A stretch of DNA of 64,000 nt from an uncultured Gammaproteobacteria bacterium (GTDB lineage Bacteria; Patescibacteriota; Microgenomatia; Levybacterales; UBA12049). A model generated the notes under the pieces. The model was not told the origin of the DNA and did no database searches. It saw nothing but the letters and a program-made list of their open reading frames with translations. This document shows, piece after piece, positions 1 to 64,000 of the stretch. The position numbers and the translations under genes are program-made. The stretch is from contig OZ246394.1 in the NCBI GenBank assembly GCA_965230895.1, positions 377,316 to 441,315 of the forward strand, read 5' to 3'. Position 1 is the first letter of the stretch. Every line of letters starts with the position of its first letter.

Positions 1-135
1 ATGTATAAGTATGTCATGAAGAATGAAGACTATCTTAGAAACATCGGAGTTATTGGAACAGCAATTGAAGTTCCATCAGATGCTCTTTATTTTGAACGTC
101 TCATGGGTGTTACAGGTCGAGAACCGCATAAATAA
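1..135 (+). CDS. 3' end of a CDS truncated by the window start (last 44 codons); product unknown
   Basis: Frame +1 is open from position 1 to TAA at 133-135 (…NIGVIGTAIEVPSDALYFERLMGVTGREPHK*); no recognisable motif. Confidence 0.3.
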   Translation: MYKYVMKNEDYLRNIGVIGTAIEVPSDALYFERLMGVTGREPHK

Positions 136-141
136 AACTCC

Positions 142-171
142 TTGACAAATACTTGATGAGTCAAGTATACT
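142..171 (+). promoter_or_regulatory. Sigma70-like promoter (TTGACA-N18-TATACT) containing a perfect palindrome ACTTGAtgagTCAAGT (151-166); candidate autoregulatory operator of the downstream MarR gene
   Basis: TTGACA at 142-147, TATACT at 166-171, ATG at 180; the 6-bp inverted repeat ACTTGA/TCAAGT sits between -35 and -10. Confidence 0.5.
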
Positions 172-179
172 GCAAATAT

Positions 180-608
180 ATGAAAGATTTAAGTACATCC
201 CTAGCGTTTCTTTTGTCGATGGCAAAAGTACAGACTTTGCTGACTCGAAAATTTGATAGTAGTCTCGGTGGTATCAGTTATACAGAATTCATGATTCTTT
301 ATCAATTAAGTATTGCTCCAGATCAAAAGCTCAAGCGTATTGATCTAGCAAATAAAGTTGGTTTGACAGCTTCTGGTATTACTCGACTTCTTCTTCCAAT
401 GGAAAAGATAGGGTTGGTAGCAAAAGAAGTTAACGAACGAGACGCACGTGTAAGCTTTGTTCTTCTTGCTTCTGGTGGTAAAAAGAAGCTTGAAGAGGGC
501 CTGGAGCGAGCCGAACTTTTAGCTTCAGAACTTATCCCGGAATCAAAAGCAGAGAGTATTAAAGCGTTTAATCAATTACTTCAAGAAATGAAAGGCACAA
601 TTAACTAA
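180..608 (+). CDS. MarR-family transcriptional regulator (the ORF-track start at 153 is a TTG inside the promoter; ATG 180 preferred)
   Basis: Winged-helix MarR pattern …ISYTEFMILYQLSIAPDQKLKRIDLANKVGLTASGITRLLLPMEKIGLV…ERDARVSFVLLA; promoter and palindrome immediately upstream. Confidence 0.75.
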   Translation: MKDLSTSLAFLLSMAKVQTLLTRKFDSSLGGISYTEFMILYQLSIAPDQKLKRIDLANKVGLTASGITRLLLPMEKIGLVAKEVNERDARVSFVLLASGGKKKLEEGLERAELLASELIPESKAESIKAFNQLLQEMKGTIN

Positions 609-946
609 TCCTTATTGGGAGTATTTGCCAATTCAAGCATTTTTAATTCTTCACGAGCTTTCATGGTTTTTCCGTATTCAGCTGATATCTGATTGTTTCG
701 CTCAAGGATACTTGGTCCATCTAGTTGCAGATTTGGGTCGATGACTATTTCTTCGGTAGTTTTTTTTGTTTTATCAGCTTGAAAAAAAGCATACGTTGCA
801 GCTGCGACAAGTACTACTGAGAGTCCAAAGTAAAGAAAGTTTGCGCCATCATTTAATGTGTTGAGGAAAAGATAAAATAAGTAAATTCCACCACCTAAAG
901 CAATAACTCCACCCATTGATTTAAAGAATTTCTTTTTTCGCATCAC
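605..946 (-). CDS. Small membrane protein of unknown function (2 predicted TM helices)
   Basis: Hydrophobic segments GGVIALGGGIYLFYLFL and FGLSVVLVAAATYAFF; no known motif. Confidence 0.4.
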   Translation of the reverse strand: MMRKKKFFKSMGGVIALGGGIYLFYLFLNTLNDGANFLYFGLSVVLVAAATYAFFQADKTKKTTEEIVIDPNLQLDGPSILERNNQISAEYGKTMKAREELKMLELANTPNKD

Positions 947-990
947 GTTTAAGATTATAAAAAATGGGAGGAGATTGCAATGCCTTGACC

Positions 991-1818
991 TTACACTGTA
1001 GCTTTTGCGTCTTTATTCCGGATTTGATCTTTCAGTGCATTGAGGACATCATACTTTGCAACGATATCATCAAGAAGTTCTCGTTCTGTGGCTGCAAATA
1101 TATTATCGTTCTTTCTTTTTGCTCGTTCAATTTTTTCCATCCATCCATACCATTCAGAGTTTTTTAACGCCTTAAATTCCTGCTTTTGCATTTCTATATC
1201 ATTCATTATCGTCAGTAGTATTTCTTCAAGATTATCAATGGAGCTTTCCTCATATACTGCGTTTTCTTTATCAATCTTTTCCAATTGATCATAATCCCCT
1301 TCTTGATAGGCACGATTAATTTGTTTCATGATAGCATCGCGTTTCTTTTTCTCGTCTGGATCCTGCACAAGGTCAGGATGGAATCGTGCAATCAATTTTT
1401 TCCATAACTTTTTGAGATCGAATTTATTATCATCATTTTCGTGTTCTTCGCGTTTCTGCATAATTTGTTCATCTTCATTAATTCTTTTCTGTTCGCGCTC
1501 AAACTCTACTTGCTGTGCATAAAATGTTTGTGCTAGTTCTTCAGCTGCTTGATCAAATGTCATCCCTTCTTCCATGAGCTTAAGGATATTCTTGTATCGG
1601 ATGATTTCCAAATCTAAATGATTATCTTTGAGGAATAGACTGCCCACTTTAACCATATACTCTTGCTTTGCCATTTCAAGACTTATGCGCAGAGTTTCAG
1701 TCTTAATAACGAGCTGCTCTAGGACTGCCCGTCTCTTATTAATTGCTTCAAGTAACTTTTTTCTTTTTGCTGCCTCTTTCTTTTCTGAAGCGATAATTTC
1801 AATTGCAAGTTGCGTCAT
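991..1818 (-). CDS. J-domain (DnaJ-like) protein with an N-terminal coiled-coil and an acidic C-terminal region
   Basis: J-domain signature …LWKKLIARFHPDLVQDPDEKKKRDAIMKQINRAYQEGD (HPD motif); remainder Glu/Lys-rich and heptad-like. Confidence 0.6.
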   Translation of the reverse strand: MTQLAIEIIASEKKEAAKRKKLLEAINKRRAVLEQLVIKTETLRISLEMAKQEYMVKVGSLFLKDNHLDLEIIRYKNILKLMEEGMTFDQAAEELAQTFYAQQVEFEREQKRINEDEQIMQKREEHENDDNKFDLKKLWKKLIARFHPDLVQDPDEKKKRDAIMKQINRAYQEGDYDQLEKIDKENAVYEESSIDNLEEILLTIMNDIEMQKQEFKALKNSEWYGWMEKIERAKRKNDNIFAATERELLDDIVAKYDVLNALKDQIRNKDAKATV

Positions 1819-1865
1819 AGCGAATATGTATCATACCATACCCTGATGAGAAACATGTAAAAGGG

Positions 1866-2600
1866 CTATTGTGAAGAATATTTCAACAATTCAGAAACAG
1901 TCACGAAGGTATATCCTTTCTTTTTTAATGCAATAATGATTGGCCGAATAGCTTCTCTATCGTTTACACAAGATGCGCAAAAGGTATGAAGTAAAATTAT
2001 AGATCCTGGCCTCGTATTTTCGACAGTATAGTCTACAATAAATTTTGTTTTTTGCTCAGATGATAAATTTTGATCAATATATGTATCGGGTTCAACATCC
2101 CAAGTGACAGTTTTGATATTATGCTTAGTAAGATAATAAGGAAGTCCAAACAACTTTTTCCCATTTGGTGGACGAAAGGTTATTTCGCCTTGATACCCGG
2201 TTTCTCTAATGAGTCTATTTGTTTTTTGTATCTCTTCATCAATAAATCCTTGCGACTTTAAGTAGAATCGATCATGAGAAAATGAATGATTTCCAAGTTC
2301 CATCCCTGCATCTGCAATAGCTTTTGCTTCTTTTGGATGCTTCTCTGTTTCGGACCCAATCATGTAAAAAGTAGCTTTTACATCTTGCTGTTTTACTATC
2401 TTAAGGACTTCATTACTGTAATCGGTTGGTGCATCATCAAATGTGAGGGCAACGACTTTCTTGTCTGTCTCCACTCGTGAGGTAATTCCTCCAAAGAATT
2501 GAAACGTACGAGATTTACTTATCTCAAACAACGCATAAGCTGAGGTCAACAAAAGAAGAATACTTAGGCCAATTACGATTGCGTATTTTCTCCATCTCAT
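1866..2600 (-). CDS. Polysaccharide deacetylase (NodB-homology, CE4) with an N-terminal membrane anchor
   Basis: N-terminal TM (IVIGLSILLLLTSAYALF); NodB motifs VALTFDDAP…, …GNHSFSHDRF, …ILLH. Confidence 0.8.
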   Translation of the reverse strand: MRWRKYAIVIGLSILLLLTSAYALFEISKSRTFQFFGGITSRVETDKKVVALTFDDAPTDYSNEVLKIVKQQDVKATFYMIGSETEKHPKEAKAIADAGMELGNHSFSHDRFYLKSQGFIDEEIQKTNRLIRETGYQGEITFRPPNGKKLFGLPYYLTKHNIKTVTWDVEPDTYIDQNLSSEQKTKFIVDYTVENTRPGSIILLHTFCASCVNDREAIRPIIIALKKKGYTFVTVSELLKYSSQ

Positions 2601-3108
2601 ACCATTATTATAGTAGATGAATCATACTATTGACATACTATCGCTAGTCTGTGATGCTTAAAGTATGGAAAACGAAACGAATCAGCAGATGCAACCTCAA
2701 CAATCCACTGAAGAAAAGAAGGAAAGAGTTGATGAGCTCGATATCGTAGGTGGAGCTTTAGTAAAACTTGTTATGCAAGGATTTACTAAAATGAAGAACT
2801 TATTTTCTCCAAAATCTGCACAATAGCCTCGAATTGTAATAATTTTCACAATTTATACAATCATGATTTTGATTGATTTAGCAATCCAAACAAAGTTTTC
2901 AGCCTTGTATATTTTCTTGACATGGGTGTGAAAACATATGCTAATATATATTTATATTCAGTTTTTCATGCCTGAATGATTGAATATTTACCCTAAGAGC
3001 ATTGCTTGTCGTACCTGAACTTATCATTTTGAGTAACGAAAGTGATGCTCTTTTTTTTATGAAAATATCCATCTACAAATGCTTCAGTCTTTGCTATAAT
3101 TTTAATAC

Positions 3109-3771
3109 ATGAACAAAGCCTTTATTTTCGATATGGATGGTGTACTTGTTGCAAGTGAACATCTATGGCATCAATATCTTGAAGAAGTCTGGCCAAATTT
3201 GGTTGGTGAAGACGTCGCAAAGGTATTTCGTGTCCCCGTCGGTCAAACACCCCTTAGTATCCATGCTGAAGCAGTTAAACACGGATCTCAAGTCTCACAA
3301 GATGTATTTTTAAAAAAGTTCGATGAGATAGCCCAAAGAGTCTACAAAGAATCACTTTATACACACGGTGTAGAAGAGCTCGGCGAATATCTTCTTAAGA
3401 AGAATTATAAAATGGGTGTTGTTTCATCTTCTCCAAAGGCATGGATGGATATTGTATTGAAAGGACTTTCATTTGGAGACAAAATTGAAGCAGTAATTTC
3501 TATAAACGATAATTCAGAGCTTAAGCCAAAACCTCATCCGGGAAGTTATATTGAAGCGATTGATAAACTACAAGCTGCATCTGAAACGACAATTGTTCTT
3601 GAGGATTCAAACTCAGGTATTCAAGCTGCAAAAGCAGCAGGAGTTTATACAATTGGATTAACAACAAACCTGCTTCCTGAATATACACAGCATGGTGCAG
3701 ATATTTATGCGAATTCTACAGAAGATATTATGAGAATCGTTGAAGAATTTGATAGAAATATAACCGCTTAA
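3109..3771 (+). CDS. HAD-superfamily hydrolase (beta-phosphoglucomutase/phosphatase-like)
   Basis: HAD motif I FIFDMDGVLV at the N-terminus, motif II VVSSS, motif IV …EDSNSGIQAAKAAG. Confidence 0.75.
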   Translation: MNKAFIFDMDGVLVASEHLWHQYLEEVWPNLVGEDVAKVFRVPVGQTPLSIHAEAVKHGSQVSQDVFLKKFDEIAQRVYKESLYTHGVEELGEYLLKKNYKMGVVSSSPKAWMDIVLKGLSFGDKIEAVISINDNSELKPKPHPGSYIEAIDKLQAASETTIVLEDSNSGIQAAKAAGVYTIGLTTNLLPEYTQHGADIYANSTEDIMRIVEEFDRNITA

Positions 3772-4544
3772 TCGTTTAATTTCAAAGCTTCTGAAAGTTT
3801 ATACTCCCCTACCTGCGTTCTTAGAATATCCAAAGCAATAGCACCAGTTCCCAATTGTTCACCTAATTCATGTGCTAAACCTCGAATATACGTTCCACTT
3901 GAGCATGCAATTCGAAATTTTATTACTTGGAAACTCTCCTTGTCTGTCTGTCTTAAAAATTTCGTCCACGATTTGCGTATATCTTCTTGCCTGAAGTCTC
4001 CATTTACTAAGCTAATTTGCTTCAGAACTCTCTTCTCTAAGTCCTCCTTGGTTATCGTTGTATTTTTTACTATTTGGAAGTCAGTTATTGCAATGCTTCG
4101 CTCCGGGATTTGTATTTCTGATAACCTTCCTTCCTTCGCCCATTGAAATAAGGGCTTTCCATTGACGGTTTTTGATGAAAAAGGCGGATATTGTTGTTTC
4201 GTTTTATTCAGAGCTTCCATTACAAAAGAGTTTACAATAATGTTTACGTATTTAATATCTAAGTGAATTTGCTTTAGCTTCACAAGACCAAGCATGTCAT
4301 AGGTGTCAGTAGATACGCCAAGAAGCACTTCAAATTCATACACCTTTGACAAACCAATATATGTATTTTTATCCGCAATTGCTTCATCTACAACAAGAAG
4401 TAACACTCCATGAGCAAGCGGATCTAATCTGCCTGCATAGGTTATAGGAAGATTTTTATACTTATTGTTTTGCTTTTTAAGGAGCTTAATCGTTTCAAGA
4501 GGTGTAGCTCCAAGAGGTTTATAAATGTTTACGACTGTATGCAT
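3768..4544 (-). CDS. truB: tRNA pseudouridine(55) synthase TruB (start moved to ATG 4544, MHTVVNIYKP…; the ORF-track 5' extension to 4625 would overlap the upstream gene)
   Basis: TruB catalytic motif …ITYAGRLDPLAHGVLLLVVDEA (catalytic Asp); typical length once trimmed. Confidence 0.8.
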   Translation of the reverse strand: MHTVVNIYKPLGATPLETIKLLKKQNNKYKNLPITYAGRLDPLAHGVLLLVVDEAIADKNTYIGLSKVYEFEVLLGVSTDTYDMLGLVKLKQIHLDIKYVNIIVNSFVMEALNKTKQQYPPFSSKTVNGKPLFQWAKEGRLSEIQIPERSIAITDFQIVKNTTITKEDLEKRVLKQISLVNGDFRQEDIRKSWTKFLRQTDKESFQVIKFRIACSSGTYIRGLAHELGEQLGTGAIALDILRTQVGEYKLSEALKLND

Positions 4545-4545
4545 G

Positions 4546-5130
4546 TTAGTTATCCTCGATATAATACCGGATTTCGCCTTTTGATGGTTCAAGGAGGTTG
4601 TAGAGATATGTAATATCTTCATCACTGTGGCGTATACATCCAGAGCTACCAGGATCTTGATCTGTTAGTCTTTCAGGTACTCCTGCAACTCCATGTAATC
4701 CGAAATCACCTGGTCGTACCCAATCGCATTGGCCATTACACTCAAGATATGGTGATGGTCCATAGGGAGGAACGCTAGGAGCGGGTACATCAAGTGTTAT
4801 AAAATACGGTGCTGTTTCTGGATTGTTTGGCTCAGGCTGCTTTTTTGTGATAATCCAATATTCTCTGTTAAGCAATTGTGGCAGTGGTGTCGGGCGTTCA
4901 CCTGGCCTTCCCGTTTTTACCACAAACGTTTTCTTCATTTCACTTTGCTCTTTATTTCCAGGTACTCCTAAATACAATACTTCTCTTTGTGATTGGCGAT
5001 GCAGTACAAACCAATATGCTTTAGGTTGAGGTTGTTCTTGTTTGGCGAAGAATGTGGGGATGTGGGCAAGAAAAAGAAATATACTTACCACAATAAAAAG
5101 GAGGACAACGATTGAAAAGATGCGTTTCAT
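4546..5130 (-). CDS. L,D-transpeptidase (YkuD-fold) with an N-terminal membrane anchor
   Basis: TM RIFSIVVLLFIVVSIFLFLA; catalytic stretch …GDFGLHGVAGVPERLTDQDPGSSGCIRHSDEDITYLYNL (His…Ser-x-Gly-Cys-[IV]-Arg). Confidence 0.7.
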   Translation of the reverse strand: MKRIFSIVVLLFIVVSIFLFLAHIPTFFAKQEQPQPKAYWFVLHRQSQREVLYLGVPGNKEQSEMKKTFVVKTGRPGERPTPLPQLLNREYWIITKKQPEPNNPETAPYFITLDVPAPSVPPYGPSPYLECNGQCDWVRPGDFGLHGVAGVPERLTDQDPGSSGCIRHSDEDITYLYNLLEPSKGEIRYYIEDN

Positions 5131-5134
5131 GCGA

Positions 5135-6232
5135 CTACAGTGTTTCTAATGCCTTTTTTGCAGGTTCAAAGTTAGAATTATAGTAGACTGCCTGCTCAAA
5201 TTCACTTCGTGCAGCCTCTTTATTTCCTTCATTCAAATAGATCTCTCCCCGCAATTGATAGAGTTCGGAATATGCTTTATTACCATTATTTAAAATGCCT
5301 TCAGCAATTGTCAAAATTCTATCGTATTTTCCTTCTTGCATGTACGCATATAGTGGCTCATATACATACCAAAGGATTCTATCAGGCAATTGATCTTTAA
5401 TTTTGTCGTAAGACTCTACAGAATTTTTCGAATCACCTAGGTGATAGTACGCAGTAGATTTATTAAATTCGGCGTAAAAGTCATTTGAATCTTTTTCTAA
5501 ATCTTCGTTTGCACGTTTGAGAGCATTTTGATACGCTACTTTCTCATCCATATTTTCTCCAAGAATTGCACTGACTGTTGCTTCTTTTTCTTTTGGATAG
5601 ACAAGGATATAACTATAGTTAAATGGCTTCCACATTTCTTCGACCTGCTGGTATGAATATGTTAAACCCTGACCTTGATACGAATCATCTTGAGTAAAAG
5701 TTTGTGCTGCATCATCATATCCTTTAATAATTCGATAATGGCCGACATCCTCTCCTGGATTTAACCATGTACGAACCACGACCGGAATATCATTTGCAAT
5801 CAATTTCTTCAATGTTTCAATATCACCATTTGGTCGATAGATTGATTCAAAGCCATATGATTTTGCTGTTGTGACGAATTCTGTCGGGAAGACTGATTTA
5901 TCATCATCTCCACCATAAGGAAAATTGTATGGGCGCATTTTACTCGCTAATTCTTCTTGGGAGATATCGAGATTATATGAAGCAAAAACCATCGACATTG
6001 CCGCTGGACCGCAGTTGTTATATGATTGCGATACAAATTTTGTTGCAGGAAGATAATAGGACTCAGGAGGCTGAACAATATCAACTGGTTCAACGTCAAT
6101 CTGATCCTCATGCATAACTTGCTGAAGTGTTGTCAAAAGCACAGGCTTCGATTGTTGCTCGTGAGGTGTTGGCAGAACTCCTACTTGCATTGAAACAAGC
6201 GCGGAAAACATAAGTACAGGTACGATATTCAT
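5135..6232 (-). CDS. Secreted peptidase-C39-like (papain-fold) domain protein with C-terminal TPR repeats
   Basis: Signal peptide; …SQSYNNCGPAAMSMVFASYNL (C39-like catalytic Cys context); C-terminal TPR-like repeats (…AYYHLGDSKNSVESYDK…, …YQLRGEIYLNEGNKEAARSEFEQAVYYN). Confidence 0.55.
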   Translation of the reverse strand: MNIVPVLMFSALVSMQVGVLPTPHEQQSKPVLLTTLQQVMHEDQIDVEPVDIVQPPESYYLPATKFVSQSYNNCGPAAMSMVFASYNLDISQEELASKMRPYNFPYGGDDDKSVFPTEFVTTAKSYGFESIYRPNGDIETLKKLIANDIPVVVRTWLNPGEDVGHYRIIKGYDDAAQTFTQDDSYQGQGLTYSYQQVEEMWKPFNYSYILVYPKEKEATVSAILGENMDEKVAYQNALKRANEDLEKDSNDFYAEFNKSTAYYHLGDSKNSVESYDKIKDQLPDRILWYVYEPLYAYMQEGKYDRILTIAEGILNNGNKAYSELYQLRGEIYLNEGNKEAARSEFEQAVYYNSNFEPAKKALETL

Positions 6233-6273
6233 AGAGGCTCTATTGTAATACAGAAATGAAAAAAATACAAAAA

Positions 6274-7407
6274 CTATTTTTGCTTTAAAGGAAGTTCAAG
6301 AATAAAGCTTGCACCATTATTCAGTTTACTTTCTACAGTGATTCGACCGTTGTGTGCTTGAGCAATTTGATTTGTGATATACAAACCTACACCCAAACCT
6401 TGATAATCCTTCGACGAAACAGCTCGTTCAAATCTTTCAAATATCCTTTTCTGCTGATCATTTGATATACCAATTCCATGATCTTGTACGATTAATTTTG
6501 CTTTGTCGTGTGAATGAGTAACTTTTACAATGATTGGTTTATTGCCACCATATTTAATTGCATTTGAGATAAGGTTCGTTATAGCTTGTGTAATACGGAC
6601 TTTATCCCAAAGACCAATTACCGGTTTCTCAGCTAAGACTTCAATTGTATTATTTTCTTTACGTAACTTCTCGGAGAAATTCTCTGCAACATCTTTAGCT
6701 GTGGCACTCAAATCCATTTCCTCTGGTTCAAGATCCATTTTGCCAGTTGTTATTAATGATAAATTCAAAAGATCATTGACCATTTTTGATAAACGCTGGC
6801 TTTGTTGTTCAGTTCCCTCTAGCATCTTTAATAGATTGGCAACTGAGAAATTTGCGAGGGAAACATTACGGATATTGTGAATTGCTGATTGTACCTGTAA
6901 AAGCATCGAAGTAACTGGAGTTTTTAGTTCATGAGATGCAATTGCGAGGAATTGGTCACGTGCTTTAATTTCTTTTTGCGCAGTTTCATAATTCTTTTCT
7001 AGAGTTTCAATAAGATGCGTGTTTTGTCGAATTTTCTTTTGGTATTCAGTGATAACTTCCTGATTCTTTGCTTTATCTATAAGAGCACTTCCTATAATCC
7101 CAGCAATAAAAAGGAGCGTTAATTCAATCAATAAATCTATATCTGGGATAACGAGTGGACGAGCTAAAGGTAGAAAAATTATAACCACAATACTTGTAAT
7201 ACTGATAAGTGTTGTTATGATTCCTGCTGTAAAACCAGCAAACCAGGTAACAAAGAGAATCGTTGGAATGAATAAGAGCAAAGGAGAAATATTTGGGAAA
7301 AAGGTCAGGAGTAAAACAACAATCATTATTGTCGCTAAATTTATTCCAAGATAACTCAAGGTTATAATGAAAGCCGATGGAGGCGAAGTCTTAAGAAATC
7401 CTCTCAT
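6274..7407 (-). CDS. Sensor histidine kinase (4 N-terminal TM helices; HisKA + HATPase_c); no response-regulator gene adjacent
   Basis: H-box …LAIASHELKTPVTSM; N-box …LISNAIKYGG; G-boxes VQDHGIGIS and GLGVGLYI. Confidence 0.85.
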   Translation of the reverse strand: MRGFLKTSPPSAFIITLSYLGINLATIMIVVLLLTFFPNISPLLLFIPTILFVTWFAGFTAGIITTLISITSIVVIIFLPLARPLVIPDIDLLIELTLLFIAGIIGSALIDKAKNQEVITEYQKKIRQNTHLIETLEKNYETAQKEIKARDQFLAIASHELKTPVTSMLLQVQSAIHNIRNVSLANFSVANLLKMLEGTEQQSQRLSKMVNDLLNLSLITTGKMDLEPEEMDLSATAKDVAENFSEKLRKENNTIEVLAEKPVIGLWDKVRITQAITNLISNAIKYGGNKPIIVKVTHSHDKAKLIVQDHGIGISNDQQKRIFERFERAVSSKDYQGLGVGLYITNQIAQAHNGRITVESKLNNGASFILELPLKQK

Positions 7408-7430
7408 AAGTCGGGTTAATTATAAATGAT

Positions 7431-8333
7431 TCAGGCATTAAATGAAACCGCTTTGCCTCTTCTTTTGAGTTTTTTGAAAAAAGAAAAGAACTTACCTCGT
7501 CGAGTCTGATGATATTGCCATTCTTTAATTGCCTTTTTTATCTGCGGTATTGCTTCTTCTGTAACCCGTTCTCCTTCTTCAATTATCTTTTTGGTTTTCG
7601 CACTATCGAAAAAGAAGCTCCAACCGATAAAACCAGTTTTATATAAATCTCTTGGCGATATGATAACATCAGCATTCTTTACTGAATGTCTTGCAAGATT
7701 ATGTCTAAGAATATTGATCGAATGCACAGGTACTTTAGACAGTGCAGGCATTTCTTCAAGAAGCTTCTCGAGATAAAATGTATCAAGATTTATTGCAATA
7801 GTAACATCTGCACCCATTGAAGTTATCACGTCCACAGGTACAGGATTAGAAAGACCGCCATCGGCAAGAATTCTTCCTTTATAAAGGAGCGGTTGATAAA
7901 ATGCGGGCACGGAAGCACTTGCACGAACAGCTTTTACGAGGTTTCCTTCTCTTAAAATTAATGACTCAGCAGTGTTTATATCCGTAGCTACCGCCGCGAA
8001 TGGTATTTTTAATGTGTCGAATTTTGCGTCTTCAAGTATTTCAGCAAGAAATTTTTCAGTCTTAATCCCCTTAAACAAACCTCCTTTAACGGTAAAGTCA
8101 ATTAATGTAAATCCACTTCGTTTACTAAAATTGAGAATAGTATCTTCAAGTTTTTTGACATCACCATGTGAAGCATATAGAGAACCGATTATCGCGCCAA
8201 TGCTTGTGCCTGCAATGTAATCAATCGGTATAGTATGTTTATTGAGTACTTTCAATACGCCAATATGTGCAATTCCTTTTGCACCTCCGCTGCCTAAAGC
8301 AATGCCAATTTTAGGGAACTTATTTCCTGACAT
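7431..8333 (-). CDS. Patatin-like phospholipase
   Basis: Oxyanion/Gly-rich GIALGSGGAKGIAHIGVL; nucleophile elbow GTSIG; catalytic DGG (…RILADGGLSN). Confidence 0.8.
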   Translation of the reverse strand: MSGNKFPKIGIALGSGGAKGIAHIGVLKVLNKHTIPIDYIAGTSIGAIIGSLYASHGDVKKLEDTILNFSKRSGFTLIDFTVKGGLFKGIKTEKFLAEILEDAKFDTLKIPFAAVATDINTAESLILREGNLVKAVRASASVPAFYQPLLYKGRILADGGLSNPVPVDVITSMGADVTIAINLDTFYLEKLLEEMPALSKVPVHSINILRHNLARHSVKNADVIISPRDLYKTGFIGWSFFFDSAKTKKIIEEGERVTEEAIPQIKKAIKEWQYHQTRRGKFFSFFKKLKRRGKAVSFNA

Positions 8334-8425
8334 ATACTTATTATACTCTTAAAAAATATGTTTGTGCTTTGTATAAAGAAAAAGTCAAGTTTGACTATAG
8401 GATTATTAATAGGTATAATGAATCT

Positions 8426-9643
8426 ATGTTCAAGAAAAATCGTTCAACAAATTTTAGAAAAGGCCGAAATAGCGGTTCAAATCAACATGCACAAAATTCA
8501 TCTCCATCAAAGAGGTTCAGTACTGCTCGAAGAAAAAAGCAAATTAAAAAGCTTGATGAAACACTTTTCATAAAAACAGCGCTCGCTAAAGAAGAAAAAA
8601 CAGTAGTCTCAGATGCAAAATTTACTGATTTTGCCCTGGATGAGAAGCTTCAGAGAAATATCCAAGATAATGGATATGAAACTCCCACTCCTATTCAAGA
8701 ACAATCCATTCCTTTTATTCTTGAAGGTAGAGATGTTATCGGTATTGCGAATACAGGCACTGGAAAAACTGCCGCGTTTTTAATTCCTTTAGTAAATAAA
8801 GCGCACCTTGATCATAATCAGCGAATTATTATTGTTACTCCAACTCGTGAATTGGCGAAACAAATTGCAGATGAATTGCATAAATTTATCAAAGGCATGG
8901 ATCTTGGTGTTGTTTTGTGTATTGGTGGATCTGATATGGATCGACAGGTAAAAAAACTCAAGCACAATCCTCATTTTGTTATTGGAACACCGGGGAGATT
9001 GAAAGATCTTATCGACAGAAACAAAATTAATCTTGGATTATTCCGGAATATTGTCCTCGATGAAGTTGATAAGATGGTTGATATCGGATTTATCAATGAT
9101 ATCAATTACTTTATCTCGTTATTGCCTGAAAAGAGACATTCACTCTTCTTTTCTGCAACCATTACTGATAAAGTAAAAAGTATCCTTAATAACTTTGTAA
9201 CCGATCCCAAAACAATTTCAATTAAAAAGCAAGAAACTTCAGAGAACATCGATCAAGATGTGGTACGTGTTAAAAACGGCAATAAGATAGATATGCTTCA
9301 TGATTTACTCGTAACAGAAGGATTCGATAAAGTCCTTATTTTCGGGAGAACAAAATGGGGTATCGAAAAACTCATGAAATCTTTGCAAGAACGAGGATTC
9401 AAAACAGCAACAATTCATGGAAATAAGACACAAGGCCAAAGACAGCGAGCCCTTGACCAATTCAAGCAAGATCAGGTTCGTATCCTGCTTGCAACGGATG
9501 TAGCGTCAAGAGGTTTAGATATAGAAAATGTTACTCACGTTATTAATTATGATGCGCCTGAATCCTATGATGATTACATCCATAGAATAGGCCGTACAGG
9601 TCGTGCTGGCAAGAAAGGGACAGCGCTTACTTTTGTAGAATAA
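8426..9643 (+). CDS. DEAD-box ATP-dependent RNA helicase (start moved to ATG 8426, preceded by TATAAT at 8412-8417; the ORF track begins at 8369)
   Basis: Motifs Q (TPIQ), I ANTGTGKTAAF, Ia PTRELA, Ib TPGR, II DEVD, III SAT, VI HRIGRTGRAG. Confidence 0.85.
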   Translation: MFKKNRSTNFRKGRNSGSNQHAQNSSPSKRFSTARRKKQIKKLDETLFIKTALAKEEKTVVSDAKFTDFALDEKLQRNIQDNGYETPTPIQEQSIPFILEGRDVIGIANTGTGKTAAFLIPLVNKAHLDHNQRIIIVTPTRELAKQIADELHKFIKGMDLGVVLCIGGSDMDRQVKKLKHNPHFVIGTPGRLKDLIDRNKINLGLFRNIVLDEVDKMVDIGFINDINYFISLLPEKRHSLFFSATITDKVKSILNNFVTDPKTISIKKQETSENIDQDVVRVKNGNKIDMLHDLLVTEGFDKVLIFGRTKWGIEKLMKSLQERGFKTATIHGNKTQGQRQRALDQFKQDQVRILLATDVASRGLDIENVTHVINYDAPESYDDYIHRIGRTGRAGKKGTALTFVE

Positions 9644-9646
9644 TAT

Positions 9647-9919
9647 ATGAATACTCCAAATCGAATTATTAATCCGTGCACTCGATGCGGTAAAGAGAGA
9701 ATACTTTTTAAGAGCTGGGATGAAGAAATCCCTACTTTTGGAAATACGACAATGAAGGTTACAAGATCTCTTAATGTTTGCCCGGATCCAGAATGCCAAA
9801 AAATTGTTGCTGCAGGATTGGATGCTGAGAAAAAGAAACGTGACAAGATTAAGGCAGATAGAGAAGAAAAACTACGTGAACGAATGAAAGGCAAAAACGG
9901 AGTAAAAGAAGAGAAATAG
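9647..9919 (+). CDS. Small zinc-ribbon-like protein with a Lys/Glu-rich tail; unknown function
   Basis: CxxC (CTRCGK) … CPDPEC pair; C-terminal KKKRDKIKADREEKLRERMKGK. Confidence 0.4.
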   Translation: MNTPNRIINPCTRCGKERILFKSWDEEIPTFGNTTMKVTRSLNVCPDPECQKIVAAGLDAEKKKRDKIKADREEKLRERMKGKNGVKEEK

Positions 9920-9922
9920 TCT

Positions 9923-10969
9923 CTATTTTTTACCTGCTAATTTATAATAACTTTGTTTTGTTTTCCCAAATTTCTCCAATAATCCTTTTGTAACCAAGGA
10001 GGAAAGCAACGAATGAGCTTGTTGTCGTGTTACTTCAAAAGCTTTTTCAATATCTGCTGTCTTAATAGCCTTTTTATCAATAACAATTTGAAGCACTTCT
10101 TCTTCTCTTGGCGTTACCAGAACTCGCTTTTCGCCTTCTATAGTGTCCAAGTTTGTACGTTTTAAGTCGTCGATGCGGGCAATAGCTCCTTGCAGTGAAC
10201 TTGCAATTCCTTCTAGGAAATATTCGAGCCATTGCGTTTTATCACCTTTATCTGCACTGTGCAGACAGTCTGAATACAATGTTCTGTCGACGTCATAATA
10301 ATCATCAAGGATAAAGTATTTAGAGACTTCATAATGTTCCTGCAATAAATAATATGTCGTAAGAATTCGAGCAAGCCTTCCATTGCCATCAAAAAAAGGA
10401 TGAATGTACGCAAATTGGTGATGCATAATTCCGGCTTTGATGAGTGGAGGAAGTTCTCCCTCGTCTTTTAACCAGGTAAATAATTCCTCCAAAGCAACTT
10501 TGATTTCTTTTGCTGTATGAAAGGGTGGATTATGTTTGATTACAATTTCTTGCTTTGTCTGATGGCCAACGAAAACTCCCCCATCTCGGATATGACCAAT
10601 ATCTTTTTTTTCATCAATCCCATCAAGCAACATGCCTTGTAACATTTCAATTCGCTCTACCGTGATAGGTTTTCTGTCTCTGACATAAGAAGGTAATAAA
10701 GTTAAAATATTAAAATAGTTTGAAACTTCTTTTTCGGATTTTGTCGTAGGAATTTGGTCACCGAGGATAACATTAGTGACATCTTGCGGAGACAAAGGAT
10801 TTCCTTCAATACTAGTGGAATAATGCGTAGCAAGTATTTGGTTTTCTTGAGATAGGCGCAGAGATAATGAAGGAATCAGCTTTTCGCCTTGAATTTTTCC
10901 ATAAAGCCGTTCAATATTTCCTAAAATGTTAAGAATTCTGAAATTGAGGGTAAATTGTGGCTTAAACAT
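9923..10969 (-). CDS. Fic-family protein (AMPylation/adenylyltransferase-type) with a C-terminal winged-helix-like domain
   Basis: Canonical Fic motif HPFFDGNGRLARILTTY. Confidence 0.8.
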   Translation of the reverse strand: MFKPQFTLNFRILNILGNIERLYGKIQGEKLIPSLSLRLSQENQILATHYSTSIEGNPLSPQDVTNVILGDQIPTTKSEKEVSNYFNILTLLPSYVRDRKPITVERIEMLQGMLLDGIDEKKDIGHIRDGGVFVGHQTKQEIVIKHNPPFHTAKEIKVALEELFTWLKDEGELPPLIKAGIMHHQFAYIHPFFDGNGRLARILTTYYLLQEHYEVSKYFILDDYYDVDRTLYSDCLHSADKGDKTQWLEYFLEGIASSLQGAIARIDDLKRTNLDTIEGEKRVLVTPREEEVLQIVIDKKAIKTADIEKAFEVTRQQAHSLLSSLVTKGLLEKFGKTKQSYYKLAGKK

Positions 10970-11028
10970 AATTCTATTGTAAAAAATCCCTCATCATTTG
11001 TCAATATATATGTAAATATTATTGTAAA

Positions 11029-11580
11029 CTAGAATTTATCAGGATACAGTTCCTTTAAGGTTGGATTTTTTGTATCTTTTTCAGATAGTGTAGGCTCTCC
11101 TTCTACTTCCCATTTCACATTCAATGTAGGATCATTCCAAGCTAGGTTAGATTCTAGACCTGGTGCCCATTCTTGGTCGGTAAGGTACGTATAGTCAGCC
11201 TCATCACACAATACAAGATATGAATTGCCACAACCTGCAGGTACAAATACACTTTGCTTTGTTTCATCGCCAAGGATAAAAGATTCGTATTTTCCAAAGG
11301 TTGGAGATCCTTCTTTTAAGTCGACAATAACGGCCTGAATCTTGCCTCGAGTTGCGTAAATCAATTTGTTCCAAGGCGCTATATGAATGCCTCTCAGTGT
11401 ACCTTTACTTGATCGAGCATGATTTGCTTGAACAATCTTGAAAGGTTTTCCTGTCTCTTCTTCTAAATGTGGAACTCGGATTGATTCTCGGAAGAATCCT
11501 CTATCATCAGCAAACGTTGGACGGACAATTGTAAATACACCTTCTAAAGATGTTTTATTAATAAAATTTGTGGCGCTCAT
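11029..11580 (-). CDS. rmlC: dTDP-4-dehydrorhamnose 3,5-epimerase-like cupin (RmlC family)
   Basis: RmlC-like segments …FADDRGFFRE…, …QANHARSSKGTLRGIHIAP…, …SVFVPAGCGNSYLVL…; typical ~185 aa. Confidence 0.65.
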   Translation of the reverse strand: MSATNFINKTSLEGVFTIVRPTFADDRGFFRESIRVPHLEEETGKPFKIVQANHARSSKGTLRGIHIAPWNKLIYATRGKIQAVIVDLKEGSPTFGKYESFILGDETKQSVFVPAGCGNSYLVLCDEADYTYLTDQEWAPGLESNLAWNDPTLNVKWEVEGEPTLSEKDTKNPTLKELYPDKF

Positions 11581-11915
11581 AATCCTTTTGGTTTTGTCTT
11601 ACGACGTTCTATTTTACGCAATGTATACATGATTCGTTGGTCAAGATTAATATTTTTGATACGTGCGAAGCGTATGATTGCGACCAAAATATCTCCAAGT
11701 TCTTGTTCATAAGTTTCGTCTTGTTGAGCTGATACATTGGTAGGCTTGCGTCCATGTTTTGCCAGATATGCTCGAGCCATTTCTCCCAATTCTTCAACGA
11801 GACTGAGGATTAAAATAGAACCAAATTCAGGATTATTTTTCTGGTCCGCATCAATGGTTTCTAACTTTTTAAAATACTTACCAAAAGGTGAAATTCTTTT
11901 TTGAGCCATAAACAC
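11577..11915 (-). CDS. MazG-like nucleotide pyrophosphohydrolase domain protein (4-bp ATGA overlap with rmlC)
   Basis: MazG-type EExxE-like helix …SLVEELGEMARAYLAKHG… and …ELGDILVAIIRFARIKNINL. Confidence 0.55.
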   Translation of the reverse strand: MFMAQKRISPFGKYFKKLETIDADQKNNPEFGSILILSLVEELGEMARAYLAKHGRKPTNVSAQQDETYEQELGDILVAIIRFARIKNINLDQRIMYTLRKIERRKTKPKGL

Positions 11916-11983
11916 TTTTAACTCTACTCTTTATCGATTATGTTGTCAATTATGGTATTTCTGCAAAAAATGTCCTATACTTT

Positions 11984-12817
11984 ATGTTGTTCATGAAAAC
12001 CTCTGTGAGTTTATTCTTTAGCGATTTGCTTCCTCAGCGACGAAAATTATTTCATAAAGTAGTAAAAAATGATATTTTTGAGAACTTAACGGTGGATGAG
12101 GGTTTAGAAAAGCTAAAGAAGGCTGGATTAGATGGTATAGAAATTTGTTTGTCTCAATATTATGAAACGACAAATAAAGATGTTGATGAATTAAACGTGC
12201 TGCTTAAAAAGCATGATATGCCTGTGTTGAGCTTACATCAGACATTACGCTTCTTCTCAACTACAAGAATTCCAGAAATCACACGTCTTTTTGAGATTGC
12301 TGAAAAACTCCACGTACGATTAGTTGTACTGCATATGAACTCTGCACAAAAGCAGATCTTTGACCCGGCTTATATCAAAGCGTTACATGCACTTGAACAT
12401 AAATACAATATTAAAGTGACCTTCGAAAATATGGAGAAGCATATCGGTTCATTATTTTATAAGCATCGCTGGCAAGATGTTACATTTGCGGAACTGGTGT
12501 ATAAAACAGATTTTCATATCACTCTTGATACCGTCCATTTAGCTCATTCAGGTGGAGATATCGTGGCATTTTATAAAAAATATAAAGAGAGAATTATAAA
12601 TATTCATTTAAGTGATTATCGACATCACATTTTTAATAGTAGTTTGCGTCCAATGAGATATAAGCATATGCCGATTGGTGAAGGAGAGCTTCCTATCACA
12701 GAGTTTCTCAAAACTTTAAAGAAAGAAAATTATGATGGTTTAGTCACTATGGAAATCCATGGGAACTTAGAAGACATTTGCAACGGAGCTGCTGAAATTA
12801 ATAAAGCAAAAAGGTAA
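11984..12817 (+). CDS. Sugar-phosphate isomerase/epimerase (xylose-isomerase-like TIM barrel / AP-endonuclease-2 fold)
   Basis: …LKKAGLDGIEICL…, …LVVLHMN…, …HLSDY… pattern typical of this fold; family assignment tentative. Confidence 0.5.
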   Translation: MLFMKTSVSLFFSDLLPQRRKLFHKVVKNDIFENLTVDEGLEKLKKAGLDGIEICLSQYYETTNKDVDELNVLLKKHDMPVLSLHQTLRFFSTTRIPEITRLFEIAEKLHVRLVVLHMNSAQKQIFDPAYIKALHALEHKYNIKVTFENMEKHIGSLFYKHRWQDVTFAELVYKTDFHITLDTVHLAHSGGDIVAFYKKYKERIINIHLSDYRHHIFNSSLRPMRYKHMPIGEGELPITEFLKTLKKENYDGLVTMEIHGNLEDICNGAAEINKAKR

Positions 12818-12938
12818 TGAGTATACAATTCTACACTAAAAGCTGTATTTGATTGATATATTTTGCCACAGAATGATGCAACTATAGGGTTATTACTCAT
12901 TGCTATTTCATGCTGAAAATGCTATTATCATTCTAGGT

Positions 12939-12963
12939 AGACCGCTTTGAGGCGGTTTCTTTA
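12939..12963 (+). terminator. Hairpin plus T-rich tail (AGACCGC-tttgag-GCGGTTTCTTT) between the isomerase gene and typA; possible intrinsic terminator or attenuator
   Basis: Stem ACCGC/GCGGT with G·U-extended flanks, followed by TTTCTTT. Confidence 0.4.
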
Positions 12964-12970
12964 TGTAAAT

Positions 12971-14788
12971 ATGAATAAATTACGAAATATCGGTATTATC
13001 GCCCACGTAGACCACGGGAAAACAACCTTAGTCGATGCTCTGTTGCGCCAATCTCAAACAAAACTCAACAAAGAAGCTTCCGAAGGGACGCTTATTATGG
13101 ATAACAATGAACTTGAAAGAGAACGTGGTATCACTATCTTCTCAAAGAATGCTTCAGTTGTTTGGAAAGACACAAAGATTAATATCATTGATACTCCTGG
13201 CCACGCGGACTTTGGTGGCGAAGTTGAACGTGTGTTATCTATGGCTGATGGATGTTTGCTCCTTGTTGATGCAAAAGAAGGTCCAATGCCGCAAACACGA
13301 TTTGTTCTGAAGAAAGCGCTTGAAAAGAAAATTAAGATTATCGTGGTGGTAAATAAAATTGACAAACCAGATGCTCGAATCCATCACGTTTTGGATAAAA
13401 CTTTGGATCTCTTCCTTGAACTTGGAGCAGATGACAATACAGCTGACTTTCCTATCGTTTATGCTTCTGCAAAGGCAGGTAAGGCAGGACTTGAAGCAGA
13501 TTTGGATGCAATGACTGACATTACTCCTATCTTTGATGCAATCCTTGAGCACATCCCTGCTCCATCAGGTGATCCAGCAGCACCATTACAACTCCTTATG
13601 ACAACACTTGGTCGAGATGATTACAAAGGAAGAATTGCTATTGGAAGAGTTTACAACGGAACGATTAAAGCTGGACAAGAAGTCATGCATATTAATCGTA
13701 AAGGCGAAATGAAGAGAAACCGATTAACGTCACTTATGACTTTTGAAGGATTAGGTCGAGCTGATGCACAAGAGGTTTCAGCTGGAGATATTGTAGCCAT
13801 TTCAGGTATCCCTGATATCACGATTGGTGAAACAATTGCAGATCCAGCAAATCCAGTTGCAATGCCACTTCTCGCAATTGAAGAACCGACAGTTAAAATG
13901 GCATTTAGTGTCAATGATTCTCCTTTTGCAGGACAAGAAGGTGAATTTAAAACATCACGACAAATCCGAGAGCGATTGATGAAAGAACTCGAGACAGATA
14001 CTGCTCTTCGAGTTGAAGATACAGAAGATGGTAAATGGATGGTAAGTGGTCGTGGCGAACTTCATTTAGCCATCCTCATCGAACGTATGCGTCGTGAAGG
14101 ATACGAATTTGCAGTTGCGCGCCCACAAGTAATTGAAAAAGAGATCGATGGTAAAAAGGTAGCACCTTTTGAACGTGTATTCCTCGAAGCTCCGCAAGAT
14201 TATTCTGGTATTGTAATGCAAAAGATGGGTGCTCGAAAAGCGGTTCTTGAAGACATGACTACTGATGATAACGGAATTGTTTATTTTGAATTTGTTATGC
14301 CGACAAGTGCACTTTTCGGTTATCGAAGTGAATTTATTACAGATACTCGTGGACTTGGAATTATCAATACAAACTTTGATCGATATGATGTCGACAACGG
14401 TGAGCCAATCAAAAGAGAACGTGGTTCGCTTATTGCAAGTGAGAATGGTCAGTCTAATTTATATGGTTTGACTAATATTCAAGAGAGAGGCACACTTTTT
14501 ATCGGTCCGGGCGTTCAAGTGTACAAAGGCCAAGTTGTCGGAGAAAATGCACGTGTTGAAGATATGTCTGTTAATGTTACCAAAGCGAAAGCACTTTCAA
14601 ACATGCGTTCAAAGGGCGACGGCGGTATGGAACACTTTAATGTTCCAAAAGTTATGGATCTTGAAGAATCTTTGGAATTTGTAAATGATGATGAATTAGT
14701 TGAAGTTACCCCAAAAAGTGTACGAATCAGAAAGAAAATTCTTGATGAAGCCCTCGCTCGAAGAATGAAATCACAAGGCCTCCTCTAA
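12971..14788 (+). CDS. typA: Translational GTPase TypA/BipA (start at ATG 12971, MNKLRNIGII…)
   Basis: G1 AHVDHGKTTL, G3 DTPGHADF, G4 NKID; EF-G-like domains; ~600 aa. Confidence 0.9.
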   Translation: MNKLRNIGIIAHVDHGKTTLVDALLRQSQTKLNKEASEGTLIMDNNELERERGITIFSKNASVVWKDTKINIIDTPGHADFGGEVERVLSMADGCLLLVDAKEGPMPQTRFVLKKALEKKIKIIVVVNKIDKPDARIHHVLDKTLDLFLELGADDNTADFPIVYASAKAGKAGLEADLDAMTDITPIFDAILEHIPAPSGDPAAPLQLLMTTLGRDDYKGRIAIGRVYNGTIKAGQEVMHINRKGEMKRNRLTSLMTFEGLGRADAQEVSAGDIVAISGIPDITIGETIADPANPVAMPLLAIEEPTVKMAFSVNDSPFAGQEGEFKTSRQIRERLMKELETDTALRVEDTEDGKWMVSGRGELHLAILIERMRREGYEFAVARPQVIEKEIDGKKVAPFERVFLEAPQDYSGIVMQKMGARKAVLEDMTTDDNGIVYFEFVMPTSALFGYRSEFITDTRGLGIINTNFDRYDVDNGEPIKRERGSLIASENGQSNLYGLTNIQERGTLFIGPGVQVYKGQVVGENARVEDMSVNVTKAKALSNMRSKGDGGMEHFNVPKVMDLEESLEFVNDDELVEVTPKSVRIRKKILDEALARRMKSQGLL

Positions 14789-14789
14789 A

Positions 14790-15416
14790 TTATTTATCAG
14801 GGCACAAATCTCCAAGGGGACAATCTTTACAATCATGTGGTCGCGCTGTGCAGAAATGTCGTCCATGAAGAATTAATCGTGCGGGGAACTCAATCCATAA
14901 CTCTTTCGGGACAATCTTCATCAAATCCTGCTCAATTTTCACTGGATCTTTTTGTGATGTAAATCCGAGCTTGTTGGACATGCGGATCATATGAGTATCA
15001 ATGACAATACCTTCAGGCTTATGAAATGCTTGTCCGAGGACAACATTTGCGGTCTTTCGTGCAACACCAGGTAATGCATCAAGATCTTCCATATTGTCTG
15101 GTACTTCTCCTCCATGCTTCTCAACAATTTGTTGTGCTGCGGCTTTAATATTCTTAGCTTTATTTCCTGCAAAGTTAACGCCTTTAATCAAATTGTAAAT
15201 ATCTTCTACGTCTGCTTCTGCAAAGTCCTTTGGAGTTGGATATTTTTTAAAAAGTGCTGGAGTCAATGTATTAACAAGTTTATCTGTTGTTTGTGCAGCC
15301 ATCATTGTTGCAACAAGAATTTCCATTGGATTTTTGAAATCAAGTTCAATTTTTGGTTTTGGATAGATCTTTTCGAGACGTTTATTAACTTCTAAAACCT
15401 TTTCTTCAAGTGTCAT
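14790..15416 (-). CDS. nth: Endonuclease III (Nth; HhH-GPD DNA glycosylase with [4Fe-4S] cluster); start at MTLEEK…
   Basis: HhH …LDALPGVARKTANVVL…; catalytic K/D region; C-terminal CTARPHDCKDCPLGDLC cluster ligands. Confidence 0.85.
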   Translation of the reverse strand: MTLEEKVLEVNKRLEKIYPKPKIELDFKNPMEILVATMMAAQTTDKLVNTLTPALFKKYPTPKDFAEADVEDIYNLIKGVNFAGNKAKNIKAAAQQIVEKHGGEVPDNMEDLDALPGVARKTANVVLGQAFHKPEGIVIDTHMIRMSNKLGFTSQKDPVKIEQDLMKIVPKELWIEFPARLILHGRHFCTARPHDCKDCPLGDLCPDK

Positions 15417-15435
15417 AAACCGATTATAACAACAA

Positions 15436-16026
15436 ATGTTTTTCGTTGCCAGTTTGACTTTGAACAGAGTGGTGCTTATACTGTTCATCTTTCCTATGGT
15501 CGAACACGAACAACGAAGAATATCTCATAAAGAAACTGACACAAGCAATCCTTCCTCATTAATGGAAGCGATGAAAGCTAATGCTCAGAGTTCTATTTTC
15601 CCTGAAATTAGAGCTGTTTTAGAGCAGCGAGAAGAACAGGCAAAAGAAGCAAAGCCAAATGTCGATGTGCCGGGATTCGCACATGTTGACGATGCAGTCG
15701 CACGAATTCTCACATTCGAAGATCCAGAAGTAACAGAAGCTCGAATAACTTCGTCGCTCCTGCAATCTCCTTTACCGAGCGAAGCCGAGTCGAAAGATGG
15801 CATTGTTAATCAAGGTCCAATGGATGTCATGGATGATCGGGTACAGCAGCGTATTGATCATATCTTTGCTTTGGCCGGTGCGGCAAGACATCCTTATGCA
15901 TTAGAAGATAGTAATCAACTTATTGTAAATGTAACTTCAAAAACAAAACTTGCTCCAGATATTTTGCTTGTTGAAGAACGCTCAATTCGAAGTGTAGCAC
16001 TTCGTTTTGAAAGAGTTCCTAAATAG
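15436..16026 (+). CDS. Hypothetical protein (start uncertain)
   Basis: Open frame with coding-like composition; no recognisable motif. Confidence 0.3.
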   Translation: MFFVASLTLNRVVLILFIFPMVEHEQRRISHKETDTSNPSSLMEAMKANAQSSIFPEIRAVLEQREEQAKEAKPNVDVPGFAHVDDAVARILTFEDPEVTEARITSSLLQSPLPSEAESKDGIVNQGPMDVMDDRVQQRIDHIFALAGAARHPYALEDSNQLIVNVTSKTKLAPDILLVEERSIRSVALRFERVPK

Positions 16027-16073
16027 TTTTTCCCTCTTGCTTTTAACTCCTTATTTTTTGTATAGTAATTGTT

Positions 16074-16565
16074 ATGACAATTATTGACGAGCAAGACCAA
16101 CAAGTAGTTGATGCTGATGAGGTAGATACCACAACAGATACAGATAACGAAACTTTTTCCCAGGACGCAGCAGGTGCAGCAACAATGTTAAATCTTGAAG
16201 AATTAATCAAGAACCACATTGATTCAATTGATAAGCTCAAAGACGAACTTCGAACAGCTCGAGAAATGTTTGAGGATTCTTTCAATAATAATCCTACGTA
16301 CAAGGAACATGTCGATAAGGTAAAAGATGTCCAGAGAGCAAAGAACTCTGTACGACAACAGATCGCAAAACAACCATCAGTTGCATCTCTTGAACAAAAA
16401 GTAAAAGATATTCGCTTTGATATCAGTGAAAAGGGAAAAACACTTTCTGATCTCCTCCAAGATTATAAAGAACAAACAGGTGCAACATCAATCGAAACTC
16501 GAAATGGACAAGTGCTTGAGATCGTCAGTACATCAAAGCTTGTCCGAAGCAAGGGCTCTAAATAA
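16074..16565 (+). CDS. Hypothetical acidic coiled-coil protein
   Basis: Asp/Glu-rich N-terminus (…DEQDQQVVDADEVDTTTDTDNE…), heptad-like central region. Confidence 0.4.
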   Translation: MTIIDEQDQQVVDADEVDTTTDTDNETFSQDAAGAATMLNLEELIKNHIDSIDKLKDELRTAREMFEDSFNNNPTYKEHVDKVKDVQRAKNSVRQQIAKQPSVASLEQKVKDIRFDISEKGKTLSDLLQDYKEQTGATSIETRNGQVLEIVSTSKLVRSKGSK

Positions 16566-16619
16566 TAACTCTTCCTTCTTAAATCTTCATTCATTTTTTG
16601 TTATACTTTCGCTTGTAGC

Positions 16620-18095
16620 ATGAAATTCATCAATAAAGTACTTTTGACCCTCCCCTTTCTTTTTGTTTTTATCTTCTCAATATATAAACCGACAGATCCT
16701 GATTTCGGATGGCATTTAAAATATGGTGAGTATTTTTTTCAACACGGAATTATTCTTAGAGATAATATCTTTTCAACGATGATGCCTGGTTATCATTGGG
16801 CAAATACTTCCTGGTTAACTGATATTCTTACATATGGCGTCTATCAACGTGGAGGTTTCTTTGGAGTAAGTCTTCTTGGAGCATTTGTGGTTACCGCAAC
16901 GTTTTATTTCTTTTCAAAAGTTGCCAAGCTTACAACATGGGATCAGCTTTTTCTTTTTCCGTTGATACTTTATTTGGTTCAACCACTGAATGCAGTCTCT
17001 TTCAGAGGACAACAACTTTCAATGCTATTTATAGGAATTTTGTTTTACCTCCTTAGCTTTCATTCAAGTAGACCAAAATTGCTTTACCTCACGATACCGT
17101 TATTTCTTCTGTGGGCAAACTTTCATGGACAATTTATTTTAGGTTTAGGGTTATTTGCTCTATGGATAGTCCTTTTTATCGCTCAATCGATTATTTCTTC
17201 TCTAAGCGAGCAAAAAGTGACGGAGGGTAAAATAGGAAAAGTATTTATTATTAGTCTTCGACGAGCTCAGGCAATACTCATAATCTTTTTACTTAGCGTC
17301 TTAGCAACGCTTGTGAATCCTTTTGGTTGGGGAATTCATCTCGCTGCAATTTCACACATCGGAAGCCCACTGCTGCAATATATAGCAGAATACCTTCCAT
17401 TTGAAATGTTTTCTATTCCCTGGTGGAATCAAATCATTGCAGGATTATTATTATTTGTTTGCTTCATTGCTCTTTTCTTTGGAGACAAAGTGCGCCAAAA
17501 TTTACCGCTCCTTGGTTCTGGCTTGGCTCTCTTTATTCTTTCTTTTGGTGTTAGAAGATATGCATGGCCAGCTTACTATCTTATTCTTCCTTTACTCGTA
17601 CCGTTATCGACATATCTCAGACCCGATAATAAAAAGCTTACAAAGATATTGAGTGCTGTATTTCTTGTGGTCCTCATCGCTATCGCAGTCGTTTCTAAAT
17701 ACCCTTTTACGACATTTACTCAATACAATTGGACGCTGTATTGTAAAGAAACGAAATGTTCCACGTCGGCTGCAAAATATATAATTGATAATAAACTCAC
17801 CGACAATATTTATACATTATATGGTTGGGGCGGATGGCTTATTTGGGAGTATCCACAGATCAAACCATCTATCGACGGTCGAATGCATCTTTGGCACGAA
17901 AATGGTTATAGCGCATTTGAAGAGTATTACGCAGTTGAACAAAATAACAAAGATATTGATAAAACAAAATATAACACTGTGTTGATTTCTCCCGACAAAC
18001 CTGTCTATGAACGATTAATTAAATTAGAAAATGCGGGGAAATGGAAAATGGTTTACAACGATCCAAATGCTTCAGTCTTTGTCAGGACAGAATAA
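16620..18095 (+). CDS. Polytopic membrane protein (≥10 TM helices plus a C-terminal soluble domain); possible GT-C-type glycosyltransferase or DUF2079-like protein
   Basis: Many hydrophobic helices rich in Trp/Phe; family unassigned. Confidence 0.5.
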   Translation: MKFINKVLLTLPFLFVFIFSIYKPTDPDFGWHLKYGEYFFQHGIILRDNIFSTMMPGYHWANTSWLTDILTYGVYQRGGFFGVSLLGAFVVTATFYFFSKVAKLTTWDQLFLFPLILYLVQPLNAVSFRGQQLSMLFIGILFYLLSFHSSRPKLLYLTIPLFLLWANFHGQFILGLGLFALWIVLFIAQSIISSLSEQKVTEGKIGKVFIISLRRAQAILIIFLLSVLATLVNPFGWGIHLAAISHIGSPLLQYIAEYLPFEMFSIPWWNQIIAGLLLFVCFIALFFGDKVRQNLPLLGSGLALFILSFGVRRYAWPAYYLILPLLVPLSTYLRPDNKKLTKILSAVFLVVLIAIAVVSKYPFTTFTQYNWTLYCKETKCSTSAAKYIIDNKLTDNIYTLYGWGGWLIWEYPQIKPSIDGRMHLWHENGYSAFEEYYAVEQNNKDIDKTKYNTVLISPDKPVYERLIKLENAGKWKMVYNDPNASVFVRTE

Positions 18096-18214
18096 TCCTT
18101 TACTCAGGCTTAAAAATATGGTATTTTAAATATATGATAATCGTAAATAATTCAGTTTGTTGTTGCGCACCTCTCTCGTAGGGAGTTTTTGCGTTACACT
18201 TTTTGTTTTCGTGA

Positions 18215-18237
18215 CCTCCCTCTTGGGAGGTTTTTTT
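18215..18237 (+). terminator. Rho-independent terminator CCTCCC-tctt-GGGAGG-TTTTTTT (a weaker hairpin precedes it at 18172-18190)
   Basis: Perfect 6-bp GC stem, 4-nt loop, 7-T tail; downstream of the 16620-18095 gene. Confidence 0.6.
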
Positions 18238-18248
18238 GTGGTTTTATT

Positions 18249-18959
18249 ATGAGAGAATTTGAGATTAGACAAGCAATTATTACACCAGAGAAAACGGATC
18301 GTCCACAGTTTCTCTTTCTGGGTGCGCATACTGATGACGATGCAATGATGAAGCTCACTGCTGTGCTGGATGAGGAAGGCTTTGGTTTAACTATCGGCAC
18401 AATGACGAACAGTGCTAACTATGATGAAGATCTCATTGATACTCGCTGGGATGAAGCATTACGTTCAGGAAGGGTTGGCGGCATCACAGCAGTTCATAGA
18501 ATGGAAGCTGAGGATGGATCATTAAGAAATTATAAAGATTCAGGTATTTGGTTTGCGGGAAATTTAATTGACGATATCGAACCGGTCGCAATTATTACTC
18601 CTCATTCTCTGGATCCTCATTCCGATCATGAAGCCGCATTTCAGATTGGAAAAGCTGTTGCTGGAGATAGAACTCCTCACTACACTACAGATACTATTTA
18701 CGGTGTAGGAAAAGATGGATCGATATTGGTCCCAGATTTATATATCCCTCTTTCTTCGAGGAAAGCAGCTTTTGAGACCGCTATTTATGAAGCAAATACA
18801 AGTCAAATGGTTGACTCACAAGATGTACGAGAGGTTAAGAGAATGACTCGAAGAAGAGGTAGTGAAGTCGGAATTGATCATGCAGCTGTAATATTTGAAG
18901 CAAGAGTTAAAACAAATCCATTACGAGAAATCTTTCAGGGCACATTGGCCAAAAGATAA
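18249..18959 (+). CDS. PIG-L/LmbE-family N-acetylglucosaminyl deacetylase
   Basis: …LFLGAHTDDDAMM… (metal-binding HxDD) and …PHSLDPHSDHEAA… (HxDH) signatures. Confidence 0.7.
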   Translation: MREFEIRQAIITPEKTDRPQFLFLGAHTDDDAMMKLTAVLDEEGFGLTIGTMTNSANYDEDLIDTRWDEALRSGRVGGITAVHRMEAEDGSLRNYKDSGIWFAGNLIDDIEPVAIITPHSLDPHSDHEAAFQIGKAVAGDRTPHYTTDTIYGVGKDGSILVPDLYIPLSSRKAAFETAIYEANTSQMVDSQDVREVKRMTRRRGSEVGIDHAAVIFEARVKTNPLREIFQGTLAKR

Positions 18960-18961
18960 AT

Positions 18962-19486
18962 TTAGAAAACTTCTGGATGGAGAAATCTTCCAAGGGCGCA
19001 AAAAACAGCATCTTGATATGCATCAGTTCTTGTAATTGCATCGTTTGTCATAAGTCCGAAATGACCATTGGCATGTTTGGAATTACTTTTCTTGAAAACA
19101 ATATCGTTGGCATGTCCCATTTCTACTCCGCTTAAAATAATTTCCAGAAGTTTTGGTGGAACAACCATTTTAATGCTTGAGCCTTTCCCGACGATACCAT
19201 CGTTGCTTACGACCACTGCCCAGCCACTTGTGAACCACTCATTGCCAATTCTCTGCATTCCACCTTCAATACCGACACCATAATCTGCATCAAGTTTTTT
19301 AAGAGCTCTTTTAGCTCTATTTGTAGATCCACGAATACTTTGCTTGTCACTCATTGGTTGATCCGGGACCCCAGAAGGCACAGAAACACCTTCAACTTCC
19401 CACTTGGTATCAGGAAATACTTTTTCGAATGCTAATTTGACTGCATTAATTTTTGTAGGATTGAGGGAGCCGACTGCGACCTTCAT
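18962..19486 (-). CDS. Inosine/xanthosine triphosphatase-like protein (YjjX / DUF84 family); start at MKVAVGS…
   Basis: N-terminal MKVAVGSLNPTKINAVKLAF… and …GVPDQPMSDKQSIRGSTNRAKRA…, characteristic of YjjX-like non-canonical NTPases. Confidence 0.55.
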   Translation of the reverse strand: MKVAVGSLNPTKINAVKLAFEKVFPDTKWEVEGVSVPSGVPDQPMSDKQSIRGSTNRAKRALKKLDADYGVGIEGGMQRIGNEWFTSGWAVVVSNDGIVGKGSSIKMVVPPKLLEIILSGVEMGHANDIVFKKSNSKHANGHFGLMTNDAITRTDAYQDAVFCALGRFLHPEVF

Positions 19487-19490
19487 GAAG

Positions 19491-20141
19491 TTATTTAGCA
19501 AGAGCTGCGTCGATCTTTTCTTTAAATTCGTTGTATGGAAGACCACCTTCTTGTTTAACGCCGTTAATGTAGAAGGTCGGTGTAGAATTTACTCCAACGG
19601 CATATCCATCGTTCACATCTTTTTCGATCTTCTTTGCATATTTCTTTCCTTCGACATCAGCTTTGAACTTTGCTTCATCAAGCTTTAATTCTTTTGCATA
19701 TTGAGAAAACTGTTCCATTGGATTTGAGCTATTTTCCCATTCCTTTTGATTTGAAAATAAGAGATTATGCATTTCGAAGAACTTACCTTGAGCACCAGCT
19801 GCTTCAGCCGCTTCCGCTGCTGTTTGTGCGTTCTTATGCATTGGTAATGGGAAGTTTCGGAAAACAAATGTAACTTTTCCTTGGTATTCTCGAAGTATTT
19901 GAGCAACTACTGGATGAGCAGCACCACAAGCTGGACATTGGAAATCACCGAATTCAACGATAGTAACTTTTGCATTTTTTTCACCTTCGACATGACTATC
20001 TGAACGAATTAATGCTTCAGTATTTGCGATTGGAGCGGCATCTTCAGAAGGACTTTTACCACCAACAAGAACTGATGCGCCGATGACAATGGCGATTGTA
20101 GCGATACTAATTCCGATAAGTACTTTTGCTTCGTTAGACAT
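19491..20141 (-). CDS. DsbA-like thiol:disulfide oxidoreductase (thioredoxin fold) with an N-terminal membrane anchor
   Basis: TM VLIGISIATIAIVIGASVLV; active site FGDFQCPACGAAHP (CPAC). Confidence 0.75.
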   Translation of the reverse strand: MSNEAKVLIGISIATIAIVIGASVLVGGKSPSEDAAPIANTEALIRSDSHVEGEKNAKVTIVEFGDFQCPACGAAHPVVAQILREYQGKVTFVFRNFPLPMHKNAQTAAEAAEAAGAQGKFFEMHNLLFSNQKEWENSSNPMEQFSQYAKELKLDEAKFKADVEGKKYAKKIEKDVNDGYAVGVNSTPTFYINGVKQEGGLPYNEFKEKIDAALAK

Positions 20142-20217
20142 ATTCTTGTAAAATCTCCTTTATATTATCACAACTATTGCAATAAGTGCAAAGACCAACT
20201 TTCTTACAGTCAAGGCG

Positions 20218-20481
20218 CTATTTTACTTTTGTCAGCAACTTATAAATGTTATACATTCCTCCGACAAATCCAGCTATACCTCCGATGATAAGAAAAATAT
20301 ACCCAGTGTTAAAAACTTTATCGAGAAAGAACCCAATTCCCATTAAGATTAGTACCGGCGTGACAAGAAGAATTGCAGTACTTATGCCGACTAAGGTGAA
20401 ATAAACAACTTTTGATTTCTTTTGCGTTTTTTGTTCCATACCGTAAGTGTAATTAATTTCAATTAGGGAAACTAGTATCAA
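20218..20481 (-). CDS. Small 2-TM membrane protein (AtpZ/AtpI-like?)
   Basis: Two hydrophobic helices; 4-bp overlap with the upstream gene. Confidence 0.35.
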   Translation of the reverse strand: MILVSLIEINYTYGMEQKTQKKSKVVYFTLVGISTAILLVTPVLILMGIGFFLDKVFNTGYIFLIIGGIAGFVGGMYNIYKLLTKVK

Positions 20482-21758
20482 TACAGGACCCGAAATCGAA
20501 TGGTATGTGGAATTCGTTTAAGAACTGAAAGAACTTTTCTATCATATTTTTTATCGACATCAATAATTACATAACCAATTTCGGTATTCGTTTTTAGATA
20601 TTGTCCGAGGATATTAATCTTATGTTCTGATAAGACATTATTAATCTGTGCCAACATACCCGGAGTATTTTCATGGATATGTAATAGCCGATGCGAGTGT
20701 TTATATTGCGCTAATGAAAGGTTTGGAATATTTGTTGATTGTGACGTGCTGCCCGTATTGATGTACGCAATTATGTTTCGAGCGATACTTTTTTTATGAA
20801 AAACCGCAATCCCTTTCGCCTGCAACGTGCTATTTAAAACAGGTTTCGTGTCTTCGTAGAATCCTATTGCTAGTGCTTTATGTATCTTTGTTAAAAGGTT
20901 CTCACTTTTTTTGTCCGTCAATAAAATAGAAGCATTTTCGGAATCAGACGCTTTGAGAAATTGGTACCCTTCATTCTTTAGTAACTCCAAATCAGCTTTT
21001 GGAACAGTTGTATTTACTACGACTGTAATTCTATTCTTTGGATAAGAAAAAGATCTTGGTAATTTATTCACAAATAAAAACTCATCAAAATTTGGAACTA
21101 TGTAATCAGCATTTTTCACCACATTGTCGCGAATAATGTTTTCCGTGAATGCAATAAACTTTTTTGCGAAACCAAGCTTCTTCAATTCATAATCAGTATA
21201 GCCATCACCGATTATATAAAGATCATTCGCGAGTTTTAGTGAACGGACAACTTTTACTTTCCCTTGATCGCGACTCATGAGATTCTTTGTATCAATTCCT
21301 ATAACAGCTCCTTTGTCATTATATGTAAATGTATTTGCAAAAATATGTTTTGGAGGAATGCCAAAGGATTTTACAACTGGCTGGATAAGTTCATGGAATC
21401 CACCCGAAATAATATAGATTTGATTTTTATGTTCTTGAAAGAACGCTTTATTACGTTGTATTGATGGTGAAATATGTTTTTTAAGTATTTGAGCAGCTTG
21501 TTTAATGAGCTGTCTGTTTGTCTGAAGAAGCGCTACTCTTTCTCGTAAACTTTCTGCAAAAGAAATTTTTCCTTCCATTCCCTGCTGTGTAAGATATTTA
21601 ATTTGATTAACTATACTTTCCTTGTCAGAATGCTTTTCCAAAGATAATTCTGCTAAAACATCAAGTCCTTCACTTTGTATGAAGGTGCTATCAAAATCGA
21701 TAAGATATCGGGTAGGTTTTGTAGATTGCATAGCGATAGTATACTCTTCTTCGAACAA
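20478..21758 (-). CDS. HAD-family phosphatase (phosphoserine-phosphatase-like) fused to a C-terminal ACT-like regulatory domain
   Basis: Motif I YLIDFDSTFI (DxDxT); motif IV …YIIGDGYTDYE…; C-terminal βαββαβ-like …MLAQINNVLSEHKINILGQYL…IGYVIIDVD…. Confidence 0.55.
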   Translation of the reverse strand: MFEEEYTIAMQSTKPTRYLIDFDSTFIQSEGLDVLAELSLEKHSDKESIVNQIKYLTQQGMEGKISFAESLRERVALLQTNRQLIKQAAQILKKHISPSIQRNKAFFQEHKNQIYIISGGFHELIQPVVKSFGIPPKHIFANTFTYNDKGAVIGIDTKNLMSRDQGKVKVVRSLKLANDLYIIGDGYTDYELKKLGFAKKFIAFTENIIRDNVVKNADYIVPNFDEFLFVNKLPRSFSYPKNRITVVVNTTVPKADLELLKNEGYQFLKASDSENASILLTDKKSENLLTKIHKALAIGFYEDTKPVLNSTLQAKGIAVFHKKSIARNIIAYINTGSTSQSTNIPNLSLAQYKHSHRLLHIHENTPGMLAQINNVLSEHKINILGQYLKTNTEIGYVIIDVDKKYDRKVLSVLKRIPHTIRFRVLY

Positions 21759-21884
21759 AATTGTAGGAAAATTTTGAGCTCAATTGAGGCTATTTTTTGA
21801 TTCATTTTGTATATCTTTGATTAAGTTTAGTCCTTGACAGCGCTTTTCTGCTTTGATAATATCCAGTCAATTGCTGCCCGCTAA

Positions 21885-22550
21885 TTGAACAAAATTATGG
21901 CAGACTTTTCATCACAATCAACTTTCAACCAACCATCTTCGTTTTCGAATAATTCGAACTTCAACAACAGTAAGAAATCAAAAAAGTTTTTCAGTAGTAA
22001 GTATATGCCTTTTATCGTCGTTATCGCGGTAGTCGGACTTATTGGTATTTTTGCAGTGAACAATGCAATGCAGAGCAACGCATCAGCTCCATCAGTTCTT
22101 TCAGCAAACAAAAAAGTCGATATTGAAAAGCCAGTTGCACAACAAACATTAAACAGAAGTTTCAGTTTCCCTTTGCGTGATGCAGCAGGAAAAGAAGTCA
22201 GTCAATTAAAATATGAAATCCAAAATGCTGAGTTGCGAGATGAAATTGTTGTCAAAGGACAAAGAGCTACAGCGGTTCAAGGAAGAACGTTTCTTATTCT
22301 TAATTTAAAGATAACAAATAATTATGACAAATCAATCCAATTAAATTCAAAAGATTATGTTCGATTGATCGTTGGAAGTTCACCTGAGCAACTTGCAGCA
22401 GATATTCATAATGACCCAGTCGATGTTCAAGCTATCTCCACAAAATATACTCGTCTCGGATTCCCCATCAATGATGACGAGAAGTCATTAACTATCCAGG
22501 TTGGTGAAATAACTGGAAAGAAAGAACTTATCAAATTAGATCTTAAGTAA
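21885..22550 (+). CDS. Membrane-anchored DUF4352-like β-sandwich protein
   Basis: Asn/Ser-rich N-terminus, TM MPFIVVIAVVGLIGIFAV, then …GRTFLILNLKITNNYDKSIQLNSKDYVRLI… typical of DUF4352. Confidence 0.45.
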   Translation: MNKIMADFSSQSTFNQPSSFSNNSNFNNSKKSKKFFSSKYMPFIVVIAVVGLIGIFAVNNAMQSNASAPSVLSANKKVDIEKPVAQQTLNRSFSFPLRDAAGKEVSQLKYEIQNAELRDEIVVKGQRATAVQGRTFLILNLKITNNYDKSIQLNSKDYVRLIVGSSPEQLAADIHNDPVDVQAISTKYTRLGFPINDDEKSLTIQVGEITGKKELIKLDLK

Positions 22551-22600
22551 ATTCGTCACCGCGAGCAAAGCGTGGCGATCTTATAGAAGACGCCAAATAT

Positions 22601-22783
22601 ATGAGAGATTATTCATCCAAACAAGTAAGTACCCAACTCCTCGAAGAAATTGTTGACGCGTTAAAAAACATCCGCGGTTGGGGTAGTGTTGAGATTTTTG
22701 TCCAAGATCATAAAGTAGTTCAAATCGTTGAAAGAAATATTAAGAAGACAAATAATTTAGCGCAAAATTCAGTAAAGCAATAA
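22601..22783 (+). CDS. YezD-like small protein (DUF2292)
   Basis: 60 aa; …NIRGWGSVEIFVQDHKVVQIVERNIKK… resembles the YezD core. Confidence 0.4.
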   Translation: MRDYSSKQVSTQLLEEIVDALKNIRGWGSVEIFVQDHKVVQIVERNIKKTNNLAQNSVKQ

Positions 22784-23288
22784 CCTCTTCTATATTGATC
22801 TTAATTTGAGTTCAATTTCTCGCGTTCACAAAATATGCTCTATTTCATCAATTTAGCCTCAAAATTTTAGGGTATTGACAAGGTTAGGACGGGTAAGATA
22901 TAGTTAGATCTGTTACAGGGTTACACGGGTTACGTAAAGATTTAATCAGACGCTGACCGCACACGGAGGCATCTATTCGTTATTAGGCTTATTCGCTTAA
23001 TAAGGAATAGGTGTCTTTTTTTGTACGAAATTTTAGTGAATCTGGTTACGTAAAATAAGTAATCATTTATAAGGGTTTGTTACAAAATACCATGAGAAAG
23101 AACTATTCATTAGTAAATTTTGCTGTACGATCAAATGAATCATACCGTTTGGAAACAACGGAGATGCTTGTATCTAAGTAGTTAGGTGCAAACATTTCCG
23201 TTTTTTTGGTCTTAGGGCTCAATCAGGCGGATGAAGTGCTCCGAATAATATCGGAGATCATTTATCAGGAAAGGAGGTGACAATATAT

Positions 23289-24536
23289 ATGACATACACA
23301 AAACGTATTACAACAGCTATCGCAACGGGCGCAGTCTTAGTCAATGCTTTAGCACCTGTCGCATTCGCGCAGGAAATAACTGTTAGTGGAAATGGTGCAT
23401 TCTCAGATAGTGCAGTTAACGTTTCTAACAACAGTAGTACATCAGTTAACCAGTCAAATAATGCAAATGTTGTTAACAAAGTTTCATCAAACGCAAACTC
23501 AGGTGGTAACTCTTCAAAGTTCAACACAGGAGGTTCAACAAACATTACAACTGGTAAAGCCGTAACAGACACAACAGTAAGTAATTCACTTAACATGAAC
23601 AGTGCAAGTGTTTCTGACTGTGGTGCATGCACAGGTGGAGCTGATGTTAAAGTTCAAGGTAACGGAGCCTATTCTGACAATGGTGTCAGTCTTAACAATA
23701 ATAAATCCGTAAGTTTGAACCAAAACAATAATGCAAACGTCAAAAATTTCATTGAATCAAATGCAAATTCAGGAAAGAACGATTCAAAGTTCAATACTGG
23801 TGGCGATAACAGCATTAAAACTGGATTAGCAGGATCAGTCGTTAACGTTACAACAAAAGCAAATGCAAATGTTGCAACAATCGGCGGCGGTAATGGTAGT
23901 CTCGGTGGTTCAAGTGTTGTCATCGGAGGCCCTAGTGCAACTGATGGTAACGGAGCATTCAGTGATAATGGTGTAGCTTTGAATGGAAATTCAGCAGTTG
24001 TTCTTTCACAAGACAACTCAGCTAGTATCAAAAATATCGTTGATGCGAACTCCAACTCAGGTAAAAACGACTCAAAGTTCAATACTGCTGGCGACAACAG
24101 TATTGTAGCTGGAGATGCAGTAACTGATGTTGCAGTAGATAATGCTGCAAACTTCAATTTTGCATCAGTCGATTGTGACTGTGTACTTGGAGAAGATGTA
24201 GCGGTAACAATCGAAGGTAATGGTGCTAAATCTCTTAACGAGATTGGAGCTTCATTAAACCACGCATTGGTAAACGCTCAAGATAATAATGCTCATCTTT
24301 GGAATGAGGTAGACGGAAATGCTAAATCTGGTCACAACGACTCAGCATTTGGTACAGGTGGAGATAACGATGTTACTGCAGGTGGGTCTTACTCAACTAC
24401 AGCCGTTAACAACGCTGGAAACGCTAACTTCTTCAACAATGGAGCAAGTATGCATCTTCCAGGAAATTGGGAAATGAATGTAGATTTTGATCTATCAGAT
24501 CTATTATCAAGTCTCAATCACTGGTTAGTAGCGTAA
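23289..24536 (+). CDS. Secreted Asn-rich repeat protein A (4 × ~80-aa repeats; predicted β-solenoid-like); RBS AGGAGGTG 23273-23279, start ATG 23289
   Basis: Signal peptide …AIATGAVLVNALAPVAFAQE; repeat GNGA(F/Y)SDN-V-LN-N-SV-L-Q-NNANV-N-V-SNANSG-N-SKFNTGGDNSI-TG-AVTD four times. Confidence 0.7.
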   Translation: MTYTKRITTAIATGAVLVNALAPVAFAQEITVSGNGAFSDSAVNVSNNSSTSVNQSNNANVVNKVSSNANSGGNSSKFNTGGSTNITTGKAVTDTTVSNSLNMNSASVSDCGACTGGADVKVQGNGAYSDNGVSLNNNKSVSLNQNNNANVKNFIESNANSGKNDSKFNTGGDNSIKTGLAGSVVNVTTKANANVATIGGGNGSLGGSSVVIGGPSATDGNGAFSDNGVALNGNSAVVLSQDNSASIKNIVDANSNSGKNDSKFNTAGDNSIVAGDAVTDVAVDNAANFNFASVDCDCVLGEDVAVTIEGNGAKSLNEIGASLNHALVNAQDNNAHLWNEVDGNAKSGHNDSAFGTGGDNDVTAGGSYSTTAVNNAGNANFFNNGASMHLPGNWEMNVDFDLSDLLSSLNHWLVA

Positions 24537-24623
24537 TCTTTGATTGGTAGTGGTGTCTTACTGGCACTTCGGTAAGGCACCCTACCTCAGAGTTTAAAAG
24601 AATAAGAAAAAAAAGATACTAAT

Positions 24624-26873
24624 ATGAAACAAATACTTAAAAAAACACTAGCAATAACTATGATGGCAATCGTGATGTTCGTACAAACGACACCAGTAAT
24701 TGTCCATGCTGAAGATGCTGTAACACCAACAGCGGTTCCTTCACCAACGCAACAACCTGAGCCAACTCAACAGGCGACTCCAACAAGTACACCGCAAACA
24801 ACGGTTGCTCCATCACCTACTGCAAAACCATTGACACCAGAAGAGCAAAAAGCAAAAGAACGTGATGAGCGAGAAAAGCAAAGAAAAGCAGCTGAAGAAG
24901 CTTGGGTAGCAAATTATAATGCAAATAAAAATAAGACTCAAAATAGCCAGGGTTCAGGGACTGGATCAACTTCAAACGGAAATAATGGAAGTACTGCAAT
25001 TAACACAGGCAATGCTACCAATAATAGTGCAACTGTCACGAACGGAAATACAAATGCAGCGGCAAATGGTTCCGGTGCAGTGGTCGGAACAAGTCCGACT
25101 GGAGCAACAATCGCAAACACAAATAATGGTGCAGGTTCTTTAAACAATGGTTCATCAGCTGCTGTTTCAAACAATACTACAAACCAAAACAATAGTGCTT
25201 CAGTAATAAATGAAGCGACGCAATCAGCAACAACTGGGGACAATCAAGCGTCTTTCAATAATGGAGATACAAAAATAAAAACAGGTAATGCTAACGTTTC
25301 AGGAACAGCGATTACTGCAGTAAATACCAATGTCGATGGAGTCATGGTTTCGGAATTTAACTTCGCTGATGATCACAAAGGCGACTTCGTCCTCACCCAA
25401 GAAGCATTTAACCAGAATTGCACAATGGGATGTGGTGGCTACCCTGCAAACGTCGCAAATACTGGCAATGGTGCAGATTCGACAAACACTGCAAGTAATT
25501 CTTCACAAGCAAATAACAATTTGAATCAAACCAATAACGCAAATGTTGGAAATAACATGACACTCACAGCAAACACTGGAAATAATGATGCAAGCATGAA
25601 TACTGGTGGCAATTCCTCAATCGAAACAGGTGACGCAAATATCAACGCGAATGCACTCACCTTTGCCAACAATAATATTAGTGGCAACGTGAACTTCGGA
25701 GTCGTAAATATCTACGGAAACTTTGAAGGAGACATCATACTCCCTGAATTCTCAAGCGGACCAGTAAGCGGTACAACAGTAGCAAACACAAATAATGGCG
25801 CGGGTTCTGATAATACAGTCCTTTCCGATAGTAGTACAAACGGGAATACGTTCCAAGGAAATAATGTGACTATTAATAATGATTTGGTCTTGAATGGAAC
25901 AACTGGAAATAATAACGCGGACTACAATACAGGCGGAAATTCAAATATCACAACTGGAAACACAAATGTAGATGCAAATGTGCTCAATATTGCGAACACA
26001 AATATAACTGGCGGTAACTATTGGTTGGTATTCGTAAACCAAGCTGGTAATTGGATAGGAAAATTGATCGGTGCTCCAGATGGAAGTACTATGGCAGCGT
26101 CAACTGGAATGGAATTATCTTACGGACCAGACGGACAGGTAGTTGCGACCAATAATGGCGTTTCCAACACAGGAAATGGTGCTATGTCCAATAATGCTGC
26201 AAGCAATTCATCTCAGACAAGTAATAATACCAACCAAACGAACAATGGCGTGATTAACAATACTATGAATTTGAATGCAAATACAGGCGGAAACAGTACT
26301 AATTTCAATACGGGTGGAAACAATTCGATCCAAACTGGAGATGCAAATATCATCGCGACCATGGTCAACTTTGTAAACAATAACATTGTTGGCAATGGTA
26401 AATTAAATGTTGTCTTCGTTAACTTGTTCGAAGGTGCAAAATGGACTGGTGACTTTGTACTCCCTGGCCAACAACAGCGACCAAAGACAACACCTACACC
26501 AGTTCCGAACCAAGGCTCAATTGCAGCAAACAGTGATTCTAAAAATACACAATCTGGAAGTACCGTTTCAAATGAAAAGACTACAGATCAGACCAAAGTT
26601 GTTGTAGATCCGAAAACTGGTTCAACAGCAATCACGAAATCAACAACATTCTCAGGATCAAAAGTTTCAAGTAAGAGTATCGAAAATAATTCAGAAACAA
26701 AAGTAGCGGGCGCACAGGCTACAAATGAAAACTTGCTAGTAAAAGCTATGCAAGGAGACGAAGTAAGTAAGAAAAAACTATCACTTAACTTAGCATGGTT
26801 TTTAGTTGCTCTTCCAGTCTTTGGATTCCTGCTCTTCGGCAAGAAACTTATTGCCAAAAGGTTTGCAAAATAA
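24624..26873 (+). CDS. Secreted Asn-rich repeat protein B (paralog of A) with a Pro/Thr linker, 3 larger repeats and a C-terminal TM + Lys-rich tail
   Basis: Signal peptide; PT-rich linker; repeats …NTGGNSSIETGDANI…ILPEFS, …NTGGNSNITTGNTNV…, …NTGGNNSIQTGDANI…FVLPGQ; C-terminus …LAWFLVALPVFGFLLFGKKLIAKRFAK. Confidence 0.7.
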   Translation: MKQILKKTLAITMMAIVMFVQTTPVIVHAEDAVTPTAVPSPTQQPEPTQQATPTSTPQTTVAPSPTAKPLTPEEQKAKERDEREKQRKAAEEAWVANYNANKNKTQNSQGSGTGSTSNGNNGSTAINTGNATNNSATVTNGNTNAAANGSGAVVGTSPTGATIANTNNGAGSLNNGSSAAVSNNTTNQNNSASVINEATQSATTGDNQASFNNGDTKIKTGNANVSGTAITAVNTNVDGVMVSEFNFADDHKGDFVLTQEAFNQNCTMGCGGYPANVANTGNGADSTNTASNSSQANNNLNQTNNANVGNNMTLTANTGNNDASMNTGGNSSIETGDANINANALTFANNNISGNVNFGVVNIYGNFEGDIILPEFSSGPVSGTTVANTNNGAGSDNTVLSDSSTNGNTFQGNNVTINNDLVLNGTTGNNNADYNTGGNSNITTGNTNVDANVLNIANTNITGGNYWLVFVNQAGNWIGKLIGAPDGSTMAASTGMELSYGPDGQVVATNNGVSNTGNGAMSNNAASNSSQTSNNTNQTNNGVINNTMNLNANTGGNSTNFNTGGNNSIQTGDANIIATMVNFVNNNIVGNGKLNVVFVNLFEGAKWTGDFVLPGQQQRPKTTPTPVPNQGSIAANSDSKNTQSGSTVSNEKTTDQTKVVVDPKTGSTAITKSTTFSGSKVSSKSIENNSETKVAGAQATNENLLVKAMQGDEVSKKKLSLNLAWFLVALPVFGFLLFGKKLIAKRFAK

Positions 26874-26924
26874 TCTTTTCACTGCCTCTGTAAGTTGCTA
26901 CCAATTACTCATATATGAATCATC

Positions 26925-27746
26925 ATGATTAAAAAAATATATACACTAACATTCTTCATTTCTTCAACATTATTGTTGACTCTTTTTTTTGCGCCTCTTG
27001 CGAGTGCTCAAGAGAATGAAACAAAGCCTATTCAACCATTATTCGCAGGTACAATTGCTACGTTCGAGAAGATATCTCCTTCAAATACTCCAATACAAAC
27101 AGATCCCGTAACAGCACCAGTTCTTGCTATGAACGAAGTGGGTTCTTATCATATAACAACTCCAGCCATTCAGATAGAACCTACTAAGCCCGCTACAGTG
27201 CAAGTATCGACAGACAAGGCTACGCAAAGCGCAAATGTGAACGTTCTAGAAAAGAGTACAAATATAGATATTTCTACTGACCCAGCAATAGATAATGCAA
27301 CCTCTCTAAAAATTGAAACCACTGAAAGCACCAGTAATTTTATAAATACAAACGATACAAGTATTGTTGAATCGGCAACGAAGGATAATAAAAGCTTGAA
27401 CTATACTGAAGGGTTTACAAACACATCAAATCAAATTCATAATCTTGAATTTATAACAGCACCTGTTTATTATTCTTCCGATTGCGCTTGTAACCGCGAA
27501 GATAGTCCCCCATTTCCATATGACAATTCTTCTCCCCTCCATACGCAATCAGCACTATTGAACATAAGTGGTCCAACAATTGTGCCTGTTGTTGGAGACA
27601 TTGTTGCGGCTGTCTTATTCCCAACCGAACCAATCAATGTTAACTTCCTTGTTCTAGCGCTCTTTGGAAATATAATGATGCTTTTACTTCGCTCGTACTT
27701 AAGACTGCGATCCGGGCGATCTCCAGCATACAGATTACCCTTGTAA
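26925..27746 (+). CDS. Secreted hypothetical protein with a C-terminal hydrophobic segment + Arg-rich tail
   Basis: Signal peptide …LTLFFAPLASAQE; C-terminus …PTEPINVNFLVLALFGNIMMLLLRSYLRLRSGRSPAYRLPL. Confidence 0.5.
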   Translation: MIKKIYTLTFFISSTLLLTLFFAPLASAQENETKPIQPLFAGTIATFEKISPSNTPIQTDPVTAPVLAMNEVGSYHITTPAIQIEPTKPATVQVSTDKATQSANVNVLEKSTNIDISTDPAIDNATSLKIETTESTSNFINTNDTSIVESATKDNKSLNYTEGFTNTSNQIHNLEFITAPVYYSSDCACNREDSPPFPYDNSSPLHTQSALLNISGPTIVPVVGDIVAAVLFPTEPINVNFLVLALFGNIMMLLLRSYLRLRSGRSPAYRLPL

Positions 27747-27803
27747 CAAACCCTCTCCTTCAGACTTTACTATCCTTTCACAAACATTGTATAATCAATC
27801 TTT

Positions 27804-28805
27804 ATGCCTCTACCTGAACAAAGAACTTTTTCAAATATTCGAGAACGTTTTACTGATCCTTCTATAACAATTATATATAACGATAATGCTGGAATATCTA
27901 AGAAAAATCCTCTGAAAGCTGCATCATTTCGCCATAAGATTCGGTCTCTCCATCATTTATTAAACAGCCCTGAGGCTTTTGACCTTGATATTAATTTACA
28001 ACCCACAAAAAGTGCCAACCATGCTATTGATGAAGTAGGTAAAGCTATCGATCAAGGAAGAGGTGCAATCGCTGTGGTTGGAGGAGATGGAACAATTGCA
28101 CCAATAGCACATCGTTTAGCTGTCGAAACTGCTGATCGAAAACCAGATTTATTACTACTCGGCGGAGGCACGCAGAATATTTTTAGAAGAGAAGTTTCAA
28201 AAAGAAGCGACCCTATCCAAGTTGCTATAGATGTTCTCCAAAATGGTGAGCGAAAAGCCATAGATGTAGGAGTTCTTCAAAGCAATGATAAAGCATATCC
28301 ATTTGTCGCAAATGGTGGATTTGGACTCGACGCCCAAGTCATGGAATTTTGGGAGAGAGCCGGCAAAAAACATCGCGGGCAAATTTTCCCACTCTTTTGG
28401 AAGGAAAGAAATAATTTCCAACCTTTTTCTTTGCATATAGTCGATGAGCAAACGAACGTAGATGAAGTCTTCGACAACGTTATCGCTATGCCCATTATAA
28501 ATGCTGGAAAATATGGTGGCTTTTTCAAGTTAACAGAAAGTGATAAATCAGATGGCATTTTAGAAGGAGTTGTTCTCCCTGCCGATCTAAGAAAACCTCA
28601 AGAGTTTATGCATATGCTTCCGAAAGTTCTCTTTTCAGGAAACGAGATTAATGGAGCAAACTATGTAGAGTTAAGGCAAGCAACATTAAGAGAAACCCAA
28701 GGAGAAGAATTATTATTTCAACATGATGGAGAACCTGTACGAGCTGATTCTTCTGAAGTATCAGTAACAACGTTACATCAAAGTGTCACCATTTGGGCTG
28801 CATAA
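27804..28805 (+). CDS. Lipid kinase of the diacylglycerol-kinase catalytic-domain family (YegS/BmrU/DagK-like)
   Basis: …ITIIYNDNAG…, …AIAVVGGDGTIAPIAHRL… (GGDGT), …LLLLGGGTQNIF…. Confidence 0.7.
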   Translation: MPLPEQRTFSNIRERFTDPSITIIYNDNAGISKKNPLKAASFRHKIRSLHHLLNSPEAFDLDINLQPTKSANHAIDEVGKAIDQGRGAIAVVGGDGTIAPIAHRLAVETADRKPDLLLLGGGTQNIFRREVSKRSDPIQVAIDVLQNGERKAIDVGVLQSNDKAYPFVANGGFGLDAQVMEFWERAGKKHRGQIFPLFWKERNNFQPFSLHIVDEQTNVDEVFDNVIAMPIINAGKYGGFFKLTESDKSDGILEGVVLPADLRKPQEFMHMLPKVLFSGNEINGANYVELRQATLRETQGEELLFQHDGEPVRADSSEVSVTTLHQSVTIWAA

Positions 28806-30566
28806 TTAGTTTGAGGAAAGGAGTTGCTTAACCGATTTATATCCAGGGCGAGGAAGCATATCTGACCCATAGAGACCATCAATACCTGTTTTGATACTGC
28901 TATCATCGTCCTTCCAGAAATTATATCTGTCCGACAGGATCCATATTCTCCAAGCAACACAATTAGCTTCAGATAGACATGTTTGTAAGACAGAAGCATA
29001 TTGCTCAGCCTGCACCCTATCTCCGTCACCACTAAAAACATCTTGCTCAGATACTTGTGCTATATAGCCTAACTTCTGAAGCTGCTGCAAATGCTTCTTT
29101 AATATTTGCGGATCAACTTTATCTTCACTCTCGTAGATATGGGACTGAAAACCAACGCCCACTTGTTTGACGGGAATACCTCTTTCTTCAAGCTGTGGTT
29201 TAAGTCGGGTTAAAAGTGCAACCATTGCATCCCAACGTTCGCCATCATCCTCAAGTCCAAATTCATTGATAAAAAGTCTGGCATTTGGATTCGTATTATG
29301 CGCTGTATCCAAAGCTTCAATGATAAAGTCTTCGCCCATTGCCTGATACCACTTTGTATTTCTCATAAGTTGACCTTCTTCAAACTCATCATAATCTGCT
29401 AACGGTTCATTTATAACATCCCAGGAATTAATTTTATTTCCAAAGTGTCCGACTACTGTTTCAATATGATCATTCATAATGTTTTCGATCACATCTTTCT
29501 CATTTTGTGTGGCTGCTGGCAATTGGTTAAACCAGGCAGGGTTTGCTTCTCCAAACACAAGTGCATGCCCATGTACTTTCATATTATTTTGCTCAGCTAT
29601 TTGTACTAAAGCATCAGCTTTGGCAAAAGAATACACACCACGTTTTGGTTGGAGATTAATCATCTTCATATCATTTTCAGGAGTCATCCCTCCAAAATCG
29701 CTAAGCGCGGCTTTAGCATATTGCGGATCAGAAACAAGCGGACCCAATGCCATCGCACTGCCAATCGTAAAGTCCTGTCTTTTTTTATTTGCAAGTTGCT
29801 GCAAGCTTTCCGTTGAAGAGTGATCTACTTTTATAGTTGCTCCATCAGCAAGGACAAATGAATTATTCTTAAGTTCAAGGCTCTGGAGACCCCATGCTTT
29901 ATCTTGCGCATCAAGGCCAAACCATATTTTACCTAACTTAAAGATGCCCGGATCATTGATGGTTCCAACTTCTTGCTTATTCACGATAAAAGTAAAGATG
30001 TTAGATTTCTTCTGAATCGTCAATTGCATGGTTCCAGCAGGCGTATATTTAAATTCGCGGACAGCTGTAGGGTTTTGGTTCGTTCCATCCCAAACTTTTA
30101 CAACCAATGAGCTCTTCGTAACAGCAACTTGGATGCTTTCACGCTCAATACGGAATTCGTCCGCTATAATTGGAACATTTCCGTAGAGTTGGATTGTCCC
30201 TGAGGCACTATCCTGCAAGTCAATCTTGCTTATAACAGAAAAGTCACCTTTAAGGTTTTCGATATGTGTTCCTGCAAGATTAATGGGTAGATTTTTTTGT
30301 ACAACTTTACCCTCTTGGTCAACGATACTAGTGTCTAAAGGTTGCACTTCCAAGCCGTTCTCAGTTTTTTGAACACCTGGCATATACTTCCAGTTTGCAT
30401 TTAATAAATTGTCATCTTTTTCAATTGGTTGTTTTTGATAATTCACAGTTGGGCTTCCTTTCTTCTCAAATTGAGCTGTAATTATACCTGCTGCGAGTAA
30501 CAGCACTCCTCCTGCAAGCAATAAAATACGATATTTCGTGTTGTCGAGTTTTTGTTTGTTTTTCAT
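28806..30566 (-). CDS. Membrane-anchored clan GH-A glycoside hydrolase, GH10 (xylanase)-like, with an N-terminal β-sandwich region
   Basis: Signal-anchor YRILLLAGGVLLLAAGIITA; …VHGHALVFGE…, …WDVINEPL… (acid/base Glu), …FINEFGLE… (nucleophile region, slightly atypical). Confidence 0.65.
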   Translation of the reverse strand: MKNKQKLDNTKYRILLLAGGVLLLAAGIITAQFEKKGSPTVNYQKQPIEKDDNLLNANWKYMPGVQKTENGLEVQPLDTSIVDQEGKVVQKNLPINLAGTHIENLKGDFSVISKIDLQDSASGTIQLYGNVPIIADEFRIERESIQVAVTKSSLVVKVWDGTNQNPTAVREFKYTPAGTMQLTIQKKSNIFTFIVNKQEVGTINDPGIFKLGKIWFGLDAQDKAWGLQSLELKNNSFVLADGATIKVDHSSTESLQQLANKKRQDFTIGSAMALGPLVSDPQYAKAALSDFGGMTPENDMKMINLQPKRGVYSFAKADALVQIAEQNNMKVHGHALVFGEANPAWFNQLPAATQNEKDVIENIMNDHIETVVGHFGNKINSWDVINEPLADYDEFEEGQLMRNTKWYQAMGEDFIIEALDTAHNTNPNARLFINEFGLEDDGERWDAMVALLTRLKPQLEERGIPVKQVGVGFQSHIYESEDKVDPQILKKHLQQLQKLGYIAQVSEQDVFSGDGDRVQAEQYASVLQTCLSEANCVAWRIWILSDRYNFWKDDDSSIKTGIDGLYGSDMLPRPGYKSVKQLLSSN

Positions 30567-30687
30567 AATTTTGCTCTACTTTATTATTATCCTGTTATAA
30601 AATATAGTAAAGAGGACAGATACGGATAGCCGTAAAAGCAGGTATATAGTATACCATATTTAGCCTCGACAACCTAATTGGGAGGGT

Positions 30688-31308
30688 TTATTTCGTTTCA
30701 ATACTGACAAGTTCTGCTCGAACCATGTGTCTGTAAATATCATTTGGTCCATCACATGTGATCAAAGTCACTGATGGTTTTTCTGTGGGATAAAAAACAT
30801 CAACTTGTGTAGGTTTGATTGTTTTGATAGTGGTTACTTTATATGTGGCCTTGTAATTTTTTCCGTACAAGACGATTTCTTGTCCGACTTTAACATCTTT
30901 AATTGGGAGAAAAGCATTTGCCTGTGCGTGTCCAAAAAGACCGACATTACCATCTTTGGTATTTACCAAACTTGTACCTTCTGCATAGTTCGCTACTGCT
31001 GGTTGTACTTCCCACGTCCCGTTTTTAAGTGGTACTGAAACAACTTTCTTATCCAATTTAATACTCTCGATAACGATTCGTTCTGGTTTAAATGTTTTGT
31101 TCTTTACAGCGTCTTCAGTTGTTTCAGTACCACAATCAGTTGTGCAGGCATTGGTCTGTGTTTGCCACGACAAACCCTGCACCCATTCTGAAATGTTACT
31201 TCCATTGAAGAATTCATTCTTCAAAGAGCCTAACTGTATCAGTGAAGCTAGGACTGTGATTGTTAGTATCACAGCAAACGTATTCAGTTTCATGCGTAAA
31301 ACTTTCAT
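30688..31308 (-). CDS. Sortase (intact catalytic triad)
   Basis: N-terminal TM; His in …GNVGLFGHAQ…, Cys in …TLITCDG… (TLxTC), Arg in …YRHMVRAEL…. Confidence 0.8.
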   Translation of the reverse strand: MKVLRMKLNTFAVILTITVLASLIQLGSLKNEFFNGSNISEWVQGLSWQTQTNACTTDCGTETTEDAVKNKTFKPERIVIESIKLDKKVVSVPLKNGTWEVQPAVANYAEGTSLVNTKDGNVGLFGHAQANAFLPIKDVKVGQEIVLYGKNYKATYKVTTIKTIKPTQVDVFYPTEKPSVTLITCDGPNDIYRHMVRAELVSIETK

Positions 31309-31313
31309 AAACC

Positions 31314-31493
31314 TTATTTGTTGAACATGTAACGACTGATATGTCCTACCAACATAATAAGTAATAATGTATTTACAGCGACAAATCCAACCGCAATAAG
31401 TGGGTGCACTTTGTCAGCAAGCATAAGACCTGCGGCTGATGTAGCTGGTAATGTTGTTGCTGCTCCTACTAATCCTTTTCCATATTCGTTCAT
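31314..31493 (-). CDS. 59-aa mini-protein consisting of a short N-tail plus a complete LPXTG-like sorting signal (MNEYGKGLVGAATTLPATSAAG-TM-ISRYMFNK); not in the ORF track (<60 aa)
   Basis: Translated by hand from the minus strand; paralog of the 61-aa ORF at 42746-42931 with invariant YGKG, LPATSAAG and ISRY; sits between GT2 and sortase. Confidence 0.5.
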   Translation of the reverse strand: MNEYGKGLVGAATTLPATSAAGLMLADKVHPLIAVGFVAVNTLLLIMLVGHISRYMFNK

Positions 31494-31534
31494 AATCTAA
31501 TCACCTCCTTCTTGACTCGCCCTAAGGGCGGGTA

Positions 31535-32833
31535 TTACCTGGTTCCCCAGGCTGTTGAGTAACCAACTCTACGAAACGCAGAGTGGCCAAGCGAAATTAT
31601 ATAAGTAAGTGTCGAAAGGATAGATTTGGTCACGATATTGTAGAAATAAAATAAATATGAGCCAAACAATACCAGACTTAAGAAGTTGCTATAAATAAAT
31701 TCTGGTAATATAGAGAGTTTTATCAACCAATCGTTCGTATCACGATCAGCATACTCACGCATAACTATGATGTTATAAATTGTTGAAATAGCAAAACTAC
31801 CCCATGCCAGGAAAATAAGTACAGGAATTAAGCCTTGTGTTCGTGTATAGCTATCAGCAAACATAAACGACAGACCAACCAATACAAACAAACTTAAGAA
31901 AGAAGCATGGCCGACAAAATCTTGAAAGACTGAAGGAATATTTCTCCAATGCTGAGCAAGGACGTGCAAACCACCGCTTGTCCAACGTGCTCGTTGCTTC
32001 CAAAGTGCTTCTGCAGTTTCTGGTACCTCTGTCCATGCAATTGCTTTTTTAGCAATTTTTACTTCCCAACCTTGTATCTTCAATCGTGCTGTAATGTCAT
32101 AATCTTCAATCAAATGACCTGTACTAAATCCATTAATTGATTCAAGCACTTCCATTCGGAAAGCTGTAAGCATTCCTTGCATGACCAATGGCCCTTTCAA
32201 GAAGCCATTATCTGAGATTTTGGTGATATTAAAGCCATGATACTCGAGTCCTTGGAGACGAGTTACTATGTTTTTATTCTTATTTGTAATTCTGACTTGG
32301 GAGCAAACGGCTCCAATTTTATAACTTGAGAATAATGTGTTTACCATATTTGGTATCGTTTCTTTATTGATGACTACATCATCATCGAAGGTGAATACCG
32401 CATCAGGCTTAATAGCAAGTGATTGGAGATATTCAATTCCATAATTTAACGCACCAGCTTTTAAGGTGTTTTTCGGAGTTCGTAGAGAAACTATCTGAAG
32501 ATTGTTCGCTGCGAGCCAATTAATCTTACTGAGCACAGGTGCTGTATCAACGTTTAAAGGAGTACAATCATCGACTACTACTACAAGTACTTTTGAATGG
32601 TATTTTACGATTGATTCAACGAGTTGTACGGTCATTTCACTCGGACGGAAGGTCGGGATAATGACTGCTACGTTTTTTCTTGAGAAGACTGATCTTGTAT
32701 GTATACTTACTGGCTTTTTCGGCACAAAGAAATGGCCGACCTGTGCGACTGTTTCTATAAGGTTCTGGTTTAATTTAGTCTTACGATTCATACTATGAGT
32801 CGTATTATAACCTATAATAATGTGGATTGTCAA
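31535..32833 (-). CDS. Processive family-2 glycosyltransferase (IcaA/PgaC/NodC/cellulose-synthase-like), membrane-embedded
   Basis: …AVIIPTFRP…, DxD …FTFDDDVV…, QxxRW …WKQRARWTSGGL…; 4-5 C-terminal TM helices. Confidence 0.8.
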   Translation of the reverse strand: MTIHIIIGYNTTHSMNRKTKLNQNLIETVAQVGHFFVPKKPVSIHTRSVFSRKNVAVIIPTFRPSEMTVQLVESIVKYHSKVLVVVVDDCTPLNVDTAPVLSKINWLAANNLQIVSLRTPKNTLKAGALNYGIEYLQSLAIKPDAVFTFDDDVVINKETIPNMVNTLFSSYKIGAVCSQVRITNKNKNIVTRLQGLEYHGFNITKISDNGFLKGPLVMQGMLTAFRMEVLESINGFSTGHLIEDYDITARLKIQGWEVKIAKKAIAWTEVPETAEALWKQRARWTSGGLHVLAQHWRNIPSVFQDFVGHASFLSLFVLVGLSFMFADSYTRTQGLIPVLIFLAWGSFAISTIYNIIVMREYADRDTNDWLIKLSILPEFIYSNFLSLVLFGSYLFYFYNIVTKSILSTLTYIISLGHSAFRRVGYSTAWGTR

Positions 32834-32912
32834 GTACTATGGGGCTAAATTTTGGGTATAAAAAAAGCACGGGTATTTCTATACTCGTGCTACTTAAAAC
32901 GACTAATAAGCC

Positions 32913-35243
32913 TTATTTACTAAGACTTACTGAGTCGATGTACAAGTTAAATGTACTATTTGGTGTTGTGTAGTATTGCAATCTTACTTTATTAACATTT
33001 GCACTTGTTGGAACATATTGGAATGATTGTACTCCAGTTGTTGGACCCGTAACCATACCCTTCCATTGTCCTGAAAGCCAATTTCCTGCTGCATCGTATT
33101 CATCGATGTAGAATCCGAATTCACCTGTTCCTGTAAGAGCACTGATGAATTGTGACCATGTGTATGTTGTAGCAGGTGTTACTGTGATCATGTCACTGAA
33201 TGCATGCGCATAATTTGTGTTAGCTGCGATGTGCAAACTGTTCGCTCCAGCATTCCCCTTTGTTGTTGTATCAACTGAGAAGTCAGATGTATCTCGTGTC
33301 CAGTTAGCTGCGAATCCACTTGTTACTGTTTCGAATCCACCATTTACTACCAAGTTTGTTGCAGGTGTCCCTGTTGGCGCAACTGTTGGAGTTGCACTTG
33401 GTGTTCCTGTAGGAGTACTTGTTGGTGTAACACTAGGCGTACCTGATGGTGTTGCTGTTGGAGTTACACTTGCTGCTGTATTAGTTAATGCATAGTTATC
33501 AACTGTAGCTGTTCCTGTTGAATTAGCTGTAAGGTATGTTTGGACTCGGATTGAGTTAACCAACGTTGATGTTGCTTTGTAAGCTCGTGAGAATGTTGAT
33601 GTAACACCATTTGCTACTGCGCCCAACCATTGACCTGAAATCCAAGTACCTTGTGCATTGTATTCGTCGATGTAGAAGCCAAGTTCGCCTGATGTTAATC
33701 CACCTGTGTTTGCTACTGCACTAAAGTTATATGTAGCTGCTGTATCGATTCCAGAAACAGTTTGGAATAAGTGAGCTGCTGCTGTATTACCTTTTATAGA
33801 TGCTTCACCATTCGCTGCTGTAACGTTTACTGTGTTATCAGTTGTCCAAGGAGTCAAACCATCTGTGAATGATCCATTAACGATAACATTATTCGCTGCT
33901 GGAGTTGGAGTTACACTTGGTGTACCTGATGGTGTTGCTGTTGGTTCAGCACTCGGTGTAGGTGTAACACTTGGTGCACCATCAATGTTGTTCAAGTTAA
34001 CACTATCAATGTATGCTGTTCCTGTAGCTCCACCTGTAAGGTAGGTTTGGACTCGAACTGAGTTCACAAGGTTTGAAGTTGCATTGTAAAGCTTTGTGAA
34101 GAACCCAACTGTACCGTTTGTAACCATACCTAACCATTGTCCTGAGATCCAGTTACCGTTCGCATCATATTCATCGACATAGAATCCGAGTTCACCTGCA
34201 GTCAAACCTGTTGCATTATAGAATGCATCAAGGATGTAACTAGAGTTAAATGAAACATTTGTCAAACCTGAGAATAAGTGAGTAGCTGAAGCAGCACCTG
34301 TCATACTAACTGATTGTGTTGGTGAACCGTAGTTACCATGGTTAGCATTGTCAGCTTTTACTGCTGTTGCATTATCTGTGTTCCATCCATTTGCAAGTCC
34401 TGCTTCAAATCCTGAGTTTTGAAGTACATTTGCTCCAGGGATAGTGATACCTTGCTCTGTTGTAACAACTTGGATTTGTCCTGCGTTAACCTTTGTTTGA
34501 ACATAATTCGCCATTGTTGTAAGGTTTGCTGTTGTTACTGTGTATTCGTAATTAGGGTTCTTTGCAACTGCTGTGTCATGGAAGACAAGAATTAACCATT
34601 GCTTGTTTGCAATTGCTTGATCAACCCATGCTTGTACTTGTGCTGGTGTTGTCGCGTCATTAACATCTTGTACCATCAAGATAGCTCTATTATAAGGTGC
34701 ACTGTTTAATGCATCTCGATCTTGGAAAGCTCGATGTGATTTGTAGTATTTAAGGATTTCTGCAATTGTGTTGTTGTCATATGCTCCAAATGGTGAAGCA
34801 AAATTAGTAACGTTTAATCCATTTGCTTGGAATGCTGTATTTGAAGTTGTTAATTCAGCTTCATTTTGTGTAGCTGTAACTGTAGGCATTTCTACGTGAG
34901 TTCGTGTGTGACCACCAATTTCCCATCCATAAACATCTTGCAATTCTCGTACCTGTGCCCAAGTAATTCCTGGCTGATTATCATCCAAAGTAATTTGGCC
35001 ATCTGGAACTCCTGAAGTTAGGTAAAGAACACCATCGATTCCTCGTGCTTCAAGAATTGGAGCTGCAAGTGTTCGAGTAGATGCGAAACCATCATCAAAT
35101 GTGAAAGAAACTCGTGCCTTATTAAGTTCTGAGAGGTTAGTTATTTTAGCTGCTGATGCTACTGGAGCTTGTGACAAAACAAGAGCCGCCATCAATGCGA
35201 AAGCGGTCAAAGACTTTACTACTTTGTTTACTAAGTTGTTCAT
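32913..35243 (-). CDS. Large secreted surface protein: N-terminal NodB polysaccharide deacetylase + 3 carbohydrate-binding (CenC/CBM4_9-like) β-sandwich modules separated by Pro/Thr linkers
   Basis: Signal peptide; NodB motifs …VSFTFDDGFAS…, …GGHTRTHVEM…; 3 × …GELGFYVDEYDANGNWISGQWLGMVTNG… modules; linkers TPTPSAEPTATPSGTPSVTPTP. Confidence 0.8.
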   Translation of the reverse strand: MNNLVNKVVKSLTAFALMAALVLSQAPVASAAKITNLSELNKARVSFTFDDGFASTRTLAAPILEARGIDGVLYLTSGVPDGQITLDDNQPGITWAQVRELQDVYGWEIGGHTRTHVEMPTVTATQNEAELTTSNTAFQANGLNVTNFASPFGAYDNNTIAEILKYYKSHRAFQDRDALNSAPYNRAILMVQDVNDATTPAQVQAWVDQAIANKQWLILVFHDTAVAKNPNYEYTVTTANLTTMANYVQTKVNAGQIQVVTTEQGITIPGANVLQNSGFEAGLANGWNTDNATAVKADNANHGNYGSPTQSVSMTGAASATHLFSGLTNVSFNSSYILDAFYNATGLTAGELGFYVDEYDANGNWISGQWLGMVTNGTVGFFTKLYNATSNLVNSVRVQTYLTGGATGTAYIDSVNLNNIDGAPSVTPTPSAEPTATPSGTPSVTPTPAANNVIVNGSFTDGLTPWTTDNTVNVTAANGEASIKGNTAAAHLFQTVSGIDTAATYNFSAVANTGGLTSGELGFYIDEYNAQGTWISGQWLGAVANGVTSTFSRAYKATSTLVNSIRVQTYLTANSTGTATVDNYALTNTAASVTPTATPSGTPSVTPTSTPTGTPSATPTVAPTGTPATNLVVNGGFETVTSGFAANWTRDTSDFSVDTTTKGNAGANSLHIAANTNYAHAFSDMITVTPATTYTWSQFISALTGTGEFGFYIDEYDAAGNWLSGQWKGMVTGPTTGVQSFQYVPTSANVNKVRLQYYTTPNSTFNLYIDSVSLSK

Positions 35244-35386
35244 ATATAAAATTGGACAGTTTCATATTGAGCAGATTACATCTATTTATATAGATGAGAA
35301 TCGGATGATATCATAGATAGGCAAAGTATGTCAACAGGAGATTGCTAAGTTTCTGGTTGTTTTACTTATTCTATTCAGAATGTATG

Positions 35387-38023
35387 TTATTTGTATAGAG
35401 GGTTTTTTAAAAGATAGTCATTTATAATAATTTGTTCCTTTACTATTTTTTCAAAATCTACATCTGAATTTAACGCAAAATCAGCATTTTTGAAGTTTTG
35501 ATTAAAGAAAATTACTGCTTTAATCTTAGGATAGCTTGGTAATGTTACAAGAGCGTCTTTAAACCACTGTTCTTTATCTCCACCTTTACTTGTCGTGGAT
35601 GTTTCTGCAAGCATAATTGGTTTGTTCAATTTATCCAATTCTCCATAGGCTTTACCTATTGTTTGATCAAGAGTAAGCCATTTTGTTTTTGCATTTGAAC
35701 TTCCCCAATTAAATCCACTGAACCCTACCCAATCAACATACTCATCGCCTGGGTAATATGAAAGCATTGATGATGTACTTCCATGACTGTCTGTATTATT
35801 AGGAGCCCAGACCCAGACAACATTGGTTGCACCTTCTTCTTCAAAGATGTTATGAACATGTCTCCACATCGCGATATATGTTTTAGGGTCATTTTTGCTA
35901 CCCCACGGATACCAATCTCCATTCATCTCATGCGCAAATCGTAAGAAAACAGGCTGTTTAAAATCAGCTGCCTCTTTTGCAAATTTTCTTATGTACTCAT
36001 CATGGTCACCTTCAATGATTGATTGGGGAGAATAAATATTCTTCGCGGAAGGATCAGTACTAAATTTTTTAGATTCCCATGGTTCCCAAGTAATTATTGG
36101 AACAAGATTATTTTCAGAAAGTTTTTGTACATATACTTTGTCAAATGTATTGGTTGATGACCAATCCTGATAGTACATACTTAAAGATGTTTTTTCCTCA
36201 GGTATTGTAGTTAACTTAAAGTTGTTTGAATGAGCATTAAGAGAGGGGTGATAATATCCATAGTATACACCACTTGCCGGAACCAATAACTCTTTTTGAG
36301 GAGTTGGTGAAATTTGCTCGCTTAAGGTTTTCAAACTGGCAGATGTTTGAAATTCTGGGATAGTGGTGACATAATAACCAATTAATCCCATGACTACTAC
36401 TGCCGTTAAACCGCGTGTCAATAAAGAATAACCAAAGGTGTTACTCATGATTCGTGAAGTACTATTTTTGATTGCGAATACTATGTTTTCGAAAACTGAA
36501 AAGTCGTAATTTTCTCTAACGATAAGGTAAAATCCTAAACTCAATATAATGACATCAAAAGCAGCCCAAAAGAAATTAAGAAGAGCACCTACATTACCAA
36601 CGGCATGTTGATACCCGTACAATAACCCACATGCTAATAAAATAGCGACAATCCCTTGAAGTTTATAAACAGCGAAAGGATTTTCTTTCTCATATTTCTT
36701 AATAGTTACAATAAAGGAAAGTTCTTTTTTAAACACACTCGAAAGGAATGCGCTTACAAATATTGGAAACGAAGCAATATCTAGTACAAGACTTTTGATA
36801 GGATTTCGGAAAAGTGTAGCATAAAGGATACTGTTATACAGTAACAACGGACCATAAACAAATGCGAGATACTGCCATGTATTTGCATTTACAAGGGCAA
36901 GACCAAAGAATAAATATGGTAATGGAGCAAGCATTAGGATCAAATCACGAACACCGATCAAATAATATGATGCAGATAACAAATAATGAAACTTTTGTCT
37001 TATTGTTAAAGGACCAAATACTATTTGTTTTAGGTAATGAAATGAAACATCAAAACTTCCTTTTGCCCAACGTTGTTGTTGACTAAAGTATTGTTTCAAT
37101 GAAGAAGGAGCAATACCTTCAGCGAGGACTTCAGGAATAAATACACCTTTACTGCCTCTTAAATGAAGCTCCAACGAAGTTGCATAGTCTTCAGTAATAA
37201 ACTTAGTATCCATTCCACCAATGCTATCTAATGCGCTTCTTCGAATCGCAAAATTTGTACCGCATAAGAAAAGTGCATTATCATGTCCTTTAGAGTCACA
37301 TATGTGGTCAAAGAAGAAGATTTGATGCGCTGCAGAAGCTTTTGCAACCCATGTTTTTTCATTTTTGTATCTTTGTGGACTTTGCGCAAAATCAATTGAA
37401 GGATTATTAAATGGTTTAGCTATCTCAGTTAGGAAATGCTCTTTTACAGCAAAATCGGCATCAAGTACAATATCTAATGTATTAAAAGCATCTTGTGCTG
37501 GAATTTCTCGCAGACCATTATTGATATTACCTGCCTTAAATCCTCCACCTACAGAACGTGCAATATGGATTACATCCAGCTCTTCTGCTAAGGCTTGAAT
37601 GTCTCTCCAATTGTCTTTATTTGCAGCTTTACCGTCATTTAATACGATAACTTTAGGTTGTACATTTGGGTTAGTAGTACTAATGTAATAATCTCTAGCT
37701 TTCTTTGCTGCCAAAATAGTTTCTCTTATTACTTCTTCTGGCTCTCCGCAGACGCAAATAAACATATTCATTTCTACATTCTTATTCTCATTTACCGCAG
37801 TGTAACGTCTGTATTTTCGAGGCCAAAGAGAATAAAACATTCCATAGAGATGAAATATTGTATGGAGTTCAGCAATGAAAAGAATAATACTAAACACCAT
37901 CAAGGCTGGGGAGAAATTAATAAAAGTAATTCTATAGAAGAAATAGACAGTAAGAAGCATCGCTCCGCTCAGAAGAAGGGAACGCAATCCTATACTTTTT
38001 AAGAACGTCTTAAAATCATTCAT
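35387..38023 (-). CDS. Cellulose-synthase-like processive GT2 (BcsA-like) fused to a C-terminal clan GH-A (GH26-like) glycoside hydrolase domain
   Basis: GT2: …VLDADF…, …FITEDYATS… (TED), …QQQRWAKGS… (QxxRW), multiple TM; C-terminal: …LRFAHEMNGDWYPWG…, …YYPGDEYVDWVGFSGFN…, …IMLAETS…. Confidence 0.8.
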   Translation of the reverse strand: MNDFKTFLKSIGLRSLLLSGAMLLTVYFFYRITFINFSPALMVFSIILFIAELHTIFHLYGMFYSLWPRKYRRYTAVNENKNVEMNMFICVCGEPEEVIRETILAAKKARDYYISTTNPNVQPKVIVLNDGKAANKDNWRDIQALAEELDVIHIARSVGGGFKAGNINNGLREIPAQDAFNTLDIVLDADFAVKEHFLTEIAKPFNNPSIDFAQSPQRYKNEKTWVAKASAAHQIFFFDHICDSKGHDNALFLCGTNFAIRRSALDSIGGMDTKFITEDYATSLELHLRGSKGVFIPEVLAEGIAPSSLKQYFSQQQRWAKGSFDVSFHYLKQIVFGPLTIRQKFHYLLSASYYLIGVRDLILMLAPLPYLFFGLALVNANTWQYLAFVYGPLLLYNSILYATLFRNPIKSLVLDIASFPIFVSAFLSSVFKKELSFIVTIKKYEKENPFAVYKLQGIVAILLACGLLYGYQHAVGNVGALLNFFWAAFDVIILSLGFYLIVRENYDFSVFENIVFAIKNSTSRIMSNTFGYSLLTRGLTAVVVMGLIGYYVTTIPEFQTSASLKTLSEQISPTPQKELLVPASGVYYGYYHPSLNAHSNNFKLTTIPEEKTSLSMYYQDWSSTNTFDKVYVQKLSENNLVPIITWEPWESKKFSTDPSAKNIYSPQSIIEGDHDEYIRKFAKEAADFKQPVFLRFAHEMNGDWYPWGSKNDPKTYIAMWRHVHNIFEEEGATNVVWVWAPNNTDSHGSTSSMLSYYPGDEYVDWVGFSGFNWGSSNAKTKWLTLDQTIGKAYGELDKLNKPIMLAETSTTSKGGDKEQWFKDALVTLPSYPKIKAVIFFNQNFKNADFALNSDVDFEKIVKEQIIINDYLLKNPLYK

Positions 38024-38068
38024 GGACTATAGGATATCATAAATACGTCCAAAAGTCAAGCTATAGGT

Positions 38069-39151
38069 CTATAAAGAGGTTTTAAATGCGTTGAGGCTTG
38101 ATGAGGATGAATCTATTCTCCAATCGGCTTCTTTTATTAAATTAAACCAAATAACCTCATTTACCCTTGGAAAAGCGGTATGAATCGAATAGAACATATC
38201 ATTTACCCAAGCTTCTTTATTGCCCCCTTGTTCGGAAGAAGCAATCTCGGCAATTATTATGGGCTTATCATATTGAGCAGCAATATATTGATAGGTTGGC
38301 TGAAAGAGTGCACTAAAAGACCTCCAGCCCCCATAACTACGTGTTGTTCCGAAGTTAAAGCCATCAATACCTATAACATCAACTACATCGCTTCCTGGAT
38401 AATATCCATTTATTTCACTAGGATTTTCTGTTATATTCACGCACCACATCCATTGCACATTCGTAACTCCTTCTTGCTGGAAAACTGTATGTATATGACG
38501 GTAAGCTGCAATATATTCTTCAGGCCTCTTTCCCCACGGATACCAATCACCATTCATTTCATGCCCAAAGCGCAATGTGACAGGACTGCCGTATTGCTTT
38601 ATGGACTGGGCAAATTGTCTTATATATGTATCATGCGTTCCTTGGGAAATTTCTTTAAGGTAATCAACAGCTTGAGATGAGCCTTGTTCAGGGTTCCAGG
38701 GCTCCCAGGCCAGTTGTATTTTTTTCCTGCTTTGTTTACTGTATGTAAGTTGAGTAAGGTTAAAACCTTTATTATTTTGATTCCCAAATTGTTTAAAAAT
38801 AGAAAGTGTTGTTATATTTGTATCTAATTGTTTTTCTAAAGAAGTAACTGTATTTTGGTTATTTGCGTAGTCATCAACTACAACACCAAATAGTAGTGTA
38901 TTATTTTTCGGAACTACTGCTTGTATTGTGGGAGTCGGAGTCACAACTGTAATAGGTTTTGGTTTTGCAGTAGGAGTTGGTGTAATCTCTTGAAATCGAG
39001 TTGCTGTAGTTTTTTGACTGGCAGCAAAGGCTGGTTGTGTTGTTTTAGATTGTGATTTAAAAAAGAATGCAGTGAGCAAGGTACTACTTAAGACGATGAG
39101 AAGGAGCGTTATCATTGTTATATTTTTCTTAGAGAACTTAGTAAATTTCAT
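38069..39151 (-). CDS. Membrane-anchored clan GH-A (GH26-like) glycoside hydrolase, paralog of the C-terminal domain of the upstream fusion
   Basis: N-terminal TM; …LRFGHEMNGDWYPWG…, …YYPGSDVVDVIGIDGFN…, …IIIAEIAS…. Confidence 0.7.
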   Translation of the reverse strand: MKFTKFSKKNITMITLLLIVLSSTLLTAFFFKSQSKTTQPAFAASQKTTATRFQEITPTPTAKPKPITVVTPTPTIQAVVPKNNTLLFGVVVDDYANNQNTVTSLEKQLDTNITTLSIFKQFGNQNNKGFNLTQLTYSKQSRKKIQLAWEPWNPEQGSSQAVDYLKEISQGTHDTYIRQFAQSIKQYGSPVTLRFGHEMNGDWYPWGKRPEEYIAAYRHIHTVFQQEGVTNVQWMWCVNITENPSEINGYYPGSDVVDVIGIDGFNFGTTRSYGGWRSFSALFQPTYQYIAAQYDKPIIIAEIASSEQGGNKEAWVNDMFYSIHTAFPRVNEVIWFNLIKEADWRIDSSSSSLNAFKTSL

Positions 39152-39260
39152 GATCCAGTGTGAGCACGATCAGGATATATGAAATCACTTAATGTGTCAA
39201 GAAGATATTTGCTGTTTAGCCTGATTTAACAGGAGAATTGCGTAAGAAGATCGCGTAAGC

Positions 39261-42035
39261 TTAGTTAGCTGATAGACTAACAGAGTCGATATAGATAGGG
39301 AATGTACTGTTTGGTGTTTTGTAATACTGAAGTCGTACACTTTTAACTGTTGCACTCGTAGGAGTATACGAGAAAGTTTTTGTTCCTGTTGATGCTCCAT
39401 TAACCATACCTTTCCATTGTCCTGAGACCCAAGTACCTGCTGCATCATATTCATCGATATAGAATCCGAATTCACCTGTTCCTGCAAGCGCCATTATGTA
39501 TTGTGTCCATGTATATGTTTTTGTTGAATCAACTGAAACACTAGAACTGAATGCGTGAGCGTAAGCTGTATTTGCTGGAATGAACAGACTGTTCGCTCCA
39601 TTGTTTCCCTTTGATGTAGTATCAATTGTTGTAACATCTCCTGTGTCATGAGTCCAATTTGATGCAAATCCACCTGCAACTGTTTCAAAACTACCGTTTG
39701 GAATTAAGTTAGTTACTACAGGTGTTGTAGTTGGTGTAGGCGTAACAGTACTTGTTGGTGTCACAGTTGGTGTTGGTGAAACTGTACCTGTAGGTGCTGC
39801 TGTGTTTGTCATACTATAGTTGTCTACAAATGCTGTCCCGTTAGAGTTTGCAGCCATGTATGTTTGAATGCCAATTCTTGATACAAGTGCACTAGTAGCT
39901 TTATATGTTTTTTCAATGCTTGTTACTGCACCATTTACAACTGATCCCAACCATTGACCAGAAATCCATGTTCCATTTATGTCATATTCATCGATATAGA
40001 AGCCAAGCTCCCCTGATGTAACTGCTGTTGCATCAGCTGTAGCTTTAAGCAAGTATGTAGCTGTTGTATCAATAGCGTTTAGGTTGTAGAACAAGTGAGA
40101 TGCTGTTGTTGTTCCTGTAAATTTAACTGCATTTTGGCCACCATTTGCATCAGCGACAACGTTTGCAGGTTTATCAGTAGTCCAACCATTTGAGATCCCT
40201 TGATCAAATGAACCATTTGTAATTACGTTCGTTGCTGCAGGTGTCGGAGTTGCAACCGCTGGACCAGTTAAACTATAGTTGTCAACATATGCTGTTCCGT
40301 TAGAGTTTGCAGCCATGTATGTTTGAATACCAATTCTCGCAACGAGATTACTTGTAGCTTTATAAGCTTTTTGGAAAGTTGACGTTACACCGTTAGATAC
40401 ATTACCAAGCCACTGTCCTGATATCCAAGTACCTGCTGCATTGTATTCATCAATATAAAAACCAAGTTCTCCACTAGTAAGACCATTTGCGTTTACCGTT
40501 GAACTAAGAAGGTATGTAGCTGTTGTATCAATAGCGTTTAGGTTGTAGAACAAGTGAGATGCTGTTGTTGTTCCTGTAAATTTAACTGCATTTTGGCCAC
40601 CATTTGCATCAGCGACAACGTTTGCAGGTTTATCAGTAGTCCAACCATTTGAGATCCCTTGATCAAATGAACCATTTGTAATTACGTTCGTTGCTGCAGG
40701 TGTTGGCGTAGGTGTACCACTTACACTAGCTGTAGGAGTTGGAGTTACACTTGTTGTTGGCGCAGGTGTACCATCCAAGTTGTATACTTGAACACTATCA
40801 ACATATGCTGTACCTGTTGCACCCGCTGTAAGGTATGTCTGTACTCGGATAGTATTTACCAATTCAGAAGTTGCGTTATAAAGCTTTGTGAAGAATCCAA
40901 TTGTACCATTTGTAACCATACCCAACCATTGTCCTGAGGTCCAGTTACCATTTGCATCATATTCATCGACGTAGAATCCGAGTTCACCTGATGTTAAGCC
41001 AAGCGAATTAACGAAAGCGTCCAATACATAACTTGAATTGTATGATACTTGTACATTTCCTGAGAATAAATGTCCTTCAGTTGCAGTTCCAGTCAAGTTA
41101 ATAGATTGTACTGGTGAACCGTAATTACCATTATTTCCATTGTCAGCAGCTACACCAGCAGCATTATCTGTTGTCCAACCGTCAGCGAGACCATTTTCAA
41201 ATCCTGAGTTTTGCAAGATGTTCACTCCTGGGATTGTAATTCCCTGTTCAGTTGTAACGACTTGGATTTGTCCTGCATTAACCTTTGTTTGAACATAACT
41301 CGCCATTGTTGTAAGGTTTGCTGTTGTTACTGTATATTCATAATTTGGATTTTTCTTTGTTGCTGTGTCATGGAACACAAGGATCAACCATCGCTTTTCA
41401 GTGATTGCTTGATCAACCCATGCTTGGACTTGTGCTGATGTTGTCGCGTCATTAACGTCTTGTACCATTAATATATCTTTATGAAGTGGGTTACTATTTA
41501 ATGCATCTCGATCTGCAAAACCTCTGTGAGACTTATACAATTTCAAAATTTCAGTTAATGTCATGGTATCGTATGCACCAAACGGTGAAGCAAAGTTAGT
41601 AACGTTTAATCCATTTGCTTTAAATGCTGCGTTTGAATTTGCAAGTTCTGCTACGTTTTGTTCTCGTGTAATTGTAGGCATTTCAGCATGGTCTACTGTG
41701 TGACCACCGATTTCCCAACCATAAACGTTTTGGAGTTCTCGTACTTGGTCCCAAGTAATTCCTGGTTGGTTATCATCTAGCGTAGCTGTACCATCTGGAA
41801 CACCAGATGTGAGGTAGAGAACACCATCAATACCATGTGCTTCAAGAATTGGAGCTGCGAGTGTTCGAGTTGATGCAAATCCATCGTCAAATGTGAAGGA
41901 AACTCGTGCACGATCAAGATCTGAGATACTATTTAATCGAGCTGCTTGAGCAATTGGTGCTTGCGCCAAGAAGAGGACCGCACTCAAAACGATTGCGGTT
42001 AATGCTCGTACTATTTTATTAGTTAATGTATTCAT
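39261..42035 (-). CDS. Large secreted surface protein (paralog of 32913-35243): NodB deacetylase + 4 CBM-like modules; contains a 202-bp perfect intragenic direct repeat
   Basis: N-terminal ~200 aa nearly identical to the paralog (…RVSFTFDDGFASTRTLAAPILEA…); modules with …GELGFYIDEY…SGQWLG…; identical DNA at 40053-40254 and 40512-40713. Confidence 0.8.
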   Translation of the reverse strand: MNTLTNKIVRALTAIVLSAVLFLAQAPIAQAARLNSISDLDRARVSFTFDDGFASTRTLAAPILEAHGIDGVLYLTSGVPDGTATLDDNQPGITWDQVRELQNVYGWEIGGHTVDHAEMPTITREQNVAELANSNAAFKANGLNVTNFASPFGAYDTMTLTEILKLYKSHRGFADRDALNSNPLHKDILMVQDVNDATTSAQVQAWVDQAITEKRWLILVFHDTATKKNPNYEYTVTTANLTTMASYVQTKVNAGQIQVVTTEQGITIPGVNILQNSGFENGLADGWTTDNAAGVAADNGNNGNYGSPVQSINLTGTATEGHLFSGNVQVSYNSSYVLDAFVNSLGLTSGELGFYVDEYDANGNWTSGQWLGMVTNGTIGFFTKLYNATSELVNTIRVQTYLTAGATGTAYVDSVQVYNLDGTPAPTTSVTPTPTASVSGTPTPTPAATNVITNGSFDQGISNGWTTDKPANVVADANGGQNAVKFTGTTTASHLFYNLNAIDTTATYLLSSTVNANGLTSGELGFYIDEYNAAGTWISGQWLGNVSNGVTSTFQKAYKATSNLVARIGIQTYMAANSNGTAYVDNYSLTGPAVATPTPAATNVITNGSFDQGISNGWTTDKPANVVADANGGQNAVKFTGTTTASHLFYNLNAIDTTATYLLKATADATAVTSGELGFYIDEYDINGTWISGQWLGSVVNGAVTSIEKTYKATSALVSRIGIQTYMAANSNGTAFVDNYSMTNTAAPTGTVSPTPTVTPTSTVTPTPTTTPVVTNLIPNGSFETVAGGFASNWTHDTGDVTTIDTTSKGNNGANSLFIPANTAYAHAFSSSVSVDSTKTYTWTQYIMALAGTGEFGFYIDEYDAAGTWVSGQWKGMVNGASTGTKTFSYTPTSATVKSVRLQYYKTPNSTFPIYIDSVSLSAN

Positions 42036-42141
42036 ATATATTTATTAACAATTAAATGTTAAATTTATAAGACTCATAGTAACATATATAGAACCTTATG
42101 TCAATATATTAAATAACTTATAGTTATATATTGACTTGAAC

Positions 42142-42732
42142 TTATTTTTCGTTAGAAAGTTCTATCTTTACTAATGCAGCTTTTACAATATATTGCTTGT
42201 TCGAGAACGTTTCATCTGATGTAACAAGAGTCAAAATAGGTGTTTTTGTTGGTGCAAAAACATTTGTATCTGTTGTTTTTGCCAATCTTGAAGAAGTTAC
42301 TTTATATGTTGCTTTTTGACCGTTACCATAGACTACAATTTCAGTATTATTATTAAGTTGTTGGATTCGAGTAAATCCATCAAGTCTATCGTTTGCAAAA
42401 AGTCCAACGTTTCCTTCTTTATCATTGACCAAGCTTGTGCCTTCAGCAAAGTTGGCAACATGTGGAAGAAGCTCCCAAGTACCATCTCTTAATGGTACTG
42501 AAAATACTGGAAGGTCAATTTCTACAGAAGAGATAACGATTCGTTCAGGAGTGAAAGCTGATAATGTCTTAACAGGAGTAACTGTTGGTGTCTTTGATGC
42601 AAATGGCGTTGCTGTCAATTCTTGAGAATTAGCTACAGTAGATGACACACCAGTACCAAGCGCACCAAGTTGCGCGATACTAGCAAAAGCCGCCAAAACA
42701 AAAATAGTTGTATAAACACTTACTTTCTTCAT
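42142..42732 (-). CDS. Sortase-fold paralog with all three catalytic residues substituted (degenerate / pseudo-sortase)
   Basis: Aligns along its length with the sortase at 30688-31308, but GLFGHAQ→GLFANDR (His→Asn), TLITCDG→TLVTSDE (Cys→Ser), VRAEL→VKAAL (Arg→Lys). Confidence 0.7.
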   Translation of the reverse strand: MKKVSVYTTIFVLAAFASIAQLGALGTGVSSTVANSQELTATPFASKTPTVTPVKTLSAFTPERIVISSVEIDLPVFSVPLRDGTWELLPHVANFAEGTSLVNDKEGNVGLFANDRLDGFTRIQQLNNNTEIVVYGNGQKATYKVTSSRLAKTTDTNVFAPTKTPILTLVTSDETFSNKQYIVKAALVKIELSNEK

Positions 42733-42745
42733 ATCGTTAATTGAC

Positions 42746-42931
42746 TTATTTAGCTCTATTAACTAAATATCGACTGATTTGACCTGCTAAGATAACAAGC
42801 CATACGACATTAAGTACTATAAAACCTGCAAGTACAATCGGATTACTTAAGTCAGCAAAGAATGCTCCTGCTGCTGAAGTAGCCGGTAATACCGCTGCGC
42901 CTAATACTTGTCCTTTTCCGTAATCTGTCAT
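42746..42931 (-). CDS. 61-aa mini-protein, paralog of 31314-31493 (MTDYGKGQVLGAAVLPATSAAG-TM-ISRYLVNRAK)
   Basis: Same architecture and invariant LPATSAAG; same position between GT2 and sortase homolog. Confidence 0.5.
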   Translation of the reverse strand: MTDYGKGQVLGAAVLPATSAAGAFFADLSNPIVLAGFIVLNVVWLVILAGQISRYLVNRAK

Positions 42932-42946
42932 AGCTTTCTCCTTTCG

Positions 42947-44209
42947 TTAGTTTTTTGTACCCCACTTTGTTGAGAATCCTGCCTTATTGAAGGCTGCGAG
43001 TCCCCAGTTATATGGAGCATTGAATAATGATATTCTTGTTGCAATTGGCTTAAAGACTTTGTTGTATACGATAAATAAGTATGATCCGAGCAAGATAAGA
43101 CTTAACAAGTTACTGTAAATAAGTTCTGGAAGAACGGTTAACTTCATTAACCAATCTCTCTTATCACTATCTTCATATAAAGATAATGAAACGACATTAA
43201 AGATGAATGCTACAAGGAAGTTGAATAATGAAAGAGCGAATAATATAAGTACTGTTTCTGGATTACTTGTTTCAGTTCGTACAAAAAAGAATGACAACAC
43301 AATCAATCCAAAAAGACTGATGAACAACATATGTCCGATAAGATCTTGGTAAATAACATCAAATTTCTTCCAGAATTCACCCAACACATGGAGTCCACCA
43401 CTTACCCATCGAACACGCTGTTTCCAGAGTGCTTCGATTGATTCAGGAACTGTTGTCCATGCAATTGCTTTTTGAGCAATCTTTACATTCCAACCTTCAC
43501 TCTTCAATCGTGCTGTAATATCATAGTCTTCAATCAAGTGGCCTTTTGTAAAACCATTAATTTCTTTAACTGCTGCTGTTCGAAAAGCTGTTAACATGCC
43601 ATGCATTACAAGTGGTCCTTTTAAGAAACCATTGTCAGCAATCTTTGTGATATTAAAGTTATGGTATTCAAGTGCTTGCAATCGAGTTAAGAAGTTTTTG
43701 TTCTTATTAATAACTCGTACTTCAGAACAGACGGCACCGACTGTATCGTCAGAATACAATGTCGCAACCATTTGTGGAACTGTGTTCTTAGTAATGATCA
43801 CATCATCATCGAAAGTGAAGATAACATCTGGAACATGCTTGAGACTCAAGACATATTCAATACCATGATTTAAGGCCGCTGCTTTTAACTCATTTTTAGG
43901 AGTTCGCAAATAAGCCATATTATTGTGTTCGTTTGCAAGAGCTTTGATTTTGTTAAGTGTCTTAAGATTTTTTTCAGTTTCTGGAGTACAATCATCAATG
44001 ACAACAAGAATTGCTTCAGGATGCCAATCAAGAATAGACTTAATTAGGTTATAGGTCATATCAGTTGGAGTATGAGTTGGTACCAGAATTGCAGGAAGTT
44101 TACTCTGAATAAGCTTCTCACTCATCAAGATTATTTCCTTTTTAGGAGCGAAAAAGTTCACGGATTCTTCCGCGATTCGTTTGAATGTATTTGTATTTTT
44201 TCTCTTCAT
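42947..44209 (-). CDS. Processive family-2 glycosyltransferase, paralog of 31535-32833
   Basis: …AILVVIDDCTPE…, …FTFDDDVI…, QxxRW …WKQRVRWVSGGL…; C-terminal TM helices. Confidence 0.8.
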   Translation of the reverse strand: MKRKNTNTFKRIAEESVNFFAPKKEIILMSEKLIQSKLPAILVPTHTPTDMTYNLIKSILDWHPEAILVVIDDCTPETEKNLKTLNKIKALANEHNNMAYLRTPKNELKAAALNHGIEYVLSLKHVPDVIFTFDDDVIITKNTVPQMVATLYSDDTVGAVCSEVRVINKNKNFLTRLQALEYHNFNITKIADNGFLKGPLVMHGMLTAFRTAAVKEINGFTKGHLIEDYDITARLKSEGWNVKIAQKAIAWTTVPESIEALWKQRVRWVSGGLHVLGEFWKKFDVIYQDLIGHMLFISLFGLIVLSFFFVRTETSNPETVLILFALSLFNFLVAFIFNVVSLSLYEDSDKRDWLMKLTVLPELIYSNLLSLILLGSYLFIVYNKVFKPIATRISLFNAPYNWGLAAFNKAGFSTKWGTKN

Positions 44210-44266
44210 GAAGTGTGATTATATAGGACGTCTTATAAGATGTCAATAGGGTAATATTATGGGGTA

Positions 44267-45532
44267 TTAATTATTAATTTTAGGATCGTAGTTATCTACG
44301 ATTTCTAAGAAATCTGATGTCGCTTCAATATACTCACGATACTGATCAGTTGTTGTAAGTGGTCCATCGTTTAAAAGCGCTGGATCATTCCTTCGATCAA
44401 GAATATTTTCAAAAACTTCGACTGGACCACCTCGTGATTGGACAAATGGAGCAAAAGTAAGCCGTAAATCTCCTTTAGATGTAATATCAGTCAAAATCCG
44501 TACAGATGGTTGTCGCGTAATTTCTTTTGGATCATCAATCCCATAACGCTTCGTAAGTTCCTCTTGAGCACCTGGTTGTCCTGCAAGTCGTTTCGCAATC
44601 CAAGAATAACCTCGATGGATTCCTTCTTTCAAAGCAAGTATGCGTTGAAGGTTTTCTGGATCAGTCATATTATCAATATTTATTCCTTGCTCTCCTCCGA
44701 AAACAACAGTAAATCCATAAGGTGCAGTTTGGCGTTGCGCGATGGTAAACCCTTCTGTTGGCATACCTTTATGTTCGAGTACTGCTTTGGCTGTTCGGTC
44801 AAGGACGCCAATGACGCGATCCCCCAATTCTCTATCTTGCATTACCCGTTGCTCATCTTCCATATTTGGAACTTTTTCTTCTGTTGGTACGAAGTTATTC
44901 AAGTTGTGGATTGTTGCATGGAAATGTGGTAGGCCAATACTTTGACTTGTTGCAGGTGCAATTGCACTTGCTGAGTTTTCCATAATAATCGCTTTTTTAC
45001 GACTACCCTTTTGATTTTGTCCAGTGACATCTTTATGCATTTCCTGGAGGAGATACATCTGGGATGTTACATATCTGAATTTTGTTTCGTCTGAAAGTTC
45101 TGTCCAAAGAAGAGGAACTGGCATACCTGATTTATCAACTTCTGGTAAGCCATTATGAAGAACATCTTCAGTAGCTCCAACTCCAAGCACATCAATTTCT
45201 CCATACGCACTTGTAGGCTCTGATAAGGAGAATGTATCGCCCACTACTTCGTGAACATATGTGCCATTTTCTTTCAATCCAGGAGTTAGAAAAATATCTT
45301 TATAATAGTCAGCGTTATTCATATTTAGAATTCGCTGACGAAGCTCACCTGGATCATTTTTAAATGAAGTAGTTGCTTTGGAATCAGTAGCGTACACACT
45401 CGTTCTCATTCCTGTTGGCATGATTTTTTCGTGGGCTCCAGCTAACAAGCTAGACATGAGATTATCTACAGTTGCAATCCTTTGAGGACCTTCTGGATGA
45501 ATATGGCGAGTTCGAGCTTCTAGTACTGGCAT
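44267..45532 (-). CDS. Hypothetical 421-aa protein (possible HIT/GalT-like nucleotidyl-transfer motif HFHATIH; family unassigned)
   Basis: Long ORF with coding-like composition in the same-strand array; only a weak H-x-H-x-x-x-H motif recognised. Confidence 0.4.
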   Translation of the reverse strand: MPVLEARTRHIHPEGPQRIATVDNLMSSLLAGAHEKIMPTGMRTSVYATDSKATTSFKNDPGELRQRILNMNNADYYKDIFLTPGLKENGTYVHEVVGDTFSLSEPTSAYGEIDVLGVGATEDVLHNGLPEVDKSGMPVPLLWTELSDETKFRYVTSQMYLLQEMHKDVTGQNQKGSRKKAIIMENSASAIAPATSQSIGLPHFHATIHNLNNFVPTEEKVPNMEDEQRVMQDRELGDRVIGVLDRTAKAVLEHKGMPTEGFTIAQRQTAPYGFTVVFGGEQGINIDNMTDPENLQRILALKEGIHRGYSWIAKRLAGQPGAQEELTKRYGIDDPKEITRQPSVRILTDITSKGDLRLTFAPFVQSRGGPVEVFENILDRRNDPALLNDGPLTTTDQYREYIEATSDFLEIVDNYDPKINN

Positions 45533-45543
45533 AAAAAACCTCC

Positions 45544-46305
45544 CTAAACGTTTTTAACTTCTGAATAGAGCTCATTCGCACGTGCCACATCCGCCTGAGT
45601 GGAAACGCCAAAAAATTGTAATGCATCTTCAAGAAGGTGTGTACCAACCTTCTTATCTTCTTCCAACGCCATATTAATGACAGCTGGGAGATAGTATTCT
45701 TGTGTTACTTCTGAAGGGACAACGTTTGGAAGATTTGTTTGCAAGAATTCTCGATCAAAAACATAAAATCCTGTGTTTACTTCTTTAACATGTCGTTCTT
45801 TAACTGTTGCGTCTTTTTCTTCAACAATTTTTTCGAAATCACCATGTGCATCATAGACGATTCTTCCAAAACCAGTCGGATCTTGTTTTAGAACTGTAAC
45901 GATTGTAACTTTGTTGTGTTCTCTTTTGTGTTTTGACAAAACATCTTTAAAGGTTTTCGCTTCGTAGAACATACTGTCATCACCATTAACGACGAGGACA
46001 TTTTCTACATCAGGGTTAAGAACTGGGATTGCTGCTTCTACAGCTTTTGCTGTACCGTAAGCTTCTCCTTGGCGAGCAATTGTAGAATAAGGTTCAGCGA
46101 CAGGTGCAACAAGTTCTGCACCATGGTTTACAACTGTGACAATTTGACCGAACTTCAAAGAAGTAAGCATTCGTAATGGTTTAACAAGCATTGGTTCCCC
46201 ATCGATTTCATGGAGTACCTTCGGCAAGTCAGATTTCATTCTGCTACCACGTCCAGCTGCTAAAACAACTGCTGCGTCTCTTCCAAAGTTTTCTTTATTA
46301 GCCAT
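45544..46305 (-). CDS. Sugar-phosphate nucleotidyltransferase (NTP_transferase / MobA-like fold)
   Basis: N-terminal AAVVLAAGRGSRMKSDLPKVL… signature; …VVNGDD…. Confidence 0.7.
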   Translation of the reverse strand: MANKENFGRDAAVVLAAGRGSRMKSDLPKVLHEIDGEPMLVKPLRMLTSLKFGQIVTVVNHGAELVAPVAEPYSTIARQGEAYGTAKAVEAAIPVLNPDVENVLVVNGDDSMFYEAKTFKDVLSKHKREHNKVTIVTVLKQDPTGFGRIVYDAHGDFEKIVEEKDATVKERHVKEVNTGFYVFDREFLQTNLPNVVPSEVTQEYYLPAVINMALEEDKKVGTHLLEDALQFFGVSTQADVARANELYSEVKNV

Positions 46306-46467
46306 AAGGTGAGCAGTATAACATAGGCTTATAATAATTGCAATAGGTATATTTAAAACTCTTACAATAGATTCTTCATGGATGACTTTGATATGAAAAG
46401 TGACAGATCACAATCTTAGTCCCATAATAGAATTGACAAATAATTATTATGGGATATAATTCGTTTT

Positions 46468-47175
46468 ATGCCAGAGATTATACGAAATAGGCTACGCGCT
46501 CAAGAACTATTAAATACTGTCGCAGAAAATAGCGGTGTTCCCTCGTCATTAAAACGGAATGGAATAATACTTGGATCTGGAGATGAAAATATTGTTTTCC
46601 CGCATCCCAGTAGACAGGATAAAGTATATGCCGTTACATATTATATGGGATTAGACGCAGAAAAAGCGAAAGAATCCTTTTATGCTCATAAGATCTTAGC
46701 GACAATTTTTCCATACAATTTTCCGCCTCTGCACGCAGCTTATGGTAAAAAATTCAAGTCATTTAGTGATCCGACTTTCGCAACCGAACTCTCTGGAACC
46801 GTTCGTGGGAGACTTGATCTCGACGCAGGTACGCCTGTGAGTCATCCTTTTAGCGCGGTTCAAACGTTCTTTGATGATCTCGGCTTAAATAGTAATAGTG
46901 TGCTTGATCTTCATGGAAGCAATGTTTTAACTGCAGCAGATGGCGGAGAATATTATACTGATATTGTAAAGTCTCCAGCGTTTATTCGAACAATCCCTGA
47001 AGAGGTATTATCTGGTTGGATGTCGTCTCATAAAGTAACAGACAAGAAAACACACGAAGAACGTGAGTACAATCAAAATGAAATGAATACTGTTATGAAA
47101 TCGCTGCGAAGATTAAAAGAACTGAGTCCTATTAACAGAACATACACATTCGTCGACGACGGAGAAGAGACGTAA
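46468..47175 (+). CDS. Hypothetical protein
   Basis: Coding-like ORF; no recognisable motif. Confidence 0.35.
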   Translation: MPEIIRNRLRAQELLNTVAENSGVPSSLKRNGIILGSGDENIVFPHPSRQDKVYAVTYYMGLDAEKAKESFYAHKILATIFPYNFPPLHAAYGKKFKSFSDPTFATELSGTVRGRLDLDAGTPVSHPFSAVQTFFDDLGLNSNSVLDLHGSNVLTAADGGEYYTDIVKSPAFIRTIPEEVLSGWMSSHKVTDKKTHEEREYNQNEMNTVMKSLRRLKELSPINRTYTFVDDGEET

Positions 47176-47180
47176 AAAGA

Positions 47181-48218
47181 TTATTTTCGAAGAACTTCTT
47201 TGAATGCTTCAGCAAGTTTTGCTGGATCATGTCGAGCTGATTCAGCTCCATCTTTATTTACAATCTTCAAAGCATCATGAGTGATAATTTCTATGCCATC
47301 TTTTTCCGCATCTTTCAAAGTTTTATAATCCCACCCTAAGAAATGTGAATGCTCTGTTGCGTAGAGTTCAGCAGCTCGTTGATGTCTTTCTTCAAATTGC
47401 GCTCTTGTTACAGCTGGGACAATAAGGCCACTTGGTCTTCTCCCTGCGTATTCATCAAGTTTATCGGCAAAATCTGTTGGTCTGAATTCATGTGTTTCAT
47501 TTCGCGTACTTGTCATTGGTGTGACCATATAAATATCTGCATTACTTCCTGCCACTGCTTCTCTCATCCCTTCAGGTAAAAGAGGTGCAAGTACTGAACC
47601 GTAGAGACTTCCTGTTGAGAAAATAACTATTTCAGCCTCCTTAACAGCTTCTAAAGCTTCTGGGTAAGCTGGAACATCTGGAGCTAAATGCATTTCACTT
47701 ACCAGATCAGCAGACATACTTTGTTCATCTAATTTATGTTCTCCAAGAAATGTTCTACCATGTTCTGTCGTAAATTCAATATTACTTGGTACTGTTGATG
47801 CTGGTAAGACTCTTCCACGAAGATGAATGTTCATCTTTTGTAAAAAATCTTCAACTTTTGCATATGCATTCTCTGGAGTAAAATACTGTTCCATTATTTC
47901 TTGCCCGATCACATTATCACTTACGTCATGTCTACTATTAAATAGCTCTTTCATTGCTTCTCGTGCTTGAGGGTTTCCATTGGGAGTAGTCAACGACATG
48001 AGAACACGCATTGAATCACTGTGTGCAATTTCTTGTCCGCGTGCTGCATGTCTTCGTCTTCCTGTTGCTCCACCAGAATCAAATGGAGTTACAACAGCAT
48101 TTACATGATCCACTTCTCCTGTTAAGAAAAGAGATTCATGCGTTAAAGGAGATCCTGTGCCTCCACCGAATGTTACAATTTTTGGTTTTTCTGCGACTGA
48201 TAGCCTTTCGTTTGCCAT
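47181..48218 (-). CDS. CofD/YvcK-family protein (2-phospho-L-lactate transferase-like / UPF0052 'gluconeogenesis factor')
   Basis: N-terminal IVTFGGGTGSPLTHESL… and …PFDSGGATGRRR… typical of the CofD/YvcK family. Confidence 0.65.
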   Translation of the reverse strand: MANERLSVAEKPKIVTFGGGTGSPLTHESLFLTGEVDHVNAVVTPFDSGGATGRRRHAARGQEIAHSDSMRVLMSLTTPNGNPQAREAMKELFNSRHDVSDNVIGQEIMEQYFTPENAYAKVEDFLQKMNIHLRGRVLPASTVPSNIEFTTEHGRTFLGEHKLDEQSMSADLVSEMHLAPDVPAYPEALEAVKEAEIVIFSTGSLYGSVLAPLLPEGMREAVAGSNADIYMVTPMTSTRNETHEFRPTDFADKLDEYAGRRPSGLIVPAVTRAQFEERHQRAAELYATEHSHFLGWDYKTLKDAEKDGIEIITHDALKIVNKDGAESARHDPAKLAEAFKEVLRK

Positions 48219-48368
48219 AAGAAGAGGATTATAGCAATATTTTTACTATGAGTCAATATGTATGCATAATATTGCATTAATATAATATGTACTATTTATA
48301 TATGTATAAATATGAATTATATATCCTTTTATATTGACTTATGGGACTATATATAGTAAAATCCTCGA

Positions 48369-49718
48369 ATGGTTGAAAGAAGAGAGCGCAGAAGAGCGCC
48401 TGAAGTGAAAGAGAAGCCGTCACGGCATGTGCCGCAAGTTGCTATCATTGATTTTGATAGAACATTGGGTGATGTTGACGCGAGTATGAAGCGTTTTTAC
48501 AACGCTGCTGAATTTGTTGGAGTAAATGCCGCTCACGTCAAAAGTGCTCAAACAAAAACTGAAGCAGATGGTGGCACATTTGAACCGCTTAGTTTTGTGA
48601 AAGACCAACTCGATGAAGAAGGATACGCTGCATTTAAAAATCATTTTATCACTGCAGACGGCCCTTCAATCATGTATCCAGAATCACAACCCTTCCTCGA
48701 CATGCTTACTGAAAAAAATATGCCTTTCGTTGTACGGACATGGGGAGTTAGTGCCGAGTGGCAACATTTAAAGATCGCTGCTGCTGGATATACAGGTGCA
48801 TACGAAGTAATGGATAAAAAAGATAAGGGAGCAGAAATCGAATCATGGAGACAAGAAACCGCTGATGGCAATTCCATTATTGTTGTCCCAGACCATCCAA
48901 GTAGTCCCGAATTAATCACTGCAGATAGTGCTGTACTTATTGATGATAAAGCGTCTTCATTCAAATCTTTGAACAGAAAAGATACCGGTTTTTGGATCGT
49001 TCCAAAAGATGGCGAACTTCTCAAAAGCCAACAAGGCGATGTCCCAGCAAACGTTCAAAAAACTTCGTTGGATGAATTGACCGTTGTTGAAGGACACATT
49101 GTCAAAAAAGCATTACCAAATGAAGGTGAAGTATTTAATGCGCAAGAAATGAAAGATGGTCTTCCAGAAGGAATCTTTTTCTCAACAGAATTGACTGAAA
49201 AACACATTGAGCAACTTGTAGCTTTCTCTACAGACACAGAAGATGTAGGCGTACAAAATAACACTTCAGACAAAAAACGCTTTAAAGATCGTGAAGCAGT
49301 AAATAAATGGATTGAAAAAGGAAGATCTGTTGTTGTGTTAACAGATGATGAAGGCGACTTGCTTGGTATTAGTTGGTTGGGTGCAGAAGACATTAATCTT
49401 GATAATCGTGAGCTTTTGCCATCATTTGACCCTGCTGAAGCAGCTCGATATGGTGTGACATTTGCTATCCGAACATATGAAAAGGCACGAGGAAAAGGAT
49501 TGTCACGTAAATTAGCACAACAAGCTGAAAGACAATTTGAAACAACAGCTGAATATCAAAAGCTAGTCAAAGAAGGAAAGCAATTCCCATGGTTAGAGGT
49601 TTCAGCAGATAATATCCCTGCGGTGAAATCATACTCAAAGAATGGTTATGTTCAAATAACTGCACGCAACGAAGAAGGCAAGATCCTGATGGTTCAAAAA
49701 GAAGAGCCACAGAAATAA
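48369..49718 (+). CDS. Two-domain protein: N-terminal HAD-like domain (paralog of the next gene) + C-terminal GNAT-like acetyltransferase fold
   Basis: …VAIIDFDRTLGD… (DxDxT); N-terminal 230 aa align with 49763-50443 (…DGGTFEP…, …VLIDDKASSFKSL…); C-terminal …RGKGLSRKLAQQAE… GNAT-like. Confidence 0.5.
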   Translation: MVERRERRRAPEVKEKPSRHVPQVAIIDFDRTLGDVDASMKRFYNAAEFVGVNAAHVKSAQTKTEADGGTFEPLSFVKDQLDEEGYAAFKNHFITADGPSIMYPESQPFLDMLTEKNMPFVVRTWGVSAEWQHLKIAAAGYTGAYEVMDKKDKGAEIESWRQETADGNSIIVVPDHPSSPELITADSAVLIDDKASSFKSLNRKDTGFWIVPKDGELLKSQQGDVPANVQKTSLDELTVVEGHIVKKALPNEGEVFNAQEMKDGLPEGIFFSTELTEKHIEQLVAFSTDTEDVGVQNNTSDKKRFKDREAVNKWIEKGRSVVVLTDDEGDLLGISWLGAEDINLDNRELLPSFDPAEAARYGVTFAIRTYEKARGKGLSRKLAQQAERQFETTAEYQKLVKEGKQFPWLEVSADNIPAVKSYSKNGYVQITARNEEGKILMVQKEEPQK

Positions 49719-49762
49719 TCTAATTTATAGACACTCCTCCCCTTTCCTCGTATAATCTCTCT

Positions 49763-50443
49763 ATGACAAACAAACACATCCCTCAGGCTGTAGTTATTGA
49801 TTTCGATAGAACATTGAGTGATGTCCAAAAATCAGTTGAACATCTTTATGCTGTGACAAAAGAATTTGGAATTGATGCTGAAAAAATAGAATCCGCTCGA
49901 AGAGCACTCGAAGATGATGGCGGAACATTTGAGCCAATCACGTATCTTCAAAGCGTTCTAACAAAAGATCAAATGAAAGAGTTTTACGCCAAGTTTTTGG
50001 CAACAAGAATGGACTCATTTTTTGATGACGCACACCCTTTTCTTTCGTTATTAGAAGCAAACAACATCCCTTATTATGTCCTTACATATGGAGTCAGCTC
50101 CATATGGCAGGAATTAAAAGTCAAAGGAAGTGGATATGATGGGCCCATGAAAATTATGGACCACAGTGATAAAGGTGCAGAAATAGCGAAATGGAGAAAT
50201 TCTGAAAAGAAATATGCGCTTCCGCTATTTCAAAATATTCAGTGGACTGCAGATACCATTTGTCTGATTGATGACAAAGCATCAGCATTTAAAAGTTTAC
50301 CTGAAGATTGCACCGGATATCTTATCCAACGAAGCAAAACCCAACTCCCAAGCCAACAAGGAAAAGTAGGAAATCACATCCAAACCATCAAATCGCTAAG
50401 TGAGTTAACAATTCAAAATAAAATCCTCACGTTAAAAAGATAA
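49763..50443 (+). CDS. HAD-like domain protein, tandem paralog of the N-terminal half of 48369-49718
   Basis: …AVVIDFDRTLSD…, …DDGGTFEP…, …ICLIDDKASAFKSL…. Confidence 0.5.
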   Translation: MTNKHIPQAVVIDFDRTLSDVQKSVEHLYAVTKEFGIDAEKIESARRALEDDGGTFEPITYLQSVLTKDQMKEFYAKFLATRMDSFFDDAHPFLSLLEANNIPYYVLTYGVSSIWQELKVKGSGYDGPMKIMDHSDKGAEIAKWRNSEKKYALPLFQNIQWTADTICLIDDKASAFKSLPEDCTGYLIQRSKTQLPSQQGKVGNHIQTIKSLSELTIQNKILTLKR

Positions 50444-50614
50444 TCTAATTCATTCGGCAACCCAGCGCACAGCGTTAAGAAAATCATTGGAATGAAGCGT
50501 TAAAAAGGACGGCAAGCGAATGCGTGTCCTTTAGCGGAATGGAAGTGATTTTTAGCGAGCACTGCCTTGCCGAGAGTTTGCGCTACTTTGCGGTCAAAGT
50601 AGCATAAGAAAAAC

Positions 50615-53254
50615 TTACTTTTTCGTCTGTAAGTTTTTAGATGTCCAGAGGTTTGGTAAATCGTTATTGTAGAGTGCAGTTCCGAACCAAGCCCAATTCT
50701 GTGTATAATAATTCTTAGAATCTTCCCAATAACTTCCATCCTTATCTTCGTACAACTTGTTCAATACTTGCTTGTCATATACTTCTTTTGCAGCAGCTTT
50801 ATCAGTAACAACAAAGTTTGCCAAATTTGACGCATATGCACTTGCTGATTCATAGTCTTCCCATGGTTTTCCATCATGTGTATACGCTACACTGATTCGT
50901 TGATTGTTTTTCCATTCCTTGCGGATGAAATCATTCTTTGAGAGATATGCCTGCGCACGAGGTTCTTTGAACCATTGATAATCAAGAGCAATTCTCCAAG
51001 GAGTTCTAAATGCATCAAAGCCATATTCTGTTGAGTCCAAACCTTTTTCTGGAGATTTAATAATTCTTCCATTCGCATCAACTGCACACCAATTTGGAGC
51101 GAGCCCTGCAGATGATTCTTTATCCAGATCGCTATCAGTACATGCATTCAGCACTTCATACGATGTGTCTACGAGATCCATCCAATCATGTTTTGTATCA
51201 ATTTCTGCAAAGATTCGGTAACTACTTGGTGCAAGATATGATGGATTGATGATCGCTGCATTCTTTGCCTTAGCCCAGTTACCTGCGACGAGATATGGCT
51301 TACCTCTGACAACTTTCACTTCGTTGTCCCAAATTGCTTGCATAATCGTTCGACCATCGATAATATAGCCGGGATTGTTCCATCGCTTTCCAGCAAAAGC
51401 GAGTGCCAGAGCGATATCTTCATCTGCATCAGTTGCTGAACTTCGGTCAACCACACCCATGGTTCCATCGGCTTTCTTTCCCCACTTCCATGCAATAAGA
51501 TTGTTCTCTTGTTGCATGTTACGTTTGGTGAATCCCCATGCTTTATCAAAGGTTTGCTTATCGTTCATCCAGACTGCTCGAAGCATTGTGTATGATTGCG
51601 CTTCGGATGTTGTTAAGTTATTCGCTGGATCAACAGCATTTCCATCTTTCTTGATAAATGTACTTTTATATGTTTCCCATGTCGAGACAAGAATTCTTCG
51701 AGAGTTCTTTACAGCCCAGATCTGAACATACCAACCATCTCCTGCGAAACTCGTAATCGGATTGGACTGAGCCAAAGCACTTCCGGTCATTGGGATTTCA
51801 CCTGTACCCAAGTCACCACCGATAAGCGGTGTAAACAAGACATAATCAATATTATTGTAGTCATTCTTCAAAATCTTTTCTTTAATGTCTTTATCACCAT
51901 CAACTTTCCAATAATATTCTGCATTTGCGAAATTGTTGTTATTTCGATAGTTCAAATCGAGGTATGCATAATTATCAATTGCATAAAAAGCATTTGGATT
52001 TTGTCGACTCAAGATCCAATTGACCGCTTCGATCTGCGCATTTGTTTCATTTGAGGTATAGATATTAAATTTCCCTGAGCGGACATTGTTTGAATAATTG
52101 AAGACTAAGACACCCATATAAATGATAAATGCCATAATTGGGAAAATTGCATAAATCTGTAATGGCCAGAACCTCATCCGGGCAAAGAAGTGATAGATTC
52201 TATAAAGAACGTATGACGTGGTGAGTGCTACTAACGGAACCAAGGGAATGATATAGAATTCAAGCACCAATCCTCCACGAAGTAAGAAAGCCCAGTAAGA
52301 AACAGCAAGTCCAGCAATAATTCGTGCCGCAACACTTCGAATAGCCAAGAGGAGCGTGATAAGAGTACTGATTGCCCCAACAATCATGAATGATGGATCA
52401 TCATTTTTCCAGTTCCCTGTCATCTCCCAGAAACTCGAATCAGGATTAAGAATACTGACATTTCCCCGTCCCCCTTGGAATTGCAATGTTCCCAAAAGAC
52501 TTACGTGCTCATGTTGGCCACCCAGAAGCGTTCCTGCCGGAAAGAATTCACCTTTAAACATACTGAAGATGAAATAAAGCGAGATAACGACACCTGCGAC
52601 AGCAATCCATTTGATTGTACCGAATATTCTATTTATTTTATGCAATTGTGAATAAACCAGTGCGGCCATGAACGGCAGGAAGAAAATCGCACTTTCTTTA
52701 CTAAGGACAGAAATACCAAATGTCACCGCACTGGCGATAATCCAGCGAAGTCGTTGCTTACTAAAGAGTACAAAAGCAACTGACAAGAGCAGCCAAAATA
52801 CCATGATATTGTCCAGAAGTACACGTCGCTGGAAATAAATTGCCAAAGGTGAAAGTGAAAACATCAGCACAGCAAACGAACCAACCATCTTAGAATTTGT
52901 GATCTTCTTTCCTATGAAATACAGCAGCAATGCTGATCCAATGTGTAGCAAGAGCATGAGTACGCGGCCTGAGTTAATGGCAAACCCAAAAGTAAATAAG
53001 CCACCTGTAAGCTTTATCCATAGTGCAATAAGCATCCAGCCAACTGGAGCATGATCGTACCAATAGGTATACGGAGCTAATTTGCCATCATTGATGATCG
53101 CCCAGGCTTGTGCCATATATGTTCCCTCATCAGATTCATAATATGGATAACCAAGCATGTTATAACCATGAGCAATTGCCGCAATCGCCAGCAAACCAAA
53201 TACAAGAACGTATTCCATCTTATTACTGTTAAAAAATTCTTTAATCTTTTTCAT
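50615..53254 (-). CDS. GT-C-fold membrane glycosyltransferase (PMT/ArnT-like, polyprenyl-phosphate-sugar dependent) fused to a C-terminal GH8 (BcsZ-like endoglucanase) domain
   Basis: N-terminal ~12 TM with …YYESDEGTY… first-loop acidic motif; C-terminal GH8 signature …SSATDADEDIALALAFAGKRW…. Confidence 0.8.
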   Translation of the reverse strand: MKKIKEFFNSNKMEYVLVFGLLAIAAIAHGYNMLGYPYYESDEGTYMAQAWAIINDGKLAPYTYWYDHAPVGWMLIALWIKLTGGLFTFGFAINSGRVLMLLLHIGSALLLYFIGKKITNSKMVGSFAVLMFSLSPLAIYFQRRVLLDNIMVFWLLLSVAFVLFSKQRLRWIIASAVTFGISVLSKESAIFFLPFMAALVYSQLHKINRIFGTIKWIAVAGVVISLYFIFSMFKGEFFPAGTLLGGQHEHVSLLGTLQFQGGRGNVSILNPDSSFWEMTGNWKNDDPSFMIVGAISTLITLLLAIRSVAARIIAGLAVSYWAFLLRGGLVLEFYIIPLVPLVALTTSYVLYRIYHFFARMRFWPLQIYAIFPIMAFIIYMGVLVFNYSNNVRSGKFNIYTSNETNAQIEAVNWILSRQNPNAFYAIDNYAYLDLNYRNNNNFANAEYYWKVDGDKDIKEKILKNDYNNIDYVLFTPLIGGDLGTGEIPMTGSALAQSNPITSFAGDGWYVQIWAVKNSRRILVSTWETYKSTFIKKDGNAVDPANNLTTSEAQSYTMLRAVWMNDKQTFDKAWGFTKRNMQQENNLIAWKWGKKADGTMGVVDRSSATDADEDIALALAFAGKRWNNPGYIIDGRTIMQAIWDNEVKVVRGKPYLVAGNWAKAKNAAIINPSYLAPSSYRIFAEIDTKHDWMDLVDTSYEVLNACTDSDLDKESSAGLAPNWCAVDANGRIIKSPEKGLDSTEYGFDAFRTPWRIALDYQWFKEPRAQAYLSKNDFIRKEWKNNQRISVAYTHDGKPWEDYESASAYASNLANFVVTDKAAAKEVYDKQVLNKLYEDKDGSYWEDSKNYYTQNWAWFGTALYNNDLPNLWTSKNLQTKK

Positions 53255-53258
53255 ATTT

Positions 53259-55484
53259 TTATCTGTTCACCGTGAAATATCTTGCATTCACCTTTGCTGG
53301 TGAAGGCATCGGTTTTTCTGGTCGGTGCGCATTCAAATGCAATGTTTTTTCCCAACTGTCTTGACCCACAGCCAATCGATAAATCGCACGCATCGCGCTA
53401 AAGCCCAAAATAATCTGGAACGGATAGAATACATAGAGAACTTTTAAAGGAATCCAAAATGGATATTTCAGGTTATAACCCTTTGTAAATTCAAATAATC
53501 CGATATTGTATGCAACCAATTGCAGAATCAACAGAAGCAATGGCACAATCGTAATCATGGCAAAAAGTACTGGAAGATCCAGAACAAATGCCATAAATAT
53601 TGATACAGGCAACATCATGAAGAAGAATGCCTGCAACTGTGGAACGAGCAAAATATATGCAGCCAGGAATCGCTGTGATGCCTTTGGAAGATCAAGCCAT
53701 TCACCTTTCATAAAGATTTGGATAAACCCTTGATTCCATCGAGTTCGTTGCTTAATGAAACTTTCAAGACTATGTGGAGTTTCTTCCTGAGTGGTATGTC
53801 GTTCATCATACACAACACCAATTCTTGCTCCACGAATACTCATACGGATACCAATATCTGCATCTTCTGTAAGACAATTTTCATCCCATCCACCAATCTT
53901 ATTAAGCAGATTTCTCTTAAAGAAAACTGTATTTCCACCCAATGGGATAATTCCTTGTTTTGCGAAATAATGCAACGATGACTTAAACCAGAAGAAGTAT
54001 TCCAACACATTAAGCGCTGAGAACCATTTTGATCGGAAGTTCATCAATTGGACTCCTGACTGTAATACATCAAATCCTCGCAACACCATCTCTGTATTAA
54101 CCAGATTATAAATTCCTCGACTTGGTTGGTCTTCTGCGTCAAAGACTGTGACAATATCTTTTGTTGCATGTCTCAAACCGATATTCAAACTGTGTGGCTT
54201 GTTGATTGGCATATCACTAAAGATAAGTAATTTAACATTTGGTTTATTTAAACGGGCAATTGTTTGCTCTGCTTTTGCACGAGTCCTGTGATCATCAGAT
54301 CGAACAATAACGAGTAATTCTTTCAAATGCTCAGGATAATCAATCGCTGCAATTGCACGAATAGTATCACCAATAACACGCTCTTCATGTCGGACAGGAA
54401 GAAGCGCTGTGAAAGAATATTTGGGCTTAAGGTATTTCTCTGGCGGCTTTTCTTTTTGGATTCTATCGACATCTTCCCAACCATAAATCATGAGGTAAAG
54501 ACTAAAAATACTTTGCCAAATCATCAGGACAGACAGCGTGACAATCGCCATTGAAACCATAGTCTGTGTACTAATCATTCCTGCATCACGTGCTCCGAAT
54601 AATACAAGTGCGGCTAAATTCCCGAATGCAAATGCGGTAATTGCGATAAATCCAGCCACGAGAATCATACCGACATGCGCCAAAAACGGAAAACGAATAA
54701 GGAAAGAATTCGTCACAAATTCGATAATATCTTGTTTTCTGAGCTTAGAATTCCCGAAAACCCTATCGGTAAATTGTATAGGAACTTCCTTGATGCGCGC
54801 ATTACTTTTAATGGCTTTATGGAGCAAATCAATCTGGAATGCATAGCCTTTCGACATGAGCTTGTTAAGATTGATCCTCTTAAGAAGTGAGGTACGAATT
54901 GCTCTATAACCACTTGTACAATCTTTTACCTTGCCTAGGCCTGCTACATGACGCGCAAAGATGTTTCCCCATTGGCTATTAAGCTTACGAAGTAACGGCC
55001 AATTACCCGGGATTGAGCCTCCATCAACATACCGTGAACCTATGACGAAGTCACTTCCCTTTTGTATCTCATAAACAAAGAATGAAATCATGGCTGGATC
55101 ATGAGACAGATCAGCATCCATCTCGAACACTATGTCTGCATGAAGGTAGCGCATAGCATACCTAAAACCTCGTATATAAGCATTCCCGAGGCCTTGCTTT
55201 CTTCCTCTGAGTAGATAAATATTTGTATACTTTCTAGCCAGCTTTGTTACTATATTTGCTGTACCATCAGGTGACCCATCATCTACGACAAGGATTGAAA
55301 GTTTGGCATTGTGGAGATATCTGATTTGAGCTTGGATTTCGGTGATAAGCTGTTCAATATTATCCTTTTCGTTATATGTAGGTACGACAATAACCACGTG
55401 ATCTTTCTGCAGATCCGGGTTAATTGGCTGGGTTCTATAAAACCGCTGATATAAATTAGACTGTTTATTCCGTGCTCGAATCAT
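53259..55484 (-). CDS. Dual-GT2 fusion: N-terminal DPM1/ArnC-like polyprenyl-phosphate glycosyltransferase + TM segment + processive QxxRW GT2 synthase
   Basis: …VVIVVPTYNEKDNI…VVDDGSPDGT…EMDADLSHDP…; second domain …LLPVRHEE…VFDAEDQP…QRTRWNQGF…; TM blocks between and after. Confidence 0.8.
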   Translation of the reverse strand: MIRARNKQSNLYQRFYRTQPINPDLQKDHVVIVVPTYNEKDNIEQLITEIQAQIRYLHNAKLSILVVDDGSPDGTANIVTKLARKYTNIYLLRGRKQGLGNAYIRGFRYAMRYLHADIVFEMDADLSHDPAMISFFVYEIQKGSDFVIGSRYVDGGSIPGNWPLLRKLNSQWGNIFARHVAGLGKVKDCTSGYRAIRTSLLKRINLNKLMSKGYAFQIDLLHKAIKSNARIKEVPIQFTDRVFGNSKLRKQDIIEFVTNSFLIRFPFLAHVGMILVAGFIAITAFAFGNLAALVLFGARDAGMISTQTMVSMAIVTLSVLMIWQSIFSLYLMIYGWEDVDRIQKEKPPEKYLKPKYSFTALLPVRHEERVIGDTIRAIAAIDYPEHLKELLVIVRSDDHRTRAKAEQTIARLNKPNVKLLIFSDMPINKPHSLNIGLRHATKDIVTVFDAEDQPSRGIYNLVNTEMVLRGFDVLQSGVQLMNFRSKWFSALNVLEYFFWFKSSLHYFAKQGIIPLGGNTVFFKRNLLNKIGGWDENCLTEDADIGIRMSIRGARIGVVYDERHTTQEETPHSLESFIKQRTRWNQGFIQIFMKGEWLDLPKASQRFLAAYILLVPQLQAFFFMMLPVSIFMAFVLDLPVLFAMITIVPLLLLILQLVAYNIGLFEFTKGYNLKYPFWIPLKVLYVFYPFQIILGFSAMRAIYRLAVGQDSWEKTLHLNAHRPEKPMPSPAKVNARYFTVNR

Positions 55485-55797
55485 CGTACATTACGGGCAG
55501 TAAGTATGGGGCAGAATTGATGAGCTTAATTGTATAGTTTAATACTATAAGTCAACAAAGGTTGAGTATATTATAGATGTACGCATATGTCAAGCTAAGC
55601 TATCCTCAATGACAATCACTCTCTGTGAGAAAATGTAATTTATCTAATTGACACTCAAACGAATAATTGATATACATGAAGTCTGCCACGGTAATAAAAA
55701 CAACGCAAAAGGATTTACTGCCCCTTTTTACTATAAGTTTTAAAATAGGTTAAATCTACAGTACTATTTACTTTAGCTATATCTACTAAGTAGGTAC

Positions 55798-55826
55798 TTG
55801 ACATTTACTTAAATATCCTATAATAT
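55798..55826 (+). promoter_or_regulatory. Candidate sigma70 promoter TTGACA-N17-TAATAT for the giant GT gene in the 390-bp AT-rich divergent intergenic region
   Basis: TTGACA 55798-55803, TAATAT 55821-55826, ~50 nt upstream of ATG 55879. Confidence 0.4.
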
Positions 55827-55878
55827 ACTGATTAATTCAATATTATGGGATATATCCTGTACTAAAGAAGAACGAATT

Positions 55879-58800
55879 ATGCAAACGAATCAACAACTTA
55901 TAAGTGTCGTAGTACCAGTTTATAATGAAATTGGTATCATTATGCAATTCAATGAGCAATTGCTTTTGACGCTTAACAACTCCAATCAGCCTTACGAAGT
56001 TATCTACGTTGATGACAATTCTACAGATGGAACATTTGAATGGCTCCAAAGTATCGCAAACGATACTATTAAAGTAATCCGAAAAATAGGCACAAAAGGA
56101 AAAGCGTATTCTCTTATGCAAGGGTTTGAAGTTGCTCAAGGAGAAATTCTTGCAATGATTGATGGAGACTTGCAATACCCTCCAGCAAAGATTCCTGAGA
56201 TGACTCAAGCGTTACAAAATGCTGACATTGTAGTAGCAAATAGAAAAGACTATAAGGACTCAAAAATGAGAAAACTTTTAAGCCGAGGTTTTAGAAATGT
56301 TTTTGGAAAAATGCTCTTTGGTCTAAACACGGATATCCAATCAGGTCTTAAAGTCTTTAAAAAAGAAGTCTATGAGACAGTGAAGTTCCAACCAGTATCA
56401 CCTTGGACATTTGACTTAGAATTTCTGCATCGAGCAAAGCAAGCTGGTTATACATTAAAAAATACAGAGATTGTATTTGCGCCGCGACGAAATGGCCAAT
56501 CAAAGATGAATGTGGTCAAGCAGTCATATGAAATTGGAGCAAATGCGTTGAATATCAAAATGAAGCCAGTCACATACTTCCCAGTCGAACCGGAAAAAGG
56601 GACAATGCGTGGTGCTGGAGTGAAAGCAAAGAATAAAAAGTATGTGACACACACAACCCTTCCGTCTGCGCTTTCAGCGATTGAAACATTTACGTTCCCA
56701 CAAAAGGTATTCTTTATCGGAACGCCAATTCTTTTACTCTTAGCGTATATCTTAATTCCTTTACAAGCAGCGCGTGTAACTGTTGGTGTATTGAGTATTC
56801 TCTACTTCATTGATGCGATCTTCAATATCTATGTCGTTGGAAAAAGTTTGAGCAAGAAAAACGAAATTGATGTTTCAGAAGCAGAACTTGCAGAAATCAA
56901 TGAATCTGAATTACCAGTCTATACAATTCTTTGTCCTTTATATAGAGAAGCACACGTTGTACCACAGTTTTTGGAAGGTATTTCAAAGATTGATTGGCCA
57001 AAAGAAAAGCTTGATGTGATGTTTCTTCTTGAAGAAGACGATACAGAAACGATTGCGGAATTCGAAAAGATGAATTTACCATTCTATGCTCGAACTGTTA
57101 TCGTCCCTGATTCACAACCAAAGACAAAACCAAAAGCATGTAACTATGGTCTTTCATATGCAAAGGGTGAATACTTGGTTATTTTCGATGCGGAAGATGT
57201 ACCAGATCCATTACAGTTGAAGGTTGCATACCTTGGGTTTAAGAAAGCACCAAGCAATGTAAAATGTTTGCAAGCTAAGTTGAGTTATTACAACTCACGA
57301 TACAACTTGCTTACTCGATTCTTTACAGCTGAATATGCATTGTGGTTCGATGTTACATTGCCTGGTTTGCAATCTCTTAATTCTGCACTTCCACTCGGAG
57401 GTACAAGTAACCATTTCTTGACTGAAAACTTGCGAGAGCTTCAAGGTTGGGATCCATTTAACGTTACTGAAGATGCTGACTTGGGTGTCCGACTTTTTCA
57501 ACGAGGGTATCGTACAGCTATCATTAACAGTACAACATATGAAGAAGCTACGAGTGTCCGAAAAGTATGGTTGAAGCAACGATCACGATGGATCAAAGGA
57601 TATATGCAAACATACTTGGTTCACATGCGAAACCTTCCAGGATTCGTTAAGCAAGTAGGTTTGTGGCACAACTTCATCTTCCAACTTACAGTTGGTGGAA
57701 AGATCTTGTTCGTCCTTTTGAATCCGTTCATGTGGGTTATCACTGCACTTTATTTCTTAGCTAACCCTGTCTTTGGCCCAATCATGGAAGCGATCTATCG
57801 CCCACCTGTTTCATATATCGCGGTATTCTCATGGATCTTTGGTAACTTCATGTTCTTATATTGTTACATGATCGCGGTTGGTAAACGAAAAGACTGGGAT
57901 CTTGCAAAATATGTCCTTTTGATTCCTTTGTACTGGGTCATGATGAGTACAGCTGCCATGATCGCGCTTTACCAATTGATCTTAAAACCCCACTATTGGG
58001 AAAAGACGTTGCATGGATTCCATCTTGGTCGAAAAGATAGTAAAGCAACTGAATCAGCACCGATGCAGGCGCCAAGACCAGCAATTCAGCCAGCATATGT
58101 ACCGGTTGCTGAACCTACAGTAAAGCCTAGTGCGAAATCTGCGGCATCTTTCACAATGCCAAATATTTCATTACCAAGTATTACTTTGCCTAAATTTACA
58201 GGTTTCTATGCGAAATTCTTGCAAGTATTACCTATCCTCGTTCTCTTGAACCTTGATTTAGCTTTGGCTCATGCATTCTTGTCACCAGAAGAAGCACAAA
58301 CATATCTCGTGCTTTCACTTATTGGTAAAGCAGCTTTTGTCATAAGTCAATTCGGTTCAACATTCATTGCAGGAGTTCTTTCTCGAGGTAAATCTGCGAC
58401 AAACCATTTCTTTAATTTGATCTTCTTTACCTTCCTCTTTAACTGGATTGGTTATGTTGTCTTTGGACTTGAAGGCCAATACTTCATCCCGGCAATGTTT
58501 GGTAATAGCCTTGATGGAATCATTGCTTACATGCCATTCTATATGTTTGCATTGCTTTGTTTCGCAGTTGCAAACCGATTCAGTGCCTTCCATGCACAGA
58601 AAAAGAACTATGCTTTCATAGGTATTTCACTCGCAACAATCTTGGCATTCGTTCCATTCATCTTAGTAAACAATGAAACAATCTCTGATTACGTCCGAAC
58701 ATTTGCTTATCTTGGATCAATCAATTTGTTCTTCGTAGTTATCATGCATTTGAGTAATCCATACGTTCGAGTTATGGAAAACAACCTTGCAAGTTTCATC

Positions 58801-60015
58801 GCAGTCTTCGATAAATCAAAAACAAAAAAAGTCTGGAAAGACAATGGTATGAAGATCCTTATCTTCAATTGGAGAGATACAAAACATATTTATGCTGGCG
58901 GTGCTGAAGTATATATCAATGAACTTGCAAAACGATGGGTAAAAAACGGTAATAAAGTAACACTTTTTAGTGGAAATGATAATAGAAATCTTTTCTACGA
59001 GAACGTCAACGGTATTGAAGTCTACCGACGTGGTGGAACATACACAGTATATTTCTTTGCGGTAATGTATTACCTTCTTAAGTTCCGAGGTAAGTACGAC
59101 GTTATCATTGATTGCGAAAATGGTATTCCATTCTTTATGCCTCTCTTTGCAAAAGAACAGGTTATCTTGCTTGTCCATCACGTTCATCAAGAAATCTTCC
59201 GAAAGTTTCTTAAGTTCCCGATGAGTACTGTTGCAGAATTCCTTGAAGGCAAAGTAATGCCGTTTATTTATCAAAATAAAAACGTTGTTACAGTATCTGC
59301 ATCTTCACAAAGTGAAATCTTTAATCTTGGATTTACAAATTCAGGGAACATCGCAATTATTCCAAATGGTGTTGATGAAACACTCTATGTTGATTATCCA
59401 AAAACAGATCATCCTTCATATATTTATCTTGGCCGATTGAAGGAATATAAAAATATTGATGTAGCCATCAAAGCTTTTGCGAAAGTTTTGAAAATACATA
59501 AGAATGCGACATTATCAATTGTTGGAACTGGAGAAAGTTACTATGAATTGCGAGGATTAGTTGAGAGACTTGGTGTTTCAAATGCAGTTACATTCCATGG
59601 TCGTGTATCAGAGAAAGAAAAAGCACGACTCCTTTCCCAAAGCTGGGCAGCGATACAACCTTCACAAATGGAAGGTTGGGGTATCACAGTTATTGAAGCA
59701 AATGCTGCTGGGACACCAGTTATCGCATCTCGAGTAAATGGTTTGCAAGATTCAGTTATCGATAATCAAACAGGACTTCTCGTAGAAGCTGGTGACGTTG
59801 CATCATTTGCAATCGCGATGAGAAAGCTTGCTGATAATGACTTAGTTCGAGTATCACTTTCAAATGAAGCAAGAAAATGGGCTCAGAACTTCAATTGGGA
59901 TAAAAGTGCTGAAGATTTCTATACATTAATTGGTCGAAATTTTGCACAAGGAACTATCAGTCCAGCATATACAAATGTTGTATTGAATACTGCTGAGAAA
60001 GGATCTACAAACTAA
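55879..60015 (+). CDS. 1378-aa triple-glycosyltransferase fusion: DPM1-like GT2 + processive QxxRW GT2 + polytopic membrane region + C-terminal GT4 (group-1) glycosyltransferase
   Basis: …ISVVVPVYNE…VDDNSTDGT…IDGDLQYPP…; …LCPLYRE…IFDAEDVPDP…QRSRWIKGY…; ~10 TM helices; GT4 …KILIFNWRD…GGAEVY… and EX7E …EGWGITVIEANAAGTPVIA…. Confidence 0.85.
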   Translation: MQTNQQLISVVVPVYNEIGIIMQFNEQLLLTLNNSNQPYEVIYVDDNSTDGTFEWLQSIANDTIKVIRKIGTKGKAYSLMQGFEVAQGEILAMIDGDLQYPPAKIPEMTQALQNADIVVANRKDYKDSKMRKLLSRGFRNVFGKMLFGLNTDIQSGLKVFKKEVYETVKFQPVSPWTFDLEFLHRAKQAGYTLKNTEIVFAPRRNGQSKMNVVKQSYEIGANALNIKMKPVTYFPVEPEKGTMRGAGVKAKNKKYVTHTTLPSALSAIETFTFPQKVFFIGTPILLLLAYILIPLQAARVTVGVLSILYFIDAIFNIYVVGKSLSKKNEIDVSEAELAEINESELPVYTILCPLYREAHVVPQFLEGISKIDWPKEKLDVMFLLEEDDTETIAEFEKMNLPFYARTVIVPDSQPKTKPKACNYGLSYAKGEYLVIFDAEDVPDPLQLKVAYLGFKKAPSNVKCLQAKLSYYNSRYNLLTRFFTAEYALWFDVTLPGLQSLNSALPLGGTSNHFLTENLRELQGWDPFNVTEDADLGVRLFQRGYRTAIINSTTYEEATSVRKVWLKQRSRWIKGYMQTYLVHMRNLPGFVKQVGLWHNFIFQLTVGGKILFVLLNPFMWVITALYFLANPVFGPIMEAIYRPPVSYIAVFSWIFGNFMFLYCYMIAVGKRKDWDLAKYVLLIPLYWVMMSTAAMIALYQLILKPHYWEKTLHGFHLGRKDSKATESAPMQAPRPAIQPAYVPVAEPTVKPSAKSAASFTMPNISLPSITLPKFTGFYAKFLQVLPILVLLNLDLALAHAFLSPEEAQTYLVLSLIGKAAFVISQFGSTFIAGVLSRGKSATNHFFNLIFFTFLFNWIGYVVFGLEGQYFIPAMFGNSLDGIIAYMPFYMFALLCFAVANRFSAFHAQKKNYAFIGISLATILAFVPFILVNNETISDYVRTFAYLGSINLFFVVIMHLSNPYVRVMENNLASFIAVFDKSKTKKVWKDNGMKILIFNWRDTKHIYAGGAEVYINELAKRWVKNGNKVTLFSGNDNRNLFYENVNGIEVYRRGGTYTVYFFAVMYYLLKFRGKYDVIIDCENGIPFFMPLFAKEQVILLVHHVHQEIFRKFLKFPMSTVAEFLEGKVMPFIYQNKNVVTVSASSQSEIFNLGFTNSGNIAIIPNGVDETLYVDYPKTDHPSYIYLGRLKEYKNIDVAIKAFAKVLKIHKNATLSIVGTGESYYELRGLVERLGVSNAVTFHGRVSEKEKARLLSQSWAAIQPSQMEGWGITVIEANAAGTPVIASRVNGLQDSVIDNQTGLLVEAGDVASFAIAMRKLADNDLVRVSLSNEARKWAQNFNWDKSAEDFYTLIGRNFAQGTISPAYTNVVLNTAEKGSTN

Positions 60016-60914
60016 TGAAGCCAGTAACAGTATCAGTTGGAATTCCAGCATTTAATGAAGGCAAAAATATTCAACGCTTGCTTTTATCGGTTCTTGCACA
60101 AAAAGAAAATGGTATAGTTCTCAAAGAAGTATTCGTCATGTCAGACGGCAGTAGTGATGACACAGCAAAGAAAGTAAAAGCGCTGAAGGATAAACGAATC
60201 AAATTCTTTGACGATGGAAAGCGTTTGGGAAAATCCGCTCGGATGGATCAGCTCTTCCGAAAAGTTTCAGGCGATGTCCTCATGCTTATGGATGCAGATA
60301 TTGTGATTGATGATCGTTTACTATTTTCAAAAGTAGTTCGTCGAGGGAAGCTTGAGAAAGCAGGTATTGCTGGAGTAAATGTACAACCTTTGAAATCAGA
60401 AGTGTTCTTTGAAGAGATTATCAAAACTGGTGTACTCATCATGAAAGACATCGCAAAGAACTGGAATGCGGGAAGAAATTACTTATCATACAAAGGTGCA
60501 TTTTTAGCGCTTGATGGCAGTTTCGCACGATCAATTCATATCCCAGCAAGTATCGTAAACAATGACCCGTACCTTTATTTCGCAGCTGTTGAGAAAGGTT
60601 TTAAACCTTCATACATTACAAGTTGTGAAGTCTTTTATCGCTCCCCTATGACATTGCATGACCATATAAAACAATCTTCACGATTCCAAAGTTCACGTGA
60701 AGAGCTTTCAAAACATTTCAAGCTTGATTGGGACAAAGAATACACGATGCCAGTTGCAATCGTTATGAAAAGTATCTTAAAATCAATTGGTACCCGCCCT
60801 TTCCATTTTGCTCTTTATGGTGCCGTTAATGTCATTTCTAAGGTCAAAAGACAAACGAAACTTAAAAGTACGTGGAGCATTGCAAACTCTACAAAAGGGA
60901 AAATTAGTATATGA
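60015..60914 (+). CDS. Family-2 glycosyltransferase (start overlaps the upstream stop, TAATG)
   Basis: …VSVGIPAFNEGKNI…, …VMSDGSSDDT…, …MDADIV…. Confidence 0.7.
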   Translation: MKPVTVSVGIPAFNEGKNIQRLLLSVLAQKENGIVLKEVFVMSDGSSDDTAKKVKALKDKRIKFFDDGKRLGKSARMDQLFRKVSGDVLMLMDADIVIDDRLLFSKVVRRGKLEKAGIAGVNVQPLKSEVFFEEIIKTGVLIMKDIAKNWNAGRNYLSYKGAFLALDGSFARSIHIPASIVNNDPYLYFAAVEKGFKPSYITSCEVFYRSPMTLHDHIKQSSRFQSSREELSKHFKLDWDKEYTMPVAIVMKSILKSIGTRPFHFALYGAVNVISKVKRQTKLKSTWSIANSTKGKISI

Positions 60915-62002
60915 GCAGAGATAAATACGAAAGCCTTCCAATTCTCCACTTTGCAGAACAGATTAAAAAAAAGCATGTTAAAAAATCCCTCAAATGTATT
61001 ATTTTTGGTAACTTTGGTGCACTAAATTTAGGCGATGAAGCAATATTGGCAGGAGAAATCACGGAGTTACAAAAGATTCCTAATCTCAGTATTACTGTGA
61101 TTGGACGTTTCCCCAAAGAAGTTCATAAACTCCATAAGGTGCATGCTCTTTCAATGTACGATCTCTACAAAGTCCGTCGCGAAATTAGAAAGTCTGATTT
61201 CGTTATCGTCGGTGGAGGCGGATTAATCAATAAAGTTGAGCGTAGTATCAATGGCTTTCTTTTCCAACTCTATATGATTTTCACCTTTTTCTTTCTCCCA
61301 CGATTTTTCAAAAAGCGATTGTATGTGACTGGCATTGGAATCTACGATAATGCAAATCCTCTTATCGTGAATCTCGTGCTTCCATTCTTGAAAGGTGCAA
61401 CCCTTTTGACAGTTCGTGATGCTCATTCGCATGAATTCTTAAAACACAAAAATGTTCATGCAGGCTTGTACAAAGATAATAGTTTCCTCATGGAACAGTT
61501 AAACAAAGAAGATGTCCTCAAGCATGATCTTTTCAAAAAACATTATCGAAAAGATCGCATGAATATCGGAATCTCGCTTGTTAAACCTGATAGCAAAAAA
61601 GATGAAAAACGATTAATGGAAGAAGTGAAAAAGTTTATTGGCGAGTATCGAGAGAAAGCTGATTTTTGGCTTTATGCAACCGATGCCAACCCTTCATATG
61701 TAAATGATCTGATCATTGGCACAAATTTGATAAATGACGTCCAACGAGAATTTGGAAGTGGAGTTACGTTCCATACAGTCCCGACAAATCTCTCACCGAA
61801 AGTATATTTCTCGTCATTTAAGCTCATGAACTTTATGATCGCTATGCGATTTCATGCAGCTGTTTTTGCATACAGAAATAAAGTGGCTTTTGCAGGCATC
61901 CCATATGATAAGAAATGTACAAGCTTTATAACCTCAATTGGCAAGAAGCCAATCAACCTCAAAAGCCTCACTCATAGTGAGATTAGCAAAACCGTCTTAT
62001 AG
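60911..62002 (+). CDS. Polysaccharide pyruvyl transferase (CsaB/WcaK-like)
   Basis: …CIIFGNFGALNLGDEAILAGE… and …FVIVGGGGLIN… signatures of the PS_pyruv_trans family; 4-bp overlap with upstream gene. Confidence 0.7.
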   Translation: MSRDKYESLPILHFAEQIKKKHVKKSLKCIIFGNFGALNLGDEAILAGEITELQKIPNLSITVIGRFPKEVHKLHKVHALSMYDLYKVRREIRKSDFVIVGGGGLINKVERSINGFLFQLYMIFTFFFLPRFFKKRLYVTGIGIYDNANPLIVNLVLPFLKGATLLTVRDAHSHEFLKHKNVHAGLYKDNSFLMEQLNKEDVLKHDLFKKHYRKDRMNIGISLVKPDSKKDEKRLMEEVKKFIGEYREKADFWLYATDANPSYVNDLIIGTNLINDVQREFGSGVTFHTVPTNLSPKVYFSSFKLMNFMIAMRFHAAVFAYRNKVAFAGIPYDKKCTSFITSIGKKPINLKSLTHSEISKTVL

Positions 62003-62069
62003 TAGACTTTTGAGGCTAAATCCACTATAATGTCATCAATTCGTGTATTATTAATAAAGGAATATTTTT

Positions 62070-62885
62070 ATGAAGAAAACACTTTTTACAGCACTTACAA
62101 AAACCCGTCAAGCAGTTTATAAAACACTTGCCTCTTTTGATAAAAATGTTACCAAGCAAAGCAATCCAATCTTTGTCCTTTCCTACCACAGTATTGCAAA
62201 TGACAGTTGGCGCTTTAGTGTTTCAGAGAAAGCACTAAAAGAGCAAATCGAATATTTGCAAGAACATTTCACTATCGTCACACTCAAAGATTTACAAAAT
62301 CATATCTCTGGCAAAAAGATGATTACCAGACCATCAGTCGTTTTAACATTTGATGATGGATATAAAGATATTTTGCAATGGAAAGAGTATTTCGCAAAAC
62401 GAAATATCACTCCAGCATTGTTCATCCTTTCAAATACAAAAAATCCTAACTGGAAAGAGCTCGGAACAAAGAGAGAATTCCTTACTCCAAGTGATATAAA
62501 GTCACTTCTTAAATTAGACTGGGAAATTGGCAGTCACAGTGCTACACATGCTAACCTCGCAACACTAAACGATAAAGAATTACAAAAAGAAATTGTCGAT
62601 GCAAAAGCTGATTTAGAAAAATCCATTGGACAAAAGGTTAATTATTTTGCATATCCAAGAGGTAAATATGATGAAAATGTAGTACGCTATATAAAGGAAG
62701 CAAAGTACACGATGGCCCTAACCATGGACGATGGATTTATCCAGGAAGGCATGGACATGTTGAGAATACCAAGAGTTGGCATAGATAACACCCATACCTT
62801 TGAAGAATTTAAGGCAACGTTCTCGCCTTCAGTTGTACGCTTCCGAAAAATAATTAAAGAAAGTCCTGCCGGTAAATATCTATGA
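62070..62885 (+). CDS. Polysaccharide deacetylase (NodB-homology, CE4)
   Basis: …VVLTFDDGYKD…, …WEIGSHSATHANL…, …YFAYPRGKYD…. Confidence 0.8.
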   Translation: MKKTLFTALTKTRQAVYKTLASFDKNVTKQSNPIFVLSYHSIANDSWRFSVSEKALKEQIEYLQEHFTIVTLKDLQNHISGKKMITRPSVVLTFDDGYKDILQWKEYFAKRNITPALFILSNTKNPNWKELGTKREFLTPSDIKSLLKLDWEIGSHSATHANLATLNDKELQKEIVDAKADLEKSIGQKVNYFAYPRGKYDENVVRYIKEAKYTMALTMDDGFIQEGMDMLRIPRVGIDNTHTFEEFKATFSPSVVRFRKIIKESPAGKYL

Positions 62886-64000
62886 GTAACCTATTCAAGC
62901 AACATACCTTAAAAGTTGTTGGCCATATTTTATTGGCTATTTTCTGTGCGATAGTCCTTGCACTTTCTGTCCGTGGTATTGGAGGAAATCCAACAGCTCC
63001 GGAATTGAATCGTTTAATCTGGAAAGATAATGGACCGCTTGAACTTTCACCTGAACGAGGAAGGTTTGCGTTGATGTATGCTGTAGCAGAAGAAAAATCT
63101 TTTTCATTCTCCCCTGACTTAGCTCGGTTTGCTGCTCCTGACGTTGCCTACACTGCTGGGAAGTATGTTTCACTCTTTGCGCCAGCAGTTTCATATATTG
63201 CTGTGCCTGGATATCTTATCGGAAAAATGTTTGGGCTCTCGCAAGTTGGAGCTTTTGGTACGATTGCATTGTTCGCATTGATAAATATGTATCTTATCCG
63301 TGCAATTGCAATGAGAGTAGGTGCACATCCGGTTGCTGCAACTATTGGAGGGCTTACCTTTCTCTTTGCGACACCAGGCTTTGCATATGCAGTGACTTTG
63401 TATCAGCATCATATATCAACGTTTCTGATCTTGATGAGTTTGTATTTGCTGATACGCTTTACCAGTATCTGGTCGCTTATGGCTATTTGGCTCTTGTGCG
63501 CAGCCTCGATCCCTGTTGATTACCCAAATCTTTTTATGATGCTCCCAATCGGTGTTGCGGCACTTGGACAGGTCATCATGACCAAACGTGAGGAAGGAAA
63601 AATTAAAGTAAATATCCCTGTTCTTCGTGTTTTATCTGTCGCAGTCATGGCATTACCATTGGCTTTCTTCTTATGGTTCAATGCTATGTCCTATGGTAAT
63701 CCATTCACGCTTTCAGGAACGATTGAACGATCAATTGAAGTCAAAGCTGACGGATCACCTGTTCTTGAAAGTGAAAAAATTATTGAAGAATTGAAGAAGT
63801 CAGGTCAACCAATTCCACAAGGAGAGTTCAGTAAAAGTAATTTTCTCGCTTTCTTCCAGACAAGACAATTGATGAATGGTATGTATGAGCATTTCGTCAG
63901 TCAAGATCGAGGAATGCTGTACTTCACACCAATTATGCTCATTGGTTTCATCGGCATTATCTACGCTATCCGTAAAAGGATGCCACATGTTGGACTTTTT
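62882..64000 (+). CDS. Polytopic membrane protein, 5' part only (runs off the window end); possible GT-C-type glycosyltransferase/polymer-assembly protein
   Basis: ATG 62882 overlapping the upstream TGA; frame open to 64000 (not in the ORF track because no stop); ≥8 hydrophobic helices. Confidence 0.45.
   Translation, partial: MSNLFKQHTLKVVGHILLAIFCAIVLALSVRGIGGNPTAPELNRLIWKDNGPLELSPERGRFALMYAVAEEKSFSFSPDLARFAAPDVAYTAGKYVSLFAPAVSYIAVPGYLIGKMFGLSQVGAFGTIALFALINMYLIRAIAMRVGAHPVAATIGGLTFLFATPGFAYAVTLYQHHISTFLILMSLYLLIRFTSIWSLMAIWLLCAASIPVDYPNLFMMLPIGVAALGQVIMTKREEGKIKVNIPVLRVLSVAVMALPLAFFLWFNAMSYGNPFTLSGTIERSIEVKADGSPVLESEKIIEELKKSGQPIPQGEFSKSNFLAFFQTRQLMNGMYEHFVSQDRGMLYFTPIMLIGFIGIIYAIRKRMPHVGLF

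Follow-up and report, generated by a model that had tools for sequence, protein, structure and literature searches.

The gene of interest lies at 50615..53254 of the window, by which we mean the whole stretch of 64,000 nucleotides analysed here. It is a single open reading frame on the minus strand, running from an ATG start at 53254 to 50615 and encoding 879 aa; all other features described below are on the same strand. The translation, Pfam, AlphaFold (AF2) models and homologues together divided the protein into a GT-C membrane domain, an extracytoplasmic alpha/beta domain and a GH8 domain, and the full-length AF2 model had a pLDDT of 91.6 and a pTM of 0.84. A sequence-only reading had proposed a fusion of a GT-C glycosyltransferase to a GH8 endoglucanase domain at this position. 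This was borne out by the single open reading frame and by Pfam and fold support for both parts. Homologous fusions proved abundant, with more than 100 full-length cases of 860–890 aa sharing the GT-C and GH8 architecture, and the best hit of a genome scan was 49% identical. An assembly, gene-call or frameshift artefact was rejected on the strength of these independent homologues. Judging by the labels on homologues, the host is probably a Microgenomates-like member of the Patescibacteria, although several of the MAG labels on the homologue genomes (Gammaproteobacteria, Pseudomonadales and Bdellovibrionales) appear unreliable. No tRNA or Rfam feature was found in the window.

Only 4 nt separate this gene from the upstream gene (53259..55484), which encodes a 741 aa protein that joins a DPMS-like domain and a processive BcsA-like GT2 synthase, as judged from Pfam, NCBIfam, the PDB and synteny. 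The GT-C/GH8 gene is the second of a two-gene operon, and the synthase fusion gene is the first. A consensus scan found a promoter-like site (TTGACA-17-TATACT, 11/12) at 55565..55593, 5′ of the operon. This is a weak indication, as such sites are fewer in the region than in shuffled sequence.

AF2, hydropathy and Foldseek placed the GT-C membrane domain at aa 1–390 (52085..53254), with 11 TM helices and the N-terminus inside. The membrane part had been put at ~450 aa, a figure that did not hold, as ~390 aa are followed by an extracytoplasmic alpha/beta domain of ~125 aa. When the AF2 model of aa 1–515 (pLDDT 91.2) was compared with the PDB by Foldseek, all of the top 47 hits (47/47) were GT-C enzymes, including STT3, AglB, ArnT, Pmt4, ALG12, PglB, Emb, AftB, DPY19 and PimE, with a best E of 3.4e-9 and a query-normalised TM of up to 0.60. 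A sequence search of the PDB returned no match for the GT-C part, and the only hit of the GT-C family profile in the PDB was yeast Pmt1 (E = 1.6). Since this sequence similarity is weak, the GT-C assignment rests on Pfam and the fold, and on the predicted structure aa 1–390 were confirmed as a GT-C-fold membrane glycosyltransferase. In Pfam, both PMT and Glyco_hydro_8 scored above their cut-offs, and PMT_2 was recorded for many homologues. Thus, the domain searches and the Foldseek comparison both support the GT-C fold.

The YYESDEGTY motif quoted in the sequence-only reading was located at aa 38–46. It contains D42–E43 (53126..53131) in the first extracytoplasmic loop, a candidate catalytic pair as in the DE motif of PMTs. 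Both residues were found in 45 of the 46 homologues, the remaining one having a gap at the column, and the pair is also invariant in the GT-C-only alignment A2. The loop-1 block YTYWYDH carries D67–H68 (53051..53056), which is invariant in 46/46 homologues. Little or no variation was seen across these 46 sequences at D42, E43, D67, H68, R97, R143, D148, K186 and E187, and the GT-C domain has ~20 invariant residues altogether. A stand-alone GT-C from Curtobacterium with 31% identity retains the blocks DEGTY, YTYWYDH (with D67–H68) and LSKE. The donor is probably a polyprenyl-phosphate sugar, an assignment drawn solely from the adjacent DPMS-like GT2 domain.

The PMT match raises the question of whether the enzyme is a protein O-glycosyltransferase, that is, a PMT-like GT-C that uses polyprenyl-phosphate mannose to mannosylate proteins that are secreted or on the surface, with GH8 as an independent envelope hydrolase and only a regulatory link to the synthase. 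PMT is the sole transferase family above its cut-off in the 879 aa protein, yeast Pmt1 is the single profile hit in the PDB, loop 1 carries the DE motif, the partner domain is nearest to Dol-P-Man synthase, and some homologues are labelled 'glycosyltransferase family 39' by NCBI. However, PMT was matched only weakly and over aa 68–223 alone (30.8 bits, cut-off 22.7), the E value of the Pmt1 hit is poor, and neither PMT_4TMC nor MIR was reported by Pfam at E ≤ 0.01. With only a partial match and neither of these two domains reported, a bona fide PMT (GT39) was rejected. The O-glycosyltransferase reading also leaves the near-universal adjacency of a synthase, the fusion to a glycan hydrolase and a triple fusion (see below) unexplained, and we consider it improbable.

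The models placed an extracytoplasmic alpha/beta domain with invariant K450 and D454 at aa 391–515 (51710..52084). This domain belongs to the GT-C family, as it also occurs in GT-C-only homologues of ~500–530 aa. The GH8 domain comes after TM helix 11 and the alpha/beta domain. Averaged over the 46 homologues, the inside loops had 12.3 K+R in 45 residues, whereas the outside loops had 11.1 in 141. The predicted topology is therefore N-in and C-out in accordance with the positive-inside rule, with GH8 facing outward, and loop 1 with D42–E43 is likewise predicted to be outside. A homologue with a C-terminal LysM domain and the N-terminal membrane anchor of a stand-alone Curtobacterium GH8 were recorded alongside this evidence. 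These results support a location of the GH8 domain outside the cell rather than in a cytoplasmic loop. The encoded protein is a bifunctional, outward-facing envelope enzyme with GT-C and GH8 in one chain, both activities being predicted.

The GH8 (alpha/alpha)6 domain occupies aa 516–879 (50618..51709), as identified by Pfam PF01270, PDB phmmer and Foldseek. The proposed GH8 identity of the C-terminal part was upheld, and its length was refined from ~400 to ~365 aa. Glyco_hydro_8 (PF01270) matched aa 519–842 with 166.1 bits (cut-off 24, E = 1.4e-48). Among PDB sequences, phmmer gave CelA 1cem at E = 4.5e-28 and BcsZ chains at E ~1e-21 to 1e-22. The target-normalised TM from Foldseek was 0.78–0.85 for BcsZ, CelA and CMCax, with 0.85 for BcsZ 3qxq. 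Alignment to 1cem and 1kwf (the E95Q mutant) placed E551 (51602..51604), the general acid, opposite CelA E95. The GH8 signature quoted earlier, ATDADEDIALALAFAGKRW, was found at aa 607–625 (51380..51436); its D609 aligns with CelA D152, and D611 and D613 of the same block are invariant. D747 (51014..51016), at the general base position, aligns with D278 of CelA in 1cem, where chain index 246 corresponds to residue 278. The Pfam score, the (alpha/alpha)6 fold and the acid, base and sugar-binding residues all place the domain in GH8, and hydrolysis is predicted. The score for the BcsZ equivalog NF008305 was 138.2 bits, below the cut-off of 299. A bona fide BcsZ was rejected on this score, together with a partner that is not a bona fide BcsA and the lack of a BcsB-like ORF among the neighbours scanned.

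The general acid column has E in 44 of the 46 homologues and Q in two, and the base column (D747) has Asp in 27, Asn in 18 and Ser in one. No column covarying with the D747/N747 split was found and there was no compensating change. In the family as a whole, the conserved role may be something other than hydrolysis. It is conceivable that GH8 is mainly a non-hydrolytic module that binds or guides the nascent chain and holds it for the GT-C active site, like the C-terminal carbohydrate-binding domains of Emb/AftD or periplasmic BcsB. Besides the substitutions at both catalytic columns, this would agree with the pTM of the two-domain model, which suggests a fixed packing of GH8 against GT-C, and with the fact that no BcsB-like gene was seen among the scanned neighbours. 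However, the residues aligned to CelA E95, D152 and D278 are all present in the 879 aa protein, the acid is retained in nearly all homologues, and in the clusters of Actinomycetota, GH8 is encoded by a gene of its own, with a membrane anchor and the catalytic motifs. We therefore regard a mainly non-hydrolytic GH8 as very doubtful.

The window additionally encodes GH10 and GH26 domains, and Patescibacteria depend on external carbon sources. Both facts would suit a scavenging role, in which GH8 supplies nutrients by breaking down cellulose or chitosan from the environment or a host, and GT-C is a mere membrane anchor. But the ~20 invariant GT-C residues, including the acidic loop-1 motif, argue for catalysis and not anchoring, and strict synteny ties the gene to a biosynthetic synthase. 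Scavenging is thus scarcely credible.

The upstream protein starts with a DPMS/GtrB/ArnC-type GT2 domain with two TM helices (aa 1–300, 54585..55484). Its aa 26–263 matched the Dol-P-Man synthase of Pyrococcus (5mlz) with 127.8 bits (E = 3.8e-36), ArnC at E ~6e-11 and GtrB sll0501 at E ~1e-5. The processive GT2 synthase domain follows at aa 320–741 (53262..54527), with C-terminal TM helices. TM segments were found at aa 267–332, and further ones after the synthase domain. The synthase motifs DAED, LTED (TED) and QRTRW are invariant in 20 homologues, and the best PDB matches of the family profile were BcsA 4hg6/4p00 (E = 2.4e-18), with HAS1 at E = 6e-5. Judged by its motifs and downstream TM helices, the partner gene qualifies as a predicted processive membrane GT2 synthase.

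The product of the synthase is less well defined. It scored under every NCBIfam cut-off for PgaC/IcaA, CelA and the XrtP-associated GT (120 bits for PgaC against 422, and 63 bits for CelA TIGR03030 against 699), and all 20 members of the synthase family were far under the cut-offs of the product-specific equivalogs for cellulose, PNAG and chitin. As all these curated cut-offs were missed, 'cellulose-like' refers only to the nearest relatives of the synthase. The scan of neighbouring ORFs showed no partner resembling BcsB or BcsC, and the window ORFs scanned included none of the other Bcs accessory subunits. A hydropathy screen of the 64 kb for a GtrA-type flippase (ORFs of 80–260 aa with at least three hydrophobic segments) revealed none, its two hits being antisense ORFs inside larger genes.

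To see how constant this arrangement is, the neighbourhoods of homologues were compared. Of the 72 testable loci, which span Patescibacteria, Chloroflexota and Actinomycetota, 64 have the synthase gene immediately 5′ of the GT-C gene and in the same orientation. In contrast to this pairing, GH8 is absent from 20/80 loci, and a DPMS-like GT2 can be recognised nearby in no more than about one-third to one-half of the 80. GH8 and the DPMS-like GT2 are thus facultative, and the invariant core consists of synthase and GT-C, so that GT-C fits better as an obligatory partner than as an optional decorator. The full-length GT-C/GH8 fusions are mostly from Patescibacteria. In Actinomycetota, the components are separate genes in the order synthase, GT-C, DUF4397 (a secreted protein), GH8, sortase and a small DPMS-like GT2. 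Fusion of the DPMS-like domain to the synthase, as seen here, recurs at several other loci, and one representative protein of 1331 aa (P0181) has synthase, GT-C and GH8 in a single chain. The combination of synthase, GT-C, GH8 and DPMS-like GT2 is an uncharacterised polysaccharide module found in three phyla. The architecture had been called unusual. It is indeed uncharacterised, but not rare, as it forms a large family in Patescibacteria and its parts occur separately in Actinomycetota.

The sequence-only reading had also suggested a build-and-trim architecture. The trimming half was sustained, with GH8 predicted outside and its catalytic positions present, but the builder is most likely the BcsA-like synthase rather than the GT-C domain, because a processive GT2 is encoded 4 nt upstream and is the partner in 64/72 testable loci. 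For the GT-C domain, a more likely role is the addition of a lipid-linked sugar on the outer side of the membrane. For the whole process, the synthase would polymerise a beta-linked glycan (probably beta-1,4, and probably a cellulose-like polymer) from a nucleotide sugar and thread the chain across the membrane. On the cytoplasmic face, the DPMS-like domain would charge polyprenyl phosphate with a hexose, mannose or glucose, and some flippase would carry the lipid-linked sugar to the outer face. There, GT-C would use its loop-1 D42–E43 site to pass the sugar onto the emerging polymer or its immediate acceptor. The tethered GH8 would then cut beta-1,4 bonds so that the chain is trimmed, sized or released, as BcsZ does for cellulose. 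By virtue of the fusion, the two activities that act after export would stay where the chain leaves the synthase, in an organism that lacks an outer membrane. There is an established precedent in which a GT-A enzyme makes a lipid-linked sugar and a GT-C enzyme transfers it to a polymer outside the cell (PMC13390465). We give this scheme, with the synthase product modified outside by GT-C and then trimmed or released by GH8, an even chance of being right.

The order of events could also be different, with a lipid-primed chain. The DPMS-like domain would prime, the synthase would extend, GT-C would act as an oligosaccharyltransferase or ligase that transfers the chain en bloc to a wall polymer, lipid or protein, and GH8 would set the length. 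As the DPMS-like domain is fused to the synthase and not to GT-C, here and elsewhere, priming fits at least as well as decoration. The N-terminal domain of the upstream protein also matches AglJ (NCBIfam), which starts Dol-P-linked glycans, and the oligosaccharyltransferases STT3 and AglB are the best structural matches of the GT-C domain. The obligatory GT-C neighbour beside facultative GH8 and DPMS-like genes, and the sortase and secreted DUF4397 protein in the actinobacterial cluster, point the same way. However, at least half of the loci have no DPMS-like gene nearby. The Foldseek E values of STT3 and ArnT are only ~30-fold apart and both query-normalised TM values are 0.55–0.60, so the fold cannot separate single-sugar from en bloc transferases. 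Moreover, no polyprenyl primer is known to be required by the BcsA-type synthases whose structures have been solved. Lipid priming therefore seems unlikely to us.

Taking synthase and GT-C as the core, we can also entertain, as a less likely possibility, that the pair defines an undescribed hybrid polysaccharide route in which a GT-C step with a lipid-linked sugar is obligatory outside the membrane. Such a route may be conserved in all three phyla (Patescibacteria, Chloroflexota and Actinomycetota), GH8 and the DPMS-like GT2 being accessory to it. In this route, GT-C might prime the polymer, ligate it en bloc to the envelope, graft a second chain or guide the polymer in the manner of BcsB. If this is true, the fusions in Patescibacteria would be a compact form of the machine.

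Returning to the scheme of extension, external modification and trimming, its parts were compared with known systems. GH8 enzymes are regular companions of operons for cellulose synthesis (PMC5070118, PMC8892547). Like GH8 enzymes of the BcsZ/CMCax/CelA type, the domain described here has the same fold (target-normalised TM 0.84–0.85 to BcsZ structures) and has retained the residues matching D152 and the catalytic Glu and Asp of CelA. It also resembles BcsZ in its (here predicted) location beyond the cytoplasmic membrane and in the genetic link to a BcsA-like synthase. Unlike BcsZ-type enzymes, which are soluble periplasmic proteins, it is covalently joined to GT-C, its partner synthase is not a BcsA equivalog, and its host is of the Patescibacteria type. 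No GT-C enzyme or lipid-linked sugar synthase is known in the CcsA/CcsZ system of clostridia or the Pss/PssZ system of Listeria. Both are synthase-dependent exopolysaccharide systems with a dedicated extracellular glycanase (PMC7710045, PMC13492145) and resemble the present module in pairing synthase and glycanase in an organism without an outer membrane. CcsZ was characterised as a cognate hydrolase of a family other than GH8 (PMC7710045), and PssZ of Listeria is classed in GH126, not GH8 (PMC7479077).

On the glycosyltransferase side, CsbB–YfhO and GacI–GacL are, like the GtrA/GtrB/GtrC systems, multi-component extracytoplasmic glycosylation systems. As in Gtr systems, a GT2 resembling a polyprenyl-phosphate-sugar synthase is genetically coupled here to a GT-C with an outward acidic loop; the general mechanism of this type of coupling has been described (PMC13390465). 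However, no GtrA flippase was found in the window, the GT2 is fused to a processive synthase and GT-C to a hydrolase, and the presumed acceptor is a synthase-dependent product rather than teichoic acid, O-antigen or rhamnan. PMT (GT39) and ArnT (GT83) share with the present protein the GT-C fold, 11 TM helices, the N-in/C-out topology and the loop-1 DE motif, and the top structural hits of the GT-C domain include ArnT 5f15 and Pmt4 9i5k. They differ in that sequence similarity is marginal, MIR and PMT_4TMC are missing here, and the GT-C has its own C-terminal alpha/beta domain and a neighbouring processive synthase. Mycobacterial Emb/AftD, also among the structural hits, have a GT-C core followed by an extracytoplasmic carbohydrate-recognising domain in one chain. 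The appended domain here, in contrast, is a complete glycoside hydrolase with catalytic residues and not a carbohydrate-binding module, and the donor is probably a polyprenyl-phosphate hexose instead of decaprenyl-phosphate arabinose. The architecture combines known kinds of enzymes; for the module itself, no description was found, as our literature search on a GT-C/GH8 fusion, or on a GT-C combined with a synthase, returned nothing relevant.

The fusions of the DPMS-like domain to the synthase and of GT-C to GH8, together with the triple one, tie the processive synthase to a GT-C family that is large and uncharacterised. The proposed pathway would mix synthase-dependent export with lipid-linked-sugar chemistry, two routes that are normally regarded as separate. 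As culturable Actinomycetota such as Curtobacterium, Plantibacter and Frigoribacterium hold the same components as separate genes, a mixed pathway of this kind is testable there. Patescibacteria have tiny genomes, are almost entirely uncultured, and their envelopes are little known. For these organisms, the conserved glycan machine, with four activities encoded by two genes, is a concrete candidate for the production of a major surface polymer.

The fusion gene (50615-53254, minus strand) is a single ORF with an ATG start that encodes 879 aa. Both motifs quoted by the sequence-only reading in claiming a GT-C/GH8 fusion were present in this one ORF, YYESDEGTY at aa 38-46 and ATDADEDIALALAFAGKRW at aa 607-625, and translation of the sub-ranges confirmed their positions. 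The Pfam search placed PMT at aa 68-223 (30.8 bits, cut-off 22.7) and Glyco_hydro_8 at aa 519-842 (166 bits, E = 1.4e-48); the GT-C/GH8 fusion is genuine and lies well above chance expectation. The sole NCBIfam match was BcsZ, and BcsZ equivalog identity was rejected at 138 bits, under the equivalog cut-off of 299. Bona fide GT39 PMT identity was rejected by the membership test.

Residues 1-515 of the fusion protein were modeled separately (pLDDT 91.2, pTM 0.91). The best 47 Foldseek PDB matches of this model were all GT-C enzymes (47/47), including STT3, AglB, ArnT, Pmt4, ALG12/3/9, PglB, and Pmt1/2, as well as EmbA-C, AftA/B/D, DPY19, and PimE, which bears out the GT-C fold. In the comparison of 46 homologues, D42-E43 of the GT-C domain was kept in 45 of 45, and Y62-H68, R97, R143, D148, K186, E187, E236, and R263 were invariant or nearly so. 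Transmembrane segments were assigned from the model helices and hydropathy, and charges were counted as averages over the 46 sequences. Eleven TM helices were obtained for the GT-C domain. K+R amounted to 12.3 in the 45 residues of its short inside loops and to 11.1 in the 141 residues of its outside loops, which also held most of the acidic residues. By this assignment, the fusion protein is N-in and C-out with loop 1 outside, matching the expectation for GT-C enzymes. The small alpha/beta domain at residues 391-515 occurs in GT-C-only relatives as well. Because the GH8 domain comes after this segment without an additional TM helix, it is predicted to be extracytoplasmic; following TM11 and the alpha/beta domain, it would lie on the outward side rather than in the cytoplasm. 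As independent hints, a homologue that terminates in a LysM domain agrees with an outward C-terminus, and a stand-alone GH8 of Curtobacterium with an N-terminal membrane anchor agrees with an extracytoplasmic GH8.

The whole fusion protein was modeled using AlphaFold with 46 homologues as input (pLDDT 91.6, pTM 0.84). Superposed on BcsZ, CelA, CMCax, and the endoglucanases of Pseudomonas and Vibrio, the GH8 part gave target-normalised TM values of 0.78-0.85. By sequence, the closest solved relative was C. thermocellum CelA (E = 4.5e-28), followed by BcsZ proteins at E about 1e-21 to 1e-22; xylanases ranked well below these, and no GH8 chitosanase was among the solved-structure sequence matches. 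When positions were counted in the HMMER alignment with 1cem and with the E95Q mutant 1kwf, E551 corresponded to CelA E95, D609 to D152, and D747 to D278; in CelA, E95 is the acid and D278 the base. In alignment A1 of 46 full-length homologues, the acid Glu was retained in 44, and the general-base position D747 (window 51014-51016) was Asp in 27 and Asn in 18; no column covarying with or compensating this exchange was found in A1. The Asn-base forms may be slow enzymes, may rely on a different base, or may be no more than glycan binders, and the reading of GH8 as a binding module is thus kept alive beside that of a hydrolase.

The upstream gene (53259-55484, minus strand, as the fusion gene) encodes 741 aa and is located 4 nt from the fusion gene. 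The N-terminal third of its product forms a GT2 domain that has two TM helices and is nearest to the Pyrococcus Dol-P-Man synthase 5mlz (127.8 bits), with further matches to ArnC, GtrB (sll0501), AglJ, and PpgS. The remainder makes up a processive membrane GT2, in which the DAED, TED, and QRTRW motifs are invariant. The best PDB match of the synthase profile, built from 20 family members, was BcsA (E about 2e-18), HAS1 being weak, and the family reaches no product-specific NCBIfam equivalog. The top promoter-like match of the region, which is weak evidence, lies just upstream of this gene.

The 35 kb around the operon is a dense glycan region. A second synthase/hydrolase fusion (35387-38023, minus strand, 878 aa) joins a processive GT2 domain at aa 88-378 to a GH26 domain of the mannanase family at its C-terminus and contains several TM helices; it adjoins a stand-alone membrane-anchored GH26 gene (38069-39151, minus strand). 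More than 60 full-length homologues, labeled Woesebacteria, Blackburnbacteria, Microgenomates, or Saccharimonadales, have the same architecture; a polymer synthase and a matching hydrolase in one protein appears to be a repeated design in these bacteria. A three-gene module occurs in two copies (30688-35243 and 39261-44209, minus strand). In the two copies respectively, a very large protein of 776 or 924 aa is anchored at its N-terminus and has a CE4 polysaccharide-deacetylase domain; it is accompanied by a GT2 resembling chitin synthases (432 or 420 aa) and by a sortase (206 or 196 aa). These modules suggest deacetylated GlcNAc-type polymers and sortase-anchored partners. A 586-aa GH10 protein of the xylanase family (28806-30566, minus strand, GH10 at aa 261-580) adds to the unusually dense set of glycan-active genes in the window. 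Running opposite to the two-gene operon, a divergent group (55879-62885, plus strand) encodes a 1378-aa protein with a DPMS-like GT2, a processive GT2, a GT4 domain, and about 10 TM segments, followed by a GT2, a polysaccharide pyruvyl transferase, and a CE4 deacetylase. This group probably represents a second, paralogous polysaccharide system, and one of the scanned loci (L002) also has a related large divergent gene. Two adjacent plus-strand genes (48369-49718 and 49763-50443) share an N-terminal domain with the motif IDFDRTLxDV ... DGGTFEP ... IDDKASxFKSL, for which there was no Pfam match; the former has an additional C-terminal GNAT acetyltransferase domain.

A word-indexed search for homologues of the fusion protein gave 993 matches. 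Nearly all of the best 120 were 860-890 aa long and combined GH8 with PMT or PMT_2, and the few named entries among them were Woesebacteria, Pacebacteria, or Patescibacteria. Searching the 50%-identity representatives exhaustively yielded 5111 matches at E <= 1e-3, of which 804 reached E <= 1e-30, and more than 100 of the matched representatives were full-length; the architecture, which had been called unusual, is common in Patescibacteria, and the sequence family of GT-C/GH8 fusions is itself not new. Many MAG records with the Patescibacteria-type fusion are titled Gammaproteobacteria, Pseudomonadales, or Bdellovibrionales (loci L003, L006, L007, L010, L011, L013, and others); these labels are probably unreliable and should not be taken to show the real taxonomic spread.

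Scanning species-representative genomes yielded 80 loci, spread over Chloroflexota, Actinomycetota, and numerous lineages of Patescibacteria; all of their ORFs were translated and searched with the four domains from the window. In 64 of the 72 loci with sufficient upstream DNA, the synthase immediately preceded GT-C in the same orientation, and the eight exceptions were mostly tandem GT-C copies or overlapping ORF boundaries. GH8 was fused to GT-C in 46 of the 80 loci, was a separate downstream gene in 14 (almost all Actinomycetota), and was missing from the available flank in 20, among them Chloroflexota, Actinomycetota, and Patescibacteria-labeled contigs. About a third to a half of the loci had the DPMS-like GT2, either fused to the synthase or as a separate gene close by. 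The order in Curtobacterium was synthase (683 aa), GT-C (661 aa, 31% identity to the fusion GT-C, all motifs retained), DUF4397 secreted protein, membrane-anchored GH8 (35% identity to the fusion GH8, catalytic motifs retained), sortase, and a small DPMS-like GT2. Culturable carriers include Curtobacterium sp. L1-20 (CP151473, locus L069) and C. flaccumfaciens JUb65. One 1331-aa protein (P0181) joins synthase, GT-C, and GH8 in one chain; as only one cluster contains it, it may be a gene-calling artefact.

In some genomes (loci L016, L021, L076, and L019), two GT-C genes, or two GT-C/GH8 genes, stand in tandem behind one synthase gene, and L019 has an additional GH8-containing gene downstream. 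Domain variants among the representative homologues P0234, P0236, P0241, and P0126 include DUF4388 at the GT-C N-terminus, a Ser/Thr protein kinase joined to a closely related GH8 domain, and a C-terminal LysM on one GT-C/GH8 fusion. Such combinations are hints of phosphorylation-based control and of binding to a wall that contains GlcNAc.

For the fusion gene and its module, the domain identities, conserved catalytic residues, outward topology, operon structure, and cross-phylum linkage of the components are established. As for the mechanism, the synthase would export a beta-glycan, with linkage probably beta-1,4 since cellulose enzymes are the nearest relatives of both the synthase and GH8. 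Polyprenyl-phosphate hexose would come from the DPMS-like domain, the GT-C domain would pass it onto the polymer at the outer face, and GH8 would trim the chain or set it free. By analogy, the fusion protein would work like a BcsZ-type trimmer and a Gtr/ArnT/PMT-type outer-face transferase in one, and the mechanism would join two established schemes, namely the GH8 enzymes that accompany cellulose synthase operons (PMC5070118, PMC8892547, PMC11379886) and extracytoplasmic glycosylation by GT-A, flippase, and GT-C (summarised in PMC13390465). The build-and-trim interpretation first proposed is supported with two amendments: the builder is probably the upstream synthase and not the GT-C domain, and the architecture is a common one in Patescibacteria. 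A complete Gtr system was rejected, as a hydropathy screen of the 64-kb window found no GtrA-like flippase. The invariant core of the loci is synthase plus GT-C, with GH8 and the DPMS-like gene facultative, and the fusion partner of the DPMS-like domain is the synthase, not the GT-C domain. Together with the Asn base, these observations keep three rival readings alive: that GH8 serves as a binding module, that the polymer is lipid-primed and transferred en bloc, and that GT-C O-glycosylates proteins.

Database entries for the fusion family bear generic names only, and no description of a GT-C/GH8 fusion or of a synthase plus GT-C module was found in the literature. Specialists may take an interest in the tie between a GT-C enzyme and a synthase-dependent pathway, which is conserved in three phyla and is testable in culturable Actinomycetota.

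Follow-up and report, generated by a model that had tools for sequence, protein, structure and literature searches.

Divergent multi-domain glycosyltransferase fusions in a CPR (Levybacteria-like) bacterium as the putative core of two polyprenyl-phosphate-dependent envelope-glycan pathways

Introduction

What might an uncultured, Levybacteria-like bacterium of the candidate phyla radiation (CPR) build with two very large, divergently transcribed glycosyltransferase fusions? We addressed this question in a window of 64,000 nucleotides (the whole stretch of DNA that was analysed), in which genes A and B form intact open reading frames in divergent orientation. Gene A (positions 53259..55484, minus strand; 741 aa) joins a DPMS-like polyprenyl-phosphate sugar synthase through two transmembrane (TM) helices to a GT2 of the PgaC/BcsA fold. 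Gene B (55879..60015, plus strand) combines a DPMS-like domain, a synthase-like GT2, a half-MOP block and a GT4, and its coordinates and size of 1378 aa are exactly those of the initial annotation.

Results

Genes A and B are colinear paralogues that align over about 740 aa with 25% identity (E 5e-45), as found by the alignment that the initial annotation had recommended for checking their kinship. Both ORFs are identical on contigs L001 and L002, which derive from separate sequencing runs and independent assemblies, and an orthologue with 92% identity to A is equal to it in length. Among the best 120 homologues listed for each gene, those of B span 1104-1645 aa (46-100% identity) and those of A are mostly about 700 aa long (43-92% identity). 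Full-length homologues number in the hundreds, with catalytic residues invariant in every domain. The notion that the fusions are artefacts of mis-assembly, or of a frameshift or read-through merging separate genes, found no support and was rejected on the strength of the full-length homologues and the identical ORFs in two assemblies; we consider its probability negligible. The same observations dispose of the splitting frameshifts that the initial annotation had asked about. The A and B families are large, conserved and uncharacterised.

The first domain of A (aa 26-264; 54693..55409, minus strand; PF00535 at aa 32-203) is a GT-A domain of the DPM1/DPMS type with interface helices, which could be aligned residue by residue with the Pyrococcus furiosus type III Dol-P-mannose synthase (PfDPMS, 5mlz; phmmer 1.1e-36). 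Its key residues (E39, D69, D123-A-D125-L-S127-H128, R151, R166, S170, R241 and K247) show 90% conservation or more among 72 homologues, up to complete invariance. The corresponding domain of B (aa 7-235; 55897..56583, plus strand; PF00535 at 9-166) aligns with 5mlz (1.2e-21), GtrB (1.2e-13) and ArnC (7e-13), and its key residues (E17, D46, D95-G-D97-L-Q99, R122, R131, S135, R203 and K209) show at least 97% conservation in 100 homologues; judged by its sequence, this domain is of a more divergent, DxDxQ type than that of A. In PfDPMS, R117, R131 and S135 bind the lipid phosphate (PMC5526996), and these residues, the A-loop R202/K208 and the DxD are kept in both families. PfDPMS, ArnC and GtrB are the best solved relatives of the two domains, and AglJ is among the NCBIfam matches of both. 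The DPM1/ArnC-like N-termini of the initial annotation are thus borne out by Pfam, by the 5mlz, ArnC and GtrB matches and by the lipid-phosphate residues. It is well supported that the N-terminal domain, at the cytoplasmic face, would convert NDP-sugar and polyprenyl phosphate to polyprenyl-P-sugar, and since that of A is closest to Dol-P-mannose synthase, the sugar that it moves is probably a hexose such as mannose. The A family nevertheless departs from PfDPMS in having an invariant Ser at the position of Q93 and Tyr/Ala at F177/K178, and the four-helix GtrA-like TM domain of PfDPMS gives way in A to two helices leading into a second enzyme. A precedent for joining a bacterial polyprenyl-P-mannose synthase to another membrane enzyme domain is Mycobacterium tuberculosis Ppm1 (Rv2051c), a natural fusion in which the partner is an Lnt-like acyltransferase domain rather than a glycan synthase.

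The two connecting helices of A (aa 267-337; 54474..54686, minus strand; model helices 267-300 and 306-337, also seen in hydropathy) are predicted to return the chain to the cytoplasm, and the second is the counterpart of the single N-terminal TM helix of stand-alone orthologues; a 431-aa Streptomyces orthologue begins there. B has a similarly placed pair ahead of its GT2 (aa 274-322; 56698-56844, plus strand). The synthase-like GT2 of A (aa 345-716; 53337..54452, minus strand; PF13641 at 358-585, PF13632 at 444-648) has an amphipathic helix in addition to a C-terminal pair of TM helices, and carries D398, D449-A-E-D452, T539-E-D541, Q579-R-T-R-W583 and W711-E-K-T-L-H716. Its equivalent in B (aa 340-713; 56896..58017, plus strand; placed by Pfam, hydropathy and alignment; PF13641 at 348-574) carries D388, D437-A-E-D440, T530-E-D532, Q567-R-S-R-W571 and W707-E-K-T-L-H712. 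The processive-GT2 motifs that the initial annotation had quoted are present as written, QRTRWNQG at A 579-586 and QRSRWIKG at B 567-574, and the loss of DxD or QxxRW that it had considered is nowhere to be found, since D, DxD, TED, QRxRW and WxKTxH are invariant in the alignments of 72 and 100 sequences.

PgaC_IcaA is the best NCBIfam model for the second domain, which reaches none of the curated NCBIfam cut-offs (PgaC 120 bits versus 422, CelA 63 versus 699) and has a core of only about three TM helices. Its synthase fold and catalytic motifs are those of the synthase-dependent exopolysaccharide systems PgaC/PgaD+PgaB, IcaA/IcaD+IcaB and BcsA/BcsB+BcsZ, and BcsZ-like GH8 and CE4 partners also occur here. 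Unlike in PgaC/BcsA systems, no PgaD, BcsB or PilZ was detected for A and B, the TM helices are fewer, the CE4 enzyme has no export signal and the constant partner is a GT-C, which the Pga, Ica and Bcs systems do not have. The mannosyltransferase PcManGT of Pyrobaculum calidifontis (6yv7), with its 'minimal cellulose-synthase-like fold', is matched slightly less well than BcsA, and no match to it was found at the sequence level. The second domain may be pictured as a cytoplasm-facing, inverting GT2 that would elongate a beta-linked glycan at the membrane; for A, the partner genes suggest a beta-1,4-glucan-like chain. That A and B are 'processive', or 'polymerise and decorate', is something that we infer rather than observe.

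Gene C (50615..53254, minus strand; 879 aa), which lies 4 nt downstream of A, had been annotated simply as a GT-C enzyme. It does have a PMT/ArnT-like GT-C domain (aa 1-400; 52055-53254; Pfam PMT 2.8e-7) with a D42-E43 motif that is 94-99% conserved in 77 sequences, and homologues match PMT and PMT_2 strongly, but the same polypeptide continues as a GH8 endoglucanase (aa 519-863; 50666-51700; Pfam 1.4e-48). The latter matches CelA (4.5e-28) and BcsZ (3e-21), with its catalytic residues (E551, ATDADEDIA at 607-615 and D747) intact on alignment. Of 72 loci with an A-type cassette, 69 have a GT-C gene as its immediate downstream neighbour, with 12/12 in CPR, 38/39 in Chloroflexota and 13/13 in Actinomycetota; in CPR this GT-C is fused to a glycan hydrolase (GH8) in 11 of 11 cases. 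Just 17 of the 72 A-type loci have the DPMS-like domain, which many orthologues lack. The synthase-like GT2 and the GT-C form the unit that is kept from phylum to phylum, and the DPM1-like fusion is accessory to it; in Streptomyces, the orthologues are annotated merely as 'glycosyltransferase' and 'GT39 family protein'.

The other GT-C that the initial annotation had placed at the end of the window, TM532 (62882..64000, plus strand, within the window; 532 aa in full, L001 13217-14815), is upheld as a remote homologue of the GT-C family of gene C (hhalign probability 97.0%, E 1.2e-10). It is followed beyond the window by TM504, a further relative of that family (96.1%, E 2.9e-9), and then by a 331-aa protein, an LAPTG sortase substrate and a sortase. 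TM504/TM532 GT-Cs lie downstream of B-type cassettes in 10 of 10 occurrences. The pairing of a GT-C with the A-type synthase cassette is new, and the B type has a pairing of its own with this second, remote GT-C family.

Where the initial annotation had counted about 10 TM helices ahead of the GT4 of B, we found instead that the C-terminal helices of the GT2 give way to a disordered linker and then to a six-helix block. The Pro/Ala-rich linker (aa 714-774; 58018..58200, plus strand; pLDDT <50 over aa 710-770) sits where longer homologues have the N-terminal lobe of a MOP flippase, the long forms inserting about 200 aa at 720-744. The six-helix membrane block (aa 775-975; 58201..58803, plus strand; pLDDT >90 in the model) has no Pfam match of its own. 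It shares 30% identity (E 2e-34) with the C-terminal half of the MOP region of homologue P0094, which is itself above Pfam cut-offs (PF13440 53.5 bits, PF01943 31.8 bits), and by tblastn it matches the C-terminus of a stand-alone MOP gene in L004. Some B homologues have the MOP domain in full (41 of 100), and a whole Wzx/MOP is found in relatives of about 1570 aa. On these comparisons, the TM region of B is what remains of a Wzx/MOP (Polysacc_synt_3) flippase, namely its C-terminal half; no complete flippase was found within the window. The claimed GT4 with its EX7E motif was recovered (aa 990-1345; 58846..59913, plus strand; GT-B fold, retaining type), with Glyco_transf_4 at 1007-1167, Glycos_transf_1 at 1176-1334 and EX7E at E1265-E1273.

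Downstream of B, Pfam and NCBIfam assign a 299-aa GT2 (60015-60914), a CsaB-like pyruvyl transferase (60911-62002) and a CE4 deacetylase (62070-62885), all on the plus strand and closely packed, with overlapping stop and start codons (60015..62885). None of the three has an export signal by a crude hydropathy threshold and inspection of the N-termini by eye, and all appear cytoplasmic. The divergent spacer between A and B (55485..55878, 394 bp) is AT-rich as had been claimed, its GC content of 30.5% ranking at the 1st percentile among stretches of equal length, for which the mean is 37.9%. Each strand has one strong promoter-like site, TTGACA-17-TATACT at 55593..55565 on the minus strand (11/12) and TTGACA-17-TAATAT at 55798..55826 on the plus strand (10/12). 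These two-way promoters are candidates only; two sites are no excess over the 3.9 +/- 2.1 counted in shuffles.

Discussion

We propose that A and B are multi-enzyme membrane proteins that would form the core of two paralogous polyprenyl-phosphate-dependent envelope-glycan pathways. The reading that we prefer, tentatively and at somewhat short of even odds, is a transmembrane glycosylation system of the GtrABC/GacIJKL type fused to the synthase of its own target polymer. The lipid-linked sugar would be flipped across the membrane, for which relatives carry a fused GtrA or complete Wzx/MOP module, while B keeps only half of one. Outside, the GT-Cs (gene C for A, TM532/TM504 for B) would attach the flipped sugar to the glycan made by the second domain, and the GH8 domain of gene C may trim or release the chain. 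In B, the GT4, 299-aa GT2, pyruvyl transferase and CE4 enzyme, all of which appear cytoplasmic, would extend and tailor the lipid-linked unit ahead of flipping.

GtrA/GtrB/GtrC systems, including CsbB/GtcA/YfhO for teichoic acids, follow the same logic, in that a small GtrA flippase works between a polyprenyl-P sugar synthase and a GT-C. The window genes have no GtrA module, but in relatives P0283, P0289 and P0301 the same cassette is extended by a fused GtrA_DPMS_TM module. We know neither of a GtrABC-type system with a fused synthase-like GT2 nor of an earlier case in which a GT-C decorates a synthase-dependent polymer. Streptococcal (S. pyogenes) GacI/J/K/L and the lactococcal Wps system (PMC10821137) also couple a DPMS-like synthase of C55-P sugar to a flippase of the Wzx type and a GT-C, and the Wps pathway likewise has cytoplasmic extender glycosyltransferases. 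Here, by comparison, the synthase, flippase remnant, extender GT4 and BcsA-fold GT2 share one polypeptide; there is no GacJ/WpsB-like activator; the target polymer would come from the fused synthase instead of an ABC-transporter pathway; and of the two GT-C families one is PMT-like and the other has no Pfam model. The constancy of the GT-C partner, the GtrA fusions, the full MOP domains of B homologues and the CelA/BcsZ-like GH8 all favour the decorated-polymer reading. Counting against it are the scores below every curated NCBIfam cut-off, the want of a GT-C precedent in synthase-dependent systems, the missing complete flippase in the window, the TM block of B that Pfam does not recognise, the cytoplasmic-looking tailoring enzymes downstream of B, and the greater simplicity of a GT2-GT2 fusion in which the first product is the substrate of the second domain.

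This last point leads to the main rival, a single lipid-primed assembly line, which we regard as rather unlikely, if far from negligible. The polyprenyl-P-sugar would be the acceptor (primer) on which the fused second domain acts, joined in B by the GT4 and the 299-aa GT2; the glycan would grow on polyprenyl-monophosphate in the cytoplasm, be deacetylated and pyruvylated there, and leave through the MOP/GtrA module or the half-tunnel of the GT2, after which the GT-Cs would either polymerise the glycan or transfer it as a block. This scheme is modelled on the lactococcal PSP pathway (WpsA/B, WpsC-F, WpsG, WpsH/J) and the haloarchaeal AglJ pathway. Domain order in the fusion would then mirror reaction order, the B operon corresponds one-to-one with Wps (initiator, cytoplasmic extenders, Wzx-type module, two GT-Cs), and AglJ is matched by both N-terminal domains. 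The three tailoring enzymes, lacking export signals by the crude threshold and therefore unable to act on a polymer once extruded, are no harder to reconcile with assembly on a lipid carrier in the cytoplasm than with decoration of a polymer already outside. Yet GT-Cs of the PMT/PMT_2 type are known to move single sugars, the GtrA modules in relatives are typical of monosaccharide-P-lipid flipping, many orthologues do without the DPMS-like domain altogether, and the GH8 with the gating-loop-like WxKTxH points to a long beta-1,4 polymer made in the manner of a synthase.

Two further explanations carry much less weight. It is improbable that the system is one of protein O-glycosylation, in which the DPMS-like domains and PMT-like GT-Cs would add mannose to secreted proteins, as is done in Actinomycetota by Ppm1 and Pmt, and the synthase-like GT2 would be a mere neighbour. 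Gene C does match the PMT family and has a PMT-like DE motif, and a 204-aa protein that ends the B operon beside the sortase, which has an LAPTG sorting signal and a stalk rich in Thr and Pro, would be a candidate target; but it is the synthase cassette (69/72) that the GT-C accompanies and not the DPMS-like domain (17/72), and its CPR form is consistently fused to a glycan hydrolase. Slighter still is the chance that the two GT2 domains alternate two sugars on one chain with no lipid-linked donor, as in the dual-active-site chondroitin polymerase K4CP, class II hyaluronan synthase and LARGE. Each chain has two GT-A domains, and K4CP and LARGE1 are among the Foldseek matches. The first domain, however, retains the Arg/Arg/Ser triad for lipid phosphate and the A-loop of DPMS, has polyprenyl-phosphate transferases as all of its best sequence and fold matches, and has no TED-type catalytic base region; such a co-polymerase would also leave the constant GT-C partners without a donor.

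A and B outline an unstudied route by which this CPR bacterium may build its cell-surface glycans.

Results

Genes A (53259-55484, minus strand, 741 aa) and B (55879-60015, plus strand, 1378 aa) were re-derived at exactly the positions given in the initial annotation, and the motifs quoted there, QRTRWNQG, QRSRWIKG and the EX7E motif of B (E1265-E1273), are all found in the translated sequences. Pfam profiles place a PF00535 GT2 domain at residues 32-203 of A and a Glyco_tranf_2_3/Glyco_trans_2_3-type GT2 domain at residues 358-648, and in B two GT2 domains (9-166 and 348-627) followed by Glyco_transf_4 (1007-1167) and Glycos_transf_1 (1176-1334). Aligned with each other, as had been proposed as a check on their paralogy, the two proteins are colinear over ~740 residues at 25% identity (E 5e-45) and, judged from their sequences, are old paralogues. 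There is next to no chance that the fusions are artefacts of mis-assembly or frameshift: no frameshift splits either gene, both ORFs are equally intact on L001 and L002, contigs that stem from separate sequencing runs, and full-length homologues are abundant. These comprise dozens of three-domain homologues of B (50-74% identity among the matches listed) and hundreds of two-domain homologues of A of ~700 aa (43-92% identity among the matches listed), with named sources that include Levybacteria, Magasanikbacteria, Pacebacteria, Parcubacteria and the "Patescibacteria group". These sources assign the window to a CPR bacterium, probably a Levybacteria-like one.

The divergent spacer between the two genes (55485-55878, 394 bp) has a GC content of 30.5%, which is the 1st percentile of 394-bp stretches in the window (mean 37.9%). 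Of the candidate promoters that had been suggested in both directions, good hexamers are indeed present on both strands, but their count is not enriched over shuffled sequence. A putative 29-aa ORF was placed in the spacer by the gene callers in both assemblies (55590-55679; L001 6050-6139, minus strand). Rfam and tRNA scans of the 64-kb window returned nothing.

Among solved structures, the N-terminal parts of both proteins are best matched by the dolichyl-phosphate mannose synthase of P. furiosus (PfDPMS, 5mlz; A 1.1e-36, B 1.2e-21), followed by ArnC and GtrB. In PfDPMS, D91 and Q93 are involved in metal and diphosphate binding, R117, R131 and S135 position dolichyl-phosphate, and R202 and K208 are part of the acceptor loop (PMC5526996). 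In the alignment, D89/D91 correspond to D123/D125 in A and D95/D97 in B, Q93 to S127 and Q99, R117 to R151 and R122, R131 to R166 and R131, S135 to S170 and S135, R202 to R241 and R203, and K208 to K247 and K209, respectively. The DxD(xQ) motif, which reads D123-A-D125-L-S127-H128 in A and D95-G-D97-L-Q99 in B against 89-DADLQH-94 in PfDPMS, is conserved in both family alignments. Nearly all of the positions are invariant in the A family (n = 72 aligned homologues), the exceptions being the equivalents of Q93 and F177/K178, and in the B family (n = 100 homologues) they are at least 97% conserved, except for S135 (below 97%). The position of Q93 is held by an invariant Ser in the A family, a residue that also occurs there in eukaryotic DPM1. 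Amphipathic interface helices and a TM anchor follow the catalytic domain and the closest folds are polyprenyl-phosphate GT2 members, so that membership of this group (DPM1/DPMS, GtrB, ArnC, GacI) is supported feature by feature.

The second GT2 domains retain the first catalytic Asp (D398 in A, D388 in B), the DxD (D449-D452, D437-D440), TED (T539-E-D541, T530-E-D532) and QRxRW (Q579-W583, Q567-W571) motifs, and a C-terminal W-x-K-T-x-H (711-716, 707-712), all of which are invariant in both families; loss of the DxD and QxxRW residues had been named in advance as an outcome that would overturn the reading. The W-x-K-T-x-H motif sits at the place of the gating loop of BcsA and HAS, an equivalence by position only; the gating-loop motif is FxVTxK in BcsA and WGTR in HAS and chitin synthases. 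Model and hydropathy show only a pair of TM helices on either side of the domain, the C-terminal pair being followed by a third, amphipathic helix. Since a stand-alone Streptomyces orthologue of 431 aa starts at the second N-terminal helix, the core cassette (the synthase-like GT2 part of these proteins) has ~3 TM helices, one N-terminal and two C-terminal, together with amphipathic helices. The BcsA channel has six TM helices; about three are too few for a BcsA-type channel alone, and forming one would require a partner protein or oligomerization. The initial annotation had described these domains as processive: the catalytic motifs are all kept but the channel-forming number of helices is not reached, and that the domains are processive and self-exporting is something we infer. 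Scores against the NCBIfam models PgaC_IcaA (A 120, B 92 bits; cut-off 422) and CelA (A 63, B 55 bits; cut-off 699) place the second domains as relatives, not members, of the PgaC and CelA families.

An AF2 model of residues 590-1378 of B (pLDDT 78.6) contains a disordered Pro/Ala-rich linker (710-770) and a confident six-helix membrane block (775-975), so that the "~10 TM helices" previously counted in this part are instead three helices of the GT2 domain, the linker and a six-helix half-MOP block. Forty-one of 100 long B homologues are ~1570 aa, with ~200 extra residues exactly at the linker. In these long forms the whole membrane region matches Wzx/MOP flippases above the Pfam cut-offs (in P0094, Polysacc_synt_3 53.5 bits and Polysacc_synt 31.8 bits). 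The block of B aligns only with the C-terminal half of this MOP region (30% identity, E 2e-34) and, in another locus (L004), with the last 190 residues encoded by a MOP gene that stands alone. MOP/Wzx proteins are recognized by a profile match and 12-14 TM helices in two lobes; the block of B has six helices and gave no MOP match in a Pfam scan at E ≤ 10. By its alignments, B thus carries a conserved half-flippase. A fold search with the B fragment was dominated by matches to its GT4 domain. Because six helices precede it, the GT4 domain is back in the cytoplasm, and both GT-A domains and GT4 lie on this one side of the membrane. The C-terminal domain matches both the Glyco_transf_4 and the Glycos_transf_1 profile, carries the EX7E motif and has a GT-B fold, so that its assignment to the retaining family GT4 is supported feature by feature.

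Gene C (50615-53254), which begins 4 nt past the stop codon of A, encodes a PMT/ArnT-like GT-C fused to GH8. Its PMT score is 30.8 bits against a Pfam cut-off of 22.7, and its homologues match PMT_2. Among 77 GT-C sequences, conservation is 94-99% for D42-E43 after TM1 and 96-100% for R143, D148 and N149, and with its motif residues so highly conserved the GT-C partner looks catalytically active. The GH8 domain is nearest to C. thermocellum CelA (4.5e-28) and BcsZ (3e-21); its catalytic residues are intact, with the proton donor E551 at the position of CelA E95 (mutated in entry 1kwf) and both the ATDADEDIA box and the D747 region retained. For the GT-C family, no clean TM count came out of hydropathy and positive-inside analysis, and for this reason the probable location of GH8 outside the membrane rests on the analogy with ArnT/PMT.

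One genome per species was scanned with the A alignment, and 80 loci were then searched by domain queries. At 45-61% identity, the C-terminal cassette of A recurs in CPR, Chloroflexota (Ktedonobacteria, Anaerolineae, Chloroflexia and Thermomicrobiales), Actinomycetota (Streptomyces, Rubrobacteraceae and Micromonosporaceae) and one acidobacterium. Its constant partner is a GT-C homologue, encoded immediately downstream and in the same orientation in 69 of the 72 loci with enough sequence (CPR 12/12, Chloroflexota 38/39, Actinomycetota 13/13). GH8, fused or downstream (CPR 11/11, Chloroflexota 8/34, Actinomycetota 1/13), and the DPMS-like domain, fused or adjacent (9/14, 7/41 and 1/13, respectively), are accessory. 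For the Streptomyces orthologues, which include WP_044573189 and WP_308280144 in the violaceusniger group, annotation goes no further than "glycosyltransferase" and "glycosyltransferase family 39 / ArnT family". Searched exhaustively, 1.84 billion cluster representatives yielded 1849 clusters at E ≤ 1e-30, across which the cassette forms the C-terminus of proteins of 415-1447 aa. Pfam scans of 19 representatives found N-terminal additions consisting of DPMS-like GT2, GtrA_DPMS_TM, VWA (some with LysM or Big_7), SH3_3 and FHA; GtrA, the flippase component of three-component glycosylation systems, is represented by GtrA_DPMS_TM together with the DPMS-like domain in three proteins (P0283, P0289 and P0301). 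In other lineages (P0236, P0238, P0239, P0285, the protein encoded at 11147-13189 of locus L048, and P0292-P0307) the varied additions include FHA, one or two VWA domains (with LysM or Big_7), SH3_3 and, in a Rubrobacteraceae genome, a weak GAF match; these suggest regulatory or wall-binding roles.

Downstream of B are tightly packed genes for a 299-aa GT2, a CsaB-like pyruvyl transferase, a CE4 deacetylase and two multiple-TM proteins of ~500-530 aa without a Pfam match, TM532 (from 62882) and TM504. Profile-profile comparison, the only level at which they match, makes both remote homologues of the GT-C family of gene C (probability 97.0%, E 1.2e-10 for TM532; 96.1%, E 2.9e-9 for TM504). A protein of this type lies downstream of the B-type cassette in 10/10 cases, all in the fetched loci, and is the very next gene where the cassette lacks GT4. 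Taken together, the A-type and B-type synteny therefore gives two paralogous synthase-like GT2 domains, each paired with its own GT-C. A crude hydropathy threshold revealed no export signal in CE4, the pyruvyl transferase or the 299-aa GT2. For CE4 (62070-62885, plus strand), neither visual inspection nor a simple hydropathy scan shows a signal peptide or TM helix, so this enzyme may act in the cytoplasm, like NodB/HfsH, rather than on the exported polymer, like PgaB/IcaB. In L004 (14223-15647 and 17672-20584), from a related genome, the genes that follow the B-type gene encode not the pyruvyl transferase and CE4 but a stand-alone MOP flippase, a PIG-L deacetylase and two Acetyltransf_6 proteins, which makes the tailoring set of the B operon variable. 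The operon of B itself ends, ~2-4 kb past the window (L001 17017-19399), in a conserved trio encoding a 331-aa membrane-anchored protein without a Pfam match, a 204-aa protein in which a signal peptide and a Thr/Pro-rich stalk precede a C-terminal sortase sorting signal (LAPTG, hydrophobic helix, RKSK), and a sortase (Pfam 4.9e-22). L003 and L005 contain the whole trio as well; in L049 the 331-aa protein and the sortase are present, but no match to the 204-aa protein rose above the listing threshold.

At least four synthase-type GT2 genes, three GT-C genes and two sortases lie within 30 kb in the locus and its neighbourhood. An 878-aa protein (35387-38023, minus strand) joins a synthase-type GT2 (Glyco_trans_2_3 1e-22, weak Cellulose_synt, ~6 TM) to GH26 (4e-17), another synthase-hydrolase pairing in the same genome, and a second GH26 gene lies next to it (38069-39151, minus strand). 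Two paralogues of 776 and 924 aa (32913-35243 and 39261-42035, both minus strand) have an N-terminal CE4 deacetylase domain and near-identical C-terminal tails (...TPTSA.V..VRLQYY.TPNSTF..YIDSVSLS). The stretch 42142-44209 (minus strand) encodes a 420-aa GT2 with three C-terminal TM helices (Chitin_synth_2 1.2e-11), adjoined by a second sortase gene (42142-42732).

Discussion

The functionally nearest systems are GacIJKL together with Wps, GtrABC, and PgaCD-PgaB together with BcsA-BcsZ; the first domain is nearest to type III DPMS. Of the components of three- and four-component systems such as GtrABC and GacIJKL, the lipid-phosphate sugar synthase and GT-C are present here and syntenic; of a flippase, the window has only the half-MOP block, and complete GtrA or MOP modules occur in relatives. 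Of a Bcs operon, the locus has only the BcsZ-like GH8 (138 bits against a cut-off of 299), fused to GT-C, and Pfam and NCBIfam scans of the locus gave no match to PilZ or BcsB. There is no support for assigning the second domains to the PgaC or BcsA equivalogs, the six-helix block of B to the MOP family, or the locus to the Bcs operon type. In the literature on Patescibacteria, Saccharibacteria and Chloroflexi we found no description of this architecture; an apparently relevant paper on an Actinoplanes EPS cluster concerns other genes. Nor did we find a paper on proteins that join a lipid-sugar synthase (whether or not a flippase and GT4 are also included) to a synthase-fold GT2, or on the near-universal coupling of such a GT2 to GT-C.

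We tentatively prefer, at somewhat less than an even chance, a model in which a GtrABC/GacIJKL-type decoration system has been welded to the synthase of its target glycan, for which we infer the activities, sugars, processivity, flipping and GT-C acceptor. The first domain would make a polyprenyl-phosphate sugar and the second would elongate a beta-glycan; the lipid-linked sugar would be flipped and attached to the glycan outside by GT-C, and GH8 would trim the chain. In B, GT4 and the downstream cytoplasmic enzymes would first elaborate the lipid-linked unit, as in the lactococcal PSP pathway (PMC10821137). Export of a lipid-linked sugar for use outside is argued from the fused GtrA modules and the full MOP region of the long B homologues. 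These GtrA modules also favour the decoration model over a single lipid-monophosphate assembly line, in which the polyprenyl-phosphate sugar would prime the second domain and GT-C would polymerise or transfer the glycan, as do the BcsZ-like GH8, the dispensability of the DPMS-like domain in cis and the known chemistry of PMT/ArnT-type GT-C, which is transfer of a single sugar. The assembly line, the main rival, which we regard as somewhat less probable, has on its side the order of the fused domains, the ~3-TM "half-tunnel" core, whose similarity to PcManGT is near-equal, the one-to-one correspondence between the B operon and the Wps pathway, and the lack of an export signal, by crude hydropathy, in CE4, the pyruvyl transferase and the 299-aa GT2.

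A more novel reading is that, in monoderm Terrabacteria (here CPR, Chloroflexota and Actinomycetota), the invariant pair of 3-TM BcsA-fold GT2 and GT-C represents a glycan synthase complex of a new class. GT-C would supply the missing translocation half, in place of BcsB or PgaD, and glycosylate or ligate the emerging chain with a lipid-linked sugar that modules fused to the same synthase make and flip, and in CPR the pathway would be condensed into two or three polypeptides; we hold this to be rather unlikely. The Thr/Pro-rich LAPTG protein of the B operon could be the substrate of PMT-style O-glycosylation, which we consider improbable, and the presence of two GT2 domains in each protein could reflect a K4CP-like dual co-polymerase, which is more improbable still and which we reject, as the first domain keeps the lipid-phosphate-binding residues of DPMS.

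This is a variation on known kinds of machinery, not a new category, and known glycobiology is not overturned. CPR bacteria are episymbionts, and to our knowledge their surface chemistry is essentially uncharted; the locus and its neighbours probably represent a large part of the envelope building of this cell. The analysis defines a large uncharacterised family pair and gives a concrete two-model hypothesis, which is directly testable because the GT2 and GT-C pair is also conserved in the cultivable and genetically tractable Streptomyces violaceusniger group and in Ktedonobacteria. The fusions act as a "Rosetta stone" that places lipid-linked-sugar synthase, GtrA/Wzx modules, synthase-like GT2 and GT-C in one pathway, and the fused flippase modules bear on the old question of how polyprenyl-phosphate monosaccharides cross the membrane.
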